A stretch of DNA of 64,000 nucleotides from contig JBAYKT010000006.1 of the NCBI GenBank assembly GCA_041664445.1, positions 8,058-72,057 of the forward strand, in the 5' to 3' direction. This document shows positions 1-64,000 of the stretch, one piece after another. Positions within the stretch are counted from its first letter, which is position 1; every line of letters begins with the position of its first letter. Under the pieces are notes generated by a model. The model ran no database searches. It saw nothing but the letters and a program-made list of their open reading frames with translations, and was not told the DNA's origin. A program made the translations under genes and the position numbers. The stretch is from Patescibacteria group bacterium (GTDB lineage Bacteria; Patescibacteriota; Patescibacteriia; Patescibacteriales; UBA12465).

Positions 1-677
1 CTGCCTGGTTTCCAAGAGGCGTTCCCTCTTTAATGTGGGCTATCAAAGAATCCGGCTTACCAGCAAATGGCACCTGGAAAATTGAAATGATTAAAACCGA
101 TATCATGATACTCTTTCAAGAGTCTTCAGGATATAATCCGATTGGACGTTACACGTCTTATTTCGGTGATCAAATCATCCATCAATTTCCAGAAGTCGGG
201 TTATATCGCATTTCGTTTGGTCAGTTAACCGACGCCAACCAAATGGCTGAGGAATTTTTCTTCTTTGTGCGAGTAAGCGATTATCCAGGAAAAGTCGGCG
301 ATGAAGTTGATAACGATTATATTTTCCGCATGGAAAGTAAAGCGGCTACCGACACCTCTACCGGAGAAATTAAAAATTTGATTTATGTCTATTTTAAATT
401 CTCAGCTGGCATCAACATGGATCCCGAAAAAGCTTATTGTCGCTTAACCGACTTTCGCAAAGACGGCACGGAAATATCCGGCATGACGCACTTAAGAAAG
501 TGGCAATTTGCCAGAGACTACTACTATTTTGTCATTCACCCTGACAACGAATCTATGAGAAAATACCGCGCCATCTTTATGGTTAGCGATACTCAAGGTT
601 TTGAAGGCTATGCCGACCAAAACAATTACCGCTCCAGTTTGTGGAGCAAGTATGGCATCGAATTTGCCGTTCAATAA
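1..677 (+). CDS. hypothetical protein (possibly the C-terminal part of a longer ORF entering from upstream)
   Basis: The reading frame is open from the window edge (codons from nt 3) through the ATG at 33 to a TAA at 675-677. I recognise no motif. It is followed by a hairpin terminator at 731-767. Confidence 0.45.
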   Translation, partial: AWFPRGVPSLMWAIKESGLPANGTWKIEMIKTDIMILFQESSGYNPIGRYTSYFGDQIIHQFPEVGLYRISFGQLTDANQMAEEFFFFVRVSDYPGKVGDEVDNDYIFRMESKAATDTSTGEIKNLIYVYFKFSAGINMDPEKAYCRLTDFRKDGTEISGMTHLRKWQFARDYYYFVIHPDNESMRKYRAIFMVSDTQGFEGYADQNNYRSSLWSKYGIEFAVQ

Positions 678-730
678 AAAAACAAAGGCTTTTCAGCCAC
701 AACAAACAACAAAAAAACACGCAAAACAAA

Positions 731-767
731 AGACCCGAGAATCTCAAAACTCGGGTCTCTTTTTTTA
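731..767. terminator. bidirectional intrinsic terminator between convergent genes
   Basis: AGACCCGAG (731-739) / CTCGGGTCT (750-758) stem. T-run on the plus strand and tttgttttg on the minus strand. Confidence 0.75.
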
Positions 768-783
768 TAAAATTGCTAATTTC

Positions 784-1389
784 CTACCCCGCTATCAACT
801 TAAACAAGAAATTTACCGGCCCGGAGATTATCCCACCAAACAGCATCACGACGATAATTACAAACACAAAGCCCATCCTCTCTGAACTCAAATATCTTTC
901 CTTCAAATGCGGCGGTAAAAATAAGGCGAGCACCTTAGAACCATCAAGCGGTGGAATCGGAAGTAAATTAAAAACGGCCAAGAGCAAGTTGATATAAATT
1001 ATTACGCTTAGGAGCCCGGAAAAAGTCAGGCTCAAATAAGGCAAGAATTTAAGACATAAACCAAAAAATAAGGCAATTGCTAAATTACCTAAAGGCCCGG
1101 CAATCGCCACTTTGGCCTCGCCATATTTTTTATCCCTTAAATTATAAGGATTATAAGGCACCGGCTTGGCCCAGGCAATTAAAAATGGCATATGGGACAA
1201 AACCATCATCAAGGGCAAGAACAAAGACCCAAACCATTCTAAATGGGCCAGCGGATTTAAGGTTAAACGACCGGCATCTTTGGCGGTATTATCGCCTAAC
1301 TGATGAGCCACGTAGCCATGGAGGTATTCGTGAATTATAGCTGAAAAAATCAGCACAATTATTTGAAATATTTCTATCATATAGGCCAA
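784..1389 (-). CDS. site-2 protease family (peptidase M50) membrane zinc metalloprotease
   Basis: HExxH motif in a TM helix (IHEYLHGYVAHQLGD), polytopic hydrophobic profile, LLPIPPLDGSKV motif typical of M50/SpoIVFB-like proteases. Confidence 0.8.
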   Translation of the reverse strand: MAYMIEIFQIIVLIFSAIIHEYLHGYVAHQLGDNTAKDAGRLTLNPLAHLEWFGSLFLPLMMVLSHMPFLIAWAKPVPYNPYNLRDKKYGEAKVAIAGPLGNLAIALFFGLCLKFLPYLSLTFSGLLSVIIYINLLLAVFNLLPIPPLDGSKVLALFLPPHLKERYLSSERMGFVFVIIVVMLFGGIISGPVNFLFKLIAG

Positions 1390-1401
1390 TTATAACATAA
1401 C

Positions 1402-1430
1402 TTGATTAATTTTAAAAATGCTGTTAGAAT
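1402..1430 (+). promoter_or_regulatory. candidate sigma70 promoter for rpmB with an extended -10
   Basis: TTGATT (1402-1407), 17-nt spacer ending in TGt, TAGAAT (1425-1430). ATG at 1462. Confidence 0.55.
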
Positions 1431-1461
1431 AAAACCATTAAAATAAGCAAATAAAACCTAT

Positions 1462-1773
1462 ATGGCCAAAAAGTGTGATTTATGCGGACGCGGAGCAACT
1501 AAAGGTGCCAGCCGTTCCCACTCCAAGATTCAAACTCTAAAAAGACAAAATATCAACTTGCAAAGCAAGGTTATTGAAGGTGTCAAAGTTAAGGTCTGTA
1601 CTTCTTGCATGAGAACCTTAGCTAAACCGGTTAGAGTTAAAACCAAAAGAAAACCAGCCCTAAAAGTTGGTGAATTTGGAACTGCCAGAAAGACTGGTAA
1701 AAAAATTGTTAAACTTGCAAAAAACGCTAAAGCAAAACCAGTTGCAACTAAGTCTGTTAAAGCCAAAAAATAA
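1462..1773 (+). CDS. rpmB: 50S ribosomal protein L28, zinc-ribbon (CxxC...CxxC) form with a Lys-rich C-terminal extension
   Basis: N-terminus MAKKCDLCGRGATKGASRSHS matches the L28 pattern (xCxxxGKxxxxGNxxSHA). Second Cys pair is CTSC. About 40 extra K/A-rich residues at the C-terminus. Confidence 0.85.
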   Translation: MAKKCDLCGRGATKGASRSHSKIQTLKRQNINLQSKVIEGVKVKVCTSCMRTLAKPVRVKTKRKPALKVGEFGTARKTGKKIVKLAKNAKAKPVATKSVKAKK

Positions 1774-1795
1774 AAATTCAAATTTTTGAAATCTA

Positions 1796-1826
1796 AAACT
1801 CCGCCGATTGGCGGAGTTTTTGTTTT
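1796..1826. terminator. bidirectional intrinsic terminator after rpmB and after the convergent secreted-protein gene
   Basis: AAACTCCGCC (1796-1805), loop gatt, GGCGGAGTTT (1810-1819), then tttgtttt. Confidence 0.8.
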
Positions 1827-1841
1827 ACTAATTTTAACATC

Positions 1842-2813
1842 CTATTTTCTAATGTTCGCCGCTTCACTTTCTGTTATTGTTCCGCTGACTTGCTTAATCA
1901 CGATACCGCCTCCGTGCAATTTATTAATTACAGCAGTTACGGTTTTATCTGTTTTATTAAAGTCGCTGTCTATCTTAACATAACGGAATAAATCATTATC
2001 AAAATAAGCTAAAGTCAAATCACTTTCATCAAAATTTTTATCACGCTGTTTATATAAACTAACAGCGGCATCAGTATATTGTACAGAAATTACCGCCGAG
2101 CTCAATAAAGCATGATCCCCTGGTTGCAAAAAATAAGAACCACCGATATAGCTATCATAATCTGTTGCGGAAACGGCGCTTATTTTAAATGCTGTATCAC
2201 TTTCAGCGGTAAAATAAAAAGATAGAGTGCTAAAAACCGTACCCTGTTCATCAGTTGACTTAGCTGTCATGGATTTATCTGTAGTAATAGTAGTTGACTG
2301 AGCAGCTTTAGGAGATGATTCGGCGGGAGTATTTGAAGACTGACTTAATAATGAGTCGGTGCGATTTTTATCCTTATTAGACAAAGGGATTTTAGATAAA
2401 TCGCTATTCTTAATACCCAAACCTAATTTTCTCATAACCGCATAAGCAGCCGCTCCATCTTTCAAATAATTATATCTACCGTCAAAACTAATATAATAAG
2501 CTTCGCCTTTAGACTCTACTTGCAAAAATATCTTACCAATAAATTTTTTGCGATAATTAGCGTCCGTTTTAATTTTATCTAGATTTTTATTACTTATCCC
2601 GATACCAAGACTTTTCATGACATTATAGGCATCGGAGCCATTAGACATATAATAGCGCTGTCCATCTTTTGGATTAACGTACCAAGCTTCACCCTTAGAT
2701 TCGACCTGTAATAATATCCGGCCCTGTAAGTTAGACGCGGTGGCGGATTTAACGGAAAAAAGAGGACTAAATAAAGCAAAAATTAAAAAAACAATTAATA
2801 AACTCCGTCTCAT
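1842..2813 (-). CDS. secreted protein with two tandem ~50-aa repeats, function unknown
   Basis: Signal-peptide-like N-terminus (MRRSLLIVFLIFALFSPLFSVKSATA). Repeats are GRILLQVESKGEAWYVNPKDGQRYY...LGIGISNKNLDKI and GKIFLQVESKGEAYYISFDGRYNY...LGLGIKNSDLSKI. Ser/Thr-rich linker, then a C-terminal domain of unknown fold. Confidence 0.6.
   Translation of the reverse strand: MRRSLLIVFLIFALFSPLFSVKSATASNLQGRILLQVESKGEAWYVNPKDGQRYYMSNGSDAYNVMKSLGIGISNKNLDKIKTDANYRKKFIGKIFLQVESKGEAYYISFDGRYNYLKDGAAAYAVMRKLGLGIKNSDLSKIPLSNKDKNRTDSLLSQSSNTPAESSPKAAQSTTITTDKSMTAKSTDEQGTVFSTLSFYFTAESDTAFKISAVSATDYDSYIGGSYFLQPGDHALLSSAVISVQYTDAAVSLYKQRDKNFDESDLTLAYFDNDLFRYVKIDSDFNKTDKTVTAVINKLHGGGIVIKQVSGTITESEAANIRK
2388..2723 (-). 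repeat. protein-level tandem duplication (2 x ~50 aa) inside the secreted protein
   Basis: Repeat 1 is aa 31-81 and repeat 2 is aa 93-142 of ORF 1842-2813. Shared core: LQVESKGEAxY...DG.xYY/NY...AY.VM+.LG.GI.N.+L.KI. Confidence 0.7.
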
Positions 2814-2831
2814 AAAATAATAATTAATAAA

Positions 2832-4166
2832 TTATCTATAATAATTATAGCAAATAATAATAAGAAGTAACAAATAATAAACGAAGGTGCCTAAATAATC
2901 AAAGTTGTTAATTTCGATGGCCGCCCAGTTCGGCGCGGCAAAAAATCGGGCAGCGACAAAAATAAATTTCAGCATCAAATAAGCCGGCGCAAACAACCAT
3001 GGTCCAAGACTAGGAAAAATTAACGCAGGAATAATTGGAATAATTAAAGCTGCGAGCAAAAACGGAAATATCCAAATCACCGCCGGATTAGCAACAAAAG
3101 AAATTACAGAAAATTGTTTAAAGTTACTAATCATAATCGGCAAGACGGCTAATTGGCAGGCGAGCGTTAAGCTAAATATCTCCCAGATGCCAATAATTAA
3201 CTTCCCTGTTAATCCGGAAAATTTCTTTTTTATTTTTGGCGCCAATTGAGCAAAAAATGGATAAATATAAATTATTCCGCTTACTGCGGCAAACGAAAGT
3301 TGAAAACCAACATCATCCCTTAATAAACGATGATTAAAAACTAACATCAGGGCTGCCGAGAAAACTAAAGCGCGAATGATTGAAGACAGGCGCCCATAAT
3401 ACAAAGCGAGAAATACCAAGCCGCCCATAATCGCCGAGCGGACAGCGGAAGCACTCAGGCCAGTTATCAAAGGATATAAAAACAAAAAAAGAAAAACAAT
3501 TTTTAAAGCAGCCTGACGGCGCAAACCGATAAACAAGGCCACGTTTAGAACCATGGCGCTCATAATCGTGATATGTGAACCAGAAATAGCAATTAAATGA
3601 CTTAGTCCCACACGAGCGAATAAATCAGAATCTTCAGATAAAATTGTGCGACGATAACCTAAGAGCAAGGCGTCCGCCAAGCCCGCTTCTGGTTCGGGCA
3701 AAGACCTATCAATGGTTAATTTAATTCCCTGCTTTATTTTTAAGAGCCGCCCATAAATCTTCTGCCCAAAACTTAAATCCCCGCTCGCCCTCGTGATTTT
3801 TGGATAATACATCACGGAATAAATATCATAACGTGCTAAATAGCGTTCATAATCAAAACCCTTGAACTCTTCGGGTGTCTTTACTGAGCCGCTAATTTGT
3901 AAAAAATCGCCATAATCATATTCCGGGTAGAGATTGGTCGTAATTAAAACCCGACTGCCAGCGCAAACGATTAAACGCCGACTCTTATAATCAATATCTG
4001 CTTCTTCGCAAACCCGGCCGCTAAAATCTAAATTCTGGCCATTATAATAAGCGGCATCGGTATTTTTAAAAGTAGGCAAAAAAGCGCGCTTATCTATACC
4101 ACGCGCAAAAATAAACAGAATAAAAATTAAATTAACAGCAAAAAATATCTTAGACGGTGTTAGCAT
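2832..4166 (-). CDS. comEC: ComEC/Rec2-family DNA internalisation channel protein, short form (no C-terminal metallo-beta-lactamase domain)
   Basis: N-terminal OB-like region followed by a polytopic competence domain with the motif GLSHLIAISGSHITI. 444 aa, ending in TM helices. Confidence 0.8.
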   Translation of the reverse strand: MLTPSKIFFAVNLIFILFIFARGIDKRAFLPTFKNTDAAYYNGQNLDFSGRVCEEADIDYKSRRLIVCAGSRVLITTNLYPEYDYGDFLQISGSVKTPEEFKGFDYERYLARYDIYSVMYYPKITRASGDLSFGQKIYGRLLKIKQGIKLTIDRSLPEPEAGLADALLLGYRRTILSEDSDLFARVGLSHLIAISGSHITIMSAMVLNVALFIGLRRQAALKIVFLFLFLYPLITGLSASAVRSAIMGGLVFLALYYGRLSSIIRALVFSAALMLVFNHRLLRDDVGFQLSFAAVSGIIYIYPFFAQLAPKIKKKFSGLTGKLIIGIWEIFSLTLACQLAVLPIMISNFKQFSVISFVANPAVIWIFPFLLAALIIPIIPALIFPSLGPWLFAPAYLMLKFIFVAARFFAAPNWAAIEINNFDYLGTFVYYLLLLIIICYNYYR

Positions 4167-4195
4167 AAAAAAATACTCTCTTAATGAGAGTATTT
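4167..4195 (-). terminator. hairpin plus T-run directly abutting the comEC start codon (terminator or attenuator after the HIT-like gene)
   Basis: The minus strand reads AATACTCTC attaa GAGAGTATT ttttttt, then the ATG of comEC at 4166. Confidence 0.5.
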
Positions 4196-4226
4196 TAACT
4201 AACGAGTAATAAAATGATAATAAAAT

Positions 4227-4703
4227 CTATAGACCCCAGGCTTCATCAGAATATTTGGGCAAAGCAAATATCTTTTCAATCTCCGTTTGTAACAATTTTA
4301 CATCGTCTCCGCTCAAAGGCTCAAAGCCTTCATAAAATCCAGTCTTTCGATCAGGCAAATACATACTTTCCGGCCACGGCTGTTTAACGGCATTAGTCGC
4401 ACGCCCAAAAATATGAACATGCAAAAAGGGTTGAGGATTATCACCTTTCCAAAACCAATTGCCCATGTCTTGATAATTAATTTTAATCACCGGTATCCCC
4501 TGTTCATTCATAACTTTCTCCAAAGCTAGACCGCAGACAATCGTAAAACGCATCAGCTCAATCGCCAGCTTCGGCTCCAATTTTGTCCGGTCAGAAATAG
4601 TTTTATCTTTCGGCAATATCCGAATATGGCCGCCGTCTGTTCGCGGCAAAAACGGCTGTTCATGAGATTCAACAATAAAATTTTTAGTTTCAAAAATAAA
4701 CAT
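4227..4703 (-). CDS. HIT-like nucleotide hydrolase/transferase-fold protein (degenerate histidine triad)
   Basis: C-terminal half carries PFLHVHIFGR, resembling the HxHxHxx triad with one His replaced. Overall size fits the HIT fold. Assignment is tentative. Confidence 0.4.
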   Translation of the reverse strand: MFIFETKNFIVESHEQPFLPRTDGGHIRILPKDKTISDRTKLEPKLAIELMRFTIVCGLALEKVMNEQGIPVIKINYQDMGNWFWKGDNPQPFLHVHIFGRATNAVKQPWPESMYLPDRKTGFYEGFEPLSGDDVKLLQTEIEKIFALPKYSDEAWGL

Positions 4704-4706
4704 ATA

Positions 4707-5801
4707 TTATTTCTTTAAAAATCTTAAATAGGCTTCCATAAATGGTTCTAAATCGCCGTCTAAAACCGCGTCCACATTAGAAGTTTCATATTCACTGCGA
4801 TGATCTTTAACTAATTTATTGCCATACATAAAATATGAACGGATTTGTTTCCCCCATTCCGCTTTCTGGACGCCGCCTTTTAATTTCTTTTCTTCCGCTT
4901 CCCGCTCCTCCAACAAGCGCTGATTTAACTTGGCGCGTAAAATTTTAAAAGCATTTTCTTTATTTTGATGTTGCGAGCGTTCAGTTTGGCAAGAAACGGT
5001 GACGCCGCTCGCCAGATGAACGATGCGGACAGCGGAATCAGTCGTGTTCACGCTTTGACCGCCCGGACCGCTAGAACGAAAAACATCTATCCGAATATCT
5101 TCGTCCTTAATCACGATCGCACCTTCATCAGCAATTTCCGGAATAACTTCTATTAAGGCAAAAGAAGTTTGACGCAGGCCATCGGCATTGAAGGGCGAAT
5201 TGCGGAGCAAACGATGAACACCGTTCTCGCTTTTTAAATAACCATAGGCATATTGACCGCTAAGGCGCAGATCAACGCTTTTAATTCCCGCTTCGTTGCC
5301 ATAGTTTCTATCTAGAATCTCGGCCTTAAAACCCTTGCGCTCAGCAAAGCGCAAATACATACGTTCTAACATCTGAGCCCAATCCTGAGCGTCCACACCG
5401 CCCGTACCAGCGTGAATGGACAAAAAAGCATTAGCTCTATCATGCGCTCCGGAAAAGAGCGAGAAAAACTCTAATTGCGAAAAATCCTTTTCTAAAAGCA
5501 CGGTTTTCTTTTCTAGTTCCTGAGTTAATTCATCAGTCGCCTCCTGTTTCGCTAAATTAGCCATTTCTTGAGTTTCCTGGATTTCTTGTTCAATCGCGGC
5601 CCATTGTTTAATTTCCGTCGCCAACTCCTCGGCTTCTTGGCCAACTTTAACCGCCACTTCTTGGTTGTTCCAAAAATCTGGCGCCGACATCTGTTTCCGC
5701 AGTTCTTGTTCGCGACCAATTTTAACTTCAATATTCAAAAGCGCCTTGATTTTTGATAATCTAGCTTGCAGTTCTTTTAGTTTTTCTAAGATGGCTTCCA
5801 T
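4707..5801 (-). CDS. prfB: peptide chain release factor 2, encoded in a single uninterrupted frame
   Basis: SPF tripeptide (RNSPFNADG), GGQ motif (SGPGGQSVNTTDSAVRIVHLASG). 364 aa with no internal in-frame stop or frameshift site. Confidence 0.95.
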   Translation of the reverse strand: MEAILEKLKELQARLSKIKALLNIEVKIGREQELRKQMSAPDFWNNQEVAVKVGQEAEELATEIKQWAAIEQEIQETQEMANLAKQEATDELTQELEKKTVLLEKDFSQLEFFSLFSGAHDRANAFLSIHAGTGGVDAQDWAQMLERMYLRFAERKGFKAEILDRNYGNEAGIKSVDLRLSGQYAYGYLKSENGVHRLLRNSPFNADGLRQTSFALIEVIPEIADEGAIVIKDEDIRIDVFRSSGPGGQSVNTTDSAVRIVHLASGVTVSCQTERSQHQNKENAFKILRAKLNQRLLEEREAEEKKLKGGVQKAEWGKQIRSYFMYGNKLVKDHRSEYETSNVDAVLDGDLEPFMEAYLRFLKK

Positions 5802-5807
5802 ATCTTG

Positions 5808-5835
5808 ATTATAACAAACGGGCGCTATAAAGCAA
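5808..5835 (-). promoter_or_regulatory. candidate prfB promoter (TTGCTT-16 nt-TGtTATAAT) placed for a leaderless transcript
   Basis: The minus strand reads TTGCTT (5835-5830), a 16-nt spacer ending in TGT, and TATAAT (5813-5808). Only 6 nt (caagat) separate it from the prfB ATG at 5801. Confidence 0.6.
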
Positions 5836-5860
5836 AAGCCGTCTTTTGGAGACGGCTTTG
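5831..5860 (-). terminator. intrinsic terminator after rpsI (end of the infA-to-rpsI operon)
   Basis: The minus strand reads AAAGCCGTC tccaaaa GACGGCTTT, then tgctttat. Confidence 0.7.
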
Positions 5861-5880
5861 CGATATATGAGATATAAAAA

Positions 5881-6381
5881 TTAACGTTTGCTCCATTGTG
5901 GGGCTTTTCTGGCTTTTCTTAAACCCGGTTTCTTTCTTTCAACTTGTCTTGGATCGCGAGTCAAGAAGCCGTTCACTTTCAAAGCTTCTTTAGTATTTGG
6001 GTCGAGAGCAAAAATAGCACGAGCGATACCTAATTTAACGGCATCAACTTGACCGAATTTACCGCCGCCATTAACAATTACGGAGAAATTAAAATCACGA
6101 TTATGGCCGGTGACTTTTAAAGGCTGAACAATATTATTAAATCCTTCACCTTGAAAATATTCTGCAGCGCGCTTACCGTTGACCATAATTACGCCCTTGC
6201 CGCCTTCATACAAGCGGACCTGAGCGGAGGCCTGTTTACGACGACCGACAGCTTTAATATATTTACCGGAGAATTCCACTACGCTTTCGTTCTTAGCCCA
6301 TTCTTTATCATCGAAAGTTACGTCATCAACCACGGCTTCAAATTCGTCTTCCATGATGTCTTTGGTTTTTTTATCTGCCAT
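5881..6381 (-). CDS. rpsI: 30S ribosomal protein S9 with an acidic N-terminal extension
   Basis: GRRKQASAQVRL... and the C-terminal RQVERKKPGLRKARKAPQWSKR match S9. About 38 extra acidic residues at the N-terminus. Confidence 0.95.
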   Translation of the reverse strand: MADKKTKDIMEDEFEAVVDDVTFDDKEWAKNESVVEFSGKYIKAVGRRKQASAQVRLYEGGKGVIMVNGKRAAEYFQGEGFNNIVQPLKVTGHNRDFNFSVIVNGGGKFGQVDAVKLGIARAIFALDPNTKEALKVNGFLTRDPRQVERKKPGLRKARKAPQWSKR

Positions 6382-6382
6382 A

Positions 6383-6739
6383 TTATTTTATAATTAATCT
6401 TTTGAGCATATTAACGCGCAACTTGGTTGGCGGCAACATTTCTCTAACCGCCCGTTGTAAAACTTCTCCCGGATTAAGCGCGAAAACCGTGGACATTTTT
6501 TTAGATTTTAAACCACCGATATAGCCGGAAAAATGATGATATTCTTTCTGATCAAGTTTTTTGCCGGTAAACTTCAACTTGCTGATATTTTTAACTTCCA
6601 CAATATCGCCCATATCGATATGAGCTTGGTATTCTGGTTTATTTTTACCATGAAGCAGATTAGCAATCTTGGTGGCTAAACGACCAACAGTTTGATCGGT
6701 GGCGTCCAGTTGATGCAATTTTCTTTCAATATTTTTCAT
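6383..6739 (-). CDS. rplM: 50S ribosomal protein L13 (short)
   Basis: DATDQTVGRLATKIANLLHGKNKPEYQAHIDMGD matches the L13 N-terminal signature. Lies immediately upstream of rpsI, the conserved rplM-rpsI pair. Confidence 0.9.
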   Translation of the reverse strand: MKNIERKLHQLDATDQTVGRLATKIANLLHGKNKPEYQAHIDMGDIVEVKNISKLKFTGKKLDQKEYHHFSGYIGGLKSKKMSTVFALNPGEVLQRAVREMLPPTKLRVNMLKRLIIK

Positions 6740-6743
6740 ATTT

Positions 6744-7094
6744 TTATACTAATTCAATTTGAACCATTTCCGCACCATCGCCCTGTCTGACTCCCAGCTT
6801 AACGATTCTGGTGTAACCTCCAGCGCGTTCTTTATAACGGACACCTAAAACATCCATGGTTTTTTTAATAGCGTTCTTTTGCAAGAGAACTTTGATTAAA
6901 CCGCGGCGAGCTGCTAAATCTCCGGCCTTAGAAGCGGTAATCATTCTTTCTACTAGTGGTCTAACAGCCTGGGCCTTAGCCTTGGTTGTTTTAACTTTTT
7001 CATATAAAAGAATGCTAGACGCTAAATTTCTAAGCATCAATTCGCGTGGACCCTTTTCTCGGTCTAAAATTTTGTTTTTATTTCTGTGACGCAT
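6744..7094 (-). CDS. rplQ: 50S ribosomal protein L17
   Basis: MRHRNKNKILDREKGPRELMLRNLASSILLYEKVKTTKAKAQAVRPLVERMIT is a typical L17 sequence. Follows rpoA. Confidence 0.95.
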   Translation of the reverse strand: MRHRNKNKILDREKGPRELMLRNLASSILLYEKVKTTKAKAQAVRPLVERMITASKAGDLAARRGLIKVLLQKNAIKKTMDVLGVRYKERAGGYTRIVKLGVRQGDGAEMVQIELV

Positions 7095-7106
7095 AAACAG
7101 GCTTAA

Positions 7107-7946
7107 TTATTTCTTTGGTTTTTTAACTTTTTCTTTTTTTTCTTTTTTAGGCTCAGCGGCTTCTTCATCTTCAACAATTTCAGCTACAGCTTCGTCTTCT
7201 TCAATAACGACTTCAGCTTCAATCTGGTTAGCGGCTTCGGCGGCCATTTCTTTGCCGATATTTTCCGGTAACAAGGCTTTATATTGTTCAACTAATATTT
7301 TAACCGCTTCATTGAAAGCATCTTCCGGGCTAATTGTGCCATCAGTTTTAACATTCAAAACTAACTTATCCCAGTTGGTCATTTTACCGACACGGGCATT
7401 ATCAACTTGAATGCTAACAACAGTTACCGGAGAAAAGATGGAATCAATTTCAATGAAACCAATTTCCTTATTTTCTTTCTTATTGCCTTCAGACATTTTA
7501 TAACCACGTCCGCCTTTTACTAAAATTTCAGCTTCTAAGCTTCCGGCTTCGTCCGTAATATTAGCAATCACTAAATCCGGATTCTTAACCTCCACATCGC
7601 TATTTTTAGCAATATCACCGGCAGTAACCACTTTCTTGCCTTTAACTTTTAATTCCAAGCGGATTTCTTCTTCGGTAAAAACCTTAAGTCTTAATTGCTT
7701 CAAGTTTAAAATCATTTCTAAAACATCTTCTTTAATATGAGGCAGGGCCATAAATTCATGGCTAGCACCTTTAATTTTTACTCCGATGACAGCGGCTCCT
7801 GGCAAAGAAGACAAGAGTACGCGGCGCAAGGAATTTCCCAAGGTCATACCATAGCCAGGAAATAGAGGCTCGATAGTAATGATTCCCTCGTTGGTATCAC
7901 CAACGGTCTTAAAATCAATTTTCTTAGGATTAGCGATGTTTTGCAT
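7107..7946 (-). CDS. rpoA: DNA-directed RNA polymerase alpha subunit, N-terminal domain only plus an acidic/Lys-rich tail
   Basis: GYGMTLGNSLRRVLLSSLPGAAV is the alpha-NTD signature. Conserved position between rpsD and rplQ. The last 53 aa are low complexity, with no alpha-CTD motif. Confidence 0.9.
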   Translation of the reverse strand: MQNIANPKKIDFKTVGDTNEGIITIEPLFPGYGMTLGNSLRRVLLSSLPGAAVIGVKIKGASHEFMALPHIKEDVLEMILNLKQLRLKVFTEEEIRLELKVKGKKVVTAGDIAKNSDVEVKNPDLVIANITDEAGSLEAEILVKGGRGYKMSEGNKKENKEIGFIEIDSIFSPVTVVSIQVDNARVGKMTNWDKLVLNVKTDGTISPEDAFNEAVKILVEQYKALLPENIGKEMAAEAANQIEAEVVIEEDEAVAEIVEDEEAAEPKKEKKEKVKKPKK

Positions 7947-7955
7947 ATTATTTTT

Positions 7956-8585
7956 TTATTTTGAATAATATTCAATGATCATATGAACATTGATGCTTTG
8001 TGGAAGATCTTCGTCCTTAGGTTCGTGTAGAATCTTCGCGGCCATCTCTGTATTGTTGAAATTTATCCAGCTTGGTCTTTCAGCCTTAGCAATCTTTTCA
8101 TTGGCATTTCTGAAATATGGACTCTTTTGGCTAGATTTTCTAATTTTAATAACTTGTCCCAGCTTAACACTGAAAGAAGGGATATCGGTCTTGCGATCAT
8201 TAACGGTAAAATGTCCGTGATTTACCAATTGACGAGCTTGCGCACGGGAACTAGCAAAACCAGCCTTGAAAATAACGTTATCCAAACGTGATTCCAATAA
8301 TTTCAAGAAGTTCTTACCGGCATCACCCTGTTTCTTGGCTGCCTTTTCAAAAGTCAAACGGAATTGCTTTTCGGAAACGCCATAATATTTCTTGGCTTTT
8401 TGTTTTTCAGTTAACTGTGTTCCGAAGTCGCTCAAACGCTTGCGTCCTTTAGGACCATGAAAACCCGGAGCGTAGTTACGCTTAACCATCGCACATTTTG
8501 GCGAAAAACATCTTTCACCTTTTAGAAAAAGTTTTTCACCGACGCGACGGCATTGCTTACATTTATTATCAATATTTCTTCCCAT
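7956..8585 (-). CDS. rpsD: 30S ribosomal protein S4 (zinc-ribbon form)
   Basis: N-terminal CKQCRRVGEKLFLKGERCFSPKC, S4 domain LESRLDNVIFKAGFASSRAQARQLVNHGHFTVN. Confidence 0.95.
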   Translation of the reverse strand: MGRNIDNKCKQCRRVGEKLFLKGERCFSPKCAMVKRNYAPGFHGPKGRKRLSDFGTQLTEKQKAKKYYGVSEKQFRLTFEKAAKKQGDAGKNFLKLLESRLDNVIFKAGFASSRAQARQLVNHGHFTVNDRKTDIPSFSVKLGQVIKIRKSSQKSPYFRNANEKIAKAERPSWINFNNTEMAAKILHEPKDEDLPQSINVHMIIEYYSK

Positions 8586-8600
8586 ATTTTTGTGATTAGT

Positions 8601-9182
8601 TTAAACTCTTCTCGGCTTCTTAGGACGGCAACCATTATGAGGAACCGGGGTGGTGTCCTTGATTGACGAGACGTCCAAACCATTAGCATTTAAAGCGCGG
8701 ATAGCGGCTTCGCGGCCAGTACCAACACCAGAAACAAAGACGCTTACTTCTTGCAAGCCATATTCTTCTTTAGCTTTCTGAGCGGCAATCTTAGTAATAA
8801 TTTGAGCGGCATAAGGAGTGGCTTTCTTGGCGCCCTTAAATCCGGCTAATCCGGCTGAAGCCCAAGCGATAACATCGCCGTTATTATCAGTTAAAGTAAT
8901 CATGGTGTTGTTATAAGTCGCCTGAATATAGGCGCGACCAACCTTGACTACTCTAGCTGTTTTTTTCTTTTTCTTTTTAACTAATTTTTTCTTGGCGCGA
9001 GCAGCCTTATTTTTTTCAAGTTTTTGCTTGATTTCTTCCGGCAACTCTTCATCAGAGGAATCAAAAGAAAAGGCCGCCATTTCATCGCGTTCTTCTTTCT
9101 CTTCACTGTTAATTGCTTTTTCAGCAACTGGAAGCGAAGTTTCTTCTGATTTTTCTGCGTCTTTTTTTACTTCTTCAGACAT
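8601..9182 (-). CDS. rpsK: 30S ribosomal protein S11 with a ~65-aa acidic/Lys-rich N-terminal extension
   Basis: The core [30 protein letters not shown]...[13 protein letters not shown] matches S11. It is preceded by an E/K-rich segment absent from E. coli S11. Confidence 0.9.
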
Positions 9183-9205
9183 ATTTTAAACTCTTAGAAT
9201 TTTAA

Positions 9206-9601
9206 TTAGGTCTTCTGTAATCCGGCCTTGCTCTTGCCGCTCACCGCGGTCATGCGCTTATTGCCACGAACAGTACGACTATTAGTTTTAGTTCTCTGAC
9301 CTCTAACCGGTAAATGCTTGGCGTGTCTCAAACCGCGATAACAACCGATTTCTTTCAAACGCTTGATATTGCTTTGAACTTCACGACGCAAATCGCCTTC
9401 AACCGTAAATTTCTTTTCGACTAATTCTCGTAAAAGATTAACATCTGATTCCTTTAAGTCCTTAACTCTGATATCTTTATCGACTTTGGCGGTTTCCAAA
9501 ATTTTATTGGAACGAGTGCGCCCAATGCCATAGATATAAGTTAAAGCGATTTCGATTCTTTTTTCGTTAGGGATATTAACTCCCGCTATTCTTACTGCCA
9601 T
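9206..9601 (-). CDS. rpsM: 30S ribosomal protein S13
   Basis: [35 protein letters not shown] is canonical S13. Confidence 0.95.
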
Positions 9602-9613
9602 AGATATTAAAAA

Positions 9614-9727
9614 TTACCCCTGTCTTTGTTTATGTTTAGGGTTTTTGCAAATTACGTGGACCCGACCTTTGCGTCGCACTACTTTGCAGTCTTTACAAAT
9701 TTTCTTAGCGCTGGCTCTCACTTTCAT
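9614..9727 (-). CDS. rpmJ: 50S ribosomal protein L36 (not in the supplied ORF track)
   Basis: Manual translation of the minus strand gives [37 protein letters not shown] followed by TAA. This is the canonical L36, in the conserved position between infA and rpsM. Confidence 0.9.
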
Positions 9728-9800
9728 ATGATACTGTTTACTTGTCTTTCTTAATTAAACTGCGAGGTTTAATATATAAAACAATTCTATATTTTTATAA

Positions 9801-10058
9801 TTACATGCGGTAAGTAATCCGCCCTTTGCTTAAGTCGTAAGGGCTGATTTGAAGTTTAACCTTATCACCCGGAAGCAAGCGGATACGGTTCATTCTCATT
9901 TTGCCGGAAAGATGAGCAAGAATTTCATGGCCATTTTCTAGGGCCACGCGAAAACTAGCGGCTGGCATTAGCTCTAATACCTCGCCCTGCATTTCAATAA
10001 AATCTTTGGCGTTCAAATCACTGGATATTTCGTTGTTGTTTCCCATGTCTTTTGACAT
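9801..10058 (-). CDS. infA: translation initiation factor IF-1
   Basis: S1-like core [64 protein letters not shown]. The track ORF extends to 10100, but the hydrophobic first 14 aa look non-native, so I prefer the ATG at 10058. Confidence 0.88.
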
Positions 10059-10151
10059 TAACACAAAAAAATTTGATAAAGACAAGACTCGCCTTATCAA
10101 AGTTTTTTAAAAATATTTTCGCTTATTTAATATAATATTCTTAATAAAATT

Positions 10152-10180
10152 ATTATAGGGATAAGTTTGAAAGTTGTCAA
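10152..10180 (-). promoter_or_regulatory. perfect consensus sigma70 promoter (TTGACA-17 nt-TATAAT) upstream of infA
   Basis: The minus strand reads TTGACA (10180-10175), a 17-nt spacer actttcaaacttatccc, then TATAAT (10157-10152). It lies between the alaS stop and infA. Confidence 0.7.
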
Positions 10181-10190
10181 TAGTTAACAC

Positions 10191-12014
10191 CTATCCCTCT
10201 AAGACCGCCTTAATACGCCTAACACCGGCACTGGATGACTCCTCTTTCTGAATCTTAAATTTACCTAATATTCCAGTATTATTTACGTGCGGGCCACCAC
10301 AAATTTCTTGAGAATAGGCGACTTTAACATCTGGCTTCCCGTCAGCCAATAATGACGCCGCCGTATAAACCTTAACCCGCTCACCATACTTGGAATCAAA
10401 GACTCCCATCGCTCCCCGCTCCTTAGCTTCTTCAAGCGATAATTCCTCACAAGTTACCGGCAAATTGGCGGTAATTGCTTCATTAACTAATTCCTCGGCT
10501 TTAGCGATTTGTTCGGGAGTCATCTTCTCCGTATGAGAAAAGTCAAAGCGTAATCTCTCGGAAGTAATATTACTTCCTTTTTGGGTGACGTGCTCGCCCA
10601 GGACTTGGCGCAAAGCGGCTAGCAATAAATGAGCAGCAGTATGTAATTTAGTAGTCTCTTCACTATGGTCAGCCAAACCGCCCTTGAATTTACCGGCGGA
10701 AGCAGTCCGCGAAAGTTCTTGATGCTTAGCTAATTCTAAGGCAAAGCCCTCTTTATCAACCTTAATCCCCTTTTCGGCAGCCAACTCTTCGGTAATCTCC
10801 AAAGGAAAGCCGTAGCTTTGATAAAGCCGGAAGGCGTCTTCCCCGCTTAAATTACCTTGAGCTAATTTTTCAAATTCTAAAATACCTTTTTCTAGAGTAT
10901 GAGAAAATTTCTCGGTCTCTTTAGTAAGCTCACTGGAAATGGTTGGCAGATTATTTTTTATTTCAGGATAAACATTGGCATAAATTTGAGCGACAGCGGC
11001 CGCAATCTCGGCTGGCCAATTAATATCTTGCTGGCTGATTCCCAATTGACGACCATAACGTATTGCTCGTCTGATTAATCGTCTAAGCACATATCCTTGA
11101 TCGGTATTAGAGGGAGCAATTCCTTTATCGTCACCAATAATAAGGGTGGCCGCTTTTAAGTGATCAGCAATAATGCGCATCGCCTTGTCACTATTAGAGT
11201 CAGCACCATATTTTTGGCCACTCAATTCTTCAATCTTATTAATAAGCGGACGGAACAACTCGGTTTGATAATTATCATTCAAGCCGTTAATCACTGCCAA
11301 GACTCTTTCCAAACCTAAACCAGTATCAACATTGGTTTGTTTAAGCGGTTCAAAGTTTCCGTCAGCCGTCTTATTATATTGCATGAAAACGTCATTCCAA
11401 ATTTCCACCCATAAATCGTTGTCATCATTAAAGCTTGCCGGAACCTTATCAGCATCTCCGACCCAATAAAACATTTCCGAATCCGGGCCGCAAGGACCAG
11501 TAATTCCGGCTGGACCCCACCAATTATTTTTTTTAGGCAATTTTGCGATTCTTTCAAGCGGCAAATTATTAGATTTAAAAATTTCTTCCCAGATCTGATA
11601 AGCTTCTTCATCATAAGGCGCATCAGCGTCTCCCTGAAAAACAGAAACGGCTAAGCGGTTTTTATCAAGACCAAGCCAAAATGTTGAAGTTAAAAACTCC
11701 CAGCTAAAGTTGATGGCTTCTTTTTTAAAATAATCACCCAGTGACCAATTGCCCATCATTTCAAAAAAAGTATGATGTGTCCTGTCACCAACCTCGTCAA
11801 TATCTCCAGTTCTAATACATTTTTGCGCATCTGTCAGACGATTGCCGGCCGGATGTTTTTCACCCAAAAGAAAAGGCACAAGCGGATGCATTCCCGCTGT
11901 TGTAAACAAAACCGTCGGGTCATTTTCCGGAATTAAACTAGCACTAGAAATAACCGCATGTCCTTGAGCTTTAAAAAAATCTAAATATTTTTGGCGTAAT
12001 TCGTTAGCGTTCAT
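10191..12014 (-). CDS. alaS: alanyl-tRNA synthetase, short form (catalytic, tRNA-recognition and editing domains; no C-Ala domain)
   Basis: MNANELRQKYLDFFKAQGHAVISSASLIPENDPTVLFTTAGM is canonical AlaRS. Editing-domain motifs HTAAHLL and CGGPHV are present. The protein ends about 30 aa after CGGPHV at 607 aa. Confidence 0.9.
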   Translation of the reverse strand: MNANELRQKYLDFFKAQGHAVISSASLIPENDPTVLFTTAGMHPLVPFLLGEKHPAGNRLTDAQKCIRTGDIDEVGDRTHHTFFEMMGNWSLGDYFKKEAINFSWEFLTSTFWLGLDKNRLAVSVFQGDADAPYDEEAYQIWEEIFKSNNLPLERIAKLPKKNNWWGPAGITGPCGPDSEMFYWVGDADKVPASFNDDNDLWVEIWNDVFMQYNKTADGNFEPLKQTNVDTGLGLERVLAVINGLNDNYQTELFRPLINKIEELSGQKYGADSNSDKAMRIIADHLKAATLIIGDDKGIAPSNTDQGYVLRRLIRRAIRYGRQLGISQQDINWPAEIAAAVAQIYANVYPEIKNNLPTISSELTKETEKFSHTLEKGILEFEKLAQGNLSGEDAFRLYQSYGFPLEITEELAAEKGIKVDKEGFALELAKHQELSRTASAGKFKGGLADHSEETTKLHTAAHLLLAALRQVLGEHVTQKGSNITSERLRFDFSHTEKMTPEQIAKAEELVNEAITANLPVTCEELSLEEAKERGAMGVFDSKYGERVKVYTAASLLADGKPDVKVAYSQEICGGPHVNNTGILGKFKIQKEESSSAGVRRIKAVLEG

Positions 12015-12048
12015 ATTTATATAAAATTCTAATTTATCTTAGACTTTA

Positions 12049-13068
12049 CTATATTATATTAACTTCCTCACTTAAATCAAGGCCAAACTTCTTTTTAACC
12101 GCGGCCTTAACTTTGGTCACCAGACTTAAAACTTGTTTAGCACTAGCGCCGCCCTCATTAACCAAAATCAGCGCTTGTTTTTCATACATCCGAACCGGTC
12201 CAAATTTCTTACCCTTGAGCCCAGCCTGTTCAATTAACCAACCGGCCGGTATTTTTATTTTATTAGCTTGACCAGGAAAAGATGGAATCTCCGAATATTG
12301 TTGCTGTAATTTTTTGAATTGAGCCCTACTTATCTCCGGATTCTTAAAAAAGGAACCGGAATTAGGCAAAGCCTGCGGATTGGGAAGCTTACTATTTCTA
12401 ATTTCACCGATAGTATTAACAATGTCACGAATCGTAATTTTCTTGATACCCTTCTCGACTAATTTTTCTTTAATGGAGCCATAGTCTAATTGAAAATTAG
12501 GCTTGAGTGCCAAAGATACGACCACTGAATAAATAAAGTAGCGCCCTTTAAACTTATTTTTAAAAACGCTGTCCCGATAACCGAAGCGGCAATCAGCCGC
12601 AGAAAATATTTTTTCCTGACCGGTTTTCAAATCAAAAGCTAAAAGATGATGGAAAGAATCTTTAAACTCGACACCGTAAGCGCCGATATTCTGGACCGGA
12701 GCCGCGCCGACCGTGCCATAAATCAAAAATAAATTTTCCAGGCCATAAAATTTATGATTAGCCGTAAAGGCAACAAACTTTGACCAAGATTCTCCCGACA
12801 AAGCTTCCACCAAAACTCGGGTTTTATTTTTTTCAATTACTTTTATCCCCTTAATTTCATTTTTTAAAACTAAACCCTTAATTCTCTGGGAAAATAAAAT
12901 ATTAGAGCCGCCGCCTAAAACGGTTATCGGCTGCTTATTTTTTTTAGAAAAAGCCAAAGCCTCCAAAAGTTCTGACTTATTTTTCACAATCGCAAAATAA
13001 TCGGCGAGCGTGCCGACTTTAATGGTTGTATATTGTCCCAGCGGATGGTCTTTTTCTATTTTTAACAT
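12049..13068 (-). CDS. murB: UDP-N-acetylenolpyruvoylglucosamine reductase
   Basis: FAD-binding motif ITVLGGGSNILF. C-terminal GWLIEQAGLKGKKFG and GGASAKQVL motifs are typical of MurB. Confidence 0.9.
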   Translation of the reverse strand: MLKIEKDHPLGQYTTIKVGTLADYFAIVKNKSELLEALAFSKKNKQPITVLGGGSNILFSQRIKGLVLKNEIKGIKVIEKNKTRVLVEALSGESWSKFVAFTANHKFYGLENLFLIYGTVGAAPVQNIGAYGVEFKDSFHHLLAFDLKTGQEKIFSAADCRFGYRDSVFKNKFKGRYFIYSVVVSLALKPNFQLDYGSIKEKLVEKGIKKITIRDIVNTIGEIRNSKLPNPQALPNSGSFFKNPEISRAQFKKLQQQYSEIPSFPGQANKIKIPAGWLIEQAGLKGKKFGPVRMYEKQALILVNEGGASAKQVLSLVTKVKAAVKKKFGLDLSEEVNII

Positions 13069-13091
13069 ATAAATATTTATTAACGGGAAAA

Positions 13092-14903
13092 TTATTCTTC
13101 CAATTCACCGACTTCTTGCAGTTTTAATAATTTAGAATACAGGCCTCCGGAAACTCTGGCTAATTCCAAATGATTCCCTTCTTCGGCCACCTGGCCATTT
13201 TCCAAGACAATTATTTTATCAGCATTTTTAATAGTACTCAAGCGATGGGCAATAATAATCATGGTGCGCCCGCGGCTAATCTTTTTCATCGCGTCAGAAA
13301 TCAAGCGTTCACTCTCGCTATCCAAACTGGAAGTCGCCTCATCAAAAATTAAGACTCGAGGATTGGCCAAAATTGCACGGGCAATCCCTAAACGCTGTCG
13401 TTGGCCGCCGGACAATTTAATGCCTCGTTCGCCCACTAAAGAATCATAGCCTTTCCCCAGCTTAAGAATAAATTCTTCAGCATTAGCAATGCGCGCCGCG
13501 GCTTGAATCTCCTGTTTAGTGGCGTCTGGTTTGGCATAAGAAATATTTTCAGCCACCGTTAAATCAAAAATTTCTACTTCCTGCGGAACAATCGCCAAGA
13601 ACTTACGAAAAGCTTTTAAATCATAAGAGCGTAAATCGCGGCCATCAAGCAAGACTTGACCTGACTGCGGATCGTAATGGCGATAAACTAAACGCGCGAC
13701 TGTGGTTTTGCCGCCGCCGGAAGGTCCAACCAAGGCCACGACGGAACCGGAACTGATTTTAAAATTTAGTTTAGAAACCGCGGTTCGCAAATTATCACCG
13801 TAAGCGAAAGAAACATTCTTAAAAGCAATTTCTCCGACTATTTTTTTAGGAATAAGCCCTCTAGTTTTATTCTTAATTTCATCAGTGGCATTAAACAATT
13901 GTAATAAGCGATTAACGCCTTCACGCCCTTCTTCCATCTTATCGTAAAATCTGGTCAAACGGTATAAAGAAGCATAAGCAGTTTCGCTGAGCGTAAAAAT
14001 AAAGATTAAAGTACCGACGCTCATTGAGCCTTCAGCCACCAAATAAACGCCCAACAACAAAACAGTGGCCCGACCGATATCAGCAATGGAATTTCGTACT
14101 AAACCGATTTTCATCATCCAACCCCATTGCTTATCTTCATTTTCTCTTAGGTCATTTTTAATTTTACCGAACTCGCGGAGCTCACGGTCTTCCTGAACAA
14201 ATGATTGGACGGCATTAATATTAATGATTGACTGAGTCATTTTGCCAGAAGCGGTTTCATAATCGCGATAAATTTGTTTTCTGACCGGATACATACGACG
14301 ATTAGACCAATAAACAATGGCAACGAAAATAGCGGCAAAAAACAAAAAAGAGGAACCAATTCGCCAATCTGACCAAAATAAAGCAACTAGCGTAAAACTT
14401 AGTTGAATAAGTGTCGGAAAAAACTCCCAAAAGAAATTGTTTAAAAATTCGGAAATCTTATCAACTCCTTTTTCTATTTTAATTATCTTGGCGCCGGTAT
14501 TTTGTTTTTCATGATATCCTAAGCTGAGCGAAACTAATTTCTCCTGCGCTTTCATGCCTAAAGAATATTCAACCTCCACCAACATCCGCAAAATCTGACG
14601 GTCACTAAAATAATGAATAAAAGAACGCACTTCTTCCGTCGTCAAATAAAGAGCAATTAACTTTAACAAAAAAATGATGCGCTCTTTATCAAAATTATTT
14701 AAGCTATCGACCACTACTTTTAAAAGATAGGGTTTTAATAAATCCAAGGCGCCAATAAACAGCGAAATAATAACAATTTTGATAAAAAACTTGCGGAAGG
14801 GCTTAAGTAAAAACCAAAAATCAAACCAAAAACTACGACGAGCGCCGCTAGTTTCTAATTTTTTAAAATCTAGTTTTTTTTCAGTGGTTTTTGTTTTTTG
14901 CAT
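13092..14903 (-). CDS. ABC exporter, fused TMD-NBD (MsbA/multidrug-type), embedded in the mur cluster
   Basis: Six predicted TM helices, then Walker A GPSGGGKTT, signature LSGGQRQR and Walker B LIFDEATSSLD. The ATG at 14903 overlaps the murC 3' end by 34 nt. Confidence 0.85.
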   Translation of the reverse strand: MQKTKTTEKKLDFKKLETSGARRSFWFDFWFLLKPFRKFFIKIVIISLFIGALDLLKPYLLKVVVDSLNNFDKERIIFLLKLIALYLTTEEVRSFIHYFSDRQILRMLVEVEYSLGMKAQEKLVSLSLGYHEKQNTGAKIIKIEKGVDKISEFLNNFFWEFFPTLIQLSFTLVALFWSDWRIGSSFLFFAAIFVAIVYWSNRRMYPVRKQIYRDYETASGKMTQSIININAVQSFVQEDRELREFGKIKNDLRENEDKQWGWMMKIGLVRNSIADIGRATVLLLGVYLVAEGSMSVGTLIFIFTLSETAYASLYRLTRFYDKMEEGREGVNRLLQLFNATDEIKNKTRGLIPKKIVGEIAFKNVSFAYGDNLRTAVSKLNFKISSGSVVALVGPSGGGKTTVARLVYRHYDPQSGQVLLDGRDLRSYDLKAFRKFLAIVPQEVEIFDLTVAENISYAKPDATKQEIQAAARIANAEEFILKLGKGYDSLVGERGIKLSGGQRQRLGIARAILANPRVLIFDEATSSLDSESERLISDAMKKISRGRTMIIIAHRLSTIKNADKIIVLENGQVAEEGNHLELARVSGGLYSKLLKLQEVGELEE

Positions 14904-16303
14904 AATAATTCTTCGCCAACTCTAAAAACGTCGCCCGCTCCCATTAACAAAAGCAAATCGCCCGCCTTAATATTGGTTCGCAAATAATTAGCGGCCTGGG
15001 CAATATCCTTAAGATTAGAAACCGGCTGAGAGATTGACTGCTGTTTATTGAATTTTTGAATCGCTCTGACCAATTGGGCGCTGGAAACTCCGCCCTGTTT
15101 CTCGCGCGCTGAACCATAAATATCCAGCACAATTAATTCTTGTGCGTTTCCAAAACTAGAGACAAAATCATTAAATAGCGCCTTAGTCCTGGTGAAGGTA
15201 TGAGGGTGAAAAACAACGCGCAATTTTTTGTTCGGATAATGACGCCTAATTCCCTCTAAGGTCGCGGCTATTTCCGTGGGGTGATGCGCATAATCATCAA
15301 TAATTAAAGCGCCTTGATATTTCCCTAAAATTTGCGCCCGACGCTCCGTACCACGAAAATCAAACAGATGCTTCTTAATCTCAGCTAAAGAAACTCCTAA
15401 ATCGCGGGCGGTCGCAATGACGGCCAGGGCGTTATAAATATTATGCTTTCCCCAAAGTCTAATCTTAAATTCTCCCAAATTGTTAACAAAAAAATACTGA
15501 TAACCGTTTTTAATTCTAATTCCATGAGCCAAATAATTAACCGTCTCATTATTATAATTGGTATCAGCAATATCATAATTTATAATCCGCGCTCGGCAAT
15601 ACTTTTTAATTTTACGGCTTAAAGTATCGTGATGATTAGTCACTAAAAATCCGGAAGTCGGAATCCTTTTAATAAACTGGGAAAAAACTTGAATATAATC
15701 GGCTTCGGTCTTAAAAAAATCCGGATGATCATAATCAATATTGTTTAAAACGACTCCATACGGATTTAAATATTGAAGTTTGTTACCATATTCATCGGCT
15801 TCGGAAACAAAAATCTTTCCCGAGCCACTTAGACTCCCGCCCTTAAACTGCGGCACATTGGAGCCCACAAAAACATTTGGCTTCTTTCCGGCTTTAAAAA
15901 GAACATAGCCCAGCCAAGCAGAAACGGTGGTCTTGCCATGACTACCGCAAACGGCAATCCCTTGATGCGCGCTAAAAATTTCGCCCAAAGCTTCGGAATA
16001 GGTTAAAATGCGCGTTTTTTTAAATAAGTCCGGATTATCTTGAATAAATTTCAGCTCCGGATTATTTCCCGAATTATAAGCGATAGAGTGGATTATTAAT
16101 TTAGCATCAAGCGGTAAATTTTTTTGACTAAAAGGAGCTTTAACCGTTATTTTCAAACGCGCTAAAATTTTGTCAGTCATAAAAGTTTCCGCCACATCAG
16201 AACCGGAAACCGAAACGCCGCGCGCTTTTAAAAATTGAGCGAGAGTTGCCATCCCGACGCCCTTGATACCAATCATATAAATTGTCTGATTTTTTTTGAA
16301 CAT
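14870..16303 (-). CDS. murC: UDP-N-acetylmuramate--L-alanine ligase
   Basis: YMIGIKGVGMATLAQFLKARGVSVSGSD (Rossmann N-domain) and the CGSHGKTT P-loop are typical of MurC. Confidence 0.9.
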   Translation of the reverse strand: MFKKNQTIYMIGIKGVGMATLAQFLKARGVSVSGSDVAETFMTDKILARLKITVKAPFSQKNLPLDAKLIIHSIAYNSGNNPELKFIQDNPDLFKKTRILTYSEALGEIFSAHQGIAVCGSHGKTTVSAWLGYVLFKAGKKPNVFVGSNVPQFKGGSLSGSGKIFVSEADEYGNKLQYLNPYGVVLNNIDYDHPDFFKTEADYIQVFSQFIKRIPTSGFLVTNHHDTLSRKIKKYCRARIINYDIADTNYNNETVNYLAHGIRIKNGYQYFFVNNLGEFKIRLWGKHNIYNALAVIATARDLGVSLAEIKKHLFDFRGTERRAQILGKYQGALIIDDYAHHPTEIAATLEGIRRHYPNKKLRVVFHPHTFTRTKALFNDFVSSFGNAQELIVLDIYGSAREKQGGVSSAQLVRAIQKFNKQQSISQPVSNLKDIAQAANYLRTNIKAGDLLLLMGAGDVFRVGEELLCKKQKPLKKN

Positions 16304-16311
16304 GACAAGTA

Positions 16312-17445
16312 TTAATTAGCGGCTAAAATTTCTTTAATTAACGCTGCCATCGTTTCCGAGGCGTGACGTTTCATAACTTTAGAAATATTGGAACTTAATT
16401 TAGTTTGCAATTCCGAGTTGCTTAGAATATTTTTTATTTCCGTTACAAAATCCTCAGCTCTTAATTCTGTTTGCGATAAAACCAGAGCGGCATTTAAACG
16501 TTTAAAAATAATAGCGTTATCTTCTTGTTGGGATTTGGGAATGGGAATTAAAATCGCCGATTTGGCTAATTCACATAACTCGGTCAAAGTCGCCAAGCCA
16601 CAACGCGAAATAACTAAATCGGCGGCGGCCATCAATTGAAAAACATCAGCGGGCGAAAGTAATTCAAAAACTTGATAGTCGCTAACTTGATTGGGATTAA
16701 CTGGCGTAAGTGGCAACTTCCCTTTGCCGGTAATATGGATAATTTGAGCAAATTCAATAATCTCTGTTTTGGCTCCGGCAATCAAATCATTCAAGGCCGC
16801 AGCGCCAGTAGCCCCGCCGGTAACTAAAATTAAAGGCTTAGTATCTAAAAGGCGATATTTTTCTTTAATATTTTTAATCGCTTCAGCTTTATTTTCCAGA
16901 GTGGCGATTGGGTTCCCAATCCAAACAGCCTTAGAACCGTAATCACGCAAAGATTTTTCAAAAGTAACGGTTACCAGACGTGCCGCCGGCGCCATCAACT
17001 TATTAGCCAATCCGGGACGGACATCTTGCTGATGAATAATAATCGGAATATTTTTCAATCTAGCCGCCCAAACTAAAGGCACACTGACAAAACCACCAGC
17101 ACTAATTATTAAGCTGGGGCGTTCGCGTCGCAAAAGCGAAAAAGAAAGGATAAACGCCAGCAATATTTTTAATAAATCAGAAAAATTATGAAAAGAAAAA
17201 TAACGACGTAATTTGCCAGCTGGTAAAGAAATAAACTTTAATTTTTTATTTCCCGGTAAGTTAAAAGATGCCACCATTGATTTTTCCGGACCAGTCTTAG
17301 TACCCACAAAAACCAAGTTGAAATTATCAACCGCTAATTCCTTAGCAATCGCCAAAAGAGGCGTTACCGGACCACCGGAACCGCCGCCGCTTAAAATAAT
17401 GGTTTTAGGGTCGTAAGTCTTCATATTTAAAACAACCTTTAACAA
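16312..17445 (-). CDS. murG: undecaprenyldiphospho-muramoylpentapeptide beta-N-acetylglucosaminyltransferase
   Basis: LSGGGSGGPVTPLLAIAKEL and the C-terminal RCGLATLTELCELAKSAILIP are MurG (GT28) signatures. The start may be the internal ATG at 17424. Confidence 0.9.
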   Translation of the reverse strand: MLKVVLNMKTYDPKTIILSGGGSGGPVTPLLAIAKELAVDNFNLVFVGTKTGPEKSMVASFNLPGNKKLKFISLPAGKLRRYFSFHNFSDLLKILLAFILSFSLLRRERPSLIISAGGFVSVPLVWAARLKNIPIIIHQQDVRPGLANKLMAPAARLVTVTFEKSLRDYGSKAVWIGNPIATLENKAEAIKNIKEKYRLLDTKPLILVTGGATGAAALNDLIAGAKTEIIEFAQIIHITGKGKLPLTPVNPNQVSDYQVFELLSPADVFQLMAAADLVISRCGLATLTELCELAKSAILIPIPKSQQEDNAIIFKRLNAALVLSQTELRAEDFVTEIKNILSNSELQTKLSSNISKVMKRHASETMAALIKEILAAN

Positions 17446-17455
17446 TTAATCAAAC

Positions 17456-18607
17456 CTAGGAACGCTTGAGCCCACGAGTCTGTTTACTGATATTAACTAA
17501 AATTCCCATAGCAATCAAGGCTGATAAAATAGCCGAGCCGCCGGCAGAAATAAAAGGTAAGGGCACGCCGGTCATCGGAATCAGATTAATCATGCCACCG
17601 ATATTCAAAAAAGTCTGAACCGCCAACCACACTACAATTCCGGTGGCCAAAGTCTGGCCATACAAATCAGGGGCGGCGGAAGCAATCATTAAACCGCGAT
17701 AAAAAATAAACAAGAAAAGCAATAATAATAAGGAGCTAAAGATAAAACCCATCTCCTCAGAAGCAATTGAGAAAATTGAATCGCCCCAAACTTCCGGCAA
17801 ATACATAAACTTTTGACGACTTTGTCCTAAACCGCGACCAAGCCAACCACCAGAACCAACAGCAATCAATGATTGGTTAATCTGATAACATTTATCTTGG
17901 GCGCTATAACTAGGGTCCTTCAAACATTTAAAACGGTCGCTTTGATAAGACGACTTCATGCTTAGCATTAAAAAAAGCAATAATCCGGCAAATACCACTA
18001 CTAAAAAAATGTGTTTTATTTTGCCACCGCCGACAAAAAATACCATCATGGCAGTAAAGGCAATAATAAATAAAGTGCCTAAATCCGGTTGCGCCAACAT
18101 CAACAAGCTAATGATTCCCAGAATAAACAAAAAAGGAACGATGCCGCCGGAAAAGCTATTCAAATCGCCTTTCTTAGCCTCTAACCAAGTCGCCAAATAA
18201 ATTAAGAAGGATAATTTCACCAACTCGGCTGGCTGGAAAGAGTGGCCAAAAAGATTAATCCAGCTGCGAGCTGTTCCGTATTCCGACCTAATGCCGGGAA
18301 TAAACACCAGCGTTAACAGCACAATAGAAAAAATCAAAAATAGAAATGCGTATTTGCGCCAAACTCGATAATCAATTTTAGAGACAATAAAAAAAGCGGC
18401 TAAACCAATGGCAATCGCGGTTAACTGATTAAGAAAATAGAAATAGGTATTGCCATAGCGAGCATAAGAAACAACCGAGGAGGCGCTGAATAAAAGAACC
18501 AAGCCAAAAATTAATAAAACCATAACGGCAGCAATCAAGCTTTTATCGGGTTCATGTTCTCCTGATCGCAGAGAAAGAAATCTTTTTTTCAAAGCAGATA
18601 ACTTCAT
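17456..18607 (-). CDS. ftsW: SEDS-family peptidoglycan polymerase FtsW/RodA (FtsW by context)
   Basis: Polytopic membrane protein with SEDS motifs (PAELVKL, GGWLGRGLGQS, PVTGVPLPFISAGGSA). Lies between mraY and murG. Its ATG overlaps the mraY stop (ATGA). Confidence 0.8.
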   Translation of the reverse strand: MKLSALKKRFLSLRSGEHEPDKSLIAAVMVLLIFGLVLLFSASSVVSYARYGNTYFYFLNQLTAIAIGLAAFFIVSKIDYRVWRKYAFLFLIFSIVLLTLVFIPGIRSEYGTARSWINLFGHSFQPAELVKLSFLIYLATWLEAKKGDLNSFSGGIVPFLFILGIISLLMLAQPDLGTLFIIAFTAMMVFFVGGGKIKHIFLVVVFAGLLLFLMLSMKSSYQSDRFKCLKDPSYSAQDKCYQINQSLIAVGSGGWLGRGLGQSRQKFMYLPEVWGDSIFSIASEEMGFIFSSLLLLLFLFIFYRGLMIASAAPDLYGQTLATGIVVWLAVQTFLNIGGMINLIPMTGVPLPFISAGGSAILSALIAMGILVNISKQTRGLKRS

Positions 18608-19650
18608 ATCTGCTTATCTAGAAGAAAAATAATCAGCCCCATAACAGCGCCTAGGCCGGCAATTACCCAAAATCTCATAACTACCTTGGATTCCGTCCAG
18701 CCGATAGCCTGGAAATGATGATGAATAGGCGAAGATATAAAAACTTTTTTATGGCGCAAGCGTTTAGAAAGCGTTTGAATAATTACGGAAAGTGATTCTA
18801 ATAAAAAGATTAAACCAATAAAGACCAGGAGCAAGGCGTTATTAGTTAACATGGCAATAATGCCCAAGGTAACACCTAGACTCATGGCGCCCGTGTCACC
18901 CATATAAAATCGCGCCGGCGGAATATTAAACCACAGGAAAGCCAGCAAGGCGCCAATAATAACCGCGCAAAAGGTTGCTAAATCATAGCGCCCCATCACA
19001 AAAGCAATCACGCCATAAGAGGCAAAGGCAATCAACAGAGTTCCACCCGCCAGACCATCAAGACCGTCAGTTTCATTTACCGAAAAAGAAGTGGCAACAA
19101 TGATAAAAATAAAAATAGGAATATACCAGGCACCAATTTCAAAATTACCAAAAAATGGCACATGCATCACGGTCCAATCAAGCTTAAAATAAAACCATAA
19201 GGCACCGATTAGAGCGATGAGCGCGTAGATAAGCAAGCGATGGCGTAACTTTAAACCGCCGCCGCCAAAAACACCCTTATCTCTGACATCCAGCCAATCA
19301 TCAATTAAACCAATAATAGCGGTGGCCACTAAGGCTCCTAAGGGCAACAGCGTTTCCGCTCGAGATAAAAAATTAAATTTCTGAAAAACACCTCCGGGGA
19401 ATAACTCTGACAAAAGATAAAAAAACCCAATTAAGATTAGGGCTGTCCCCCAAATTAAAACTCCACCCATGGTCGGAGTCCCTGCCTTATGCGCATGAAG
19501 CTCGCTAAAAATTGGGGTAGAGCCGCTGTTTCTAATCTTTTTTCCTAATTTATATTTATATAAAAAGTGGGTGAGGAGCGGCGTCGCTAAAACAGCAAAC
19601 ACGAAAGAAAGGGTTGAAAAGAAGAGAATCCTGATAATTTGGTATTCCAT
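18604..19650 (-). CDS. mraY: phospho-N-acetylmuramoyl-pentapeptide transferase
   Basis: GTPTMGG, NETDGLDGLAGG, FYMGDTGAMSLG and PIHHHF motifs are all canonical MraY. Confidence 0.95.
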   Translation of the reverse strand: MEYQIIRILFFSTLSFVFAVLATPLLTHFLYKYKLGKKIRNSGSTPIFSELHAHKAGTPTMGGVLIWGTALILIGFFYLLSELFPGGVFQKFNFLSRAETLLPLGALVATAIIGLIDDWLDVRDKGVFGGGGLKLRHRLLIYALIALIGALWFYFKLDWTVMHVPFFGNFEIGAWYIPIFIFIIVATSFSVNETDGLDGLAGGTLLIAFASYGVIAFVMGRYDLATFCAVIIGALLAFLWFNIPPARFYMGDTGAMSLGVTLGIIAMLTNNALLLVFIGLIFLLESLSVIIQTLSKRLRHKKVFISSPIHHHFQAIGWTESKVVMRFWVIAGLGAVMGLIIFLLDKQI

Positions 19651-19660
19651 AGTCAGTATT

Positions 19661-20074
19661 TTATCTAAAATTTATAAAATTAAGAGCCAAAAGGGCTAAA
19701 CTCAAGAAAACAGCAAAGGCTACGGCCGCTCCCAACAAAAAATGAATTATCAGCCTGGTTTCCTGGCGTCTGGCTAAGACAGCGGCTAAAATGACATTAA
19801 TAATAGCTACGCCTAAACCAAACAGTGGGTAATAAAAAATTGATTGCGGACGGCCAATCAAGTCAACACCAAAATCAATATTATAATGCAAAATTGTAAA
19901 ATCGCCCGTTAAACGACGATAAATGGCGATGGTTTGCAGCCAAGCCAGGGCCTGCAAAAAAATAATGAGCCCTGCATAAATCTTGGTAAAATTAAATTTA
20001 AAAATACGCTTAAAAGCTGCCCCGGAAAGTTGCAAAAAAGTATAAAAACGAGCGTAAAAATTAGAATAATTCAT
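19661..20074 (-). CDS. hypothetical membrane protein upstream of mraY
   Basis: 137 aa with 3-4 hydrophobic helices and no recognised motif. Co-directional with mraY, 10 nt away. Confidence 0.5.
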   Translation of the reverse strand: MNYSNFYARFYTFLQLSGAAFKRIFKFNFTKIYAGLIIFLQALAWLQTIAIYRRLTGDFTILHYNIDFGVDLIGRPQSIFYYPLFGLGVAIINVILAAVLARRQETRLIIHFLLGAAVAFAVFLSLALLALNFINFR

Positions 20075-20156
20075 AGAAAAAACGAGATAATTATATCTTA
20101 ATTATTAGCTTAACATATTTTTAAAATAATATAAAATATGCTAACATAATAGCATT

Positions 20157-21161
20157 ATGATAAATAAAACTTTCAGTGGCTTATTTAATTTTGCCAAACA
20201 GGAAAAAGCGGAAAGAATTGTAATTTCCGGGTCAGAAAAAGGCCATTCTTGTCGTTGCCATCTTCCGGACGGCGAAGAAGCAGTCTTTAATCTGCCTAAA
20301 AAATTGGAAAACGACCTAGCCGAAAATTTACGCGCTCTGTTAAAAATTGCTCCTGGAGAACTGGCGACCGAAAAATATTGCCAGTGGCGCGATAAAAATA
20401 ATGATTTAAATTTCAAGCTCAGTATAATTCCGGATAAATTCGGGGAAAAAATAATTATTAGTATTATCCAGGAAGATAAAGAATTTTTAAGCTTAAACCA
20501 ACTGGGCTGGCAAAAAAATGATTTGGAGTTATTAAAAAATATCAGCCGCTCGGGTTCCGGATTGATTATTGTGAGCTCGCCCGAAAGACAAGGACGCAGC
20601 ACCACTCTTCAAGCTATCTTAAGCGACCTTAATCAAGAAAATAAAAACATTTACTTTCTGGGAAATGACGAATTTAATATTCAAGGAATAAATTTTTTAG
20701 AAAACACTTCAGAAAATTGGAATCGAATTTTGGGGCACGATTCGGACATTATTGCCCTGGAGATTAAAGAGGATGATCCAGAAAGCATCAAGCGCGCAAT
20801 TATGGCCGCCAGTACCGGACGTTTAGTGCTGGTCTCGCTTAAATCCGTCAATGCCTTGCAGGCTCTTTATCAAATTTTAAAAAGCGGTCTGCCCTTGAAA
20901 TTAATTTTGGATAATCTTAAGATAATAAGCGGCCAGGAACTGGCGGCTTTAAAAAGAAAAACAGCTAAAGCCAAGAGAAAATACATTGGCATTTTCGAAA
21001 CTTTCGTTCCCCGCTCGGAGACTATCAGCTTCATTAGCAAAAACCACAAAAAATTAGCAACTGCTAAATTTTGGGAGGATTTTTTCCAAGTAGCCAGTGA
21101 TAATGGTTATCAGCCGTTAATCGTCGATAAAAATCAAAAGAAAAAAGACGGACTAGTTTAA
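20157..21161 (+). CDS. PilB/GspE-family secretion-ATPase homolog with degenerate catalytic motifs (probable pseudo-ATPase)
   Basis: The segment GLIIVSSPERQGRSTTLQAIL...DSDIIALEIKED...AASTGRLVLVSLKS is colinear with GxxLVTGPTGSGKTTTLYAxL...DPDVIMVGEIRD...AAxTGHLVLSTLHT of type II/IV secretion ATPases. The Walker A Gly/Lys and the His-box His are replaced. Confidence 0.6.
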   Translation: MINKTFSGLFNFAKQEKAERIVISGSEKGHSCRCHLPDGEEAVFNLPKKLENDLAENLRALLKIAPGELATEKYCQWRDKNNDLNFKLSIIPDKFGEKIIISIIQEDKEFLSLNQLGWQKNDLELLKNISRSGSGLIIVSSPERQGRSTTLQAILSDLNQENKNIYFLGNDEFNIQGINFLENTSENWNRILGHDSDIIALEIKEDDPESIKRAIMAASTGRLVLVSLKSVNALQALYQILKSGLPLKLILDNLKIISGQELAALKRKTAKAKRKYIGIFETFVPRSETISFISKNHKKLATAKFWEDFFQVASDNGYQPLIVDKNQKKKDGLV

Positions 21162-21166
21162 AAATA

Positions 21167-21829
21167 ATGAAAAAAATCTGCATCATCCCGGCCTATAACG
21201 AAGCCAAAAATATTAGCGAAGTAATCAAGCGTGTTCGGCCTTTTGTTGACGAAATCGTGGTAATTGACGACGGCTCGCAAGATGAAATGGCAATTATCGC
21301 CAAACAAGCTGGTGCGACTGTTTTAAGGCACGCTGTTAATCGCGGGCAAGGAGCCGCTTTACAAACCGGGAACGAATATGCGCTCTTACAGGGCGCCGAT
21401 ATTATTATCCATTTTGACGCCGATAATCAATTTCAAGCCGAAGAAATTCCGGACTTAATCGTTCCCATTGAATCGGGCCAAGCGGAAGCAGTTTTGGGTT
21501 CGCGCTTTTTATCAAAAAAATCTAATTTACCAGCTTTTAAAAAGCAGGTAATTATGCCTCTTGCTCGCCTGATTAACCGCTGGCTGTTTAATATTCGTCT
21601 TAGTGACCCGCAAAGCGGTTTTCGTGTCCTAAGTCGGAGTGCGGCGGAAAAGATAATTATTACCAATGACCGGATGGCGCATTGTAGTGAAATTTTGCAT
21701 CAATTATTTAAAAATAAAATAAAAACTATAGAAATTCCGATTACCGTTATTTATCATGAATTTGGCCAAAAATTTTCTGGCGGGGTTCGAATTATAAAGG
21801 ACTTGGCGATTAAAAGAATTATCAAATAA
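21167..21829 (+). CDS. family 2 glycosyltransferase (polyprenyl-phosphate sugar synthase-like)
   Basis: IIPAYNEAKNI, VIDDGSQD, NRGQGAALQTG and DAD motifs are typical of the GT2/DPM1-like family. Confidence 0.85.
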   Translation: MKKICIIPAYNEAKNISEVIKRVRPFVDEIVVIDDGSQDEMAIIAKQAGATVLRHAVNRGQGAALQTGNEYALLQGADIIIHFDADNQFQAEEIPDLIVPIESGQAEAVLGSRFLSKKSNLPAFKKQVIMPLARLINRWLFNIRLSDPQSGFRVLSRSAAEKIIITNDRMAHCSEILHQLFKNKIKTIEIPITVIYHEFGQKFSGGVRIIKDLAIKRIIK

Positions 21830-21857
21830 AAAAGGCTCTTTAAAAAAGAGCCCTTTT
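21828..21857. terminator. bidirectional intrinsic terminator between convergent genes
   Basis: The GGCTCTTT / AAAGAGCC stem is flanked by an A-run upstream and a T-run downstream. Confidence 0.7.
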
Positions 21858-21873
21858 CAGTGCCCAAGAGCTG

Positions 21874-22368
21874 TTAGCCAGCGATAATCGGCACTAAGAT
21901 TTTTTCAATCAGGAGCACCCCAAAAGTCATTACCAGGAATTTGATTCCCAAACAACGATTAATGAAGTCATGAAGTTCCATCATTTCCGCAGCCTGTTCC
22001 GATGTATGCTGTTTTTTCCAGAAGAGATTCATGGCTGTCCAGGCACTAGTAACGGTCAGCAGACCAAAAATAGCAAAAGCGAACCATAAAATACCGCCAG
22101 ACATTCCCTGTAAATCCCAAAGGAATAAACCGATTATTGTTAATAACCAAGCATCGAAGGAAAATGAAAAAACCTTTCTCAGTTTTTCCATCAGATAAGT
22201 CAGCACAACCGCGATAATAGCAATAGCCAGCAGAATGCCAGCAACAACTTCGTCGCTGATATGTAAACGAGAACCCTGAGTAATCAGAATAAATCTGATA
22301 AGCGCAAATACTCCCAGGAAGAAGAGGCTCATTCCGAGCTCTTTCAACCAATTTGATTTCTGTTTCAT
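21874..22368 (-). CDS. hypothetical integral membrane protein
   Basis: 164 aa with about 5 hydrophobic helices and no recognised motif. Confidence 0.5.
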   Translation of the reverse strand: MKQKSNWLKELGMSLFFLGVFALIRFILITQGSRLHISDEVVAGILLAIAIIAVVLTYLMEKLRKVFSFSFDAWLLTIIGLFLWDLQGMSGGILWFAFAIFGLLTVTSAWTAMNLFWKKQHTSEQAAEMMELHDFINRCLGIKFLVMTFGVLLIEKILVPIIAG

Positions 22369-22508
22369 TTGAAAAAAATTTTAAATTATATATTGTAAAT
22401 GTACGATAAACGCCTCTGTCTGCTTAATAAATACGCAAAAATTGGCAAATCATCCTAATTTATCATTAATTCTAAATACTGTCAATAATTAATAATTCCC
22501 CTAAAAAT

Positions 22509-22868
22509 ATGCTGCAACAAATCATTGCTCTCGCCCTTATCGCCATTTTTATCTGGCGCCTGAGCGAGCAAAAGAAGAAGAAAAAGATTGGCCAAAATGA
22601 ATTTATTTTCTGGCTCGCTTTCTGGCTTTTGGGTGTGGTGGCAATTATTTTGATTAAACAATTGGACCGCTTAGTTGGCGCTCTCGGCTTCTCTGGTTCC
22701 GGTATTAACTTCCTGCTCTATTTGACAGTGATGATTTTGTTTTATATGGTTTTTAAGCTCCGCCTAGCCCTCGCTAAAATGGATGCTAATTTAACGAGTG
22801 TTGTGAGAAAAATTGCGCTTTTAGAAAATAGCGACCCTAATAATAAAGACCCGGAGCCCCAAAAATAA
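22509..22868 (+). CDS. small membrane protein, DUF2304-like (commonly found beside GT2 genes)
   Basis: 119 aa: a TM helix, a KKKKK patch, two more TM helices and an amphipathic C-terminus. The DUF2304 resemblance is from memory only. Confidence 0.4.
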   Translation: MLQQIIALALIAIFIWRLSEQKKKKKIGQNEFIFWLAFWLLGVVAIILIKQLDRLVGALGFSGSGINFLLYLTVMILFYMVFKLRLALAKMDANLTSVVRKIALLENSDPNNKDPEPQK

Positions 22869-22871
22869 TTT

Positions 22872-24011
22872 ATGAAAATTGCCCAGATAGTCTGTGCTTA
22901 TCCGCCCTATGCCGGTGGCATCGGCAACAGCGCTTACCGTTTCCACGAGCTGTTAAGCGTTAAGCATGACATTGTTAATTTTACGCCTGATAACACACGG
23001 CCGTTTTTACGACGCGGGCATGGCGCAGTTTTGCCCCAACTCTTATGGAAGCTGCGGAAATTTGATTATATCTATTTGCATTATCCCTTTTTCGGTACGG
23101 CGGAAATTGTCTGGCTTTTTAAAATTTTTTGCAAGCGGCCAAAACTGATTATCCAATATCATATGGATGTTAAAAATCAATCTTCAGCCGCTAAAATTTT
23201 AAGCCTACCAAGCCGCCTAATTAGAGACTCTCTTTTCAATAAAGCCGAGGTTATCGTCAGCTCCAGCCTAGATTATGTTAAACATGGCCAATTAAAAAAA
23301 TACTATGAATCCCACATGGAAAAGTTCCAAGAGATTCCCTTTGGGATAGATTTGCAAAAATTCCAACCAAATCCCATTAGCCAACCAAGCGCCAATAACC
23401 TAATCGCGAAAGTCAAAAATATTGTTAAGCATATTAATGATTTATTTATCAAAAAAGACCGCTTGGATTTAATTTTTATCGGTGGCTTAGATAAGGCTCA
23501 TTACTTCAAGGGAGTAAGTGTTCTACTCAATTCCCTACCAAGTTTAGACCAAAGAAAATGGAACTTAAAAATTGTCGGCGATGGTGACTTGCGTCCGGAA
23601 TACGAAAATTTGGCCGCTCGCCTTAATCTGAATAAACGCGTAGAATTCGCCGGCAAGCTCAGCGATGCGCAAATGATTAAAGCCTTACAAAATTCCGACC
23701 TATTAATTTTACCGTCAGTCAACAATAACGAAGCTTTCGGCCTCGTCTTAATTGAAGCGCTGGCTTGCGGTGTCCCAGTTATCGCTTCCGACCTCCCCGG
23801 AGTCAGAAAAGTATTTGCCGACAAGCGTGAAGGCTTGCTGGTTATTCCCGGAAGCGTTGAAGATTTAAATCGTAAATTAGAATTCGTTCTAAAAAATGAA
23901 GGTTTGCGACAAGAGATGGCTAAGGCGGCGCGGCGCTTAGCTATCCGAAAATATGATCAAGAGCTGATGAAACAAAAATATGAAAATCTGTTTGCTGAAC
24001 AATCTCTATAA
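22872..24011 (+). CDS. family 4 (GT-B) glycosyltransferase
   Basis: N-terminal YPPYAGGIGN. C-terminal EAFGLVLIEALACGVPVIASDLPG is the E(x7)E-type GT4 signature. Confidence 0.8.
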   Translation: MKIAQIVCAYPPYAGGIGNSAYRFHELLSVKHDIVNFTPDNTRPFLRRGHGAVLPQLLWKLRKFDYIYLHYPFFGTAEIVWLFKIFCKRPKLIIQYHMDVKNQSSAAKILSLPSRLIRDSLFNKAEVIVSSSLDYVKHGQLKKYYESHMEKFQEIPFGIDLQKFQPNPISQPSANNLIAKVKNIVKHINDLFIKKDRLDLIFIGGLDKAHYFKGVSVLLNSLPSLDQRKWNLKIVGDGDLRPEYENLAARLNLNKRVEFAGKLSDAQMIKALQNSDLLILPSVNNNEAFGLVLIEALACGVPVIASDLPGVRKVFADKREGLLVIPGSVEDLNRKLEFVLKNEGLRQEMAKAARRLAIRKYDQELMKQKYENLFAEQSL

Positions 24012-25032
24012 GCCCTATAACCGCGGCGGGGCGGAAAATGTCGCCGCGGCCATGATTGAATCATATCAAGGCACCGGCCATGAGGTCTTTTTGATTACTA
24101 CCAGGCCAAATAATCTTGATTTAGGAGAAAATAAAGATTGCCGAACTTTTTATATTAATTCCGAATTTTATAACTTAAACAAAAAATCGAAATTAGTACG
24201 TCTATTTTGGCATTTTTATAATTTACGCGCGACCAAAAAATATCACGCGCTCAAAAAAATATTACAAACCGAAAAACCTGACCTAGTAATTTCACATAAT
24301 TTAATGGGCCTGGATTTTAAAATCGCGCAGGCTATCAAAGAATTAAAAATTGAACACCATCATTTTTTACACGACATCCAACTACTACATCCTTCAGGAC
24401 TAATAATTTATGGGAATGAAAATATTGTTAATAGTTTAAGTGCCAAACTTTACCAAAAAATAACCAGACTCTTTCTGGGCTCGCCTGATTTAATTATTTC
24501 TCCTTCCCGCTGGCTCTTAGAGGAGCACTTAAAGCGCGGATTTTTTAAAAACTCAAAAACAGAAATTCAGAAACTGGAAAATATTTTAAATATTAAATTA
24601 TCGATAGTGGCAAATACAAATCATCCGCCATTTAAACGTTTGCTATTTGTCGGGCAACTGGAAAAACACAAAGGCCTTCTCTTTTTGCTTGACGCTTTTA
24701 AAAAACTGGCGACCGCTGAGATGACGCTCACAATTGGTGGCGACGGGTCACTGTTAAAAACCGCGCAAAACCTGGCTCAAGCTGATAAGCGAATACACGT
24801 CTTAGGGCGCCTAAACCCAGAGGATTTAAAAAAAACATTCCAAGAAACAGACGTACTGATTATGCCTTCGCTCTGCTACGAAAATTATCCGTTAATCATT
24901 ATTGAAGCGCGGCAAGCGGGCCTGCCCGTCATTGCCGCTAATCTCGGCGGCATTCCGGAAGCGCTAGGAAATGGCGGCCGACTTTTTAAACCGGGTGATG
25001 CCAACGATTTATTTAAAAAAATAAACGAATAA
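23980..25032 (+). CDS. family 4 (GT-B) glycosyltransferase
   Basis: YKPYNRGGAENV at the N-terminus. ENYPLIIIEARQAGLPVIAANLGG is the GT4 signature. Overlaps the upstream GT4 gene by 32 nt. Confidence 0.8.
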   Translation: MKICLLNNLYKPYNRGGAENVAAAMIESYQGTGHEVFLITTRPNNLDLGENKDCRTFYINSEFYNLNKKSKLVRLFWHFYNLRATKKYHALKKILQTEKPDLVISHNLMGLDFKIAQAIKELKIEHHHFLHDIQLLHPSGLIIYGNENIVNSLSAKLYQKITRLFLGSPDLIISPSRWLLEEHLKRGFFKNSKTEIQKLENILNIKLSIVANTNHPPFKRLLFVGQLEKHKGLLFLLDAFKKLATAEMTLTIGGDGSLLKTAQNLAQADKRIHVLGRLNPEDLKKTFQETDVLIMPSLCYENYPLIIIEARQAGLPVIAANLGGIPEALGNGGRLFKPGDANDLFKKINE

Positions 25033-25043
25033 AATATAAAAAT

Positions 25044-25075
25044 AAAAAATCGGACATTAGAGTCCGATTTTTTTA
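25044..25075. terminator. bidirectional intrinsic terminator
   Basis: The AATCGGAC / GTCCGATT stem has A-run and T-run flanks. It lies between convergent GT4 (+) and UXS-like (-) genes. Confidence 0.75.
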
Positions 25076-25094
25076 TATCTTATAATCCTCCAAG

Positions 25095-26120
25095 TTAATA
25101 GCTTCCGAACCCCTGCAGTTTCTTTTGCGCCTTAACATCAAAAATTGTCTTGCGCAAACCATTCTCCAGCGTAACGACTGGCATCCAACCAAGTTCATTG
25201 CGGGCCAACTTAATATCCGGCAAAATTAATTCAGTCATAAATACTAGATTTTCCCCATGAACAATTTTAGACTTTGACCCTGTTTCATTAATTATAATTT
25301 GCGCTAAATCAACCAATTTACAATCAATATCAGAACCAATATTAATCGGGCCGGCAATATCGGTTGTCATCACTTTAGAAACCGCGTCTAACAAATCTTC
25401 AATATAGCAGAAAGAAGAAGAAAAATTCTCGTCACCATTAATTACTAAGTCTTTATCCTCCAGGGCATTATTAATAAAATCAGGAATCATCTGGCCATCG
25501 TTTGATTCCATGCGCGGGCCATAAATTCTGAACACTCTGATTATTTTAGTATCGAGCTGATAAATTTCGCGATAGGCGGCAACCAGTGTTTCTGAAAAAC
25601 GCTTGCCCTCATCATAAGAAGCGCGAGTGGAAAGCTGGTCAACTACTCCCGGGTCTGATTCACGCGCCTTAAACTCCGGATTATCGGAACGGCGGGGACC
25701 ATAAACGACCGAGGAAGAAAAATGCAAGAACTTAGCATTATGGATTAAGGCTAAATCCAATAAATTTTTAACGACCGAGGAATTAGCTTCCAGCGTTGCC
25801 AGGCGATTATTTAAAAAATTACGCGGCGACATCGGACAGGCTAAATTATAAATCTCTTGAATGCCCTGAAATTCAACCTTAAACTTTTTTAACTCATTAA
25901 CTTCCGCCAAATCAAGCGGCTTGGATAAATCGTGATTAATAAAAACAAAGTTGGGATTAGCTAATAAATGGTCAATATTCCGCTCACTGCCGGAAATAAA
26001 ATCATCAATGCAAATAACCTTGCAGGTCTTAATTAATTCATCGCAAAGATGGGAGCCAATAAAACCGGCGCCACCGGCGACTAGCACATTCTTTTTATCA
26101 AAGATAATTTTCTTAGGCAT
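25095..26120 (-). CDS. NAD-dependent sugar-nucleotide epimerase/dehydratase, UDP-glucuronate decarboxylase (UXS)-like
   Basis: VLVAGGAGFIGSHLCDEL (GxxGxxG) and the catalytic YDEGKR motif match the UXS subfamily of extended SDRs. Confidence 0.75.
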   Translation of the reverse strand: MPKKIIFDKKNVLVAGGAGFIGSHLCDELIKTCKVICIDDFISGSERNIDHLLANPNFVFINHDLSKPLDLAEVNELKKFKVEFQGIQEIYNLACPMSPRNFLNNRLATLEANSSVVKNLLDLALIHNAKFLHFSSSVVYGPRRSDNPEFKARESDPGVVDQLSTRASYDEGKRFSETLVAAYREIYQLDTKIIRVFRIYGPRMESNDGQMIPDFINNALEDKDLVINGDENFSSSFCYIEDLLDAVSKVMTTDIAGPINIGSDIDCKLVDLAQIIINETGSKSKIVHGENLVFMTELILPDIKLARNELGWMPVVTLENGLRKTIFDVKAQKKLQGFGSY

Positions 26121-26126
26121 ATATGA

Positions 26127-28172
26127 TTAGTTATTTATTCTTATTATACCAGCATTAACGCCACCGTTAAAGTCCTGATCGTAAGCGTAGAAGGATTCCA
26201 AAATTAATCCGTCGCCGCTAAAAACTCTGACATGAGGCGTGGCGCCGCTATAAGCGCTGAGGATTATTTCAGAAACGCCGTCGCTATTAATATCACCAGC
26301 CGATAAATTGACACCTCCTTGCCAACTCTTTCCATAAGCCAGAAATTTATTAATCAATTGAGCTCGATTATTATAAATTTTAACTTGTGGTTCTCGGCCT
26401 GACCCGGGAGCAACTATAATTTCGGCCTTATTATGATCTTTGCGACCATCTAAATTAGCAACTGCGACATTAACTCCACCACGAAAACTTTTTTCATAAG
26501 CCAAGAAACTGCCGATTAATTTTCCATCGGAATTAAAAATTCTAATCTGCGGCTCACTTCCTTTTCCGAAACCAACTACAATCTCCGGTAAACCCTTGCC
26601 GTCAATATCTCCGGCGGAAATATTAAATCCTCCTCGCCAATTGCTTGGCGCCGCTAAAAATTGTCCTTTTAAATTTCCCCGATAATCAAAAATTTTAATT
26701 TGTGGACTACCACCAGAAGCAGGCGCCACAATTATTTTTTTGGCACCGCTATTATCCAGATCTATCAAAGCAACATTTAGACCGCCACGAAATTTTTTAT
26801 CGGCCGCCCAAAATTCTCCCAATAATTTTCCCTGATTACTTAAAATTCTAATTTTTGGTTCATCGCCAACAGCCGCTCCTACCACTATCTCATCAACCCC
26901 ATTATCGTTAATATCGCCAGTTACAAAGGGCGCACCGGTTTTAATGGCACTATCCGGCAAATAATATGCCAAATCGCCATTAGCAGCTACAACCTTGAGT
27001 TTATTCTTTTGAGTTGCGGGCAAAATCAATAAACGACCGAGATGATTATATAATTTTTCTTTGGCCATTTCGACAGCGCGATTGACATTTAAGCGGCCAT
27101 TACCGAGCTGACCTAAATAATCAGGATTTAGGCGGCTAATATTATCCGTGGAAGCAAACAAAATATTAACAGTTTCGCGGCGACTCAACTCCGGATTGGC
27201 TTGTTGGATTAAAGCAAGTGTGGCTGAAACTAAAGGCGCCGCCATGGAAGTCCCAGACCAATAGCCATCATAATATTTAATCGCTCCCGCGCGACTATCG
27301 CCGGTTACGGTATTAAAAAAACTAATTCCGGGAGCGGCAATATCCACACAACTAAAACCATAACTGGAAAATTTAGTTTTCTGATCAAGTGCGTCAGTGG
27401 CAGCCACGCCGATAACCATATTTTCACCAACCAAATTACCATCGTAACAAGCGGGGTAAATTTTGGTTTTATCGATATTATAACCTTCGCCGGCAGCCTG
27501 TTCGTTCCCGGCGGCGGCGACAATCATTACCCCGGCATTATGAGCCCGAGTAATTGCTTCTTGCAAACCGGCGCTATAATTAAAACTGACAAAACTAAGA
27601 TTAATAATATCAGCGCCATTATTGATTGCGTAGTCGATGGCGCGAATAACATCGCTAGCTCGTCCTTCGCCCTTATCGTTTAAAGCTTTAAGCGGCATAA
27701 TTTTGGCACGCCAAGTTACTCCGGCTACACCTTGGTTATTATTACCGCGAGCGGCGATAATTCCAGCTACCATAGTTCCATGAGAAATTCCGGCCTCAGT
27801 CCAGCCATCAGCAAATTTAGGCGAAGGATCGGGGATATTGGCGGAAAAATCCCAACCATTTATATCATCAATAAAACCATTGCGATCATTATCAATGCCG
27901 TCCCCAGAAATTTCTCGGTTATTTTTCCAAATATTATCACGCAAATCGGGATGATTTATTTGAATGCCAGAATCAATAACTGCAATTACCGTATCTGGGC
28001 TTTCCGAGACCTTATCCCAAGCACTATCAGCTTTAATTTTGGAAAGATACCACTGATTGCTAAAGAAGGAATCATTAGGCGTAATGCCAGCATAAACCGG
28101 CACGGCCAGCGCGCTTAGAAGTATAAAAAAAGATGTTATTATTTTATTCATATAACATCTATATAATACCAC
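26127..28172 (-). CDS. secreted subtilisin-like (S8) serine protease fused to a C-terminal FG-GAP-type beta-propeller
   Basis: Catalytic triad contexts VIAVIDSGI (Asp), SHGTMVAGIIAA (His) and GTSMAAPLVSA (Ser). Signal peptide after the probable true start at the ATG at 28151. About 6 repeats of ~48 aa, e.g. RGGxNVxxGDIDGDGxxEIVVxxGxGxxPQIRIF. Confidence 0.85.
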   Translation of the reverse strand: MVLYRCYMNKIITSFFILLSALAVPVYAGITPNDSFFSNQWYLSKIKADSAWDKVSESPDTVIAVIDSGIQINHPDLRDNIWKNNREISGDGIDNDRNGFIDDINGWDFSANIPDPSPKFADGWTEAGISHGTMVAGIIAARGNNNQGVAGVTWRAKIMPLKALNDKGEGRASDVIRAIDYAINNGADIINLSFVSFNYSAGLQEAITRAHNAGVMIVAAAGNEQAAGEGYNIDKTKIYPACYDGNLVGENMVIGVAATDALDQKTKFSSYGFSCVDIAAPGISFFNTVTGDSRAGAIKYYDGYWSGTSMAAPLVSATLALIQQANPELSRRETVNILFASTDNISRLNPDYLGQLGNGRLNVNRAVEMAKEKLYNHLGRLLILPATQKNKLKVVAANGDLAYYLPDSAIKTGAPFVTGDINDNGVDEIVVGAAVGDEPKIRILSNQGKLLGEFWAADKKFRGGLNVALIDLDNSGAKKIIVAPASGGSPQIKIFDYRGNLKGQFLAAPSNWRGGFNISAGDIDGKGLPEIVVGFGKGSEPQIRIFNSDGKLIGSFLAYEKSFRGGVNVAVANLDGRKDHNKAEIIVAPGSGREPQVKIYNNRAQLINKFLAYGKSWQGGVNLSAGDINSDGVSEIILSAYSGATPHVRVFSGDGLILESFYAYDQDFNGGVNAGIIRINN
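26130..26990 (-). repeat. ~6 tandem FG-GAP-like repeats (protein level) in the S8 protease C-terminal region
   Basis: Recurrent units: GDINDNGVDEIVVGAAVGDEPKIRIL, IDLDNSGAKKIIVAPASGGSPQIKIF, GDIDGKGLPEIVVGFGKGSEPQIRIF, ANLDGRKDHNKAEIIVAPGSGREPQVKIY, GDINSDGVSEIILSAYSGATPHVRVF. Confidence 0.75.
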
Positions 28173-28207
28173 AAACGGCGTTTTTTACAAATCGCAAATA
28201 AGCCGAT

Positions 28208-29419
28208 TTAGGTGCTCAAAATTTCCTTCAAAGTTTCTTCGGCGCATTTTTGCCAGCTAAAATTTTGCGCTCTTTCCAGGCCTTTTTTTATTAACTCCTG
28301 ATGCAGCTCGCGGTTATTAATGATTTTAGCCATTGCTTCGGCAATCGCCTTTTTATCTTCATGATTGAAATATAAAACAGCATCAGCGGCAACCTCTTTG
28401 AAAACCGGAATATCGGAACAAGCAACTGGTAAACCGCAGGCCATAGCTTGTAAAATTGGAATGCCGAAACCTTCATGCTTGGATGGAAAAATAAAAGCGC
28501 TCGCCCCGTTAAAAATACAAGGCATATCTTCCTCAGCCACCCAACCGGGCATTAAGACTTCATTGTTCAAATTGAATTCTTCAATGACATATTTGACCTC
28601 GTCATAGCCAAAGCTAGCATCGCCAATCAGAACCAGTTTCTCCTTAATTTCCGGATGGCTGTCGTGCATGATAGATAAAGCCTCAATTAACGCTGGGGTA
28701 TTTTTTTTCTTTTCTAAGCGGCCAACATATAAAAAATATGGCTGTTCTAAATTATATTTTTCCAACTTAGCTTTAATTTTTTCTTGATCACGGCCCATTT
28801 TATATAAATCGTCATTATAGCCGTTATGAATAACAGTGATATTATTGGCCTTAGCGCGCGGATAAAAACTTAAAATATCTTGTTTGGTAAAATTAGATAC
28901 GGTAATTATCTTTTTAGCGCGACGTAAAGCAAAATCGGTTGACCAATACAAATAATCTAGAGATTCGGAATGATATTTTCCTAAAGTAAACAAGCGCACC
29001 AAAAACTCCACAATCTTTTTAGATAAGGCACGGTCAGTCTTTACGCCTTTAGATTGATAAAGATTGCGATCCCGCGCAAAAGCAATATCGTGAATCGTGT
29101 TAATAGTCCGCTTAGGATAAACTAAGGGCATGGTATGAGCCGGGATAAATAAAATATCCGGCTTATGAAAAATCATTTCTAAAGTTAAGCGGCCCAAGGT
29201 CCAAAAAGAAAGAAAAGGCCAATGTAAAAATTTAACGGAAAAATTAGGATTATCTTTAATAATCTCTTGGAGTTCCGAAGATGGCAAGTCATTTAAATAA
29301 AGGAGATATTTATTTTCCTTATCAATTTTTGCCAAATTTTTAATTAAGTAAAAAGAGTACCATTCGGTACCAGTCTTTCTTTTTAAATTAGCCCTGGAGG
29401 CGTCTATTCCAATAGTCAT
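28208..29419 (-). CDS. family 4 (GT-B) glycosyltransferase
   Basis: EGFGIPILQAMACGLPVACSDIPVFKEV is the GT4 signature. 403 aa. Confidence 0.8.
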   Translation of the reverse strand: MTIGIDASRANLKRKTGTEWYSFYLIKNLAKIDKENKYLLYLNDLPSSELQEIIKDNPNFSVKFLHWPFLSFWTLGRLTLEMIFHKPDILFIPAHTMPLVYPKRTINTIHDIAFARDRNLYQSKGVKTDRALSKKIVEFLVRLFTLGKYHSESLDYLYWSTDFALRRAKKIITVSNFTKQDILSFYPRAKANNITVIHNGYNDDLYKMGRDQEKIKAKLEKYNLEQPYFLYVGRLEKKKNTPALIEALSIMHDSHPEIKEKLVLIGDASFGYDEVKYVIEEFNLNNEVLMPGWVAEEDMPCIFNGASAFIFPSKHEGFGIPILQAMACGLPVACSDIPVFKEVAADAVLYFNHEDKKAIAEAMAKIINNRELHQELIKKGLERAQNFSWQKCAEETLKEILST

Positions 29420-29420
29420 A

Positions 29421-29451
29421 AATAAATAACAGCTAACCGATATGGTTAGCC
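29421..29451 (-). terminator. probable intrinsic terminator after mreB paralog 1
   Basis: GCTAACC / GGTTAGC stem (7 bp, 5-nt loop), followed on the minus strand by tgttatttatt. Confidence 0.5.
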
Positions 29452-29453
29452 GT

Positions 29454-30461
29454 TTATTTAGTTGCTAAAATACTGCGCTTATATGAATCTAAATTGTCTA
29501 AGGCAATCCCAGTGCCTTTGGCAACACAGAGCATGGCATCGTCAGCGACATAAGCCGGCACGCCGGTCGTGCGCGCAATCAGCTGATCCATGTTGCGGAG
29601 CAAAGAGCTCCCCCCGGTTAGAACAATTCCCTTATCCATAATATCCGCCGATAACTCCGGCGGGGTTTTTTGTAAAACTTTTTTGGAAGCGGAAATAATC
29701 GCTTCTAGCTCATGCTGAATCGCTTCGGTAACGTCATCGCTAGAAACGGTAATACTGCGTGGCAAGCCCGTAACAATATCGCGGCCCCGAACTTCCATAT
29801 GCAGCTTATCCTCCATATACAAAGCCGAACCAATATTTATTTTAATTTCTTCAGCTGTTCGTTCGCCAATCGCTAGATTATATTTTTTGCGGACATATTC
29901 CAAAATTGCGGCATCAAATTTATTGCCACCAACTCTTACTGAAGTTGAAGCTACCACGCCGCCCAAAGAAATAACGGCCATTTCCGCGGTACCACCGCCA
30001 ATATCAATTACCATATGGCCAGTTGCCGAACCAATAGGAATATCCGCGCCAATGGCCGCTGCTACCGGTTCCTTAATAATATAGGCTGCTTTAGCGCCAG
30101 CCGCAATCGTGGCCTCAATAACCGCCCGTCTTTCTGTCGAAGAAATTCCGGCCGGAACAGCCACCATCACCTCTGGTCTAAATAAGCGTAAACCGCCTAA
30201 AGTTTTATTAATAAAATATCTAATCATGGCTTCAGTCGCCCGATAATCGGCAATAACGCCATCTTTTAGGGGTTTGACCGCCATAATAGTATCGGGGGTG
30301 CGCCCCAACATATCTTTGGCTTCATTGCCAACAGCTAATATTTTTTTGTCCGCGATTGATACTGCCACCACGCTCGGCTCATTAACAACAATACCTCGAC
30401 GAGGTAAATAAACCAAAGTATAAGTTGTGCCCAAATCAATCCCGATTTGTTTAATAAACAT
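29454..30461 (-). CDS. mreB: actin-like rod-shape protein MreB, paralog 1 (stand-alone)
   Basis: IGIDLGTTYTLVY, DIGGGTAEMAVISLGG and GIVLTGGSSLLRNMDQLI are the MreB/actin-fold phosphate and adenosine motifs. Confidence 0.9.
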   Translation of the reverse strand: MFIKQIGIDLGTTYTLVYLPRRGIVVNEPSVVAVSIADKKILAVGNEAKDMLGRTPDTIMAVKPLKDGVIADYRATEAMIRYFINKTLGGLRLFRPEVMVAVPAGISSTERRAVIEATIAAGAKAAYIIKEPVAAAIGADIPIGSATGHMVIDIGGGTAEMAVISLGGVVASTSVRVGGNKFDAAILEYVRKKYNLAIGERTAEEIKINIGSALYMEDKLHMEVRGRDIVTGLPRSITVSSDDVTEAIQHELEAIISASKKVLQKTPPELSADIMDKGIVLTGGSSLLRNMDQLIARTTGVPAYVADDAMLCVAKGTGIALDNLDSYKRSILATK

Positions 30462-30523
30462 AAGATGTATACAACTACCTATTCTAACCGCTTACGCGCC
30501 TTAAGTCAATTTAAAGATATTCA

Positions 30524-30955
30524 CTAATCAATCATCTGTTCATCCTCGTCCTCACTATCTTCGCTTTTTTCCTGATTATCAATTATTTTTAACACTTTTT
30601 CAGCAAATTGAAAAGTATCGAAATCATCCTTAAAAAAGACATAATCGGCGCCAATTTCCAAACTGCGCTGACGGCTGTCTTCATCGCTTAAATCAGTAAA
30701 AATAAAAATTTGTTTCTCGCTCAATTCGTCATCTGCCTTCAAACGCTTAACAATATCAAAACCGTCAACTTTTGGCAGGATTAAATCTAACACAATAAAA
30801 TCTGGCTGGAATTCTCTCAAATTGTCCATCAATTCTTCCGCTTCTTCCTCTGCTTCGCTCACTTCGACTTCTAAGCCGGAATTAGAAAATTGCGCCTCTA
30901 AACCATAGAGAATATTGGCGTCATCTTCAATAATAAAGATTTTTTTGTGTGACAT
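30524..30955 (-). CDS. stand-alone response-regulator receiver domain (CheY-like) with an acidic tail
   Basis: Receiver residues are intact: EDD near the N-terminus, phospho-acceptor context FIVLDLILP, FTDLS (Thr), FFKDD (Lys). No output domain. No histidine kinase in the window. Confidence 0.8.
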   Translation of the reverse strand: MSHKKIFIIEDDANILYGLEAQFSNSGLEVEVSEAEEEAEELMDNLREFQPDFIVLDLILPKVDGFDIVKRLKADDELSEKQIFIFTDLSDEDSRQRSLEIGADYVFFKDDFDTFQFAEKVLKIIDNQEKSEDSEDEDEQMID

Positions 30956-30968
30956 ACTTATTTATTAC

Positions 30969-31934
30969 TTATTTTTTTAATTTTCCCCACCATGCCTGAT
31001 TATTTTTATACCAATTTACGGTTTCTTGCAAGCCGCTTTCAAACGAATGTTTCGGTTTAAATCCCAACTCCTTTTCCGCTTTGGAAAAATTAATGGCATA
31101 TCTTAAGTCATGGCCTAAACGATCGCCGACATATTCAATCATTTCTTCTCCCTTTTCCATCAAAGCTAAGACTGCTCTAGTAATTTCTAAATTAGTTTTT
31201 TCGCTATCGCCACCGAGACAATAAGTTTCGCCAATCTTTCCCTTTTTAATAATCAAATCAACGCCATAATTATGGTCATCAACATGAATCCAATCGCGAA
31301 TATTTAAACCGTTGCCATAAACCGGAACTTTTTTTCCCTCCATTAGATTAGTAACAAATAAAGGAATCAATTTTTCCGGATATTGATAAGGCCCATAATT
31401 ATTAGAACAATTGGAAATGGTAATCGGCAATTTATGGGTATGGAAATACGCTCTGACTAAATGATCGCTAGCAGCTTTAGAGGCACTATAAGGCGAGCGC
31501 GGCGAATAAGGAGTGTCTTCATTGAATTTTTTATCAGCCATTTCCAAGGCACCAAAAACCTCATCAGTAGAAACATGATGAAATCTAATACCGCCGTTAT
31601 TTTTAGCAGCATCAAGCAAAACGCGCGTGCCTTCAACATTAGTTTTGACAAAATCCGAGCTATCATTAATCGAACGGTCAACATGGCTTTCCGCCGCAAA
31701 GTGAACAATCAAATCCACTCCTTGGACAGCCCGCAAAACTAAATCCCGGTCGCAAATATCGCCTTGAATAAATTCATAATTTGGATGATTTTCAACATCT
31801 CTTAAATTATCCAAATTACCGGCATAAGTTAAAAGATCAAGATTTCTAATTTGATCTTGCGGATATTGGCTTAACCAATAATGGATAAAATTCGAACCGA
31901 TAAAACCGGCGCCGCCGGTAACAAGTATTTTCAT
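30969..31934 (-). CDS. rfbB: dTDP-glucose 4,6-dehydratase
   Basis: MKILVTGGAGFIGSNF, HFAAESHVDRSI, STDEVFG and YSASKAASDHLVRAY are canonical RmlB motifs. Confidence 0.9.
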   Translation of the reverse strand: MKILVTGGAGFIGSNFIHYWLSQYPQDQIRNLDLLTYAGNLDNLRDVENHPNYEFIQGDICDRDLVLRAVQGVDLIVHFAAESHVDRSINDSSDFVKTNVEGTRVLLDAAKNNGGIRFHHVSTDEVFGALEMADKKFNEDTPYSPRSPYSASKAASDHLVRAYFHTHKLPITISNCSNNYGPYQYPEKLIPLFVTNLMEGKKVPVYGNGLNIRDWIHVDDHNYGVDLIIKKGKIGETYCLGGDSEKTNLEITRAVLALMEKGEEMIEYVGDRLGHDLRYAINFSKAEKELGFKPKHSFESGLQETVNWYKNNQAWWGKLKK

Positions 31935-31935
31935 A

Positions 31936-32331
31936 TTAGGAAGTCAATTTTTTAAAAATTTCGTCTATCTCTCCGTGAGCGTATTCAACCTTTGGCCAAT
32001 CTCCCAGACCATCACCGGAATGACGAGGGATAAGATGAAAATGGATGTGCGGTATCTGTTGGCCGGCGACCGGATCATTATTAGAAGCAATATTATAACC
32101 GGGAGCAACTAATTTATTTTTAAGTATTAAGCCGACTTTTTTAGTGGTTAAAATAAGAGCCGTTAAATCGGTCTCGGATATTTCTTCTAAATTAGCATAA
32201 TGAGTTTTAGGAATAACGATTGTATGACCGATACTACTGGGATAAATATTCAAAAAAGCCAAAGTTTTTTCATCTTCGTAAACCTTATAGGATGGCAATT
32301 CCCCGGCCACAATTTTACAAAAAATACACAT
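31936..32331 (-). CDS. HIT-family (Hint-like) nucleotide hydrolase
   Basis: CIFCKIVAGELPSYKVYEDE at the N-terminus and the histidine triad HIHFHLIP. Confidence 0.85.
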   Translation of the reverse strand: MCIFCKIVAGELPSYKVYEDEKTLAFLNIYPSSIGHTIVIPKTHYANLEEISETDLTALILTTKKVGLILKNKLVAPGYNIASNNDPVAGQQIPHIHFHLIPRHSGDGLGDWPKVEYAHGEIDEIFKKLTS

Positions 32332-32342
32332 ACATCTTTTGA

Positions 32343-32795
32343 TTAACTTATCTTATAAGGACTCTCAGGATCTTTTTCCCAGCGAATTTCATCTACTTCT
32401 TCTTTCTTCCCTTCGCCGCGATAAAGTTTATCCGGGAAATTAAGACTTAAGGCCGGAATTTCCGAAACGCATTTATAACCATGAACTACTCCCGGAGGAA
32501 CAATTACCAGAGTAGGGTTATTTTCACCAACAATAATTTCCATCTTTTCACCATTAGTACTAGAGTTCGCTCTTCGGTCCCAGAGATGGAGAGCGAAGCT
32601 GCCCGGTCCCAGAAAAACAAAGCAATCACTTTGCGCGACATGCTCATGGGGGCCGCGAATAACTCCCGGATTAGTAAAACTGGCATAAGACATGGCTGGT
32701 TTAAAATCCAGTTCATCGGCTCGGAAAAGTTCCGCCAAAAAACCGCGCTCATCATGATTCTTAGATATTTCTTTAATTATCACCTCATTTATCAT
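32343..32795 (-). CDS. cupin-fold dTDP-4-dehydrorhamnose 3,5-epimerase-like protein
   Basis: HDERGFLAELFR and RGPHEH...GVVHGY resemble RmlC motifs. Shorter (150 aa) than typical RmlC. Confidence 0.65.
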   Translation of the reverse strand: MINEVIIKEISKNHDERGFLAELFRADELDFKPAMSYASFTNPGVIRGPHEHVAQSDCFVFLGPGSFALHLWDRRANSSTNGEKMEIIVGENNPTLVIVPPGVVHGYKCVSEIPALSLNFPDKLYRGEGKKEEVDEIRWEKDPESPYKIS

Positions 32796-32805
32796 AAAAT
32801 TATAT

Positions 32806-33798
32806 TTACATTTTTATTTTTAATAATCCGTTTTGCGCGCCTAAATGAGCAATTTTAGAAGCAGTATTGCGCGCGCTTAAAAGTAAAGCTTTTTTGATAT
32901 CTCCCTTAAACAACTCAACGCCGGCTGCAAACGTGGAATTAAAAATATCACCGACACCGGTCGTATCAACTCGTTTTTTTTCTTTGCATATCGGCTGATA
33001 ATAAAATTTTTGCCCATCATAGGCATAAGCGCCCGCACTGCCAGAAGTAATTAAGACTATTTTTGGTCCGTAGCTCTTGATGATTTGAAGCAAATTTTTT
33101 TCATCATTCAGAAAAGTGGCTTTTAACTTTTGGCCGCGCAACTTAGAATGCGCTAAAGCTAATTCTATCGCCTCATCTTTGTTAACTGAGAAAATAAAAG
33201 TATTTTTCAAAAACGGCATCAATTTTTTCAAACCACTGGAATATTGTGCTTCACTTGGGTTCCAAGCAATTCTAATTCCCTGTCGCGAAGCGATACTAAA
33301 AACTTTTTTTAAAATTGACGACCAATTACCCGACAAAGAAGAGATATAAATATTTCTAGTATTCTTAAGCGCAATTTCATCTTTAGCGGTAACTTGCAAT
33401 AACCCGTTAGCCCCGCGTTCAGTGAAGATTATCCGTTCGCCGGTTTTAGAAATTATAATAAACGAAAAACCGCTATGCTCACCGCTTACTTTTTTTATCA
33501 AAGAAACCGCCACTTGGCGTTCTTGAAAATTTTTAATTATTGCTCGGCCGTTTTCATCATCACCAATAGCCGCCAAGCATCCAGCCTTAAAGCCAAAATG
33601 AGCTAAATTAACCGCGGCATTGGCCGCGCCACCGCCATAGCTGTAGTTAAACTTATCAATTCTAATTTTAGCGCCATACTCGAAAGCTAAAAGCTGTTGA
33701 CGCAAAATATCCCGCGGGTTATTAATTAAAATTCCCTGGTCAGTAAAAAAACTGATATCTCTAGTTGCGCCACCAATAGCAATAAAATCGTAAATCAT
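32806..33798 (-). CDS. PfkB-family carbohydrate kinase (ribokinase-like)
   Basis: GGGAANAAVNLAHFG and the anion-hole motif DTTGVGDIFNSTFAAG are PfkB signatures. Confidence 0.8.
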   Translation of the reverse strand: MIYDFIAIGGATRDISFFTDQGILINNPRDILRQQLLAFEYGAKIRIDKFNYSYGGGAANAAVNLAHFGFKAGCLAAIGDDENGRAIIKNFQERQVAVSLIKKVSGEHSGFSFIIISKTGERIIFTERGANGLLQVTAKDEIALKNTRNIYISSLSGNWSSILKKVFSIASRQGIRIAWNPSEAQYSSGLKKLMPFLKNTFIFSVNKDEAIELALAHSKLRGQKLKATFLNDEKNLLQIIKSYGPKIVLITSGSAGAYAYDGQKFYYQPICKEKKRVDTTGVGDIFNSTFAAGVELFKGDIKKALLLSARNTASKIAHLGAQNGLLKIKM

Positions 33799-33822
33799 AT
33801 TTTTTATATTACTTTTATAATA

Positions 33823-34365
33823 TCATAACCCGCCTTTCTTTTCCAGAAAGAACGGTTGGAATCTTTTTGCTAAAGCAACTGAAATATTAAAAAATAAAGC
33901 GGCCGCCAAAATGTTCCAAGCCGATTGATAAAAAACATTACGCCAGAAAGAAAGGGTAAGAAATCCCGGCAAACCCTGAAAATTAACCGCGAAAAAAGCA
34001 AGAATAACCGCAGCCAAATTATAAACTAAAGTCGCCGCCAAAAATAAAACCCAAAAAGAATATAAAGATTTATTGGTCAGCCAATTTTCCAAAATTAAAT
34101 ATGACGCCACAGCGGCGGCAGCCAAACAAATAAAATAAAAGCCAAAAAATTGAAAAGAAAAGGTATCCATCAAAAATCCAAAAGAAAAAATGAAAAACAA
34201 GGCGGCTTTAGCACCAAAAAAGAACAGAATAAACACCAACAGCATTAAACCGAGGTTTATTTGATTAAAAGCGCCCGGAAGCGAGGAAATAAAAGCAAAC
34301 TGTAAATTAGACGCCACCAAACAAATTGCGGCAAAAATTAAAATTTGTCCAACTTTTTTAAACAT
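33823..34365 (-). CDS. mreD: MreD-like membrane protein (by position after mreC)
   Basis: 180 aa with about 5 TM helices and no diagnostic motif. Sits directly downstream of mreB-mreC. Confidence 0.5.
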   Translation of the reverse strand: MFKKVGQILIFAAICLVASNLQFAFISSLPGAFNQINLGLMLLVFILFFFGAKAALFFIFSFGFLMDTFSFQFFGFYFICLAAAAVASYLILENWLTNKSLYSFWVLFLAATLVYNLAAVILAFFAVNFQGLPGFLTLSFWRNVFYQSAWNILAAALFFNISVALAKRFQPFFLEKKGGL

Positions 34366-34374
34366 AAAATTCTT

Positions 34375-35187
34375 TTAAGGGATGACGACAGAGACAACCG
34401 TTAAATCATTTAGGTTAACTAGTGGCTCGATAATAGCCGCTTGCCAAACTTCATTACTTTCACTTTTAACTTCCGAGACTTTACCAATTACCAGCCCGCG
34501 AGGAATATTTCCGCCCAAACCGGAAGTAATTACCATGTCGCCAAGCGCAATCTTCTCGAGCTGCGGAATATAATTCATATTAATTGTCAGCCCTAAATTA
34601 CCATCGGTGATTCCCTTAGTTTTATCTTCATTCTGCAAACTAGCGGCCAATTGGCAACCAGGACTAGTCACTAAACAAATTCGAGAGCTAGAATCGCTCA
34701 CTTCTACAATCTTGCCGATAATTGCTCCGTCTGGACTAAGCACGCCGTAATCAAGACGCAAGCCATCTTTTTGCCCCCGGTCAATCACTAAATCGCGGCT
34801 ATCTTCAGTTGCGGAAAAAACTTCCTCCTTGGCAATAATATTGGCCAAAACCACCTGAAATTTATTAGCTGCCACAAAATTCAATTGACTGCGTAATTTT
34901 TCATTTTCTCCTTCCACTTCTCGCCAATGAGAATCCTGAATAGTTAAGACGGACACCGACTGTTGCAAGCGATTAATTTCTGAAAGTAAATCTGTTTTTT
35001 CCCGATTTTCGCTATAAGAAGAGCTGATGCCTGCTCCCCAAACATACAACTTACTGCTTACCGGTTTTACCAAAAATAACAGGGCGTTCTCTAGGGGACG
35101 GATAATCCCCAGTCCGTGTAAAAAAACCAGTAGTCCGAGAACTACCGTAAAAATTAACAAGGGATTGTTTTTCTTAATCCTAATCAT
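34375..35187 (-). CDS. mreC: rod shape-determining protein MreC
   Basis: N-terminal TM helix, a coiled-coil region (ENEKLRSQL) and a beta-rich C-terminal domain with GDMVITSGLGGNIPRGLVIGKV, the typical MreC motif. Confidence 0.8.
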   Translation of the reverse strand: MIRIKKNNPLLIFTVVLGLLVFLHGLGIIRPLENALLFLVKPVSSKLYVWGAGISSSYSENREKTDLLSEINRLQQSVSVLTIQDSHWREVEGENEKLRSQLNFVAANKFQVVLANIIAKEEVFSATEDSRDLVIDRGQKDGLRLDYGVLSPDGAIIGKIVEVSDSSSRICLVTSPGCQLAASLQNEDKTKGITDGNLGLTINMNYIPQLEKIALGDMVITSGLGGNIPRGLVIGKVSEVKSESNEVWQAAIIEPLVNLNDLTVVSVVIP

Positions 35188-35215
35188 ATGAACGCAAGTT
35201 TCTTAAATATAGGAA

Positions 35216-36256
35216 TTAATCGGAGCTGGTTGGCAAAATTACTTTTTCTAACAATTCTTTATTATTTAACAACAAGCCTGTACCGCGAGCAACACAAGTT
35301 AAGGGATCATCAACAATTTTGACGGGAATTTTAGAAGCAGCGGAAATTGCTTTGTCCAAGCCGCGAAGCAAAGCGCCGCCGCCAGACAAATAAAGACCGC
35401 GCTCATAAATATCGGATACTAATTCCGGCGGCGTGGTTTCTAAAATAGTTTTAATATTATCAATTATCTTGCTGACAGTACGGCTAATTGCCTCCCTAAT
35501 CTGCTTATCATTAATCATAATCGCTTTTGGCAATCCGGTTAATAAATCACGGCCACGAACTTCCATCTCTTTCGGCTCATCAAGCGGAACGGCTGAACCA
35601 ATACCAATCTTAATGCTTTCAGCCAGTTGTTCGCCGATTAAAATATTAAATTCCTCGCGAATATATTCAATGATGTTGCCATCAAATTCATTTCCAGCCG
35701 CCTTCAAAGATTTCCAGGTAACCACACCTCCCAAAGAGATAACCGCAATTTCGGTAGTGCCGCCACCGATATCCACAATCATAGTCGCTGTCGCATCGGT
35801 TACCGGCAAACGGGCGCCAATCGCCGCTGCCATCGCCTCTTCAATCAAATAAACTTTACGCGCGCCGGCCGATTTAGCGGCGTCTTCCACCGCTTTTTTT
35901 TCCACTTCCGTTAAATCCAAGGGGATGCCAATTACCACGCGTGGACGAGAGACTAGCGCAAAATTATCATTATGAACTTTACTGATGAAATACTTGAGCA
36001 TTTTTTCCGTTACTTCAAAATCAGAGATAACGCCATCAACCAAAGGCTTGATAGCTTCAATATGTCCTGGAGTTTTGCCGACCATTTTTTTAGCAGCTTC
36101 TCCAACTTCCAAAATTTCGTTAGTTCGTTTATTAATTGCGACCACGCTCGGCTCGTTAATCACTAAACCTTTATCACTAAGATAAACCAGGGTATTTCTG
36201 GTACCCAAATCAATTCCTAAATCATGGCTAAATTTTCCTAGCAATTTATTAAACAT
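35216..36256 (-). CDS. mreB: actin-like rod-shape protein MreB, paralog 2 (in the mreBCD operon)
   Basis: LGIDLGTRNTLVY, DIGGGTTEIAVISLGG, GLYLSGGGALLRGLDKAI. Confidence 0.95.
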   Translation of the reverse strand: MFNKLLGKFSHDLGIDLGTRNTLVYLSDKGLVINEPSVVAINKRTNEILEVGEAAKKMVGKTPGHIEAIKPLVDGVISDFEVTEKMLKYFISKVHNDNFALVSRPRVVIGIPLDLTEVEKKAVEDAAKSAGARKVYLIEEAMAAAIGARLPVTDATATMIVDIGGGTTEIAVISLGGVVTWKSLKAAGNEFDGNIIEYIREEFNILIGEQLAESIKIGIGSAVPLDEPKEMEVRGRDLLTGLPKAIMINDKQIREAISRTVSKIIDNIKTILETTPPELVSDIYERGLYLSGGGALLRGLDKAISAASKIPVKIVDDPLTCVARGTGLLLNNKELLEKVILPTSSD

Positions 36257-36259
36257 AGT

Positions 36260-37486
36260 TTAGATTATTTTGTTTAAAATTTCAGTCGAAGCAATAATGC
36301 TAACCTCTTTTTCATTTCTTCTTTTTAATTCCAGTCCGCCATTTTCTAAAGATTTTTTGCTGATTACTAATCTATATGGACAACCTATTAAATCAGCATC
36401 GGCAAATTTTTCCCCGGCAGATAAATCTCGATCATCATATAAAACTTCAACCCCTTCTTTCTGTAAATCATTGTAAATTTTATCAGCCTTTTCGTTTTCA
36501 CCTAAAGACAAAAGATGAACTTTAAAAGGTGCCACGGCTTCAGGCCAAATTATTCCCTTATCATCATGACAAATTTCTACAATCGTTCCTAAAGCCCGGC
36601 TTAAACCCAGACCGTAACAACCCATGATAACCATTTTCTTTTCGCCGTCCTTGTCTTGATATTTTAAATCGAATGGTTCGGAATATTTAGTGCCGAGTTT
36701 AAAAATATTTCCAACTTCAACTGCCTTGTCTTCTCTTAAGTTAGCTTTACCGCATTTCGGACAAGTGTTTTGATCGGCAATTATCTCTTTGTTGATTGCC
36801 ATTTGGCAATCGTCGCAAACATAAATAATATCTTCACCGGCGGAAGTCAAAGTTTGAAATTCATGAGAGTATTTTGAAAAGCTGCCCCCTGAAGCGTAAG
36901 TAAGATAAGTTTTTTCACCTAAACCAAAACGTCTAAAAATATTATTATAAGCGACAATCGCTCTTTCATAATAATTATCCAAATCAGCTTGGTCGGCATG
37001 AAAAGAATATAAATCTTTCATTAAAAATTCGCGGCCACGCAAAAGTCCCGACTTGGCTCTTTTTTCGTTTCTAAATTTATTTTGTATTTGAAAAACAGCC
37101 AGTGGTAGTTCCCGATAAGAGGTAATAAATTTTTTAGCGAGCGGGGTGACAACTTCTTCGTGGGTTGGATTAAGAGCATATTCTTTCTCATCCGAACCCG
37201 AAGTTTTAAAGAGAACATCAAGTGTATCCCAACGTCCAGTTGCTTGCCAATTTTCTTTCGGAGCTAAAGATGGCATATTAATTTCTTGACCATCTATTGC
37301 TTCCATTTCCTCACAAATAATATTTCTAATTTTGTTTATAACTTTCCAACCTAGCGGCAGGAAAGAATAAACGCCAGCGGCTGATTTATCAACAAAACCG
37401 GCTCTAATCAGCGCCTGGGCATTATAGCTCGCCTCATCTTTAGGCAGCTCTTTTATAGTTTTGGTAAAAAGTTGAGATTGTTTCAT
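36260..37486 (-). CDS. proS: prolyl-tRNA synthetase lacking the INS editing domain; a Cys4 knuckle sits in its place
   Basis: The N-terminal QLFTKTIKELPKDEASYNAQALIRAGF and class II motifs (RGREFLMKDLYSF; GCYGLGLSR) match bacterial-type ProRS. Only 408 aa. CDDC...CPKC at aa 224-245 lies between motifs 2 and 3. Confidence 0.9.
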   Translation of the reverse strand: MKQSQLFTKTIKELPKDEASYNAQALIRAGFVDKSAAGVYSFLPLGWKVINKIRNIICEEMEAIDGQEINMPSLAPKENWQATGRWDTLDVLFKTSGSDEKEYALNPTHEEVVTPLAKKFITSYRELPLAVFQIQNKFRNEKRAKSGLLRGREFLMKDLYSFHADQADLDNYYERAIVAYNNIFRRFGLGEKTYLTYASGGSFSKYSHEFQTLTSAGEDIIYVCDDCQMAINKEIIADQNTCPKCGKANLREDKAVEVGNIFKLGTKYSEPFDLKYQDKDGEKKMVIMGCYGLGLSRALGTIVEICHDDKGIIWPEAVAPFKVHLLSLGENEKADKIYNDLQKEGVEVLYDDRDLSAGEKFADADLIGCPYRLVISKKSLENGGLELKRRNEKEVSIIASTEILNKII

Positions 37487-37530
37487 ATATTTACTACTAT
37501 CCTATCCAAAAAATGATCGATTGTAAAGCG

Positions 37531-38109
37531 TCATTTTTTCATGATTTTTAAGGCTTGTTTTACTCTTTCCCCTGTGTCTTTTAGCTCCGAATCAACGCTT
37601 CCTAAAGCAGCTCGCGCTTCGCTAAGTGAATAGCCTAAAGACATAAGCGCATCTAGTTCATCGCTAGAAGCTAAAGACGAAGCGTCGCCGCTTAAAGACG
37701 CCGGAGCAATCTTCAAAATCTTGCTCTTTAATTCTAAAACTAAACGCTCGGCTGTTTTCTTACCGATACCGGAAACTTTGGTTAATAAATCAGCGTCCCC
37801 CCTGATAATTGATTCCTTGATATCATTAGCAGTTGCTACCGCCAGGACTCCTAACGCCGATTTTGGACCGACCCCGGAAACACTAATTAACATTTCAAAT
37901 AAATCCAGCTCTTCTAAACTTTTAAAACCATACAAATCATTAGCTTCTTCGCGAATGTGATGATGAGTAAAAACCTCTAAAGAAGCACCGGCTTGAATAT
38001 CATTTAAAAAAGTCTCACCAGCAAAAATTGCATAACCGATATCGCGCACATCCAAAATAAAATAATTGTTGGATTTGGAAATAATTGTACCGCGTAAGTA
38101 GGAAATCAT
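37531..38109 (-). CDS. ruvA: Holliday junction branch-migration complex subunit RuvA
   Basis: MISYLRGTI...GYAIF OB-fold N-terminus and the HhH motifs LISVSGVGPKSAL and LTKVSGIGKKTAERL. Confidence 0.9.
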   Translation of the reverse strand: MISYLRGTIISKSNNYFILDVRDIGYAIFAGETFLNDIQAGASLEVFTHHHIREEANDLYGFKSLEELDLFEMLISVSGVGPKSALGVLAVATANDIKESIIRGDADLLTKVSGIGKKTAERLVLELKSKILKIAPASLSGDASSLASSDELDALMSLGYSLSEARAALGSVDSELKDTGERVKQALKIMKK

Positions 38110-38118
38110 ATTTTAAAT

Positions 38119-39429
38119 TTATTGTTTTTTAATTTCAGGCTTTAATTTTCTTCTGATAACCGCTAGTTCCGGCAAAGACACAATATCGTCTAATTCAATT
38201 AAACATTCCTGAGCTCCGCCGCCGCCATGCGCCTCCGTTAATTCTTCCCGGGTCTTGGCGCTCACCAATTTTTTCAATTTCATTTTAATTATATCATAAT
38301 CAAAACCAATAATCTCAATTTCATCGCCCAGTTTAATCGTATTATGGACTTTAAACAATAAATTAGTTTTACCATTTTTATCTTTAATCGCCTTGATAAC
38401 CTGGCCGCAAAACTCCCAAGAACTTTGATTATGAGAATCAACAATATTTTGTTCCGCCTTATCGCCCAATAAAAATCCCGTTGTATAACCGCGATGAACA
38501 AGTCTTGTCTCTAACTCTTTATATAAATAACTTAATTCTTTTTTTAATTTTGGCGTGGCCGTTTTTTTGGCAATTAAGCTAATAGCTCGACGATAGATAG
38601 CACAAACCGTCGCTTGATAATAAACGCTTTTCGCGCGTCCTTCTATTTTAAAACTGGTCACACCCGCCTTAATCAATTCCGGCAGGTATTTAATCAAGCA
38701 CAGGTCTTTAGAATTCAACAAATAAGTGCCATGCTCTTCTTCCACCAATTCCAATTCTTCTTCGTGCCCGCGCGCTTTGACAGTATAGCGGTTAACGTCA
38801 TATTGCCAGCGGCAAGGCTGAGCGCAATCGCCCAAATTACCGCTCCGGTTAATAAACATCTTGGAAAGAAAACAGCGGCCGGAATAGGCCATGCACATCG
38901 CGCCGTGCACAAAGTATTCTAATTCTAATTTTGGTAAAGCGCGGTGAATCTCGGTAATTTCTGGAAGGGTGACTTCTCGGCCTAAAACAATGCGGCTAAC
39001 GCCTTGGCTGAACCAAAAACGAGCGGCGGCTAAATTAGTGCAATTAGCCTGAGTGGATAAATGTAATTCGGCGCGGGGAATAATTTTTTTAATCAAACTA
39101 AGGACTCCCGGATCGGAAACAATAAAAGCATCCACACCTAGCGGTTTCAATTTTTTTAAATATGCTTCCAACTTACTAAAATGTTTATTATGCGCAAAAA
39201 TATTAATCGTAATATAAACTTTTTTGCCACGCTCATGCGCATACTGAAGAGCAATTTTTATTTTTGGTAAATCAAAGTCATTAATACGCACGCGTAAAGA
39301 AAAATCGGGAATGCCAAGATAAACCGCATCCGCTCCGTAAGCAAAGGCGGTTTGCAACTTCAACATATTACCGGCAGGCGCCAGTAATTCTAAGCTTGGT
39401 TTTTTTATTTTAGCGCGGCTGGAAATCAT
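38119..39429 (-). CDS. peptidase U32 family protein
   Basis: PELLAPAGNMLKLQTAFAYGADAVYLG and E..VHGAMCMAYSGRC match the U32 N-terminal barrel signature. Confidence 0.85.
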   Translation of the reverse strand: MISSRAKIKKPSLELLAPAGNMLKLQTAFAYGADAVYLGIPDFSLRVRINDFDLPKIKIALQYAHERGKKVYITINIFAHNKHFSKLEAYLKKLKPLGVDAFIVSDPGVLSLIKKIIPRAELHLSTQANCTNLAAARFWFSQGVSRIVLGREVTLPEITEIHRALPKLELEYFVHGAMCMAYSGRCFLSKMFINRSGNLGDCAQPCRWQYDVNRYTVKARGHEEELELVEEEHGTYLLNSKDLCLIKYLPELIKAGVTSFKIEGRAKSVYYQATVCAIYRRAISLIAKKTATPKLKKELSYLYKELETRLVHRGYTTGFLLGDKAEQNIVDSHNQSSWEFCGQVIKAIKDKNGKTNLLFKVHNTIKLGDEIEIIGFDYDIIKMKLKKLVSAKTREELTEAHGGGGAQECLIELDDIVSLPELAVIRRKLKPEIKKQ

Positions 39430-39432
39430 AAT

Positions 39433-40380
39433 TTAAGAACGTTTTATTCTAATCAATCCGCTAATTGGTACGATTTCAATTCCCTGCTTTTCAATTTCAT
39501 CTAACAACAAATTCATTCCCAGGGAATCCGAAGCCATATGCCCGGCAATCACGACATTGATATGATATTTTTCCGCTTCCTTGCGATGTTCTTCGGACAT
39601 ATGCATGCCAATAATCGTGCCGATACCATACTGAGACATTTTTTCATAAATATCTTTGGAACCGCTAGTGCCGCCAGTAAATTCAGTAACCACAATCTTG
39701 CCGCAGCTACTATCTTCGGAGCCGGCAAAAATCATCGGACCGGCTTTTCGTTTTTTAGCTTCAGCATATTCCGGAATAGACATTAAGAGCTCCATTAAAT
39801 CGCCAACCGTATCTAGTTTTTCTTTATTTTTCTGAATGAGAGCCTCCATAAAACTGGCGCTTAAATTATCCGCCGGTGTATGAATACACATAAAATTAGT
39901 ATTCAAAACTCTGGCGGCATCCACTGCTCGATCATGATTAATCGGCGAAATTCCACGATGGACTTCGCTAATGCGTGATTTGATTACCGATTCGGCGATG
40001 TTAATCGGTACACCATAATTAGCCAGCACCTGAGCCTGCAAAGCCATCACGTCCGATAAATCAGCCAGGGCAATGCCTTCAGGATGATGAGCCAATACTA
40101 AATCAATATCCCCTAATTGTTTGGCCAACAGGAGCTCGGACGTTTCAATATCAATACCGACTAAAATCTTTTTTATCTCCCGACCATTATCAAACAAAAC
40201 CCGCGCATCCGAATAAGGATTACTTAATTTTTCCATATCAAAAAATTCCTTATCCTTCTCGGACAAGGCTTCATATTTTTTATTGACGCGCGCCAAATAT
40301 TTTTTAACTTCCGCTTCACCGCGCAAGTCAGCCTTCATTCCTAGTTTGATGGCCAAATCGTAAATTTCTTTCGTCTTCAT
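39433..40380 (-). CDS. NIF3-family (YbgI/GTP cyclohydrolase 1 type 2 homolog) dinuclear-metal protein
   Basis: The metal-ligand pattern LAHHPEG ... HTPAD ... AGHMASD parallels VHHG ... HLPLD ... GHHATE of E. coli YbgI (recalled from memory). Confidence 0.55.
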   Translation of the reverse strand: MKTKEIYDLAIKLGMKADLRGEAEVKKYLARVNKKYEALSEKDKEFFDMEKLSNPYSDARVLFDNGREIKKILVGIDIETSELLLAKQLGDIDLVLAHHPEGIALADLSDVMALQAQVLANYGVPINIAESVIKSRISEVHRGISPINHDRAVDAARVLNTNFMCIHTPADNLSASFMEALIQKNKEKLDTVGDLMELLMSIPEYAEAKKRKAGPMIFAGSEDSSCGKIVVTEFTGGTSGSKDIYEKMSQYGIGTIIGMHMSEEHRKEAEKYHINVVIAGHMASDSLGMNLLLDEIEKQGIEIVPISGLIRIKRS

Positions 40381-40411
40381 ATATTATTACTTTAATAATT
40401 AGTAAGTTTGT

Positions 40412-41314
40412 TTAAACCAAACCGCGCAATTTTTTTATCCGCTCTTCAACCGGCGGGTGCGTAGCCAACATTCGCGTTAGCCAACCGAGCTTATTAGTCT
40501 CCTTAAACGGTGAGGCAATATATAAATGCGCGGTCGCGCGATTAGCAACTTCAAGCGGTTCCTGGTCAGCGGAAATCTTTTCCAAAGCACGCGCTAAGCC
40601 TTCGGGATAGCGAGTAAGCAGCGCGCCATCGGCGTCAGCCGCAAATTCCCGCTTGCGCGAAATGGCGAACTGCAACATATAAGCAAATATCGGGGCTAAA
40701 ATTGATAAAACAATGGCGACAATTGTAATAATTAATTGCATTTGATTATTTCCACTATCACTATTACGCCGACCGCCAAAAAATGACCAATGGCGAAACC
40801 AGTCAGCTAACAAAACAACTAAACCAACCAAAATAGTTACGATTGTGGCTAATAAAATATCGCGATTACCAATATGCGAAAGCTCATGAGCAATTACGCC
40901 CTCTAATTCCGCTTTATCTAATTTCTGCAAGAGGCCGGAAGTAACGGCAATCACCGCGTGGTCCTTATCGCGCCCAGTCGCAAAAGCGTTAGGAGCAGTG
41001 TCATCAATAATATAAATCTTCGGCGTTGGCAGGCCGGCGGTAATACAAAGATTTTCTACTAAGTGATAAAGCTCGCGGTTGGAATCGTGGTCAATTTCGT
41101 GCGCTTTGCTCATGGCGAGCACCATTTTATCGCTGTTGTAATAAGCTAAAAAATTAGCAACCACGCTGAAGATCACCGCAATATATAAAATAGAGGAATC
41201 ATCCATCGCGATACTAAAGATATAGCCGACAATAATAATAAAGACAAAAAACCCGGCCAAATAGGCCCAGGTTTTTCGCTTGTTAGAATCACTATGAGTA
41301 TAAAGACTAGCCAT
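40412..41314 (-). CDS. htpX: membrane zinc metalloprotease HtpX (M48)
   Basis: HELSHIGNRD (HExxH) between TM pairs. C-terminal ATHPPVEERI is typical of HtpX. Confidence 0.9.
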   Translation of the reverse strand: MASLYTHSDSNKRKTWAYLAGFFVFIIIVGYIFSIAMDDSSILYIAVIFSVVANFLAYYNSDKMVLAMSKAHEIDHDSNRELYHLVENLCITAGLPTPKIYIIDDTAPNAFATGRDKDHAVIAVTSGLLQKLDKAELEGVIAHELSHIGNRDILLATIVTILVGLVVLLADWFRHWSFFGGRRNSDSGNNQMQLIITIVAIVLSILAPIFAYMLQFAISRKREFAADADGALLTRYPEGLARALEKISADQEPLEVANRATAHLYIASPFKETNKLGWLTRMLATHPPVEERIKKLRGLV

Positions 41315-41316
41315 AC

Positions 41317-42069
41317 TTATTCTTTCTTTTTATTAAATCCCTCAAACGACCTTAAAATTTCTACCGGAGTCATAAAGACGACGGTATTAGATTGATCGGA
41401 AGAAATATCATTAATCGCTTGTAAGGTTCTAAGATGCAGGGCGCCATCAGACGCGGACAACATTTTCGCGGCCGCTGCAATATTGGCGGCAGCAGCAAGT
41501 TCGCCTTCGGAGTTGATAATAACCGCGCGCTTCTCTCGTTCCGCCTCCGCTTGCTTAGCAATCGTGCGCTCCATTGATTCTGGCAAAGAAACATCTTTTA
41601 ACTCTACATTATTAACTTTAATCCCCCATTCATCAGTTTCTTTATCAACAATTTCTTTTATTCGATCAGCAATTTCATCGCGCTTGCTTAAAAGTTCATC
41701 TAAAGTGACCGAACCGACAATATTACGCATAGTTGTTTGTGCGTATTGACTAATCGCGTAGAAAAAATTTTCAACTTCAATGACCGCTTTTTCGGCAAAG
41801 GCAACTTTATAATAAATAACGGCGTTAACAGTAACGGAAACGTTGTCACGAGTAATCGCCTTTTGATCAGGAACATCAACTGCTTTCACACGGATATCCA
41901 CTTTTTTGAAAGTTTGAAAAACCGGAATCAAAATTCGCCACCCCGGCTCCATAATTCCGGAAAATTTACCCATGGTAAAACGGACACCCCGCTCATACTG
42001 ATTAATTTGTTTTAAACTGCTGAGAATTAAAACGCCGATGATAATGATAAGATAAATTGCGATTCCCAT
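41317..42069 (-). CDS. SPFH/band-7 (stomatin-like) membrane protein
   Basis: N-terminal TM helix then INQYERGVRFTMGKFSGIMEPGWRILIPVFQTFKKVDIRV...TRDNVSVTVNAVIYYKV. Ala/Glu-rich coiled coil AEAEREKRA. Confidence 0.85.
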   Translation of the reverse strand: MGIAIYLIIIIGVLILSSLKQINQYERGVRFTMGKFSGIMEPGWRILIPVFQTFKKVDIRVKAVDVPDQKAITRDNVSVTVNAVIYYKVAFAEKAVIEVENFFYAISQYAQTTMRNIVGSVTLDELLSKRDEIADRIKEIVDKETDEWGIKVNNVELKDVSLPESMERTIAKQAEAEREKRAVIINSEGELAAAANIAAAAKMLSASDGALHLRTLQAINDISSDQSNTVVFMTPVEILRSFEGFNKKKE

Positions 42070-42104
42070 ATAATTGTAGTTAATTTATTACTTAAGGATA
42101 CACA

Positions 42105-42668
42105 TTAAAATTTAACTTCTACGTTCTTTCTCTCGGCAGCGTCTTCAATTTCAAAAAACTTACGCGCGGTAAATTTCAACCAACCAGCAATCATATTATT
42201 CGGGAAAACTTGAATCTTGGTATTGAAATCACGAACGTTAGTATTGTAGAAGCGTCGAGAAGCCTGAATTTTATCTTCAGTATCAGTTAACTCTCTTTGT
42301 AGCTCTAGAAAGTTTTGGTTAGCTTTTAAATCTGGATAACTTTCCGCGAGCGCAAAAATTGACTTCAAAGTTCCTGATAAGGTATTTTCTGCTTGTGCTT
42401 GTGCCTCAGCATCGCCACCCTTTTGCGCGGCCATCGCCTGATTACGAGCATTAACAACTTTTTCCAGAGTTGCCTGTTCGTGAGCCGCATAGCCTTTAAC
42501 CGTTTCAATTAAATTTGGGATTAAATCATAACGGCGCTTGAGCTGAACATCAATATCACTCCAAGCTTCGTCCACGCGATTTTTTAAACGAATTAGGCCG
42601 TTATACATAGCAATCACAAACAATGCAACTACTACGACAACTCCCAAGATGACATAAAGAATAGTCAT
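42105..42668 (-). CDS. lemA: LemA family protein
   Basis: N-terminal TM helix then YNGLIRLKNRVDEAWSDIDVQLKRRYDLIPNL...YPDLKAN.NF..LQ.EL...E.KI...R..YN is the canonical LemA pattern. Confidence 0.85.
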   Translation of the reverse strand: MTILYVILGVVVVVALFVIAMYNGLIRLKNRVDEAWSDIDVQLKRRYDLIPNLIETVKGYAAHEQATLEKVVNARNQAMAAQKGGDAEAQAQAENTLSGTLKSIFALAESYPDLKANQNFLELQRELTDTEDKIQASRRFYNTNVRDFNTKIQVFPNNMIAGWLKFTARKFFEIEDAAERKNVEVKF

Positions 42669-42731
42669 AAATTTTTAATTATTTTTGTTAAATTAATTTA
42701 TAAAACTTTTAAATATTATAACAGAAAATGC

Positions 42732-43127
42732 TTATTTTTTCAAGTTAGGGTCTTGATCTTTCTTTTTAAATCCAATGTTAATAACTTTAGCGTCCGTAAG
42801 ATCAAATCTAACACTTTTCATGCCTTTCTCAAAATCATCTAAAAACTTATTGCCTGAGCGGAAATAAAAAACGATAAGAATTATTATCATCGTCAAAGAT
42901 AATAAAGACGAAGTACTGAAAATAGAATCGCGATTACCAACTAAAGTGGAGACCAGTATAATTATTGGTATCAATAATAGAGACTTCATTCGACCCATTA
43001 CAAATCTAAAGAAGCCCATCAATATCTTCTGAGCTTGAGGCGGGATAGGCTCTTCTTTGCCCATGGTTTGCTCGGAATTAATAACTTGTCCTACATTAAC
43101 AGGATTGTTAATATTTTCTTTTTCCAT
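42732..43127 (-). CDS. hypothetical small membrane protein
   Basis: 131 aa: polar N-terminus, two hydrophobic helices, charged C-terminus. 1-nt gap to the ileS stop side and co-directional. Confidence 0.45.
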   Translation of the reverse strand: MEKENINNPVNVGQVINSEQTMGKEEPIPPQAQKILMGFFRFVMGRMKSLLLIPIIILVSTLVGNRDSIFSTSSLLSLTMIIILIVFYFRSGNKFLDDFEKGMKSVRFDLTDAKVINIGFKKKDQDPNLKK

Positions 43128-43128
43128 A

Positions 43129-46119
43129 TTATTTAATTATCTTTAAAAAAATAACAAGCTTCTGGCCATCAATCTTTATTTCTTTACTGAAACTAGCCTC
43201 TGAAGATTCGGCAACTAAGACCAAAGATTCGCTCAAGGTTTCTTTAGCAATCTCCGTGCCTAATTTTTCAATAACGTCGGAAATCTCCGCTGATTCCGAA
43301 ATAATTTGAACATCAACCTTATCTCCCAAGCTAAGTCCGGCGTCTTTACGCGACAAGTTAATAAAGCGAATAAGCTCACGCTTCAGGCCCTCTAATTTAA
43401 GTTCAGGCGTAATTTCCGTATCTAATTCTACTTCTAGATTTTCAAAACCGGCGGCTAAATCTAAACTTTTAATATTAAGCTCGTCGGTAATCAATTCCTG
43501 ATAAGTAATATTTAAATCAATACTGCCTTTAATGGTCGCCTGATTTAACATTTGCCTAATCTTAATGCCAGCGGCATCGCGTTTGGCTAATCCAAGCTCC
43601 ACAATACTGCGCACAAAAGCCATCTTTTCCAAGACCTCGTCTTTTTCCAGTTTCAAAGTGACCGGCCAGCTTTCTAAATGAACCGAGGCCTGAGCATTTT
43701 TGAAATCAAGTCCGTTTAACTTCTGCCAGAGATTCTCGGCCATAAAGGGCATAAACGGCGCCATTACTTTAGCTAACTCCGACATAATTAATTTAGTGGT
43801 GAGTAGTGCATTTTTCTTATCCGCCTCATCTTCCGACTTAAAGCGATCGCGGCTCCTTCTCAAATACCAAGTAGAAAACTCGTCAATAAACTCCGTGAGT
43901 GGACGCATCGCTTTTGGCAAATTATAAGCTTCCATCCCGGCAGAAACATCGGCCAAGAGCGCATTAAACTTTAACATTAACCATTTATCCAAAACATTCT
44001 CACTATTTAAAACTTCATTTTTCAAATCACCGTAGCTTAAATTCAGGATAATTTCTTGATTTTCGGCCGCGTAAAGTTCATAAAATTTATAAACGTTAAA
44101 GAGCAGCATGATATTCTTGCGCAATGATTCCTCGGTTCCCTTTTCAGAAAAATTAAGATTCTCCGCGGCCATCACTGGCGAGGATAATAATTGGGCCCGC
44201 AAAGCGTCAGCACCATATTTCTCCATCACTAAATATGGATCTGGATAATTTTGCAGGCGCTTGGACATCTTTTTGCCGTCTTCCGCCAGCACAATACCGT
44301 TAGCGATTACATTTTCAAAAGCATTGCTCTTTTTTACTCCACCGGAAATAACATGAAGATAATAAAACCAAGCGCGAGTTTGATCCACGCCTTCGGCAAT
44401 AAACTTGGCCGGAAAATTTTGTTCTACCTTCTCTTTATTTTCAAAAGGATAATGGTGCTGAGCATAGGGCATAGAACCAGATTCAAACCAACAATCTAAA
44501 ACATCGGGAACGCGCTTCATAACGCCACCGCATTTCGCGCAAGCAAAAGTTAAATCATCGACTTTATCTTTATGAATATCATCTATTTTTTGGCCGCTTA
44601 ATTTTTCCAGTTCCGCTACACTGCCAATAACTTTCCGCTCGCCGCAAGCGCATTCCCAAATCGGAATGGCACTCGCCCAAAAACGCTGACGGGAAATTGA
44701 CCAATCACGCGCACCCTCTAACCAATTGCCAAAACGCCCATCTTTAATATGCTCCGGAAACCAATTTATTTTTTTAGCGCTTTCTAACAATCCGTCTTTC
44801 ATCTTAGTAACGCTCACAAACCAAGAAGAAGTCGCGTAATTGATGAGCGGCGTATCGCAACGCCAACAATGCGGATAGCTATGTTCATATTTTTCTTTAT
44901 GAAACAACAAACCATTCTTGGCTAAATATTTAATGATTTCGATATCGGTCGTGGTATGATCGCCAATCGGCTTAACATGCAAACTTGGAAAATCAGTGAC
45001 TTCCGGCTTAAAAACGCCGTCCATACCGACGTGCTGAACAAAAGGCAAATTATTATCCTTGCCTAATTTCATATCATCTTCGCCGAAGGCAGGCGCAATA
45101 TGAACAACACCGGTACCGTCCGTGGTAGTCACAAAGTCGCCGGCATAAATCCGCCAACCGTTCTCGCGGTTAGTTAATTTAGTATCACTCGCGTAATAGT
45201 TAAATAAAGGCTCATATTCCAGACCGACTAAATCTACCCCTTTGATATCATCGTGAACAATTTCGAACTCTTTATCTTTTAAAACTTCCTTAACTCTCTC
45301 TTTAGCTAAAATCAAAAGTTCAGGGACATCTTTTATTCTCAAAGCTACGTAATCAATATCGGCACCTACAGCTAGAGCGACATTACCAATCAAGGTCCAC
45401 GGAGTGGTTGTCCAAGCTAATACATAAGCGGTTTCTTTAGTTTCATTTTCCTTGCCCCATTTTTGACCGGCCTTGAGATGAAATTTAGCAATCGTGCTTA
45501 AATCTTTAATATCGCGATAACCCTCCGTTACTTCCGATTGTGATAAAGTCGTTTCACAACGCGGACAAATATGCATGGAGCGATAATCTTGATAAATCAA
45601 ATCCTTATCCCATAATTCCTTAAAGACCCACCAAACCGATTCCATAAAATTTAAATCCATGGTGCGATACGGATTTTTCATATCCACCCAGCGGCCCAAA
45701 CGACCAATAACCTTCTCCCACTCACCAGCATAAGTCATAACTTTGGAGCGGCAGATATCGTTAAACCTGCCAACACCGATTTCCTCGATATCTTTTTTCT
45801 GCTTTGTCCCTAATTCTTTTTCTACAATATTTTCAATTGGCAAGCCGTGGCAATCCCAGCCCCATTTCCGTTCCACCCGATAACCGTTCATCGTAAAATA
45901 ACGCGGCACCACATCTTTCATAATGCTGGAAACTAAATGGCCATAATGCGGTGTACCGGTCGCAAACGGCGGTCCATCATAAAAAACATAGTCACCACGT
46001 GGCGCTTCTTTGGCCAGAGATTGTTCAAAAGTTTTAGAATTATTCCAAAAAGATAAAGCCTCTTCTTCCATTAAAACATAAGGGCTTTTTTCTTTGGCAC
46101 TTTCGGGCTGCTTATTCAT
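43129..46119 (-). CDS. ileS: isoleucyl-tRNA synthetase (type 2, eukaryote-like subtype)
   Basis: FYDGPPFATGTPHYGHL (HIGH region of the IleRS2 type) and KMSKRL. 996 aa. Confidence 0.95.
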   Translation of the reverse strand: MNKQPESAKEKSPYVLMEEEALSFWNNSKTFEQSLAKEAPRGDYVFYDGPPFATGTPHYGHLVSSIMKDVVPRYFTMNGYRVERKWGWDCHGLPIENIVEKELGTKQKKDIEEIGVGRFNDICRSKVMTYAGEWEKVIGRLGRWVDMKNPYRTMDLNFMESVWWVFKELWDKDLIYQDYRSMHICPRCETTLSQSEVTEGYRDIKDLSTIAKFHLKAGQKWGKENETKETAYVLAWTTTPWTLIGNVALAVGADIDYVALRIKDVPELLILAKERVKEVLKDKEFEIVHDDIKGVDLVGLEYEPLFNYYASDTKLTNRENGWRIYAGDFVTTTDGTGVVHIAPAFGEDDMKLGKDNNLPFVQHVGMDGVFKPEVTDFPSLHVKPIGDHTTTDIEIIKYLAKNGLLFHKEKYEHSYPHCWRCDTPLINYATSSWFVSVTKMKDGLLESAKKINWFPEHIKDGRFGNWLEGARDWSISRQRFWASAIPIWECACGERKVIGSVAELEKLSGQKIDDIHKDKVDDLTFACAKCGGVMKRVPDVLDCWFESGSMPYAQHHYPFENKEKVEQNFPAKFIAEGVDQTRAWFYYLHVISGGVKKSNAFENVIANGIVLAEDGKKMSKRLQNYPDPYLVMEKYGADALRAQLLSSPVMAAENLNFSEKGTEESLRKNIMLLFNVYKFYELYAAENQEIILNLSYGDLKNEVLNSENVLDKWLMLKFNALLADVSAGMEAYNLPKAMRPLTEFIDEFSTWYLRRSRDRFKSEDEADKKNALLTTKLIMSELAKVMAPFMPFMAENLWQKLNGLDFKNAQASVHLESWPVTLKLEKDEVLEKMAFVRSIVELGLAKRDAAGIKIRQMLNQATIKGSIDLNITYQELITDELNIKSLDLAAGFENLEVELDTEITPELKLEGLKRELIRFINLSRKDAGLSLGDKVDVQIISESAEISDVIEKLGTEIAKETLSESLVLVAESSEASFSKEIKIDGQKLVIFLKIIK

Positions 46120-46134
46120 ATAATATTTAAAAAT

Positions 46135-46608
46135 TTATTTGATAATTTCTAATTTTTGACTAATAATTTTTGCAGTATATTCAGCTGTTGATGGCTTATC
46201 AAAAATAAATTCGCCTTGAAACTTTTGACCGGCGATTAAAAGCGGTAACCAGAAGATATCGTCGGCCCACATCTTCTCATACGGAATATCTTTAATTTCA
46301 AACCACTGCGGACGCATCTCTTCAGTTTCTTGCGGCTGGCCGGAAAATTTCTTCGCCCTAAAAACGTGAACTTCCAAATCCGGAGTGGCATCAACAAATT
46401 TAAAAATTAAAGTTCCTATTTCTAACAAGTCGCTAGCAACGATATTAGACTCTTCAAATAATTCTCTCGCCGCCGCCTCCTCAATCGTCTCACCTAACTC
46501 AATTTTACCACCGAAACCATTCCAGCGACCGGCACCAAAACCACGTTTCTTCATTCCGAGAAGTATTCGGGAATCCTGGCAAATTATGGTTAGGGTTAAT
46601 TGTTTCAT
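46135..46608 (-). CDS. MTH1/NUDT1-type NUDIX hydrolase (oxidised purine dNTP pyrophosphatase-like)
   Basis: [20 protein letters not shown] and [28 protein letters not shown] closely parallel human MTH1 as I recall it ([48 protein letters not shown]). NUDIX box: [22 protein letters not shown]. Confidence 0.85.
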   Translation of the reverse strand: [157 protein letters not shown]

Positions 46609-46612
46609 TTAA

Positions 46613-47002
46613 TTATAAAAATTTTATCAATTCTTCCGGAGTCTTAACGACAGCACTAAATAAAACTTGGCGACAAGGCTCGGCGTCATTTTCATCTTGT
46701 ACATAAATTGGTTTATTAAGTGCAACTGCGTAACCAATTTCCATATTAACGCTCACTCCCGCATAACCATCTTTATTATAAATATAGATTACATCGGCCA
46801 TGCGCATTTTATAAAAATGGTCATGAGTTAAACCAAGGGCGACATATTTACGATCAGATTCTTTAATTTCATTCCAAACTCCTCCAGACGCTCGATAGAG
46901 ATGAGGCTCATAAACAACTACGCCTAAATTTTTAAGACGCTTAGAAAATTCTCTCATCTCGGAAGCAAAGCTAGAACTTCCGCAAATAACTACTGACTTC
47001 AT
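46613..47002 (-). CDS. DNPH1/Rcl-like or nucleoside 2-deoxyribosyltransferase-fold protein
   Basis: VVICGSSSF and ADVIYIYNKDGYAGVSVNMEIGYAVALNKPIY parallel the recalled rat Rcl sequences VYFCGSIRGG and ADVVVAEVTQPSLGVGYELGRAVALGKPIL. The catalytic-type Glu in the EIGYA context is present. Confidence 0.6.
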   Translation of the reverse strand: MKSVVICGSSSFASEMREFSKRLKNLGVVVYEPHLYRASGGVWNEIKESDRKYVALGLTHDHFYKMRMADVIYIYNKDGYAGVSVNMEIGYAVALNKPIYVQDENDAEPCRQVLFSAVVKTPEELIKFL

Positions 47003-47029
47003 ATTTATTTTCTAAAAATAATAAATAAA

Positions 47030-47758
47030 CTATTCTAATTCTGCCAAAGCCTTTTCCAATTCATCTTTAATAAACCGCGAGTTATCATAAACGTTTTGCC
47101 AATAATGCAAGGCGTTCAAAAGATTTCTAGGAATTTCATTTAAAGCATTAGTTTTAGCATCGGTCAGAGCAGCGGCCTCGTTATACAAACTATGCATTTC
47201 CCCAAATTCCGAACCAACTAAGTTGTGTTTTTCGCAATATGGCTGCCAAAGACGCTGAAAATTTTCTTCAGACAATTCAACTATGCTTTTTATTTCATCC
47301 AACTTATCGCGCAAACTAATCATCATATCAACTTTTTCGCCACCTCGAGTTTCTTTCAAACTTCTAATCTTTTGCCAATCTTCTTCTTCTAAAACCCCGT
47401 AAGTCCGAGGCAAAAAAGTTAAATCTCCAGAAAAGCGACTATTTTCAATTTTATCCTTGCCTTCATAAAAATACTGTTCTCTTTTTTCGGCGATTCCTTT
47501 CCAAGCTCGATGTTTGGGATCGTTTTTGTGAAAAATATAAACACCGCCGCTAGTTGGTTCAACAAAATCTCTCTTTTTCAATTCATAAGCACCGCCTTGA
47601 TTAGCATGCTCTTGCAAATAGTTGCGTAAAGCGGCCGCCTGTTCAAAGTCTTCTTTTTTAATAGCCTCATCAAGCTGAGCTGAGACCAATTTTAAATCAG
47701 GATTTTCTTTTCTAAGTTCGGAAGGGCGCTTAGTCATCTCCATTTTTTCTAAACCCAT
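47030..47758 (-). CDS. uncharacterised UVR-motif protein, paralog A
   Basis: The UVR-like motif LDEAIKKEDFEQAAALRNYL is present. Four blocks align with ORF 48391-49140. No catalytic motif recognised. Confidence 0.6.
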   Translation of the reverse strand: MGLEKMEMTKRPSELRKENPDLKLVSAQLDEAIKKEDFEQAAALRNYLQEHANQGGAYELKKRDFVEPTSGGVYIFHKNDPKHRAWKGIAEKREQYFYEGKDKIENSRFSGDLTFLPRTYGVLEEEDWQKIRSLKETRGGEKVDMMISLRDKLDEIKSIVELSEENFQRLWQPYCEKHNLVGSEFGEMHSLYNEAAALTDAKTNALNEIPRNLLNALHYWQNVYDNSRFIKDELEKALAELE

Positions 47759-47798
47759 AAATTTAAAGTTAATTTAAAAATTGAAACTTAGAATGAAA

Positions 47799-48386
47799 CT
47801 ATCTTCCTGTTTCCGGCATCTTTATCCATTTATTAGCCTTCAGATGCCAATCGGAAACATCTATTGTTTGAATTTCATCCCAAACTTTTTTGGCTGACTC
47901 TGTATATAATTTTTCATTTCTGACTAACTTACGAAAATCTTGCAGTTTAGCCGGCAGCTTTGAACCGCGCTCTTCTAACTCCTTAAGTTCTAAATCAATA
48001 TCCAGATTATCGGCGTCTTTAACAATTTTAGCTTCCAAGGAATTGCGCTCTTCATACTCTTTAAAAACATCGGTATAAAAATCGGAAAAAATTGTATCAG
48101 CTAGAGAATCGTGGGCCGCTTTATCATCGTCAGCCTGAGTATAAACTTTTTGGATATAACCTAAATCGGAAGTTCTGATTTCCGAAATATCATGGACTAA
48201 AGCCATTTTAATAATTTTATTTTCATCCACTCCTTTCTCCATTCGCGCTAGCATAAGCGCCAACCAGACAACGCGATAAGTATGTTCATGGACACTGGCG
48301 CAATCCAAACCAAAATGCTGGCGCCAGGCGCGCGGTACGTTGCGCATTGTTCCGAGTTCAAATAAAAAATTAATATCGTTATTCAT
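47799..48386 (-). CDS. HD-domain phosphohydrolase, YfbR/HDDC2-like 5'-deoxynucleotidase type
   Basis: LGTMRNVPRAW...SVHEHTYRVVWLALMLA...MALVHDISEIRTSD parallels E. coli YfbR (RW...ENVSEHSLQVAMVAHALA...YHDASEVLTGD, recalled). A later KDADNLD motif is also present. Confidence 0.8.
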   Translation of the reverse strand: MNNDINFLFELGTMRNVPRAWRQHFGLDCASVHEHTYRVVWLALMLARMEKGVDENKIIKMALVHDISEIRTSDLGYIQKVYTQADDDKAAHDSLADTIFSDFYTDVFKEYEERNSLEAKIVKDADNLDIDLELKELEERGSKLPAKLQDFRKLVRNEKLYTESAKKVWDEIQTIDVSDWHLKANKWIKMPETGR

Positions 48387-48390
48387 AAAT

Positions 48391-49140
48391 TTATTTAGTC
48401 ATCTCTTTAATCGCCATTTCTAAATCACCAACAATTTGGCTGCTATTATCATATATCCCATTCCAATAAGCGAGCGGCTTACTGATAAAATCCGGCATGG
48501 CCTCCATTCTCTTCCGTAATACGTCCTGTGTTTTTGGTAGACCAGGAAAACGACTAGGAGCGCTCTCGGCGTTAACTTTTGAAATCAGCTCGCGCTTATT
48601 ATATGTTTGAAAAATATTATCAATTTTTGATTTGGCAATATTTTTTAATTCTTTTGCTTCACTGTATAAATTGTGAAGGGAGGATAAATAATCTGTTCTT
48701 TCGCCCAAATCTTGTAAATTTTTATAATGCCGAACATCTTCCCAAAGTTCAGTGGCAAATCCTCCTAAATATTGATCATCCTTATCTAAATAATGGGAAA
48801 ATGAAGAAGATTTAACAATATCTTTGCCAATATACATATCGGCCATTTGTTTAGCCATGATTCCTTGCCAAGCCCTTAGCTTAGGATCGTCGATTTCATC
48901 TTCGGATGCAGATTTCCCATTATTTTCCTTTTCTTCACCTAAAATATCTTCTTCACGGATATAAGCCAGCGGTTGATTATTTTTGCCCAACTTATCTTGC
49001 GCGTCCCGCAAATAAGCTGCCTGTTCATAATCCTCTTCGGAGATGGCCTCTTTCATCTGCAAGCTAATATATTGCAAGGCGCCGAGTTCTTTCTTTTTCT
49101 CGGGACTGGCGGAAAAATTTGGCATCTTTTCAGAACTCAT
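48391..49140 (-). CDS. uncharacterised UVR-motif protein, paralog B
   Basis: UVR-like motif MKEAISEEDYEQAAYLRDAQ. It shares DPKLRAWQGI, GKD...SS.FS and a C-terminal YWNGIYDNS...L..A. block with ORF 47030-47758. Confidence 0.6.
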   Translation of the reverse strand: MSSEKMPNFSASPEKKKELGALQYISLQMKEAISEEDYEQAAYLRDAQDKLGKNNQPLAYIREEDILGEEKENNGKSASEDEIDDPKLRAWQGIMAKQMADMYIGKDIVKSSSFSHYLDKDDQYLGGFATELWEDVRHYKNLQDLGERTDYLSSLHNLYSEAKELKNIAKSKIDNIFQTYNKRELISKVNAESAPSRFPGLPKTQDVLRKRMEAMPDFISKPLAYWNGIYDNSSQIVGDLEMAIKEMTK

Positions 49141-49145
49141 ATATT

Positions 49146-49469
49146 TTAAACAATTTTAAAATTTAACATTTTGACAAGCGTATTCCAATTTACCTTATCT
49201 CCATAAAAAGATTGATAATTTTCCAACATTTCTTCGCGACTCGCAAACTTTTCATGGCCAATAAAATCTTCGTCTTTAATATCTTGCAATTCTTTTTCTT
49301 TTACGGCGATAATCTCGGCATCAGCAAATTTTTCCTTGGTTTCCCAAATCAGTAATTCAACCCGATCTCCGATTCTCAAATCCTTATCGTCAAATAAACG
49401 CCAAGTTGCCGTCTTTCTGCCGGCTAGTATTTCATCAGCTAGATTTTTCCTAAACTTGAGCGTTTTCAT
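49146..49469 (-). CDS. ASCH-domain protein, YqfB-like (N4-acetylcytidine amidohydrolase family)
   Basis: NLADEILAGRKTATWRL parallels E. coli YqfB FQDDILAGRKTITIRD (recalled). Size (~105 aa) and the C-terminal beta-strand NFKIV (YqfB: EFKCL) also match. Confidence 0.7.
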   Translation of the reverse strand: MKTLKFRKNLADEILAGRKTATWRLFDDKDLRIGDRVELLIWETKEKFADAEIIAVKEKELQDIKDEDFIGHEKFASREEMLENYQSFYGDKVNWNTLVKMLNFKIV

Positions 49470-49476
49470 CTAAGTG

Positions 49477-49908
49477 TTATTTATTTTCCATCATAGTTAT
49501 TGCCTCCATTATATATTCACTGCGCAACCGGTCTTTCATATTTTTAATTTCTTCTAAAGTAAGCCAACTGGCATTAAGAATTTCATCTTTCGGCCAAGCT
49601 AATTCTCCGCCAATTATTCGAGCTTCATAGACATGTTTCGGAGGTGTTTGGGAATGGGCTTGAAAAATATCAAGTTTTTTAATTAACTCAACCTCATATC
49701 CAGACTCTTCTTTTGCTTCGCGAACAGCCGCCTCTTCTATTGTTTCGCCTTCATCCACTTTTCCGGCTGGGAAATTCCATAATTCATGAACTTTTGTGCC
49801 TGGGCGATTTTCTTGAACCAACAAATATTTATTATTTTGCTTGATAACTACCCCGGCGACAATATTTGTGGTAACTAATTTTTTCATAATATTTATTTCT
49901 ATTTCCAC
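49477..49908 (-). CDS. NUDIX hydrolase
   Basis: NUDIX box [25 protein letters not shown]. The start may be the ATG at 49887 (MKKLV), which would remove the 10-nt overlap with the upstream gene. Confidence 0.85.
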   Translation of the reverse strand: [143 protein letters not shown]

Positions 49909-50216
49909 TCCCTCTTCTTATTAATTTCCTCTTTATTTCTAAACGCCGTTTCTAAATCAATATTATACTGATTGGCAATTGAAGAAATAAAAATTATAAT
50001 ATCCGCCAACTCTTCTTCTACTGAGGTAAAATTAGAATTCAAATCGGTTTTCATTTTCTCAGTTTTTCTAACCGCTTTAAATAACTCGCCAACTTCTTCT
50101 CCCAAAAGGAGGCAGTTCTGAATAATGGAAACATCAGTAAAACCTCTCTCTGTTTCAATTTCTTTTACATACTTCTGAATGTCTAATAAAGTTGGTTTTT
50201 CTTTTAAAATTGGCAT
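49899..50216 (-). CDS. small MazG-type all-alpha nucleotide pyrophosphohydrolase
   Basis: Helix pair with acidic metal-binding motifs LLGEEVGELFKAVRK and EEELADIIIFISSIANQYNIDLETAF. About 105 aa. Confidence 0.75.
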   Translation of the reverse strand: MPILKEKPTLLDIQKYVKEIETERGFTDVSIIQNCLLLGEEVGELFKAVRKTEKMKTDLNSNFTSVEEELADIIIFISSIANQYNIDLETAFRNKEEINKKREWK

Positions 50217-50232
50217 ATTAAAAAATAATAGG

Positions 50233-50544
50233 TTACAGCTTCTTCACTTCAATCTCTGACATCGTTTCATTGAATGCGTTTTCCAAATCTATACCCAATT
50301 CATCGGCAATTATAATTATTGACCAAAGACAATCCGCTAATTCATGCTTTAATTGCTCATCAACGTTTTCCGCTTTACGAAGATTATTCTTTGCCATCAC
50401 TAATCGCATTAAATCACCGACGTCAACAACTAATCCCTGGGTTCGTTCTAATGAGCCCCATGGTTTTCCGGCCACCTTTTTTTCGATAATGGCGTATTTA
50501 TCTCTGATTACTTTTGCTCGATGAGTAATTTCTTCAAATTTCAT
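50233..50544 (-). CDS. small MazG-type all-alpha nucleotide pyrophosphohydrolase
   Basis: LVVDVGDLMRLVM and KHELADCLWSIIIIADELGIDLENAF. About 103 aa. Paralogous in architecture to the adjacent gene. Confidence 0.75.
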   Translation of the reverse strand: MKFEEITHRAKVIRDKYAIIEKKVAGKPWGSLERTQGLVVDVGDLMRLVMAKNNLRKAENVDEQLKHELADCLWSIIIIADELGIDLENAFNETMSEIEVKKL

Positions 50545-50556
50545 ATAACTTTAATT

Positions 50557-53313
50557 TTATTTCCCATGACACTTTTTATATTTCTTGCCACTACCACAAG
50601 GGCAAGGATCATTGCGCCCGACTTTCTCGCCGCTTTCATCTTTAGTTTTTTCATGGACCAAATCAGCCGTATTGCGCGCTTCCGCCTGTTTATGCATTTC
50701 TTTCTGAGCGCCAGTAAATTCCAATTTGGCCGCTGGCTTATTGGCAAATAATTTTATAGCTTCATTCTCGACGGCGCGTTCGGCGGCCACCGCAAAAGCT
50801 TCACCAGCTTTGAAAATTGAATAAGCAACATCGCGGTTAATCAAGCCATTTAACTCTTGATACATTAAATAGGCTTCTTTTTTGTATTCCACGAGCGGGT
50901 CGCGTTGACCATAACCACGCAAACCAATGCCGCGGCGCAAATAGTCAACCGTTTCTAAATGTTCAACCCAAAAATTATCAATCGTTCTAATTAAAATTCC
51001 TTTTTCTATTTCCTTAAAATCAATTCCCGCGGCCGTAAACTTTTCAGTCATGGAGACATAACGGCTATCAATTTCTTTTTCCAAATAGGCGATAATTTCT
51101 TCCCGAATATTTTCAGCGCGGCCAGTTTGAGCAGCTAAGGCTAATAATTTTTCTTTAACTTCCTCGGAAGCGGCCATGATTGTTTTGACGGTTTCAGATA
51201 TTTCTTTGATGTTCCACTCGGAGACATGTTCAGCGGCGGTATGAAAAACAACAACATTTCGAAGCTCTTCTTTAATCATTGGAATAACTATCTCTGACAA
51301 AGTTTTAGGCGCGCCCTCTTCGGGCTTAACAATTCCTTCGCTTAAATCAATAATCTCGCGGCGGCGGCGATAGATTGCGGTTCGATGCTTGTTAATAACA
51401 TCATCATATTCCACTAAGTGTTTTCTAATATCAAAATTATTGCCTTCAACTTTTTTCTGAGCGCTTTCAATAGATTTAGAAATCATCTTATTTTCAATGG
51501 GCATGTCGGCCGGGACATTCAAAGTCTTCATTAAATTTTTCATCCGATCACCGCCAAAAATACGCATTAAATCATCGTCGGTAGAAACATAAAACTGAGA
51601 AGAACCAGGGTCGCCCTGGCGTCCGGCGCGTCCTCTTAACTGATTATCAATGCGACGCGATTCATGGCGTTCGGTACCAATAACATGTAATCCTCCCGCG
51701 GCTTGGACCGCTTCTTGTTCGGTTTTCTCTGGCGGATTACCGCCTAAAATAATATCAACGCCACGACCCGCCATATTAGTTGCCAAAGTAATTGAACCGC
51801 GACGCCCAGCTTGAGCAATAATTTCCGCTTCTCGTTGGTGGTTTTTAGCGTTTAACATTTGCGGTCTTAGTCCTTCGCGTTCCATCATCTCGGTCAAAAC
51901 TTCATTTTTTTCAATAGAAATAGTACCAATTAAAACCGGCTGACCTTTCTCACTTCGTTCTTTAACATCGCGAATGACAGCTTTAAACTTATCTTCTTCG
52001 GTACGATAAATTAAATCATTCAAATCTTTTCTGACATTCGGACGATTAGTCGGAATAACAATGGTTTCTAAATTATAAATTTTATGGAATTCTTCCGCTT
52101 CTGTCGCCGCAGTTCCGGTCATACCCGAGAGCTTGTGGTACATTCTAAATAGGTTTTGGAAAGTAATGGTCGCCATAGTCTGGGATTCTTTCTGAACCTT
52201 AACACCTTCCTTAGCTTCAATCGCTTGATGCAAACCTTCGCTATAGCGACGACCGGGCATCATGCGTCCGGTAAATTCATCAACAATAATTATTTCGCCG
52301 TCTTTAACAACATAGTCTTTGTCACGCTTGAACAGAACGCGCGCTTTTAGCGCTTGTTCCAAATGGTGGACTTCCTTAACACCGCCTTCAACATAAATAT
52401 TCCCCAAACCTAAAATCTTTTCTACTTTAGCGATACCGCCTTCGGTTAAAGTGGCAGCTTTCATTTTTTCATCAACATTATAATCATCATTTTCTTCCAG
52501 GCGTTCCACAATTTGCGCAAAGCGGGCATATTTTTCACCAGATTCTTCCGCGGGTGAGGAAATAATTAAAGGAGTGCGGGCTTCGTCGATTAAAATTGAA
52601 TCGATTTCATCGACAATGGCATAATGAAGCGGCCTTTGGACAGTTTGAGCAAGCGTATAAACCATGTTATCGCGCAAATAATCAAAACCAAATTCATTAT
52701 TGGTTCCATAAGTGATGTCGCAATAATAGGCATCACGACGCGGTACACGACGGAAATGCTGCAATCTTTCGTCGAACTGGCTCTCGTCAATATATTCTGG
52801 ATCGTAAAGATAGGCATTATCATGAACAATAACGCTAGTTGTTAATCCTAAAGCATGATAAACCGGGGCCATCCAGCCAGCGCCAACCCGCGCCAAATAA
52901 TCATTAACCGTAATTAAGTGCACCCCCTGACCTTCAAGGGCATTTAAATATAACGGTAAGGTAGCCACTAAAGTTTTTCCTTCACCAGTACGCATTTCCG
53001 CAATTTGACCGCGATGAAGCACGATACCACCGATAAGCTGAACATCATAATGTCTTTGGCTCAAAATTCTAACCGAAGCCTCCCGAACCGCCGCAAAAGC
53101 TTCAGGCAAAAGATCGTCTAAACTCGCACCTTTTTCTAGGCGCGCTTTAAAATCAGCCGTCTTGGATTTTAAATCCTCTGGACTTAAATTTTTATATTCC
53201 GCTTCCAGGCCATTAACCTTATCTACCAATGGTTTTAGGCCAGCGATTACCTTTTCGTTCGCATCTGGGAACAATTTACTGAAAATACTCATAATTTTTC
53301 TATTAATAACCAA
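50557..53313 (-). CDS. secA: preprotein translocase ATPase SecA
   Basis: MRTGEGKTLVATLP (Walker A), DEIDSILIDEARTPLIIS (DEAD-like) and the C-terminal zinc finger CPCGSGKKYKKCHG. The true start is probably the ATG at 53292 (MSIFSKLF). Confidence 0.95.
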   Translation of the reverse strand: MVINRKIMSIFSKLFPDANEKVIAGLKPLVDKVNGLEAEYKNLSPEDLKSKTADFKARLEKGASLDDLLPEAFAAVREASVRILSQRHYDVQLIGGIVLHRGQIAEMRTGEGKTLVATLPLYLNALEGQGVHLITVNDYLARVGAGWMAPVYHALGLTTSVIVHDNAYLYDPEYIDESQFDERLQHFRRVPRRDAYYCDITYGTNNEFGFDYLRDNMVYTLAQTVQRPLHYAIVDEIDSILIDEARTPLIISSPAEESGEKYARFAQIVERLEENDDYNVDEKMKAATLTEGGIAKVEKILGLGNIYVEGGVKEVHHLEQALKARVLFKRDKDYVVKDGEIIIVDEFTGRMMPGRRYSEGLHQAIEAKEGVKVQKESQTMATITFQNLFRMYHKLSGMTGTAATEAEEFHKIYNLETIVIPTNRPNVRKDLNDLIYRTEEDKFKAVIRDVKERSEKGQPVLIGTISIEKNEVLTEMMEREGLRPQMLNAKNHQREAEIIAQAGRRGSITLATNMAGRGVDIILGGNPPEKTEQEAVQAAGGLHVIGTERHESRRIDNQLRGRAGRQGDPGSSQFYVSTDDDLMRIFGGDRMKNLMKTLNVPADMPIENKMISKSIESAQKKVEGNNFDIRKHLVEYDDVINKHRTAIYRRRREIIDLSEGIVKPEEGAPKTLSEIVIPMIKEELRNVVVFHTAAEHVSEWNIKEISETVKTIMAASEEVKEKLLALAAQTGRAENIREEIIAYLEKEIDSRYVSMTEKFTAAGIDFKEIEKGILIRTIDNFWVEHLETVDYLRRGIGLRGYGQRDPLVEYKKEAYLMYQELNGLINRDVAYSIFKAGEAFAVAAERAVENEAIKLFANKPAAKLEFTGAQKEMHKQAEARNTADLVHEKTKDESGEKVGRNDPCPCGSGKKYKKCHGK

Positions 53314-53399
53314 AAAATTGCCGCTAAAACGGCTTTCTATTCAATTCCAGTATAATACGAATGTTTAATAAAATAAATATTGACAAAAAAGTATAAAAA

Positions 53400-53429
53400 T
53401 TATAAAAGCCGCCTTTCTTATGGCGGCTC
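53400..53429 (-). terminator. intrinsic terminator after nrdB
   Basis: AGCCGCC / GGCGGCT stem, followed on the minus strand by ttttataattttt. Confidence 0.7.
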
Positions 53430-53462
53430 TTAAGTGCTAAAAATATTAGTTTTTATTACTAA

Positions 53463-54443
53463 TTATTTATGCGCCCGGTTATCTACTTCATACTTAGTAT
53501 TCTGGGCTTCAAAAAAGTTAACCAGTTCCAAGGTGTCGGTCTCCGTAGCCATCCATTGGGCTGGATTAACAGTGTTGAAGTGCGGTTCGAAGCCCAATTC
53601 TTCCAAGCGCCGATCGGCGACATACTCGACATACTGATTCACATAGTCGGCGTTGATGCCTAAAATTCCCCGGGGAAATAAATCACGGTTATAGGCGGTC
53701 TCCAAATTAACGCCATCAATGACAATATTTTTTATTTCTTCCGCAAATTCCGCAGTCGCAATCTCCGGATTTTCTTCCAAGATTGTTAAAATCAAATTAA
53801 TGCCAAATTTCAAATGCAAACTTTCATCGCGCACCACCCAGTCAATCATGGAGCCAAAATTTTTAAGCTTTTGCTTCTGACGAAAACTTAAAGCAACCAT
53901 AAAGCCGGAATAGAACCAAGTGCCCTCCATCACAATATTATAAGCTACTAAATTACGAACAAATTCCCGCTTCCCCTCCAAGCTTTCAATATCCAAAGTT
54001 GTGTCGCTCATCCGATTTAAAAATCGGGCGATAAAATCTTCTTTCGCTTTAATAGAAGGAATTTCTAAATGCTGAGCAAAAATCTTTTCTTTATCCAGCG
54101 GAAAAGTTTCTAAAACATACTCAAAGGCTACGCAATGGTTAGCTTCCTCCCACATTTGCTTCGCCAAATATAAATGAGCTTCCGGCGCTTTTAAATAAGG
54201 ATAGACGCCGAGCGCGAGCGTGCGGTTAACAATCAGCTCGCCGGGATTGAAAAAGCTCATCAAAAAACTAACGGCCTGTTTTTCATCCTCATCCATCTTG
54301 CGCCAATCATCCAAATCTTCTCCGAGCGCGATTTCGTGCGGGAACCAAGTATTGGCGACCGCTTGATTATATAAATCATAAGCCCACTGATATTTTATGG
54401 GGCGCAGATTCATATCTTCATTTAAGGGTTTTCCTAATATCAT
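53463..54443 (-). CDS. nrdB: class I ribonucleotide reductase small subunit with a class Ic-like signature
   Basis: Ferritin-like ligand motifs: FFNPGELIVN (E69), EEANH (E100, H103), MEGTWFYSGF and RDESLH. Position H+4 is Phe (HCVAF). A C-terminal Tyr is present in KYEVD. Confidence 0.9.
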   Translation of the reverse strand: MILGKPLNEDMNLRPIKYQWAYDLYNQAVANTWFPHEIALGEDLDDWRKMDEDEKQAVSFLMSFFNPGELIVNRTLALGVYPYLKAPEAHLYLAKQMWEEANHCVAFEYVLETFPLDKEKIFAQHLEIPSIKAKEDFIARFLNRMSDTTLDIESLEGKREFVRNLVAYNIVMEGTWFYSGFMVALSFRQKQKLKNFGSMIDWVVRDESLHLKFGINLILTILEENPEIATAEFAEEIKNIVIDGVNLETAYNRDLFPRGILGINADYVNQYVEYVADRRLEELGFEPHFNTVNPAQWMATETDTLELVNFFEAQNTKYEVDNRAHK

Positions 54444-54460
54444 ATAATTTTATATTTAAT

Positions 54461-56992
54461 TTATTGACAACTATCACACTGGGCGCGCTCCTGAGGATCG
54501 GTTGGGCAAGCTTTAAACTGAACCGGTTCTTCAACTTTAGCTTCCACCGGGACAGCTGCTGTTTCTAATTCCGCACTGGTGGCCACAACTGTGGCACCAA
54601 AACCAGCTTTCTTGGCAACGGCTCCAAACCCAGTCTTACCGATAGCCGTTGATTTGTTAACGGCAATCGTTGATTGCTCGGCGCTATGGCGCGGTTTCAT
54701 GTGAAGATAATAAGTGGTCTTCAAGCCCTTCTCCCAAGCTTTAATGTAAACATTCATGACTTCATCAATTTCTCTAGTCGCTAAATACATATTGCGACTG
54801 ATTGCCTGGTCCACCCATTTCTGAGCACGTGAAGCAACTTCGACAAAGGCTTGCGGGTCCACCGAAAAAGAATCTTTATAAATATGTTTGATATTTTCCG
54901 GAATATAATCTAAGCCGCTGATATCTCCATAAGAAGCGAGAATATCTTCGCGCGCTTTTTCCCAAAGTCCCAATTTTTTTAATTTATTAACCAGATTAAC
55001 ATTTAATTCCAAATGCTTGCCGCCAAGAGTGTTGCGGCTAAAAATTTGGGCGAAGCGCGGATCAATGCCGGTGGAAGTTCCAGCGACGAGTCCAATATTG
55101 GCTGTCGGGGCAATCGCCATCAAAGTTGAATTGCGCATTCCTTGTTTAACTTTGAGACGTAATTTATCCCAGTCCAATCTAAAGGAGACATTAATTTCAG
55201 ATTTCTCGCCGATATCGCGCCCATTTTCTAAAACCTTAACCGTATCTAGCGGCACAAAACCTTTAGACCAGCGGGAGCCATAAAAATTATCATAAGCGCC
55301 GCGCTCTTGCGCTAAATCGGCGCTAGCATCAATTGCTTGATAACTGATAAATTCCATAACAGCATCACTGAGTTCATAAGCCTCGGCCGAGTCATAAGCG
55401 ATATCAAATTTTTCAAACATATCCGCGAGCCCCATGACGCCTAAACCAACTGCTCGATTATGACTGTCGAAATTACGCGCTTCAATAATTGGCGGCTCAT
55501 TAATATCAACCAAATTATCTAATTGACGAACGGCTAAGCGCACACTTTTCTCCAATTCCTGCCAATCAATGTTAAATTTCCCGTTATCTTCTTTTAAGTG
55601 ACGCACTAAATTAATAGACGCTAAATTACAAACAGCGACATTATCCTTATTAGTCGGCAAAGTTATTTCCGTGCATAAATTAGAGCCGTAAATCGTGCCG
55701 GTATTATTGTTTAAGGCGCGAACGTTAATTGTGTCTTTAAAGGTTATCCAGGGATGAGCCGAGGCTTGCAGAGAAACTATCATTTGGCGGAATTGATCCA
55801 AGGCCTTAACTTTTTTAAAGACGCGCATTTCGCCTTGTTCGGCTAAATGACAATATTTTTGATAACGAACACTAAAATCTTCGCCATATAAATCAATCAA
55901 ATCCGGAGTTTCTTGCGGGTCAAATAAATACCAGTAATCATCATTTTTAACCCGCATCATAAATTCATCGGACAAATAAACGGCGGTATTGGCGGTCCGA
56001 GTACGACGATAATCATCACCGGCGTTCTGTTTTAAATCTAAATATTCCTGAAAATCGAAATGCCAATTCTCCATATAAAAACAGAGGGCGCCCATTTTCT
56101 TACCGGCGCGGGAAATTGCGCGGATAGCGGAATCAATAATATGTAAGAAAGGAACAGGGCCGGAAGAGAAAGTATTGTTGGTAGAAATCGGCGAGCCACT
56201 GGCGCGCAGTTTGGTGACGGCCAGCCCGATACCGCCCGTCGCTTTGGATAATTTTAAAACATCGGAAACGGTTTTGCCGATATGATCGACGTTATCTTCC
56301 ATCTCCATGATAAAACAATTGCTCAGGCGTGGCGAACGAGCGCCAGCATTAACATTGGTTGAACCGCCGGAGATATAATAAAGCTTGGACATGCGGTCAT
56401 AAAAATCCGCCGCCACTTTATCCGGCTCCTCCTCATTCCAAGACAAACCCATCGCCACCCGCAACCAAAAATATTGCGGCACCTCAGTCAGTTTTTGTTT
56501 TTCATCGCGCATCATATAGCGTCGCGACAGCGTTTCAATGCCGGCGTAAGTAAATAATTCATCGCGAGACGAGTCCAAAAGTGCAACCAATTTATCCAAA
56601 TCAAATCTTTGTAATTTTGAAGATAGCCAACCCTTATCAATACCGGCGCGTAATTCTTTCTTTAAGCCGGAGCGATAAATTTCCGAAAAATTGTCGTCAT
56701 TAGAGTCAACTCCCAAAACTTCCCAATAAATACCTTTTAAAAATAAGGCGGCGGCTAACTTATCATAATTAGGGTCATCTTTAATATGCTGTGCCGCTGA
56801 TTGCGTCAAAGCTTTATCAACTTCGCGCTCCGGCATGTTTTCGTAAAGAGTTTGCCAAGCTTCAGCCGCGACCGCTTTTATTTTTTCCGCGCCCAATCCT
56901 GATTTTTGGCCGGCGGCGACCAATTTATTTTCTAAATCCGGTAAAGATAACTCCCGGGTTTCGCCTCCATACGAGACAATCTTCTTAAGCAT
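54461..56992 (-). CDS. nrdA: class I ribonucleotide reductase large subunit
   Basis: Active-site contexts SNCFI, NLCTEI and PTANIGL, plus the C-terminal redox Cys pair (C...CDSCQ). The N-terminal ~90 aa is ATP-cone-like but divergent. Confidence 0.9.
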   Translation of the reverse strand: MLKKIVSYGGETRELSLPDLENKLVAAGQKSGLGAEKIKAVAAEAWQTLYENMPEREVDKALTQSAAQHIKDDPNYDKLAAALFLKGIYWEVLGVDSNDDNFSEIYRSGLKKELRAGIDKGWLSSKLQRFDLDKLVALLDSSRDELFTYAGIETLSRRYMMRDEKQKLTEVPQYFWLRVAMGLSWNEEEPDKVAADFYDRMSKLYYISGGSTNVNAGARSPRLSNCFIMEMEDNVDHIGKTVSDVLKLSKATGGIGLAVTKLRASGSPISTNNTFSSGPVPFLHIIDSAIRAISRAGKKMGALCFYMENWHFDFQEYLDLKQNAGDDYRRTRTANTAVYLSDEFMMRVKNDDYWYLFDPQETPDLIDLYGEDFSVRYQKYCHLAEQGEMRVFKKVKALDQFRQMIVSLQASAHPWITFKDTINVRALNNNTGTIYGSNLCTEITLPTNKDNVAVCNLASINLVRHLKEDNGKFNIDWQELEKSVRLAVRQLDNLVDINEPPIIEARNFDSHNRAVGLGVMGLADMFEKFDIAYDSAEAYELSDAVMEFISYQAIDASADLAQERGAYDNFYGSRWSKGFVPLDTVKVLENGRDIGEKSEINVSFRLDWDKLRLKVKQGMRNSTLMAIAPTANIGLVAGTSTGIDPRFAQIFSRNTLGGKHLELNVNLVNKLKKLGLWEKAREDILASYGDISGLDYIPENIKHIYKDSFSVDPQAFVEVASRAQKWVDQAISRNMYLATREIDEVMNVYIKAWEKGLKTTYYLHMKPRHSAEQSTIAVNKSTAIGKTGFGAVAKKAGFGATVVATSAELETAAVPVEAKVEEPVQFKACPTDPQERAQCDSCQ

Positions 56993-57060
56993 ACTTGTAT
57001 AAGAGTAAAATTTATTAATTTCCCGATTCTGGTGCTTATGTTGTGGTCGGGATATAAGTT

Positions 57061-57086
57061 ATTATACCATATATAGTATTTGCCAA
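57061..57086 (-). promoter_or_regulatory. candidate nrdAB promoter (extended -10 TGgTATAAT) overlapped by an NrdR-box-like 16-bp palindrome
   Basis: The minus strand reads TTGGCA (57086-57081), 14 nt, then TGG TATAAT (57069-57061). The palindrome ATACTATATATGGTAT (57079-57064) is self-complementary at 14 of 16 positions. It matches the recalled NrdR-box consensus acaCwAtATaTwGtgt at 13 of 16. Confidence 0.45.
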
Positions 57087-57104
57087 CAATAGCTAAAACC
57101 CCAA

Positions 57105-57141
57105 TAAAAAAGCCCGAAAACTAAATTTCGGACTTTTTTTA
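57105..57141. terminator. intrinsic terminator after hpf (A-run and T-run flanks, potentially bidirectional)
   Basis: CCGAAA / TTTCGG stem (57114-57119 / 57126-57131), flanked by aaaaaaa upstream and ttttttt downstream. Confidence 0.6.
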
Positions 57142-57197
57142 TCGCTAACTAATAGTAAAATTATTCTAGTTATCCACAGCTAATCCTCAGAAAAAAT

Positions 57198-57524
57198 CTA
57201 TTTCCCCCGCTTCTTATCAATCAGCTTTTCTTTATACTTTTTAATAATCAGTTCTAAGTGGTCTTTAACCTTATCAATTGCTTTATACAAATCACTTTCA
57301 GTCTTCTCTACCCTTAGAATTTCATTAGGCACTTCTAAATTAACCTCGGCGCGAAAAATGTCGCCCTTATGTTGTCCGCCGACCGTCTTAGCAACTTCAA
57401 AATCACAATTAATGACTTTCACCTTGGTGCCTAAATATTTTTCCACCGCGTCCATCTTGTTTTCAATATACTGCTTAATAGCGTCAGTCATTTCTAAGCG
57501 CGTAGCTTTAATTTTGATTTTCAT
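57198..57524 (-). CDS. hpf: ribosome hibernation factor, short HPF/RaiA type
   Basis: MKIKIKATRLEMTDAIKQYIENKMDAVEKYL is a typical HPF/YfiA N-terminus. 108 aa, with no long-HPF dimerisation domain. Confidence 0.85.
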   Translation of the reverse strand: MKIKIKATRLEMTDAIKQYIENKMDAVEKYLGTKVKVINCDFEVAKTVGGQHKGDIFRAEVNLEVPNEILRVEKTESDLYKAIDKVKDHLELIIKKYKEKLIDKKRGK

Positions 57525-57543
57525 ATATTTAACAAGTTAATTA

Positions 57544-58713
57544 TTAGAACAATTTAACAATATCTTTGTAGGTGATAAAAATAATCAGAACAATCAACAA
57601 CATGAAGCCGATATTATGAATAATTGCCTCCACGTCCCGACGAACCGGCTTGCCCTTAATTCTCTCAATCAACAAGAAGAAAATGCGACCGCCGTCTAAA
57701 GCCGGGAAAGGTAAAATATTAATCACGGCCAAATTAAGTGATAATAAAGCGGTTAATTGTAATAAATAAATAATACCTAAACGCGCAGCTTGACCGGTAA
57801 TATTAGCAATTCCAACAGGCCCAGCAAAATCAGCCGCTACCGATTGGCCATGGAATAAGCTGCCAATTAAATTACCGAAGGCGACAAAAATTTCTTTAAG
57901 CGTCCAAATAGTTGTTTTGGCTCCCTCCCAAATAGCATTGAAAAATGGATAGCGAACGGTCCCAGCAGCCATAATACTGACACCAATAGCCGCTCGGCCC
58001 TCAGCGCCGCTCAAATTGGCGGCCGGAGTTACCTTTAACGTCTTATCTTCGCCATTATTACTGACAATGACTTCTGTTTCTTGATCGCCGCGAGTACCAA
58101 TAATTTTTTGAACATCAATTTCAGTAGCGACCGCCTCCCCATTTATTCGAGAAATTAAATCGCCCGCCTTGAGCCCGGCACTTTCCGCTGGTGAGCCCGG
58201 CAAAACATCAATTACCGCTACCCGTTGTTCGGAAATTATTGCTTTTGATCCCAACTCAGCCGTTGCTTGCGGCAAGCCCATCATATAACCGATGGAAAAA
58301 ATCACCCAAGCCAGGAGAATATTCATAATCACGCCGGCCGCTAAAATTATTACCCTTTTCCAAATCTTTTTCGCAGCAAAGCTATCGGGGTCATTTTCAC
58401 CGTCTCCATTTTCACCTTTAATTTTAACGAAACCGCCGATTGGCAACCAATTAAGAGAATAAATTGTGGAGCCAAGCGCCGGAATTTTTTTAGTATCCGT
58501 ACTTTGTTCCAAACTTTCATAAGTCTTACTTCCAACCACGCGCTGCCATTTACCATTTTTGTTCTTATAAAAACCGATGGCCCGCGGCGGGAACCCGAAA
58601 CCAAATTCATCAGCTCTAACTCCCAAACGTCGAGCGGTCATAAAATGACCGAGTTCATGCACGAAAATTAAAACTGACAAAACCAAAATAAATATAATAA
58701 TTGTTAAAAACAT
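57544..58713 (-). CDS. rseP: RIP metalloprotease RseP (M50 with PDZ domain)
   Basis: VHELGHFMTARRLGV (HExxH), a PDZ-like segment PGSPAESAGLKAGDLISRING, and NILPFPALDGG. Confidence 0.85.
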   Translation of the reverse strand: MFLTIIIFILVLSVLIFVHELGHFMTARRLGVRADEFGFGFPPRAIGFYKNKNGKWQRVVGSKTYESLEQSTDTKKIPALGSTIYSLNWLPIGGFVKIKGENGDGENDPDSFAAKKIWKRVIILAAGVIMNILLAWVIFSIGYMMGLPQATAELGSKAIISEQRVAVIDVLPGSPAESAGLKAGDLISRINGEAVATEIDVQKIIGTRGDQETEVIVSNNGEDKTLKVTPAANLSGAEGRAAIGVSIMAAGTVRYPFFNAIWEGAKTTIWTLKEIFVAFGNLIGSLFHGQSVAADFAGPVGIANITGQAARLGIIYLLQLTALLSLNLAVINILPFPALDGGRIFFLLIERIKGKPVRRDVEAIIHNIGFMLLIVLIIFITYKDIVKLF

Positions 58714-58732
58714 TTGTAGTGTTGGTTAATTC

Positions 58733-59287
58733 TTAAATTTCCATGATGTCCTTTTCCTTGCGGTCACGGACATCCTTTAATTCCTCGTTCTTACGCGCCG
58801 AAAATTCGTCCAATTCTTTAATGAAACGAAATTTATCATCCTCGCTCATTTCTTTGTCATCATAAACTTTTTCAATCGTGCTCTTGATTGCTTCGCGAAC
58901 TTGGCGCAAAATAATTCTGGTTTTTTCCATTTTTTCATTAAGTTTCTTGACCAAATCTTTACGATTCTCTTCGGTTAAGGCCGGAACAGTTAAGCGAATT
59001 TTGTCGCCCTCATTAACAACTCCCAAACCTAAACCAGCGTCCACAATCGCTTTTTCAATATTTTTCAAAACCCCCTTATCCCAAGCGGCGATTAAAATAT
59101 TGCGCGCGTCAGAAACAGCGATGTTGGCAACAGTATTAAGCGGATTCATAACCCCGTAAGCTTCAACCTGGATGCCGTCTAAAACTGCCGGATTGGCGCG
59201 GCCCGTTCGAAGAGTCGCAATTTCTTTTTTGAAAAAATCAATCGCGTTAGAAAAATCTCCTTGTTTGTCTGCTAAATATTGATTCAT
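58733..59287 (-). CDS. frr: ribosome recycling factor
   Basis: LRTGRANPAVLDGIQVEAYG...PLNTVANI and a C-terminal coiled coil. Canonical Frr. Confidence 0.95.
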   Translation of the reverse strand: MNQYLADKQGDFSNAIDFFKKEIATLRTGRANPAVLDGIQVEAYGVMNPLNTVANIAVSDARNILIAAWDKGVLKNIEKAIVDAGLGLGVVNEGDKIRLTVPALTEENRKDLVKKLNEKMEKTRIILRQVREAIKSTIEKVYDDKEMSEDDKFRFIKELDEFSARKNEELKDVRDRKEKDIMEI

Positions 59288-59294
59288 ATATTTT

Positions 59295-60407
59295 TTATTT
59301 TAATTTTATGGTACCTAGATAAATATTTTTAGGATTATTGAAATCAATTAATAAATTACGGCCCGCGCGCGTGGTCGGCAACTTCTTGGTCGCCCAAGTG
59401 ACGCCACCATCTGAAGAACTAAAGAAGGTGGTATTGGTGACATAATATAATTCATTCGAATTTTTCGGATTTACCGCCAAGGCGTTAACCGTTGCTGCTT
59501 TATCAGGCTGAATTAGCTTTATCTGTTCCCAAGTGATGCCATTGTCCGGAGAACGCAAAATCGTTTGGTTGGTCGCGATAAACATCTTACCATCAGCCGC
59601 ACAAACCACAAAATCCTTAAATGAAGAACCGAGATTATAATCTTTTAAAACAGTGTTTAAGTCGTTCCAGTTAACTACCATAAAATTCTGGTCAATATTG
59701 CCGGAATCGGCAGCATTGGTCGCACTATTGGAGGTGAAGCTATAAATTTTATTTTTAGCCGAGGCGACAAATATTAAGCGACTATCTAAAGGCGAAATAA
59801 TCAAGCGAGAAACACCTTCCTCTAAACGGCGAATTGTTCGCCATGAAGCCCCACTATCGATACTTTTAATAATCTCGCCGCGAGAAGTACCGATATAAAT
59901 ATTTTTAGTATTATAAAAATCAACCACAATCGCGTTCACGCTGACGGCCGGATCGGTATCAAAATAAACCTGATCCCAAGTACGAGCACAATCACTGGAA
60001 CGATATAGGCGATTAGCAATTGCCGCATAGATAACGCATTTACTCTTCGGGTCGACTTTAACGTCATTAATTGTCGCTTCCGGTAGATTTTTAACCTTAA
60101 TCCAGCCGGTATTAAGAACGTTATAAGTATAATATAGGCCGTGCTCATAAGTTGCCAAATAAACCGCTAAATTATCCGCCGGATCCATGGTCATCGTATT
60201 AACATTCAACGATTTTATATCTTGGGCCTGGCCAGTAGTAGCCAAGGCTGCGGCTGTACGCCAAGTACTACCGCCATCGGTTGAAAGGAAAACGCTGCTA
60301 TCCTGAGTGGCGCTATTATTAGAGGAGTTAGTGGAAATTGAGCAAGCAGATAAAGAGAATCCCAATAAAACTAGAGCGATGCCGAGAATAACTTTTTTGT
60401 GCTTCAT
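59295..60407 (-). CDS. lipoprotein with BNR/Asp-box repeats (Ycf48-like / sortilin-type beta-propeller)
   Basis: Lipobox LSAC after the signal peptide. Asp-box motifs STDGGSTWR, SIDSGASWR, SPDNGITWE and SSDGGVTWA are spaced through the protein. Confidence 0.7.
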   Translation of the reverse strand: MKHKKVILGIALVLLGFSLSACSISTNSSNNSATQDSSVFLSTDGGSTWRTAAALATTGQAQDIKSLNVNTMTMDPADNLAVYLATYEHGLYYTYNVLNTGWIKVKNLPEATINDVKVDPKSKCVIYAAIANRLYRSSDCARTWDQVYFDTDPAVSVNAIVVDFYNTKNIYIGTSRGEIIKSIDSGASWRTIRRLEEGVSRLIISPLDSRLIFVASAKNKIYSFTSNSATNAADSGNIDQNFMVVNWNDLNTVLKDYNLGSSFKDFVVCAADGKMFIATNQTILRSPDNGITWEQIKLIQPDKAATVNALAVNPKNSNELYYVTNTTFFSSSDGGVTWATKKLPTTRAGRNLLIDFNNPKNIYLGTIKLK

Positions 60408-60413
60408 ATATTT

Positions 60414-61421
60414 TTATAAATTAATTACTAATTGTTCCAAAACTAAGCGCGGATTAACATTGGCCAGTAGATACTCCCGCGCCATCGCTGTTAATTTGAA
60501 TTTTAATAAAATAAAAGCGGAAAAATTATCATTACTATTTTTAGAAGCTACCAAAATATCAATCGCTTGCAAAGCCTCTTTGAGCTCGGCGGCTAGAGCC
60601 GAGTGCTGAATTTTTTCTGGTTGATTAAAATGGAGTAAAAATAAATCGCGTAATAAGCCTTCAATCATTGTTAAAACATCTTCCGCGCCAGCAAGGGCCG
60701 CCACACCGTAAGATTTATCGCTAAACAATTTATCCAGCACGCTTAAACGTTCATTAAGGCCGGTGTTAAACAATTTTAAAAATAAACTCGCTTTCTCCAA
60801 ATAAGCAGCATAGGTCCCCGGATTTTCCAAAAATCTAGCGGCTTTAAGCGGACGCCCCAGAGCCAAATTGGCTAAATCCTTAGCGAGCGAACGCTTTGCC
60901 TGATGCTCGTTTAGCAAATAATCATAAATTGTTTCCGCTTTTACCGGATTAAAATATAATTTTTGGCCACGCGATAAAATCGTCGGTAATAAATTTTCCT
61001 CGCTCTTGGCAAGCAAAATGATAACAGTCTCGCCCTTAGGTTCTTCCAAGGTTTTTAAAATCGCACTTTGAGCTTCCGAACTTAAGCTATCAGCTTCCTT
61101 AATTATACCTATCTTATAGGCATTAAGAAAAGGACTTAGGCTTAAATCTTTAATAAACTGGCGCACCTGTTCAATGGAAATTGATTTTTTACCGTCATCC
61201 GGCTTCAAAATATGAAGATCGCTGTTAAAGCCTTCTTGAGAGCCAAGTGCTTTACTCATTAGATTATGAGCAAAAGCTAAAGCCACGGTTGATTTGCCTA
61301 AATCATCCGGACCGATAAAAACATAAGTCTGAGCAACCCGACCGCCAGAAACCGCGCGATTTAAAAATTCAATCGCCTGTTCGTTGCCAATCTGGGGCCA
61401 ATTGGAGTCACTTTCTGCCAT
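60414..61421 (-). CDS. holB: DNA polymerase III delta-prime subunit
   Basis: IGNEQAIEFLNRAV..GRVAQTYVFIGPDDLGKSTVALAFA (AAA+ clamp-loader N-domain with degenerate P-loop), SRGQ sensor motif. 335 aa. Confidence 0.8.
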   Translation of the reverse strand: MAESDSNWPQIGNEQAIEFLNRAVSGGRVAQTYVFIGPDDLGKSTVALAFAHNLMSKALGSQEGFNSDLHILKPDDGKKSISIEQVRQFIKDLSLSPFLNAYKIGIIKEADSLSSEAQSAILKTLEEPKGETVIILLAKSEENLLPTILSRGQKLYFNPVKAETIYDYLLNEHQAKRSLAKDLANLALGRPLKAARFLENPGTYAAYLEKASLFLKLFNTGLNERLSVLDKLFSDKSYGVAALAGAEDVLTMIEGLLRDLFLLHFNQPEKIQHSALAAELKEALQAIDILVASKNSNDNFSAFILLKFKLTAMAREYLLANVNPRLVLEQLVINL

Positions 61422-61438
61422 AAATGTTTGGCTTAGAC

Positions 61439-62611
61439 TTAAACTATTTTAAGAAATTTTAATTTTCCTTTCTGTAAAATTGCGCCGGCGGGAATATTAA
61501 AATCTAATTCCTTAACAACTTCCTGATTAATTTTAACACCGCCTTGTTCAATAACGCGCTTAGCCTCAGATTTAGATGAAGCCAATCCAGATTCAATTAA
61601 AACCGCCACTAAATCATAAGAAGCCGGTTTTAACTCGATAATTTCATCAGGCATTTCTTTTTTAGAAAAAACTTTAATAAAATTTTCCTCCTGAGCCTGG
61701 GCGTCTGCCTCGCTATGATAAAATCGAACAATCTCTTTGGCTAATAAAATTTTATAGTCACGCGGATTGGCGCCTTTTTTAAGCGCTTCCTCATATTTTT
61801 TGATTTCCATTTCGTCAATTCTCGTCAACAAAGTAAAATATTTGATAATAAATTCATCTTGCAGAGACATAAGCTTGCCAAACATTTCCGCGGGCGAATC
61901 AAAAAGGTTAACCGTATTCCCCCAGCTAGAACTCATCTTACGTCCATCTAAGCCCTCAATGAGCGGATTAGTGATAATGTTTTGCGGCACCTGGCCATAA
62001 GCGCGTTGCATCTCCCGACCGGCAAGCAGATTAAAACGCTGATCAGTGCCTCCGAGTTCCACATCAGCCTTAATCATCACGGAATCATAACCCTGCATCA
62101 TTGGATACATCACTTCGCGCAAAGAAACACGGGAACCGGCATCCAAACGGCGGCGGATATTATCGCGCGAAATAAACTCATTAATTGAAAAAATATCAGC
62201 TTGGCGGCAAACTTCTTTATATTCCAACTTCGCCAACCATTCACTATTATAATGAACCTCGCATTTAGTAACATCAATTACCTTTCCGGCTTGGGCAATA
62301 TAATTTTTAATATTTTCCTTAATAATTGATTCATCTAACATTGGGCGTTCGCTGTTTTTATCTGAAGTGTCACCAATTGTTCCGGTAAAATCGCCAATGA
62401 TGAACACTATCTGATGGCCGAGTTCTTGAAAATCACGTAATTTTAAAAGTGGAATGGAGCGGCCCAAGTGAATATTTGGGCTTGTCGGGTCAATCCCTAG
62501 CTTAATTCTCAGCGGATTGCCACTTTTAAGTTTTTCTGTCAAATCCTTAAGATCAATCACTTCTTCCACTCCGCGCGTTAAAAGTTCGACTATTTTTTGC
62601 TCTTTTTTCAT
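61439..62611 (-). CDS. tyrS: tyrosyl-tRNA synthetase
   Basis: GIDPTSPNIHLGRS (HIGH-type), KMSSSWGN (KMSKS-type) and a C-terminal S4 domain (SKSEAKRVIEQGGVKIN). Confidence 0.95.
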   Translation of the reverse strand: MKKEQKIVELLTRGVEEVIDLKDLTEKLKSGNPLRIKLGIDPTSPNIHLGRSIPLLKLRDFQELGHQIVFIIGDFTGTIGDTSDKNSERPMLDESIIKENIKNYIAQAGKVIDVTKCEVHYNSEWLAKLEYKEVCRQADIFSINEFISRDNIRRRLDAGSRVSLREVMYPMMQGYDSVMIKADVELGGTDQRFNLLAGREMQRAYGQVPQNIITNPLIEGLDGRKMSSSWGNTVNLFDSPAEMFGKLMSLQDEFIIKYFTLLTRIDEMEIKKYEEALKKGANPRDYKILLAKEIVRFYHSEADAQAQEENFIKVFSKKEMPDEIIELKPASYDLVAVLIESGLASSKSEAKRVIEQGGVKINQEVVKELDFNIPAGAILQKGKLKFLKIV

Positions 62612-62631
62612 ATTATTTATCTTTCTCTATT

Positions 62632-62640
62632 AGTATATCA
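62632..62640 (-). promoter_or_regulatory. possible extended -10 element (TGaTATACT) upstream of tyrS
   Basis: The minus strand reads TGA TATACT at 62640-62632, 20 nt before the tyrS ATG. There is no convincing -35, and the AT-rich context makes chance matches likely. Confidence 0.3.
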
Positions 62641-62668
62641 TATTTCTATAAAGATAACATAAAAACGA

Positions 62669-62697
62669 TTGATTTTTCAAGCGGAAACTGTTATATT
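62669..62697 (+). promoter_or_regulatory. candidate promoter for the sugar-transferase gene with an extended -10
   Basis: TTGATT (62669-62674), 17-nt spacer ending in TGt, TATATT (62692-62697). The ATG lies 8 nt downstream (62706). Confidence 0.5.
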
Positions 62698-62705
62698 GGC
62701 CTTAT

Positions 62706-64000
62706 ATGACCAGCGGTTTTAAAAAAATAATTCTCCTCAGCGGCGATTTAGCTTCCCTATTTTTAGCTTTATCTCTAGTCTTGCTGTCCAGATATCCCCG
62801 GGCCGCCTTCAACGAGCAGCTGCAAAAGCATCTTTGGCCATTTTTATTGGTCTTTATTTTTTGGCTGATTGCCATTTACATCAGTGGTCTTTATGACCTT
62901 AATCTGAAAGCTCGAAGCCGCCGCTTTTTAAAAGCAATAATGAGTGCCGCAGCAGTCGCTAGTTTAATTTCCATCACTTATTTCTATTTAAATGTCGCAT
63001 CCAGCGTCGCCCCGAGAACTAACTTAGCATTATTTATTGCTTTTTTCTTGGGACTCTTTTTTATTTGGCGCTACTTATACCAAACGATTCAGCGGGCCGT
63101 CCCCGGAGTGGGTCTGGCAATTATGGGTAATAATGAAAAAAGCCGCGCGCTGCAAAGTGAACTAAATAAAAATCCTGGTGCCGGCTATAGACTAGAAATA
63201 ATCATTCCCGACGAGAGCGAGCTGGAAAAATTAAAAAATCAAGTAGAGGGCGAAAAAGTAAAAATTGTGGTTGTTTGCGATGATTTTGGTTCCGCCAAGA
63301 CGACTGACTCTCTACTTAAGCTTTTACAAAACCGAATAAGCGTTTACAGCTATCCAGATTTTTACGAACTCTTAAGCGGTAAAATTCCAGTGGAAGAGAT
63401 TAGCGCCAATTGGTTTTTGGAAAACTTGCGAGAAAATCAGCGCGGCTATTTTAATCTTCTAAAAAGAATTATGGATTTTATCGGGGCGCTGACCGTTTTA
63501 ATCATTTCTTTAATTTTCTGGCCGTTAATTGCCCTGATTATTAAATTAGAGAGTCGCGGACCGATTTTCTTTCGCCAGCCGCGTCTCGGCCGCCAAGGAA
63601 AATTATTTACCATCATTAAATTCCGCACCATGCGCGAAACCGGCAATGATCGCGCGCTAACGATTGACGGCGACAAAAGAATTACCGCTTTCGGAAATTT
63701 CTTACGCAAAACTAGATTGGATGAAATTCCGCAAATGATAAATATTTTAAAAGGCGAAATGAGTTTTATCGGCCCGCGACCTGAAAGACCGGAACTGGCA
63801 CAAGCTTTAGAACAAAAAATTTCTTTTTATAATACTAGATTGATAGTCAAGCCAGGGCTTTCCGGCTGGGACCAAATTTCCGGCGAATACCATTCGCCGA
63901 CCGAAGAGGATACTCTTAAAAAATTACAGAATGATTTATTCTATATTAAAAACCGCTCGCTATTCCTAGACCTGGCCATCATTATGAAAACGGTGGCAAC
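62706..64000 (+). CDS. polyprenyl-phosphate glycosyl-1-phosphate transferase (bacterial sugar transferase, WbaP/EPS type), 3'-truncated by the window edge; not in the ORF track
   Basis: Manual translation from the ATG at 62706: MTSGFKKIILLSGDLASLFLALSLV... then KRIMDFIGALTVLIISLIFWPLIALIIKLESRGPIFFRQPRLGRQGKLFTIIKFRTM...LDEIPQMINILKGEMSFIGPRPERP. The frame is open to nt 64000. Confidence 0.85.
   Translation, partial: MTSGFKKIILLSGDLASLFLALSLVLLSRYPRAAFNEQLQKHLWPFLLVFIFWLIAIYISGLYDLNLKARSRRFLKAIMSAAAVASLISITYFYLNVASSVAPRTNLALFIAFFLGLFFIWRYLYQTIQRAVPGVGLAIMGNNEKSRALQSELNKNPGAGYRLEIIIPDESELEKLKNQVEGEKVKIVVVCDDFGSAKTTDSLLKLLQNRISVYSYPDFYELLSGKIPVEEISANWFLENLRENQRGYFNLLKRIMDFIGALTVLIISLIFWPLIALIIKLESRGPIFFRQPRLGRQGKLFTIIKFRTMRETGNDRALTIDGDKRITAFGNFLRKTRLDEIPQMINILKGEMSFIGPRPERPELAQALEQKISFYNTRLIVKPGLSGWDQISGEYHSPTEEDTLKKLQNDLFYIKNRSLFLDLAIIMKTVA

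Follow-up and report, generated by a model that had tools for sequence, protein, structure and literature searches.

To our knowledge, the C-terminal domain of the RNA polymerase alpha subunit (alpha-CTD) is taught and regarded as a universal part of the bacterial enzyme. It contacts the A/T-rich minor groove in UP elements, by which rRNA promoters gain much of their strength, and class I activators such as CRP dock onto it. In a preprint of 2025, the domain is described as "ubiquitously present across all Bacteria" (10.1101/2025.07.04.663149). The rpoA gene in the 64-kb stretch of DNA analysed here (the window, to which all coordinates refer), which stems from a Falkowbacteria-like member of the Patescibacteria, raises the question of whether a bacterial lineage has dispensed with this domain and, if so, what stands in its place. 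An earlier note, made from the sequence alone, had claimed that the alpha-CTD is absent from the encoded protein and that an acidic and Lys-rich tail takes its position.

Domain architecture of the window alpha subunit

The rpoA gene lies in a ribosomal-protein operon on the minus strand, in which the following features are relevant here:

7107..7946, minus strand: rpoA, RNA polymerase alpha subunit, an ORF of 279 aa plus TAA (matches to PF01000, PF01193, TIGR02027 and PDB entries)
[quoted passage not shown]
7152..7268, minus strand: acidic tail segment, spanning residues 227-265 (PENIGKEM...EDEEAAE) and predicted to be disordered or a helix of low confidence (translation, alignment, 80 loci, AlphaFold)
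7110..7151, minus strand: Lys-rich tip at the C-terminus (residues 266-279, PKKEKKEKVKKPKK-COOH), where the conservation of the tail lies (tip statistics)
6744..7094, minus strand: rplQ (L17), starting 12 nt past the rpoA stop
7956..9601, minus strand: rpsD (7956..8585), rpsK (8601..9182) and rpsM (9206..9601), the conserved alpha-operon genes that precede rpoA (ORF translations)
10152..10180, minus strand: perfect consensus sigma-70-type promoter, TTGACA-17-TATAAT, directly past the alaS stop and upstream of infA-rpmJ-rpsM-...-rpoA

Translation of 7110..7268 on the minus strand yields exactly the 53-aa tail that had been quoted, PENIGKEMAAEAANQIEAEVVIEEDEAVAEIVEDEEAAEPKKEKKEKVKKPKK, followed by TAA. 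In the domain that precedes it, the dimerisation domain (PF01193, residues 26-221, E 6.4e-22) is interrupted by the insert domain (PF01000, residues 56-172, E 4.2e-30), as is characteristic of the RpoA family. The TIGR02027 rpoA model scores 252.5 bits against its cut-off of 227.8, with protein residues 21-249 matching model positions 2-229 of 298 and the CTD part of the model left unmatched. Alpha subunits of known structure in the PDB align over residues ~5-226 only (E 1e-58 to 1e-49); B. subtilis alpha (6wvj, E 3.8e-58) aligns through its residues 5-225 and E. coli alpha through its residues 9-232, where E. coli residue ~232 corresponds to residue 226 here. The alignment thus stops at the point where the earlier note had seen a parallel to the end of the E. 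coli NTD. Within the NTD, the mean column identity is ~74% in an alignment of 20 clade members.

The order rpsM-rpsK-rpsD-rpoA-rplQ in the window is that of the RpoA operon. The order rpsD-rpoA-rplQ is also present in two other Pfam-annotated contigs (L081 and L083), and a protein identical to the window RpoA is present in public data. The alpha NTD has homologues in archaeal Rpo3 (subunit D) and eukaryotic Rpb3, which, like the window protein, do without an alpha-CTD; the window protein differs from them in being clearly of the bacterial type, by its TIGR02027 score and its bacterial operon, with a CTD loss that is secondary. As side observations, several NCBIfam equivalog models score below their own cut-offs on the window RpoA, and PRK00783 (archaeal subunit D) gives a weak match to it.

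The domain and operon data show that the window RpoA is a genuine full-length alpha subunit of the bacterial type, which consists of the NTD assembly domain and a 53-aa low-complexity tail. It is an RpoA by its NTD and operon context, but the CTD, a feature by which the family is defined, is missing, and a new module stands at the C-terminus.

Absence of the alpha-CTD in the window and in its relatives

A search of the window RpoA with PF03118 (RNA_pol_A_CTD), which the earlier note had proposed as a check, gave no match at E ≤ 10 in Pfam. For a second search, we started from the E. coli CTD sequence and derived, by iteration, an alpha-CTD HMM based on 84 CTD-bearing homologues. With this HMM, a six-frame search of the window (64 kb) found no CTD; the best-scoring stretch (E 0.66) is the helix-hairpin-helix domain of RuvA and was rejected as an alpha-CTD. 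Relatives were collected from one genome per GTDB species by means of two clade-specific peptides, which returned 235 stretches encoding a relative. The best 80 of these 235, mostly labelled Candidatus Falkowbacteria or Patescibacteria group, contain no CTD in six frames within ±3 kb of rpoA. PF03118 is found in none of the 240 nearest database homologues, comprising 120 of the window protein and 120 of the sister-clade cluster P0122. The former 120 are 71-100% identical to the window RpoA and 247-295 aa long, and their precomputed Pfam annotation consists of PF01000 and PF01193 only. Taken together, the searches show a fixed loss of the helix-hairpin-helix CTD of alpha, shared by a large Falkowbacteria-like clade within the Patescibacteria and by the sister clade of that group, so that the comparison with related rpoA genes extends the absence noted in one protein to the whole lineage.

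The function of the CTD could be provided in trans if a separate gene elsewhere encoded an alpha-CTD-like domain that docks onto the polymerase. Short proteins with PF03118 only do exist in public data (27 in our profile search), and the scans covered 64 kb in this genome and, in the relatives, ~6.7 kb surrounding rpoA. None is encoded in the window or in the 80 loci, however, and none of the source-given names of the short CTD-only matches points to the clade of the window; we regard this explanation as very improbable. Two of the CTD-only matches, L081 and L082, were rejected as trans-acting domains, as they are ordinary rpoA genes, frameshifted, at their native site. A third, P0308, was rejected as well: its neighbours are unannotated genes, with neither ribosomal-protein genes nor rpoA among them, and we would guess its surroundings to be phage-like.

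That a sequencing frameshift, a mis-assembly or a premature stop has cut short a normal rpoA has a negligible probability: although the 3' end of rpoA is a homopolymer-rich A tract, in which one relative (L001/P0004) shows a 1-nt indel, rplQ starts only 12 nt past the stop and leaves no room for a shifted or split CTD, no frame contains CTD-coding sequence, and the architecture is identical in 80 independent species genomes and in the 240 database homologues, which excludes the frameshift against which the earlier note had cautioned. The rplQ start lies 2-50 nt downstream of the rpoA stop in the 75 of 80 loci where it is locatable.

Since the folded alpha-CTD is absent, class I activator contacts and canonical reading of UP elements are impossible through the window RpoA. 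The earlier conclusion that promoter recognition proceeds here without UP-element or activator contacts stands for those contacts that need the folded domain. It does not carry over to upstream DNA contact of any kind, given the conserved tip and the sister-clade AT-hook described below.

Distribution and origin of the loss

We searched 1.84 billion representatives of 50%-identity clusters with the alpha subunit and took the 150 best. By our own HMM, 84 of these representatives carry a CTD and 66 do not, and Pfam places PF03118 in none of the latter. Fragments, chimeras and high-GC sequences with frameshifts account for about 25 of these 66. The remaining 41 seem complete and have Lys-rich ends (26), an AT-hook (5), purely acidic ends (5) or short tails (5).

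The named CTD-bearing neighbours P0129, P0139 and P0141 are Patescibacteria too, from which it follows that the loss occurred within the phylum and is secondary. In a rough neighbour-joining (NJ) tree of the NTDs, most CTD-less forms fall into one large cluster and others are scattered among the CTD-bearing ones; for instance, P0129, which carries a CTD, adjoins P0130, which carries an AT-hook, at 50% NTD identity. This pattern suggests more than one loss of the CTD, a single-domain NJ tree being weak evidence on this point.

CTD-bearing Patescibacteria often have unusually long linkers of 24-48 aa between the two domains, which are acidic or Lys-rich. The linker of P0142, for example, runs ...EAEIKEELAKPKKVKKVT-KKK- and is followed directly by the CTD. 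Because the CTD-bearing relatives have such similar long linkers, the tail of the CTD-less forms is most simply explained as a retained linker.

Conservation of the C-terminal tip

All 80 loci (the best 80 of 235) encode an RpoA that consists of the NTD and a tail of 36-71 aa. The acidic part of the tail is rich in Glu, Ala and Val, and its sequence and length differ freely between species. Its net charge, counted before the last 15 residues, is -13 in the window, with a clade median of -10 and a range that extends up to +7. The last 15 residues of the window tail have a net charge of +6, which gives a net charge of -7 for the tail as a whole. Aromatic residues, Cys and His together make up 0.35% of the clade tails. 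In an AlphaFold model of moderate confidence (mean pLDDT 57.9, 20-sequence alignment), pLDDT is below 50 over residues 229-279, and a low-confidence helix spans residues 228-252.

Conservation is concentrated at the extreme C-terminus. The end KKxKK occurs in 66 of 81 clade sequences and KK in 77 of 81, while the Lys codons of the last 15 positions in these 81 sequences (AAA:AAG = 469:209) alternate from species to species. The alternation of AAA and AAG, together with the variable spacing to rplQ, indicates that the tip is conserved as protein and not as a DNA or translation signal; retention for DNA-level reasons, be it a translation signal for rplQ or a poly-A tract, is unlikely, as the codons alternate and the spacing covers the full 2-50 nt. 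No lineage examined is without a tail, and the few tails of merely 15-18 aa are still Lys-rich. The tip is, as judged from these patterns of sequence conservation, under selection at the protein level.

Acidic and Lys-rich segments as a general habit of the genome were considered and rejected: at a strict threshold of at least 68% D/E/K in 25 aa, rpoA alone qualifies among the 69 ORFs of the window. S11 and S9 in the window carry milder acidic/Lys-rich extensions.

AT-hooks in the sister clade

P0122, the outgroup cluster closest to the window RpoA, shares 59% identity with it and ends in ...KKQKRGRPKKN. According to what Aravind and Landsman are said to have described in 1998, an AT-hook consists of an R-G-R-P core with basic flanks and binds the minor groove of A/T-rich DNA. 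Among the 120 closest relatives of P0122, which are labelled Falkowbacteria or Patescibacteria and serve here as the sister-clade set, 108 carry a canonical AT-hook at the C-terminus and the other 12 have Lys-rich ends. The commonest hooks (KKRGRPKK, KKKRGRPKK and KKRGRPRK) are placed 0-4 residues from the C-terminus and follow an acidic stretch. One AT-hook gene, P0417, is found in the context infA-rpsM-rpsK-rpsD-rpoA-rplQ-rplM-rpsI, which matches the operon of the window. As for the representative clusters, a hook is present in 5 of the 66 that lack a CTD and in 0 of the 84 that have one.

Pfam AT_hook gives no match to the hook-type ends; its 13-residue motif is too short to score, and the identification as AT-hooks therefore rests on the motif pattern. 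The R-G-R-P (G-R-P) core is not found in the window tail, which ends in PKKEKKEKVKKPKK, and the 80 clade loci contain neither GRP nor RGR. The window tip of ~14 aa, Lys-rich with interspersed Glu, was also compared with the Lys-rich tails of H1-like proteins, to which it bears a compositional likeness only, without sequence homology. Histone H1-like DNA-binding tails are extended, disordered basic regions, rich in Ala and Pro besides Lys. A search of full texts, with subscription journals largely outside its range, turned up neither a CTD-less alpha nor an alpha with an AT-hook described for Patescibacteria/CPR.

Promoters and regulators

Between positions 1 and 20000 of the window, we counted 66 promoter-like sites compared with 48 ± 7 expected, among them a single perfect match (12/12). 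This is the operon promoter at 10152..10180, which has neither an A/T-rich UP-like block upstream nor a TG extension. The proposal in the earlier note that promoters of this window rely strongly on an extended -10 element turned out to be weakly founded, since TGn precedes the -10 hexamer in only one of the three window sites that match at least 11 of 12 positions. When strong promoter-like sites of the window and of the 80 loci are pooled (83 in all, many of them orthologous and not independent), the A+T content at 11-30 nt upstream of the -35 hexamer is mildly elevated (0.67-0.69 vs 0.60 overall). In one relative from the AT-hook clade, a single case, A/T-rich DNA is located farther upstream of the equivalent promoter.

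Full-length CRP/FNR proteins are reported to be absent from the clade that contains the CPR (10.1101/2025.07.04.663149), and sigma-54 is listed as one of the families missing in CPR genomes (PMC6744442). Both losses fit a reduced reliance on activators.

Possible roles of the tail

The AT-hook at the tip in the sister clade and the conservation of the tip at the protein level suggest that a simpler contact with upstream DNA has survived or has evolved anew. The reading we consider best, and to which we give an even chance, is that of a natural alpha-delta-CTD polymerase in which a tethered basic tip would replace the minor-groove contact of the CTD, whereas the class I activator contacts would be lost. 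The NTD would dimerise and assemble beta and beta' as usual, making the enzyme a counterpart in nature of the E. coli alpha(1-235) polymerase. The tail would have descended from the long acidic interdomain linker of CTD-bearing Patescibacteria, and its acidic part may act either as a flexible spacer that is repelled by DNA or as an intramolecular partner of the tip. The basic tip (KKxKK here, KKRGRPKK in the sister clade) would anchor the enzyme to the backbone or in the minor groove upstream of -35 in a minimal, sequence-tolerant manner and would partly substitute for the UP-element contact of the CTD. With two tails per enzyme of ~50 residues each and a contour length approaching 190 Å, the tip could reach DNA upstream of -35, where its contact, non-specific or A/T-preferring, may stabilise promoter complexes. 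Activator contacts that need the CTD fold would be gone, which would fit the small regulator repertoire of these organisms.

Several observations count against an anchor on DNA. The window tip has no RGRP core and is Lys-rich only, the whole tail is net negative, and the perfect operon promoter lacks an A/T-rich block upstream. A Lys-rich tip could equally have RNA or an acidic partner as its target.

Alternatively, the tail may be a functionless remnant, i.e., a linker left behind after deletion of the CTD that now drifts, with no upstream contact mediated by alpha. The acidic part shows high variability of sequence and length (36-71 aa), the AlphaFold confidence of the tail is low throughout, CTD-bearing relatives already carry similar linkers, the operon promoter is a perfect consensus without a UP-like block, and one relative (L001) tolerates a frameshifted tip. 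Drift would, however, hardly retain the extreme C-terminus across 80 species despite synonymous codon turnover, nor does it fit an AT-hook that is present in 108 of 120 sister-clade proteins and always C-terminal, or a tail that is never entirely lost in the lineages examined and remains Lys-rich even at its shortest. We therefore consider a functionless remnant unlikely.

The acidic part may instead be the active element, a polyanionic mimic of nucleic acid akin to the acidic region of the B. subtilis delta subunit or to sigma region 1.1, which would suppress non-specific binding of DNA or RNA and aid recycling, with the Lys tract modulating it through intramolecular electrostatics. An acidic disordered stretch does adjoin a Lys tract in the tail, and Kuban et al. 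are said to have found in 2019 that the Lys tract of delta interacts with its acidic region. [quoted passage not shown] A disordered acidic region attached to RNA polymerase is thus common to both, but delta is a subunit in its own right, which has a folded NTD and is far more negatively charged; a delta-type folded NTD was not found in the window RpoA, for which Pfam shows the alpha NTD domains only. The acidic part of the tail is far shorter (net -13 vs -47) and is very short or near neutral in some members, with a net charge of up to +7. Moreover, the conserved element is the basic tip and not the acidic part, and the AT-hook points to DNA binding instead. A nucleic-acid mimic is, on balance, distinctly improbable.

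Comparison with known systems

For the tethered basic tip as a replacement of the CTD contact, three further systems provide a frame of reference. Igarashi and Ishihama in 1991, and later work, are said to have established that E. coli polymerase with alpha(1-235) assembles and is capable of basal transcription directed by sigma but is blind to UP elements and class I activators; reportedly, this truncation alone does not support growth in E. coli. Both proteins consist of an NTD without a CTD and end their conserved part at the equivalent position, but the window form is natural, fixed in its lineage and presumably viable, and it carries a conserved tail with acidic and basic parts.

Compared with the canonical alpha-CTD (PF03118), the tail occupies the same position after the NTD and a flexible linker, and the proposed contact would be analogous, with the A/T-rich minor groove upstream of -35. 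Unlike the canonical domain, the tail has neither the helix-hairpin-helix fold nor the activator-contact surfaces of the CTD fold.

The third system is CarD, in which an acidic region with AT-hooks (Myxococcus) and a Lys-rich H1-like domain (Anaeromyxobacter) can be exchanged with no loss of function (PMC2919716). Myxococcus xanthus CarD resembles the alpha subunits described here in that a disordered acidic region adjoins AT-hooks on a module that binds RNA polymerase, and AT-hook and Lys-rich versions occur in related lineages, mirroring the alpha sister clades. The two differ in that CarD is an accessory factor with four AT-hooks, whereas alpha belongs to the core enzyme, which contains two copies of it, and bears a single hook or Lys tract. 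CarD and the alpha tail share no sequence homology, and DNA binding by the alpha tail is putative.

Implications

A more far-reaching proposal, which we put forward tentatively and hold to be rather less than probable, is that a large branch of the Patescibacteria swapped the folded alpha-CTD for a tethered peptide anchor consisting of an acidic spacer and an AT-hook or Lys tract. Such an anchor would be a previously undescribed, minimal grip on A/T-rich upstream DNA, may have arisen more than once, and would have allowed all CTD-dependent activators to be dispensed with. An AT-hook at the vacated position would be a rare instance in which a short linear motif takes over from a folded DNA-binding domain and is expected to prefer the same groove.

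For practical work on these genomes, annotation pipelines as well as completeness and phylogenetic marker models that are built on full-length RpoA will assign low scores to CTD-less alphas. For the biology of the enzyme, a natural, lineage-wide polymerase without the alpha-CTD implies that bacterial life does not need this domain. A CTD-less lineage is a clean test of the purpose of the CTD, and it bears on the simplified gene regulation of ultra-small, host-dependent bacteria.

Apparent gene splitting and a stand-alone alpha-CTD

We considered an rpoA split into separate NTD and CTD ORFs at the native operon position in two of the compared contigs, L081 (2397..3349) and L082 (4354..5240), and rejected this reading in favour of frameshifts. 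The end of the NTD in L081 (…IETDGTITPHEAL…) runs on in the frame of the CTD ORF, and many genes of L082, including SecY, are fragmented. An alpha-CTD (PF03118) on its own was found in P0308, a protein of 127 aa encoded on a 29.8-kb JGI contig (sample 3300071358), where it is surrounded by small genes that carry no annotation and by a DUF6884 gene, a long way from any rpoA or ribosomal operon. Because this setting could be that of a phage or mobile element, P0308 may represent a decoy or mimic of the alpha-CTD.

Indel in the Lys-coding tract

The alpha subunit of a relative at 94% identity (P0004; locus L001, JAEHGX010000025.1, 999..1841) differs by a 1-nt indel within the A-rich tract coding for Lys, which alters the tip of the protein so that it ends ...KKEKKKKLKNQRNN. 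Either this indel stems from a sequencing error at a homopolymer, or it is a sign that the tract is prone to indels.

Promoter and gene content of the window

The minus strand carries nearly all genes of the window, arranged in compact housekeeping operons that include mur/ftsW/mraY, SecA, IleRS, RNR, RuvA and TyrRS; no tRNA, rRNA or Rfam-family RNA was found in positions 1..64000. The following features concern the alpha operon promoter and two further genes:

10152..10180, minus strand: sigma-70 consensus promoter, TTGACA-17-TATAAT, a perfect 12/12 match
10191..12014, minus strand: alanyl-tRNA synthetase (alaS), 607 aa
4707..5801, minus strand: RF2-type release factor with SPF and GGQ motifs

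The promoter directly follows the alaS stop codon, 5′ of infA-rpmJ-rpsM-rpsK-rpsD-rpoA-rplQ-rplM-rpsI, and has neither a TG extension nor an A/T-rich block upstream. Whereas the E. coli alanyl-tRNA synthetase comprises ~875 aa, the window enzyme lacks the C-terminal region, since it stops directly after the editing-associated tRNA_SAD domain; the enzyme of L083, a further rpoA-bearing contig, is likewise short (624 aa). A programmed +1 frameshift site is common in bacterial prfB, but the RF2-type gene lacks it and forms a single unbroken ORF of 364 codons.

Charged extensions on other proteins

Among the alpha homologues that retain the CTD, P0187, P0196, P0236, P0249 and P0260 carry an acidic and/or Lys/Arg-rich extension of up to ~130 aa beyond it, and a charged disordered tail on alpha is therefore not limited to CTD-less lineages. 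In the window, two ribosomal proteins are extended at the N-terminus:

8601..9182, minus strand: S11, 193 aa, extension of ~65 aa
5881..6381, minus strand: S9, 166 aa, acidic extension of ~35 aa

The S11 extension consists of an acidic stretch followed by poly-Lys, the same layout as in the rpoA tail. Low-complexity charged extensions on proteins that bind nucleic acid may be a habit of this lineage.

Follow-up and report, generated by a model that had tools for sequence, protein, structure and literature searches.

The 64-kb stretch of Patescibacteria DNA analyzed here (the window) encodes a genuine homolog of the PilB/GspE motor ATPases, its similarity far above chance, that is a pseudoenzyme in the sense that catalytic residues are missing from an intact gene under purifying selection. 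Given the lost motifs, the maintained selection, and the constant position of its gene at the head of an operon, the protein, which we call psPilB, has probably been repurposed as a pseudoenzyme rather than kept as a pilus motor. A more specific reading, for which we see the balance as roughly even, is that a PilB/GspE-type motor has become a scaffold or regulator of polyprenyl-phosphate-sugar synthesis.

psPilB is a PilB/GspE homolog reduced to the N2 and ATPase domains

The psPilB gene has just four in-frame codons between its ATG and the preceding stop codon. The gene and its N-terminal domain lie as follows.

20157 to 21161, plus strand: psPilB open reading frame (ORF), 334 amino acids, ATG start; degenerate PilB/GspE-clade homolog
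20157 to 20492, plus strand: N2 domain, residues 1 to 112, placed by PilB-chain alignment, the secondary structure of the model, and the conservation table

A sequence-only reading of this gene had described it as colinear with the N2 and C-terminal domains of secretion ATPases, and profile, chain, and fold comparisons all agree. psPilB matched the Pfam T2SSE profile (PF00437; E = 7.3e-20; 71.4 bits against a cut-off of 24.9) over profile positions 73 to 282 of 370, and PilB chains in the PDB (5zfr, 5tsg, and 6olj) matched residues 13 to 273 (E ~2e-19). The AF2 model was predicted with a pLDDT of 86.9. When it was compared with known structures by Foldseek, a check that the sequence-only reading had proposed against PilB-type structures, the best matches were PilF, PilB, and EpsE (E ~4e-25; TMq up to 0.79). 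The four peptides quoted in that reading, SPERQGRST (S141 to T149), DSDIIALEIKED, TGRLVLVSLKS, and FKLSIIPDKFGEKIIISI, were all found in the ORF.

The architecture consists of the N2 domain and the C-terminal RecA-like ATPase domain (CTD) only. A Pfam search of psPilB for the N1 domain (T2SSE_N/MshEN; PF05157) gave no match, and the window protein contains no CxxC pair and no Zn-finger insertion. Within N2, psPilB carries a family-specific LPKKLE motif (residues 46 to 51) and has Y74 in place of the Arg of the canonical QDGR. The N2 plus CTD fold shared with PilB, GspE, and PilF (PF00437) is colinear over ~260 residues and extends to the motifs of the scaffold: GEK(I/V), the Walker A Gly146 and Thr, the Walker B DxD, the Gln of QRL, and the GR.GI(F/Y)E strand that follows the Zn finger.

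psPilB nevertheless falls below the NCBIfam equivalog cut-offs for these proteins, scoring 86 bits against 630 for GspE and 80 against 676 for PilB (GspE/PilB cut-offs span 617 to 676 bits; psPilB reaches 80 to 86). In size and in its N1-less N2 plus CTD organization it resembles ComGA, whose NCBIfam profile it matches over the full length (E = 8e-14), but with 51 bits against a cut-off of 300. ComGA is a short competence pilus ATPase that keeps its catalytic motifs and is encoded in comG pilus operons.

Catalytic motifs are replaced across the psPilB family

Motif states were tallied in 129 family members and 80 canonical proteins. In the window, the corresponding sites are as follows.

20415 to 20462, plus strand: arginine-finger positions, both lost (K87 at R271 and S102 at R286 of GmPilB)
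20574 to 20606, plus strand: degenerate Walker A, SSPERQGRSTT against canonical TGPTGSGKTTT
20646 to 20678, plus strand: former ASP-box region, NIYFLGNDEFN against canonical NIxTxEDPVEy
20736 to 20774, plus strand: Walker B strand, HDSDIIALEIKED against canonical QDPDIIMVGEIRD, from the PilB alignment
20811 to 20852, plus strand: former HIS box, STGRLVLVSLKSVN against canonical LTGHLVLSTLHTND (R222 at H413, K229 at H420)

Compared to PilB, GspE, and PilF, psPilB is without the N1/MshEN domain, both arginine fingers, both histidines of the HIS box, and the first Glu of the ASP box. The loss of the arginine fingers had been overlooked by the sequence-only reading: family members have Y, R, H, or K at the R271 position and N or S at the R286 position, whereas canonical proteins have R (79 to 80 of 80). 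At H413, Arg is found in 122 of 129 family members and His in all 80 canonical proteins; the H420 position is occupied by T, K, or E in the family and by His in 78/80 canonical proteins. According to McCallum et al. (2017; PMC5424180), all PilT-like ATPases conserve the arginine fingers and the histidines of the HIS box, together with Gly and Lys of Walker A, completely or to a high degree, and mutations in these motifs abolish activity.

The nucleotide-binding loop is altered more unevenly. Where the canonical Walker A is G-x-x-G-x-G-K-[ST], the window protein reads S-P-E-R-Q-G-R-S. The psPilB motif thus differs from that of PilB, GspE, and PilF in beginning with Ser, which replaces the first glycine (G1) in 102/129 members, and in often having Arg for Lys. 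G146, directly ahead of the Lys position, is invariant in the family, and psPilB keeps S148, the Walker A Ser/Thr. The Lys position itself is K in 79 members, R in 48, and L or I in two, with ~18 independent changes on a neighbor-joining tree; the Lys-to-Arg replacement is clade specific. In the ASP box, the canonical EDPVE corresponds to G169-N-D-E172. G169 stands in place of E353, a position that is G, S, or D in the family, and E172, the equivalent of the Mg-binding E357, is kept in the window protein and present in 64 of the 129 members. In Walker B, D195 and D197 persist, the Gly of the atypical hhhhG motif is missing, and the acidic E202 remains; the latter position is acidic in 119/129 members (D in 79, E in 40) and corresponds to either the catalytic Glu or the Gly, the register being ambiguous by sequence.

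The alignment thus upholds the earlier claim that catalytic residues are replaced, both in Walker A and at the two His of the HIS box. The same reading had Walker A losing its Lys to Arg together with its glycines; Arg does occupy the Lys position and Ser the G1 position, but G146 is retained. Its account of a single eroded Walker B/Asp-box region merged two motifs; the first ASP-box Glu is lost, but both E172 and E202 are retained.

From these motif states, we infer that psPilB does not hydrolyze ATP. Nucleotide or phosphate binding may persist, since psPilB retains the positive charge of the P-loop, its Ser/Thr, and the acids of Walker B. Because E172, S148, D195/D197, and E202 are also present, residual or rewired hydrolysis is conceivable, in which R222 could substitute for the His or the arginine fingers.

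psPilB evolves rapidly under purifying selection

The psPilB family is monophyletic and comprises about 130 to 140 sequence clusters from Falkowbacteria-like Patescibacteria, which belong to the ultrasmall CPR bacteria; closed genomes with the gene include CP066698.1, OW818634.1, and FLOH01000015.1. Between the window gene and its three closest orthologs, dN/dS was 0.069, 0.095, and 0.113, indicating purifying selection. The ORF is intact in about 140 clusters and in 34 loci, across which the neighboring proteins have diverged to 55 to 80% identity. The description of the protein as a candidate pseudo-ATPase is supported, as far as computation reaches, by the conjunction of these results: conserved catalytic residues are replaced family-wide, and the gene is intact in the 34 loci and gives dN/dS of 0.07 to 0.11 against its closest orthologs. 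Some 25 positions characteristic of the family are shared by 85% or more of its members.

psPilB is also the fastest-evolving and least conserved protein of its neighborhood (MraY, by comparison, is 74 to 87% identical across the psPilB-carrying clade). The Zn finger is absent from most members, eleven basal members (355 to 389 amino acids) keep two CxxC motifs, and some lineages are C-terminally truncated (287 to 311 amino acids); at one locus (L025), the psPilB copy may be disrupted. The fast evolution and the truncated forms are compatible with a loosely constrained or accessory role. A literature search turned up no relevant account of a PilB pseudo-ATPase or of a degenerate GspE among CPR bacteria.

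psPilB heads a conserved glycosyltransferase operon

The neighborhood of psPilB in the window contains the following features.

18604 to 19650, minus strand: MraY
19661 to 20074, minus strand: unk137, a conserved protein with three transmembrane (TM) segments, divergent from psPilB; heads the MraY-FtsW-MurG-MurC unit in every locus
20110 to 20137, plus strand: promoter-like site (TTAACA-16-TAAAAT) 20 nt ahead of the start codon, within the 82 bp between the divergent psPilB and unk137 genes
21167 to 21829, plus strand: GT2 glycosyltransferase, 220 amino acids, soluble (no TM segment); starts 5 nt after the psPilB stop
21834 to 21852, plus strand: hairpin and T-run directly after GT2 (pattern match)
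21874 to 22368, minus strand: multi-pass membrane protein of no recognized family, 164 amino acids, between GT2 and DUF2304
22509 to 22868, plus strand: small DUF2304 membrane protein with three TM segments (PF10066; E = 1e-16), GacJ/Rv3632 family
22872 to 24011, plus strand: GT4/GT1-family glycosyltransferase, 379 amino acids
23980 to 25032, plus strand: second GT4 glycosyltransferase, 350 amino acids, overlapping the preceding GT4 by 32 nt
25044 to 25073, no strand assigned: hairpin (12-bp stem; T-runs on both strands) where the plus-strand block ends convergently

A 13-sequence family alignment served as a query for related loci, and 34 such loci were compared. The gene order psPilB-GT2-DUF2304-GT4-GT4 was found in all 34, down to 27% identity, and psPilB was always first; members at 25 to 32% identity that still possess the Zn motif have the identical order. 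In every locus, the operon diverges from unk137-MraY-FtsW-MurG-MurC. The psPilB stop and GT2 start codons overlap (ATGA) in 18/33 loci and are 1 to 11 nt apart in 13 more, and this overlap argues for true co-expression. All 34 loci belong to a single clade that is syntenic over the full 20 kb, so the adjacency is partly phylogenetic inertia. With shared divergence removed, psPilB distances correlated with those of the three operon glycosyltransferases at r of 0.26 to 0.35 and with those of the dcw genes at no more than 0.18, a weak, suggestive signal given 14 taxa and non-independent pairs. The promoter-like site upstream of psPilB is a consensus match of a kind whose number in the region does not exceed shuffled expectation.

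The best match of GT2 was PpgS, a polyprenyl-phospho-HexNAc synthase (NF058614), over the full length with 160 bits, below the 370-bit cut-off. Its presumed partner belongs to the family of GacJ and Rv3632, which bind and stimulate GacI and PpgS, respectively. DUF2304 directly follows GT2 in most loci; the window locus, its close relatives, and locus L033 have one opposite-strand gene between the two. The 164-amino-acid membrane protein encoded there in the window is restricted to close relatives of the window locus, and neither it nor unk137 gave a match in Pfam and NCBIfam searches. Given the hairpin after GT2, psPilB and GT2 may form a bicistronic unit in the window. Weak Pfam matches to "GT4-conflict" had raised a defense-system reading, which we rejected, as these reflect generic GT4 similarity beneath stronger GT1/GT4 matches.

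The hairpin and the inserted opposite-strand gene separate GT2 from DUF2304 in the window, counting against a tight operon link there.

In contrast to PilB, GspE, and PilF, then, psPilB is encoded ahead of glycosyltransferases and not with PilC, PilM, or pilins. No pilus genes were found in the 64-kb window or in the ±8 to 10 kb around each of the 34 loci, and psPilB was the sole T2SSE ORF both there, to ±10 kb, and in the window. The closest canonical relatives derived from NCBI, the ~1,000-amino-acid double-T2SSE proteins P0141 and P0145, come from unrelated assemblies, and no pilus genes were found near them.

The earlier statement that pilC, pilM, and pilin genes are not adjacent holds across the entire window, and the glycosyltransferases said to follow psPilB prove to be the GT2 and two GT4 enzymes. 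The block is nearly, but not quite, the only one on the plus strand, since an L28 gene (1462 to 1773) is also on that strand. "Stand-alone" is apt with regard to pilus genes but not to GT2, with which psPilB is operonic (5-nt gap in the window). Of the two roles suggested, in a pilus or in surface-glycan machinery, synteny, stop/start proximity, and the absence of pilus genes favor the glycan and not the pilus.

DISCUSSION

A scenario consistent with these data would begin with loss of the N1 domain in the psPilB lineage, followed by that of the arginine fingers and HIS box and, later, of the Zn-finger insertion. In many members, the Lys of Walker A and the Glu of the ASP box would have gone as well. 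The protein left behind would have a P-loop with K or R and a Ser/Thr, the Asp pair of Walker B, and a single acidic residue after it, a combination with which psPilB plausibly binds nucleotide or phosphate, although the inter-subunit hydrolysis cycle of pilus motors, coupled through arginine fingers and the HIS box, would be impossible. psPilB would be co-produced, often by translational coupling, with the soluble PpgS/GacI-like GT2, and for GT2 with its GacJ-like DUF2304 membrane partner we predict a polyprenyl-monophosphate-HexNAc donor as the product. We propose that psPilB works in the cytoplasm close to the membrane, as a scaffold or an allosteric regulator that may be oligomeric and may respond to nucleotide state. 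It would tune the synthesis of this lipid donor for envelope glycans beside MraY-FtsW-MurG. MraY catalyzes the first committed polyprenyl-phosphate-consuming step of peptidoglycan synthesis, and the MraY-FtsW-MurG machinery and the psPilB-operon module would draw on one polyprenyl-phosphate pool. The partnership of GT2 with DUF2304, the oligomeric state of psPilB, and the biochemical product are predictions from gene content and homology. A more elaborate version, which we offer tentatively and regard as rather doubtful, is that a type IV pilus or type II secretion (T2SS) motor was exapted to become a dedicated subunit, itself without catalysis, in a complex of GT2, DUF2304, and the GT4s that makes polyprenyl-phosphate-sugar. 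A PilB-like ring or oligomer would then dock glycosyltransferases at the membrane in place of a pilus platform and couple nucleotide status to envelope-glycan synthesis, alongside the lipid-II machinery of peptidoglycan in CPR bacteria. If so, the PilT-like ATPase superfamily would have in psPilB its first natural pseudoenzyme at family level with a function outside filaments.

There are partial precedents. In Myxococcus xanthus, exopolysaccharide production is regulated by PilB in a way that requires neither ATP hydrolysis nor pilus assembly, and the nucleotide state of PilB has been proposed to set the signaling conformation (Black et al. 2017; PMC5544727). That protein is a catalytically competent pilus motor moonlighting via the Dif pathway (PMC5544727), whereas psPilB is a dedicated, truncated, motif-eroded paralog in a glycosyltransferase operon. 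The succession of GT2 and DUF2304 is likewise seen in GacI/GacJ of Streptococcus pyogenes and PpgS/Rv3632 of Mycobacterium tuberculosis, but these are two-component systems without a PilB-like gene, whereas psPilB precedes and overlaps GT2. Unlike PpgS, the window GT2 is under the equivalog cut-off, and its HexNAc product is a prediction.

Other explanations retain a link to pili or to ATP hydrolysis. psPilB could be an inactive pilus component that modulates canonical PilB/PilT, through mixed oligomers or by competing for PilC/PilM docking, with its position ahead of GT2 a lineage-specific accident held by general synteny. Its nearest relatives by sequence and fold are indeed PilB, PilF, and GspE, basal members retain a tetracysteine motif specific to PilB/GspE, every locus comes from a single syntenic clade, and type IV pili are reported to be well conserved in Patescibacteria (PMC11623550). 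An accident of position fits poorly, however, with stop/start overlap in 18 of 33 loci and gaps of at most 11 nt in 13 more, or with the lack of any pilus gene within ±10 kb in 34 loci and in the 64-kb window. psPilB is also without the N1 domain, the site where PilB cofactors such as PilZ bind, and without the N2 arginine fingers that would serve a neighbor's active site in a mixed ring; we therefore consider a pilus component unlikely. A rewired but active ATPase, employing the Walker A K/R, the Walker B acid, and R222 for extraction, assisted flipping, or export of glycan lipids, or else an unusual pilus motor, would account for the retention of G146, the Ser/Thr, and the Walker B Asp, for an acidic residue at the catalytic-Glu position in 119/129 members, and for the family-specific Arg at H413, and the pseudoenzyme literature cautions that catalytic residues can migrate (PMC10211241). 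Against such activity, both arginine fingers and the gamma-phosphate-contacting His are gone family-wide, the Walker A Lys position has alternated many times between K and R, with L or I in two members, and the Mg-binding Glu occurs in just half of the members. The Zn finger and C-terminal helices are, moreover, dispensable in sublineages, and psPilB outpaces every neighbor in evolution, unlike conserved motors. We judge continued catalysis distinctly improbable.

The eroded motifs, the lowest conservation in the neighborhood, and the possibly disrupted L025 copy might instead mark a functionless, decaying pilB remnant. This is barely credible: full-length ORFs persist across a clade in which MraY is 74 to 87% identical, about 25 family-specific positions are held by 85% or more of the members, the predicted fold is a confident one, and dN/dS is 0.07 to 0.11. 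Pseudogene decay is effectively refuted by dN/dS near 0.1 together with the conservation data.

PilT-like ATPases count as motors dedicated to pili, secretion systems, and archaella, with catalytic residues said to be conserved universally. If psPilB is a repurposed scaffold or regulator as proposed, the scaffold of a motor can be recycled for envelope-glycan biosynthesis or its regulation. The public labels PilB, TadA, HofB, and GspE on these CPR genes should not be taken to indicate pili or secretion in metabolic reconstructions of Patescibacteria. The family offers natural "mutants" that separate the fold and assembly residues of PilB from the catalytic ones, and the operon hints at an uncharacterized three-part variant of a GacI/GacJ-type lipid-sugar synthase, in a group about whose cell envelopes next to nothing is known.

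psPilB has the ancestry and fold of the PilB/GspE ATPases

In the ORF listing, psPilB occupies exactly positions 20157 to 21161 of the plus strand (334 aa, ATG start), as described in the sequence-only reading, and every peptide quoted there was found in place. Just four in-frame codons precede the ATG before the upstream stop, and because homolog alignments begin at Met1, we take this start codon to be correct. The protein matched Pfam T2SSE (PF00437; E = 7.3 × 10−20; 71 bits, gathering score 24.9) and the NCBIfam GspE, PilB, TfpB, and ComGA models (E values from 1 × 10−14 to 2 × 10−24), the latter with scores all far under the equivalog cut-offs (e.g., 86 versus 630 bits). Residues 13 to 273 aligned with the PDB PilB chains 5zfr, 5tsg, and 6olj (E ~ 2 × 10−19). 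An AlphaFold2 model, for which a family alignment of 35 sequences served as input, was confident (pLDDT 86.9; pTM 0.75), and the PDB entries that Foldseek ranked highest for it were PilF of T. thermophilus, PilB of Geobacter, and EpsE of V. cholerae (E about 4 × 10−25), with whole-chain TM values reaching 0.79. The proposed similarity to secretion ATPases was therefore far beyond chance by Pfam profile, PDB chain, and structure searches. A Pfam profile search gave no match to the N1/MshEN domain (PF05157). We conclude that psPilB is an N2 domain plus a C-terminal ATPase domain of the PilB/GspE clade.

Intersubunit catalytic residues are lost across the family

In PilT-like ATPases, both Walker motifs (A and B), the catalytic Glu, a pair of arginine fingers, and a single ASP-box Glu are completely conserved, and a single HIS-box His is highly conserved (McCallum et al. 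2017, PMC5424180). In PilB, E357 is a Mg ligand, H420 contacts the gamma-phosphate, and R271 and R286 serve as nucleotide sensors across the subunit interface (PMC5424180). We compared these positions in 129 members of the family and in a canonical set of 80 PilB/GspE proteins, taken from an exhaustive representative search and aligned to one profile; Geobacter PilB (GmPilB) numbering was transferred via a HMMER alignment to 5tsg (chain offset, +20).

Table. Active-site positions in canonical proteins, psPilB, and the family (n = 129)
Position (GmPilB or canonical motif); psPilB; family
R257 of QDGR; Y74; Y119
Arginine finger R271; K87; Y67, R25, H15, others
Arginine finger R286; S102; N62, S40
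Walker A GPTGSGKT; SPERQGRS; first Gly to Ser in 102/129, sixth-position Gly invariant, Lys position K79/R48, Ser/Thr kept in 115/129
ASP-box E353; G169; mostly G/S/D
ASP-box E357 (Mg); E172, kept; E in only 64/129
Walker B QDPDIIMVGEIRD; HDSDIIALEIKED; first Asp in 126/129, Gly deleted, catalytic-Glu position acidic (D79/E40)
HIS-box H413; R222; R in 122/129
HIS-box H420; K229; T/K/E

Family-wide, the residues through which subunits couple gamma-phosphate sensing and hydrolysis with one another have been lost. A positive charge in the P-loop, the Ser/Thr, and the acidic Walker B residues are retained, and the residues that hold a phosphate-Mg ligand are largely preserved. At the Walker A Lys position, about 18 changes were counted on a neighbor-joining tree (K to R or the reverse, with L once and I once); the catalytic Lys is therefore unconstrained, although a positive charge usually is constrained. 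The degenerate Walker A and the loss of both HIS-box histidines, as first described, were borne out by the alignment. The account of Walker B/ASP-box erosion stood only in part, having conflated the two motifs and overlooked the surviving Mg-binding Glu and the acid at the catalytic position, and its list of lost residues omitted both arginine fingers.

psPilB belongs to a monophyletic family under purifying selection

A first large protein search recovered about 95 proteins of ~335 aa with 35 to 96% identity to psPilB, from Candidatus Falkowbacteria or unclassified Patescibacteria MAGs and labelled "PilB-like," "TadA," "HofB," or "T2SS/T4P/T4SS ATPase." An exhaustive search of 1.84 billion representatives yielded 43 clusters with E ≤ 1 × 10−30, followed by a clear drop to canonical PilB/GspE at about 80 to 115 bits. 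Remoter short forms that are likewise family members were of two types, one of about 360 to 390 aa retaining two CxxC pairs and one of about 290 aa with a truncated C terminus. In a neighbor-joining tree, 139 degenerate sequences were monophyletic relative to 15 canonical proteins, and the Zn-finger CxxC pairs were gone from members other than the longer forms. The psPilB "R..IGLFE" strand and C-terminal helices are the counterpart of the canonical "GR.GI(F/Y)E" region that follows the Zn finger; the C terminus therefore matches that of canonical proteins except for the missing Zn insertion. We infer that N1, the arginine fingers, and the HIS box were lost before the Zn finger, and that the Lys-to-Arg change followed in the clade of the window. 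By score, the nearest canonical, catalytically intact relatives were ~1,000-aa double-T2SSE proteins of other CPR genomes, one labelled Paceibacterota. Two of these (L035, 10001 to 12985; L036, 5187 to 8225) do not lie beside pilus genes; RuvB, an integrase, and tRNA synthetases are nearby.

Codon-based Nei-Gojobori dN/dS values for psPilB against its three closest orthologs (91, 82, and 73% identity) were 0.069, 0.095, and 0.113, inside the range of its neighbors (GT2, 0.03 to 0.06; unk137, 0.07 to 0.09; GT4b, 0.11 to 0.15; MurG, 0.11 to 0.20; MreB, ≤0.007). Thus, psPilB is under purifying selection and not decaying. Even so, in almost all comparisons it was less conserved than any other protein of the block (27 to 57% identity, versus 57 to 80% for GT2, 74 to 87% for MraY, and 89 to 99% for MreB). 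About 25 positions are ≥85% conserved in the family and unlike canonical proteins (including LPKKLE 46 to 51, P66, Y74, L136, Y166, W188, and R222), indicating new constraints, more than mere relaxation. In one related locus (L025, 10001 to 11621), the psPilB match ends early at a stop at 10840, with only the C-terminal part of GT2 found about 365 nt beyond; this may be a disrupted copy, which could point to dispensability, or an assembly problem.

psPilB heads a conserved glycosyltransferase operon

An AT-rich spacer of 82 bp separates psPilB from a divergent minus-strand series comprising, from psPilB outward, unk137, MraY, FtsW, MurG, Mur ligase, an MsbA-like ABC exporter, MurB, and AlaRS. 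GT2, a soluble 220-aa protein, starts on the plus strand 5 nt past the psPilB stop, and its best NCBIfam match was the polyprenyl-phospho-GalNAc synthase PpgS (160 bits, full length, under the cut-off). Beyond an inserted gene follow, on the same strand, a DUF2304 protein and two GT4 proteins, in agreement with the earlier observation that glycosyltransferases follow psPilB. The DUF2304 family includes GacJ and Rv3632, small membrane proteins that bind to undecaprenyl-phosphate-HexNAc synthases (GacI and PpgS) and strongly increase their activity (Rush et al., bioRxiv 10.1101/180810). Features of the locus are as follows.

19661–20074, minus strand: unk137, 137 aa, three predicted TM helices, no Pfam or NCBIfam match
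20110–20137, upstream of psPilB: promoter-like site, pattern match only
21834–21852, directly after GT2: hairpin plus T-run, pattern match only
21874–22368, minus strand: 164-aa multi-pass membrane ORF separating GT2 from DUF2304
25044–25073: bidirectional hairpin closing the plus-strand block, pattern match only

We collected 34 related loci (24 GTDB species genomes and 10 metagenome or genome contigs), including the most divergent members (P0096, P0160, P0151, P0220, and P0207; 25 to 32% identity). Gene order was identical in every locus with enough flank: Mur ligase, MurG, FtsW, MraY, and unk137 on the minus side and psPilB, GT2, DUF2304, GT4, and GT4 on the plus side. Each of the loci had exactly one T2SSE ORF within ±10 kb. 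The psPilB stop and GT2 start overlapped as ATGA in 18 of 33 loci and were 1 to 11 nt apart in 13 more. Thus, psPilB invariantly precedes the PpgS/GacI-like GT2 and the GacJ-like partner of this enzyme, often with translational coupling. Adjacency alone is weak evidence, because all loci come from one clade with region-wide synteny; the start/stop overlap is stronger support for coexpression of psPilB and GT2. In a crude rate-covariation test (pairwise distances, 14 taxa, mean of five housekeeping genes regressed out), the highest correlations of psPilB were with the three glycosyltransferases of the operon (r = 0.35, 0.33, and 0.26; dcw genes, ≤0.18), which is suggestive only.

The first gene of the MraY-FtsW-MurG unit, unk137, kept its position in every related locus (35 to 96% identity) and may be a lineage-specific partner of the lipid II machinery or of psPilB. 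The 164-aa membrane ORF was confined to the window and closer relatives (27 to 88% identity), and a distant locus (L033, 9824 to 10249, minus strand) carries a different 141-aa gene at this junction, which looks like a recurrent insertion point within the operon. Public MAG records L005, L010, L011, L016, L018, and L025, titled "Candidatus Saccharimonadales" or "uncultured Gammaproteobacteria," hold a Falkowbacteria-type locus with full synteny; these titles are probably taxonomic mislabels.

Surrounding envelope genes

Past the GT4 pair, the minus strand carries genes for an epimerase/dehydratase, an FG-GAP-repeat S8 subtilase, one more GT4, and MreB. The wider region includes the following.

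2832–4166, minus strand: ComEC-type competence channel gene (Pfam Competence and DUF4131)
13092–14903, minus strand: MsbA/PglK-like ABC exporter, 603 aa, inside the dcw segment between Mur ligase and MurB
25095–33798, from the plus-strand operon to mreBC: two epimerase/dehydratases, a dTDP-sugar-isomerase-like protein, and a PfkB kinase
26127–28172, minus strand: S8 subtilase–FG-GAP repeat fusion, 681 aa, between epimerase and GT4 in all related loci
29454–30461, minus strand: first MreB
30524–30955: stand-alone response regulator
34375–35187, minus strand: MreC
35216–36256, minus strand: second MreB

The exporter, a candidate flippase for lipid-linked glycans, is kept at this spot in most related loci; in L033 it is missing there, and Mur ligase abuts MurB. 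A secreted or cell-surface protease with a link to the glycan region is one possible identity of the subtilase fusion. The 25095–33798 stretch, in which sugar-nucleotide enzymes abound, makes up a broader envelope-glycan island with the psPilB operon, lying between dcw and mre genes. Two MreB paralogs and MreC inside 7 kb, the first MreB at 89 to 100% identity across the clade, are notable for ultrasmall CPR cells. The minus strand carries almost all genes of the window. GC skew was negative throughout except in one 2-kb bin (20001 to 22000; +0.03), where the plus-strand operon starts. The 64-kb window yielded no tRNA genes.

Interpretation

By homology and fold, psPilB is a member of the PilT-like/T2SSE superfamily. 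It departs from PilB/GspE enzymes in its Walker A, arginine-finger, and HIS-box positions, in lacking both the N1 domain and the Zn motif, in having no pilus genes around it, and in scoring far under the equivalog cut-offs; annotation as PilB, GspE, or TadA is therefore unsuitable. Judged on sequence, it fits the definition of a pseudoenzyme. We give roughly even chances to psPilB being a pseudo-ATPase without motor activity that is functionally connected with the glycan operon. The protein would no longer be a motor, nucleotide or phosphate binding may persist, and it would act with the GT2/DUF2304/GT4 module beside the MraY-FtsW-MurG machinery, a user of the same lipid carrier. A specific role as scaffold or allosteric regulator of polyprenyl-phosphate-sugar synthesis is a tentative proposal. 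M. xanthus PilB, which controls exopolysaccharide production without need of ATP hydrolysis (PMC5544727) and is the only reported direct PilB regulatory input according to a 2024 review (PMC11656802), is a precedent.

Alternatively, psPilB could modulate a pilus system, its genomic location being incidental. The ancestry of the protein is consistent with this idea, and the invariant operon placement argues against it; as first noted for the adjacent genes, no PilC, PilM/N/O, PilT, PilD, or pilin genes were found among scanned ORFs spanning about 60 of the window's 64 kb, nor was a second T2SSE-family ORF found in the window. We regard it as unlikely. The ComEC-type gene is the only DNA-uptake- or pilus-related function seen in the window. 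A rewired but active ATPase would accord with the retained Walker B acids and Ser/Thr and not with the missing intersubunit residues, and seems rather improbable. That psPilB is a functionless remnant, as the early stop in L025 might hint, is contradicted by dN/dS and conservation and is very hard to credit.

We found no description of such a degenerate PilB family in the searchable literature. The psPilB family would come as a surprise to specialists in type IV filament motors and, while remaining a prediction in uncultivated organisms, bears on the biology of the CPR cell envelope.

Follow-up and report, generated by a model that had tools for sequence, protein, structure and literature searches.

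The adjacent nrdA and nrdB genes in the window (the whole 64-kb stretch of DNA that was analysed) very likely encode a working class I ribonucleotide reductase (RNR) of a Patescibacteria (CPR) bacterium, with a small subunit, NrdB, that belongs to subclass Ic (R2c). Class Ic RNR has so far been characterised in essentially one organism, Chlamydia trachomatis, plus one further structure. We annotated the genes of the window by batches of Pfam searches; an Rfam scan of the window found no RNA elements at the gathering threshold. The initial annotation had read the small subunit as class Ic from four short motifs and had placed its gene directly downstream of a full-length nrdA. All four motifs were recovered exactly in the open reading frame at 53463-54443 (FFNPGELIVN at residues 64-73, EEANHCVAF at 99-107, MEGTWF at 172-177 and DESLH at 206-210), and the flagged coordinates map precisely to residues 69-107. 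The nrdA gene is complete and lies upstream on the same strand, with a gap of 17 bp between its end and the nrdB ATG. The two genes and the key positions of NrdB are as follows:

53463-54443, minus strand: nrdB, probable class Ic-type RNR small (beta) subunit, 326 aa (Pfam, NCBIfam, PDB and Foldseek searches)
54461-56992, minus strand: nrdA, class I RNR large (alpha) subunit, 843 aa (NCBIfam, Pfam and PDB searches)
54123-54239, minus strand: flagged segment, NrdB residues 69-107, from Glu69 to Phe107 and including E100-x-x-H103 (coordinate mapping; gapless Chlamydia alignment)
54237-54239, minus strand: Glu69 codon, site-1 ligand, Glu and not the Asp of class Ia/Ib (aligns with Chlamydia E89 and with the Asp of C. 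botulinum R2)
54123-54125, minus strand: Phe107 codon, redox-inert residue at the class Ia/Ib radical-Tyr position (aligns with Chlamydia F127 and with the Tyr of C. botulinum R2)
53814-53927, minus strand: second half of the metal site, with E173 (53925-53927), F177 (53913-53915), W202 (53838-53840), E207 (53823-53825) and H210 (53814-53816)
54345-54347, minus strand: Trp33 codon, electron-relay Trp equivalent to Chlamydia W51 and E. coli W48 (alignment)
53490-53492, minus strand: Tyr318 codon in the C-terminal tail, subunit-interface radical-transfer Tyr equivalent to Chlamydia Y338 and E. coli Y356 (alignment)

To place NrdB among the R2 proteins, we compared it with family models and solved structures. 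NrdB matched Pfam PF00268 (E = 1.3e-79) and NCBIfam NF007186 (362.6 bits against a cutoff of 237), and it failed the models for class Ia (NF006576, 76 bits against 346) and class Ib (TIGR04171, 97 bits against 355); these scores below cutoff, together with Glu69 and Phe107, rule out a class Ia/Ib protein. In a PDB search, C. trachomatis R2c (1SYY/4D8F/4M1I) ranked first at an E value of about 1e-80, followed by 6Y2N (8.4e-70) and then by the C. botulinum protein 6ZJK (8e-34). The first two of these carry Glu and Phe and are the only two R2c proteins among solved structures, and 6ZJK is the best-ranked Asp/Tyr R2. We also performed Foldseek on an AlphaFold2 model of NrdB, and its top 13 matches were all Chlamydia R2c with a TM score of about 0.80 (0.80 to 4M1I); the model itself is mediocre (mean pLDDT 69, below 50 at residues 71-94), built from a shallow alignment of sequences 73-86% identical.

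Alignment of NrdB with C. trachomatis R2c (E = 2.5e-80, 42% identity over 308 columns) was gapless across the flagged region and the ligand helices. NrdB has an R2 ferritin-like fold with a metal site of four Glu and two His, and each ligand has its Chlamydia counterpart (E69=E89, E100=E120, H103=H123, E173=E193, E207=E227 and H210=H230). Glu is indeed the most N-terminal ligand, as had been claimed; Glu there in class Ic, against Asp in class Ia/Ib, is the published rule (PMC4118035). With all six ligands present and a complete nrdA partner, the view that this is no decayed gene also stands. At the radical-Tyr position, four residues past the first His, lies the redox-inert Phe107 (F107=F127), and for R2c we accepted Phe as well as Leu, Val or Ile at this position. 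This column is pinned by PDB 2ANI, the Chlamydia F127Y mutant, since its sole difference from the wild type falls exactly in the column aligned to Phe107; the claim that Phe replaces the radical Tyr is thereby confirmed. It had been proposed that a Tyr two residues further on, Tyr109, might occupy the radical site and so overturn the reading. Chlamydia R2c carries Tyr129 likewise at +2 and 2ANI marks the true site, which rules out Tyr109 as a displaced radical site and makes it a conserved family feature.

Other published features of class Ic are a Phe in place of the radical Tyr, a relay through W51 and Y222, F197, occupation of site 1 by Mn and activation by H2O2 (PMC4118035; PMC8463856; PMC3824934), and retention of an R1-interacting C-terminal tail with a radical-transfer Tyr (PMC3824934). 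NrdB matches at W33=W51, the relay Trp whose role has been described (PMC4118035), at F177=F197 and at Y318=Y338 in the tail ('...ntkYe' vs '...vieYq'). It departs at one position, W202=Y222. Tyr222 has been described as conserved among R2c proteins and as part of the activation relay with W51 (PMC4118035), and this substitution counts against the assignment, as does the identity of only 42% between the NrdB clade and Chlamydia R2c; because Trp is also redox-active, we regard Trp202 as a variant and not as a disqualifier. Every part of the class Ic interpretation that a sequence can test holds.

The Glu/Phe signature is no chance substitution. E69, E100, H103, F107, Y109, E173, E207, H210, W33 and Y318 are kept in 121/121 sequences (NrdB and its 120 closest database homologues, 74-98% identical), and E173, F177, W202, E207 and H210 are invariant in a 42-sequence alignment. 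Trp202 is invariant in the CPR clade, and other Glu/Phe representatives have Y, W, F or L there. In cluster representatives at 50% identity the two positions co-vary: Glu was paired with F/L/I/V/A 39 times and with Tyr 7 times, and Asp with Tyr 55 times and with a non-Tyr residue once; these counts are descriptive and carry no probability because the representatives are phylogenetically related. A relative of NrdB is present in at least 573 species-level genomes, and all homologues with an organism name in the source are named as Patescibacteria; the lineage of the window itself is probably close to Falkowbacteria. In 80/81 related loci nrdA adjoins nrdB on the same strand, the exception being a locus fetched via a different window protein. 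By distance, the nearest non-CPR sequence to the clade was Chlamydia R2c, in a neighbour-joining analysis of the representatives (BLOSUM distances) that was poorly resolved, mixed the Glu/Phe and Asp/Tyr groups, and recovered no sister relationship between the CPR clade and Chlamydia. Phage origin of NrdB is ruled out, every phage NrdB being at most 36% identical.

The partner subunit matched NCBIfam NF005101 (1142 bits against a cutoff of 988) and the Pfam domains Ribonuc_red_lgN and Ribonuc_red_lgC, and among solved structures it came closest to P. aeruginosa NrdA (5IM3, E = 5e-184). NrdB is encoded with a class I alpha subunit that bears the Cys, the YY dyad and the redox cysteines:

54707-54712, minus strand: NrdA Tyr761-Tyr762 dyad (KTTYYL) of the alpha radical-transfer pathway (motif identical in P. 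aeruginosa NrdA)
55667-55681, minus strand: NrdA active-site loop N438-L-C440-T-E442 with the thiyl-radical Cys ('snlcteitl' identical in 5IM3)
56315-56317 and 55628-55630, minus strand: NrdA redox cysteines C226 and C455, respectively (5IM3 alignment)
54464-54478, minus strand: NrdA C-terminal tail C839-D-S-C842-Q, presumed shuttle dithiol (sequence reading)
56738-56974, minus strand: NrdA residues 7-85, degenerate ATP-cone (Pfam PF03477, 16.9 bits against a cutoff of 25.8, E = 0.009)

We take C839/C842 to be, like E. coli C754/C759, a dithiol that is re-reduced by a thioredoxin-like protein. Among the long ORFs and small CxxC ORFs of the 64 kb, we found no thioredoxin, glutaredoxin or NrdH/NrdI and no oxygen-handling genes; that no reductant gene turned up there counts against the proposed enzyme. 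No RNR-specific accessory gene lies beside nrdAB in the related loci, where just DUF192, GAPDH and pentose-phosphate genes recur. The ATP-cone of an NrdA from another CPR clade (L024) scored 47.5 bits and reads KHDG where the window NrdA has SYGG. In the clade of the window NrdB, the NrdA ATP-cone looks non-functional, which would put dATP feedback at transcription and not on the enzyme.

An NrdR regulon is recognised by an NrdR gene in the genome and, at the promoter of an nrd operon, by two palindromic 16-bp boxes spaced about 31-32 bp from each other. Using what we take to be the NrdR box consensus, we identified two candidate boxes, and a consensus scan yielded a hairpin at the other end of the gene pair:

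57064-57079, minus strand: box 1 (ATACTATATATGGTAT), NrdR-box-like 16-bp palindrome overlapping the TATAAT -10 element of the putative nrdA promoter
57032-57047, minus strand: box 2 (ACCACAACATAAGCAC), weaker NrdR-box-like element 32 bp downstream of box 1 (by-eye alignment of upstream regions)
53403-53432, minus strand: terminator-like hairpin of 11 pairs plus a T-run, 31 bp past the nrdB stop (consensus scan, pattern match only)

Box 1 is a 14/16 palindrome with a single occurrence in 64 kb, and nine close relatives carry an equivalent in the matching position ahead of nrdA. The 5' half alone of box 2 is conserved, with ACACTATATATAG or ACCACAATATAG at the same spacing in relatives. No NrdR gene was found in the 64-kb window; two related loci (L076 and L079) have a genuine NrdR gene beside nrdA, for a protein with a Zn-ribbon and an ATP-cone. 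NrdR-type operator boxes probably overlap the promoter from which the nrdAB operon is transcribed, and the putative hairpin may close the two-gene transcription unit.

From homology to the two characterised proteins, we infer a Mn/Fe cofactor for NrdB. As in C. trachomatis, site 1 (E69/E100/H103) would bind Mn(II) and site 2 (E173/E207/H210) would bind Fe(II). O2, or two H2O2, would oxidise this centre to Mn(IV)/Fe(IV), and one electron passing via Trp33 would then yield Mn(IV)/Fe(III), the stable form of the cofactor. Since Trp202 replaces Chlamydia Tyr222, it probably participates in this activation relay. The stored oxidant would then be the metal centre instead of a tyrosyl radical. On each turnover, the centre would reversibly oxidise Cys440 of NrdA through Tyr318 and Tyr761/762, the Cys440 thiyl radical would initiate NDP reduction, and the C-terminal dithiol of NrdA would then re-reduce the active-site disulfide.

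The identity of the metals is where a rival account has most to build on. An identical sphere of four carboxylates and two His serves Fe/Fe, Mn/Mn and Mn/Fe sites (PMC4118035), so metal identity is unreadable from sequence, and the same scaffold could follow the same Tyr-less, metal-centred logic with Mn2(IV/III), as in class Id, or with diiron in place of Mn/Fe. Class Id too uses a metal-centred oxidant (PMC8463856), the seven representatives that pair Glu with Tyr suggest that the family explores intermediate states, and the one Ic enzyme that has been studied in depth differs from the CPR clade by 58%. We nevertheless consider other metals improbable. The class Id structures (6CWO/6CWP/6CWQ and 6SF4) matched NrdB at E values of 1e-12 to 1e-13, against 1e-80 for Chlamydia R2c, and the F. 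johnsoniae class Id protein keeps a radical-site Tyr104 (PMC8463856) where NrdB has Phe107; this residue and the distant match rule out NrdB as a class Id protein (NrdBi).

Two further readings would take NrdB out of catalysis as an RNR subunit of this kind, and both fare far worse. [quoted passage not shown] The Tyr318 tail, absent from R2lox (PMC3824934), is present and invariant, F177 is kept where R2lox has the Ala that opens its ligand channel (PMC4118035), and nrdB sits 17 bp past nrdA in a pairing that recurs across the related loci; R2lox identity is effectively refuted. Tyr-less R2 paralogues that are catalytically silent do exist (PMC3824934), and our view was of a 64-kb window of the genome, within which NrdB might be imagined as such a beta-prime subunit, like yeast Rnr4 or apicomplexan R2_e2, needing a second, Tyr-bearing NrdB encoded elsewhere. 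True beta-prime subunits cannot assemble a cofactor (PMC3824934), whereas the six metal ligands, W33 and the C-terminal Tyr of NrdB are all intact and invariant, and no second nrdB was found in the window or beside nrdA in related loci, which makes this account hardly credible.

The initial annotation had further argued that the enzyme implies an O2-dependent RNR in an anaerobic lineage. This argument is valid but has less force than claimed. Assembly of the cofactor takes place once per protein and requires just trace O2 or H2O2, and the Chlamydia class Ic enzyme can use H2O2 as well (PMC8463856). CPR bacteria are also documented in oxic habitats, including oxygenated lake water, where they carry oxidases and oxidative-stress enzymes (PMC9166423), and the gene is shared by the many species genomes counted above; on both grounds the oxygen requirement is less striking. 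NrdB is best seen as an ordinary member of the known subclass Ic, well conserved, not discussed before and common to hundreds of ultra-small CPR bacteria. It changes no concept, as the subclass, its signature and its chemistry were all established already. What it adds to class Ic is a large, well-conserved environmental clade whose proteins are small and without inteins, and thus suited to biochemistry. To the study of CPR bacteria it brings a definite housekeeping enzyme that would require an oxidant; in the literature searched, we found nothing tying class Ic RNR to CPR/Patescibacteria, and the debate on CPR oxygen relations rests on terminal oxidases and stress enzymes and does not invoke RNR. 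A bolder and rather doubtful proposal is that a Tyr-less, presumably Mn/Fe class Ic enzyme is the standard RNR across a large part of Patescibacteria, perhaps the sole one in many genomes, and that the clade is also a distinct R2c variant with a Trp relay, NrdR-controlled transcription and, in the Falkowbacteria-like branch, a decayed ATP-cone. Were class Ic the standard or sole RNR, organisms that are modelled as anaerobic fermenters would need access to O2 or H2O2, and to manganese as well, for DNA synthesis.

Compared with known systems, NrdB shares with C. trachomatis R2c (1SYY, 4D8F/G, 4M1H/I) the fold, the six ligands, Glu as first ligand, Phe at the radical site, Tyr at +2, a Trp in the electron relay, a Phe lying between the two metal sites, an interface Tyr near the C-terminus, and a partner NrdA that is closest, among solved structures, to that of P. 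aeruginosa. Its N-terminus is about 18 residues shorter, and its partner has 843 aa and one degenerate ATP-cone, whereas Chlamydia R1 has about 1050 aa and three ATP-cones. The hosts differ as well, a free-living or episymbiotic CPR bacterium here and an obligate intracellular pathogen there. The second-best solved relative, 6Y2N, which we take to be Saccharopolyspora erythraea R2c, has the FFxxAE...EEAVHTHTF signature and the C-terminal Tyr; it is about 37% identical and has Tyr at the Trp202 position ('qyqyilrdes'). R2lox (M. tuberculosis Rv0233) shares the ferritin-like fold, Glu as first ligand, the lack of a radical Tyr and, as predicted here, the Mn/Fe cofactor, but it has no C-terminal Tyr tail, has Ala for the site-bridging Phe and is unlinked to nrdA. 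In class Id NrdBi the first ligand is also Glu. Like those proteins (F. johnsoniae 6CWO/6CWP and L. blandensis 6SF4/5OLK), NrdB would use a metal-centred oxidant and no tyrosyl radical (PMC8463856); class Id differs in retaining the radical-position Tyr and in using Mn2. On the side of the large subunit, P. aeruginosa class Ia NrdA (5IM3) matches the window NrdA exactly in its active-site loop, its redox cysteines and its YY dyad. The P. aeruginosa protein has 963 aa, two N-terminal ATP-cones and a tyrosyl-radical NrdB as its partner, and the window NrdA aligns with it just from residue 182 onward.

The segment at 54123-54239, which the initial annotation had described as a class Ic signature (no radical tyrosine, Mn/Fe-type), corresponds exactly to codons 69-107 of nrdB, which encodes the ribonucleotide reductase (RNR) small subunit, or R2 (Pfam PF00268, E 1.3e-79; NCBIfam NF007186, 362.6 bits, cutoff 237). 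The window is 64 kb long with 39% G+C. All four motifs that had been quoted were found in NrdB: FFNPGELIVN (residues 64-73, including Glu69), EEANHCVAF (residues 99-107, including E100, H103 and Phe107), MEGTWF (including E173) and DESLH (including E207 and H210).

Genes and terminator of the locus
54461..56992, minus strand: nrdA, RNR large subunit, 843 aa, adjoining nrdB
53463..54443, minus strand: nrdB, 326 aa, 17 bp beyond nrdA
53403-53432: terminator-like hairpin after nrdB

By sequence search, the top solved relatives of NrdB were the class Ic R2 (R2c) structures of Chlamydia trachomatis (1SYY, 4D8F/4D8G/4M1H/4M1I and 2ANI, E ~1e-80), followed by a second Glu/Phe R2, 6Y2N (E 8.4e-70); significance then fell steeply to C. 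botulinum R2 (6ZJK, E 8.3e-34) and the R2 proteins of eukaryotes and E. coli. The alignment with Chlamydia R2c has one two-residue gap ahead of residue 49 and is gapless beyond, so the two numberings thereafter differ by a constant 20.

NrdB residues and their aligned Chlamydia R2c counterparts
W33: W51
E69: E89, first ligand
E100: E120
H103: H123
F107: F127, radical-tyrosine position
E173: E193
F177: F197
E207: E227
H210: H230
Y318: Y338

Two solved proteins served as controls on these columns: 2ANI, titled as an F127Y mutant, departs from wild type solely at the column aligned with Phe107, and the Asp/Tyr protein 6ZJK reads FLNFLDSVQ and QEEIHAQSY in the matching columns. The alignment and both controls uphold Phe107 at the radical-tyrosine position and Glu69 as first ligand. 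The refuting alternative named in the initial annotation, Tyr109 as the radical residue, fails, given that a tyrosine at +2 also occurs in Chlamydia R2c and in 6Y2N. An AlphaFold2 model of NrdB, built with 42 close homologues, was of moderate quality (mean pLDDT 69, pTM 0.72); its 13 best Foldseek matches in the PDB were all Chlamydia R2c (TM ~0.80, 42% identity), and 6Y2N came next.

W33, E69, E100, H103, F107, Y109, E173, E207, H210 and Y318 were kept in all of the 120 best database homologues (120/120, 74-98% identical), which marks the signature as more than chance and agrees with the earlier statement that nrdB is not a decayed gene, and W202 was also invariant in the 42-sequence alignment. 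We then tallied residues across 50%-identity cluster representatives gathered by an exhaustive search, a set of related sequences for which the counts are descriptive and carry no P value, and found that the first ligand (Glu vs Asp) co-varies with the residue at the tyrosine site.

First ligand and tyrosine-site residue among cluster representatives
Glu with F/L/I/V/A: 39
Glu with Tyr: 7
Asp with Tyr: 55
Asp with non-Tyr: 1

This pattern matches the published description, in which the R2c radical-site residue is Phe, at times Leu, Ile or Val (PMC3824934), and the first ligand is Glu in class Ic, R2lox (R2-like ligand-binding oxidases) and BMMs and Asp in class Ia/Ib (PMC4118035). One non-CPR (non-Patescibacteria) Glu/Phe cluster comes from Bradyrhizobium and Tardiphaga. 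Many representatives (P0131, P0133, P0136, P0147, P0148, P0152 and others) are 610-760 aa long and matched the query in two separated stretches, as would be expected of intein-interrupted genes.

The partner gene nrdA matched NF005101 (1142 bits, cutoff 988) as well as the all-alpha and barrel domains. Among solved structures, NrdA is closest to P. aeruginosa NrdA 5IM3 (E 5e-184), and the active-site and pathway motifs of the two are identical: LSNC226F, SN438-L-C440-T-E442, AVC455NL, KTTY761Y762L and a C-terminal C839-D-S-C842-Q. In 80 of the 81 related loci fetched, nrdA and nrdB share a strand with nrdA first, the lone exception (L082) having been fetched for another window protein. The reported full-length nrdA directly upstream of nrdB was thus borne out, and the intact motifs and this pairing indicate that the RNR system is complete. 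Completeness excludes two other readings of NrdB. For an R2lox oxidase, the R2lox models also scored far under cutoff, and NrdB retains both F177 and the C-terminal Tyr; for a catalytically silent beta-prime subunit, which needs a second, tyrosine-bearing NrdB, every metal ligand is intact.

The ligand set, inert Phe, relay Trp, interface Tyr and alpha-subunit pathway can all be read from the sequence, and the mechanism proposed for this class Ic enzyme follows that of Chlamydia (PMC8463856; PMC4118035; PMC11883743). Mn(II) would enter site 1 and Fe(II) site 2, and reaction with O2, or with two H2O2, would take the pair to Mn(IV)/Fe(IV), which a single electron passing via W33 would then convert to Mn(IV)/Fe(III), the predicted stored oxidant; in Chlamydia this activation electron passes through Y222 as well, the position of W202 here (PMC4118035). 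In turnover, Mn(IV)/Fe(III) would oxidise NrdA C440 via Y318 and Y761/Y762. Metal identity is the weakest step since Fe/Fe, Mn/Mn and Mn/Fe proteins share one coordination sphere (PMC4118035); we consider a pair other than Mn/Fe improbable.

Close NrdB homologues were named by their sources as Patescibacteria group, Candidatus Falkowbacteria, Pacebacteria or Taylorbacteria, and the nearest named genomes among the matches listed were Falkowbacteria (81-83% identity), of the Parcubacteria group of Patescibacteria. An identical protein with the same neighbours occurs on a JGI metagenome contig, and no phage NrdB exceeded 36% identity. When one genome per species was scanned, a relative turned up in at least 573 genomes; the best 80 of these were MAGs titled Falkow-, Paceibacteria, Nomura-, Staskawicz-, Zambryski- or Parcubacteria, some with evidently generic labels ("uncultured Gammaproteobacteria", "uncultured Saccharibacteria"). 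Loci L002, L004, L009, L012, L076, L079 and many labelled "uncultured Candidatus Saccharibacteria" encode NrdB 70-84% identical to that of the window; their MAG records bear either that title or "uncultured Gammaproteobacteria bacterium", and such titles look like generic or wrong labels on Patescibacteria bins.

The initial annotation had also pointed to an O2-dependent RNR in a supposedly anaerobic lineage. The need for O2 or peroxide stands: class I cofactor assembly requires an oxidant, and the deduction that the host meets one is sound, in a group mostly predicted to be anaerobic symbionts (PMC8407418). The surprise is lessened on four grounds. Each cofactor needs the oxidant only once, whatever the number of turnovers, and the Chlamydia enzyme can use H2O2 in place of O2 (PMC8463856); oxygenated lake hypolimnia hold abundant CPR MAGs, some with terminal oxidases and almost all with glutaredoxins, peroxiredoxins and catalases (PMC9166423); many members of the group have the gene, which is no oddity of one genome; and the host genome may also encode a class II or III RNR. 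Several related loci bear the isolate names Ike-100m, TrH, MaH and MsH, which appear to match lakes studied in PMC9166423 (Ikeda, Thun, Maggiore). The 64-kb window holds no other RNR, redoxin or oxygen-handling gene.

Just downstream of nrdAB-secA is a run of nucleotide-pool housekeeping genes (46135-50544, minus strand).

50233-50544 and 49899-50216, minus strand: two small MazG-like pyrophosphohydrolases
49477-49908, minus strand: NUDIX
49146-49469, minus strand: ASCH-domain protein
48391-49140 and 47030-47758, minus strand: two UVR-motif proteins
47799-48386, minus strand: HD/YfbR-like 5'-deoxynucleotidase
46613-47002, minus strand: nucleoside 2-deoxyribosyltransferase-like protein
46135-46608, minus strand: second NUDIX

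Unlike this secA and dNTP-sanitation context, Paceibacteria-type loci (among L013-L081) have a same-strand DUF192 gene before nrdAB in 38 loci, and nrdAB often has behind it GAPDH (22 loci), split transketolase, RpiB and ribulose-phosphate epimerase-like genes. Across 25095-62611, the ORFs of 120 aa or more that had a Pfam match all lie on the minus strand, among them two MreB paralogues (29454-30461, 35216-36256) with MreC and a 681-aa subtilase with FG-GAP repeats (26127-28172). Between an M50 peptidase gene and nrdA, a 108-aa ORF (57198-57524, minus strand) encodes a ribosome hibernation factor (PF02482, E 6e-19), with a hairpin terminator after it (~57114-57131). The list of ORFs of 120 aa or more does not include this gene, and what looked like a 550-bp gap upstream of nrdA is therefore not empty. 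No Rfam family matched the window at the gathering threshold.

The NrdA N-terminus (residues 7-85, 56738-56974) gave a sub-threshold ATP-cone match (16.9 bits, Pfam cutoff 25.8), as of a decayed cone, and reads SYGG where the NrdA of L024 (7295-7726), from another CPR branch with the same class Ic NrdB, has KHDG within a bona fide cone (47.5 bits, ITKHDGTKVPF); the window's branch may have lost on/off control by allostery. Two boxes lie at the nrdA promoter.

57064-57079, minus strand: box 1, 16-bp palindrome ATACTATATATGGTAT, overlapping the TATAAT (-10), unique in the window
57032-57047, minus strand: box 2, weaker and half-conserved, 32 bp downstream of box 1

This layout recurs upstream of nrdA in nine close relatives (L003-L009, L011, L012) and was not found there in more distant CPR loci. 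We take the pair to resemble an NrdR operator. A genuine NrdR gene (Zn-ribbon and ATP-cone) flanks nrdA in L076 and L079, and none is present in the window. These features suggest that in the Falkowbacteria-like branch dATP/ATP sensing would have shifted from enzyme to repressor.

Overall, the observation was confirmed and its interpretation as a class Ic RNR in Patescibacteria is supported. We found no literature typing CPR RNRs as class Ic, which thus appears unreported, though directly deducible from annotated public genomes. Though not conceptually new, the gene pair gives Mn/Fe RNR biochemistry a useful second lineage and is a neat marker for CPR oxygen relations. NrdB shares 42% identity with Chlamydia R2c, and Tyr222 of the latter, an activation-specific electron relay described as conserved among R2c (PMC4118035), is replaced by Trp202 (codon 53838-53840, minus strand), which is invariant in the CPR clade; in other Glu/Phe representatives this residue varies between Y, W, F and L.
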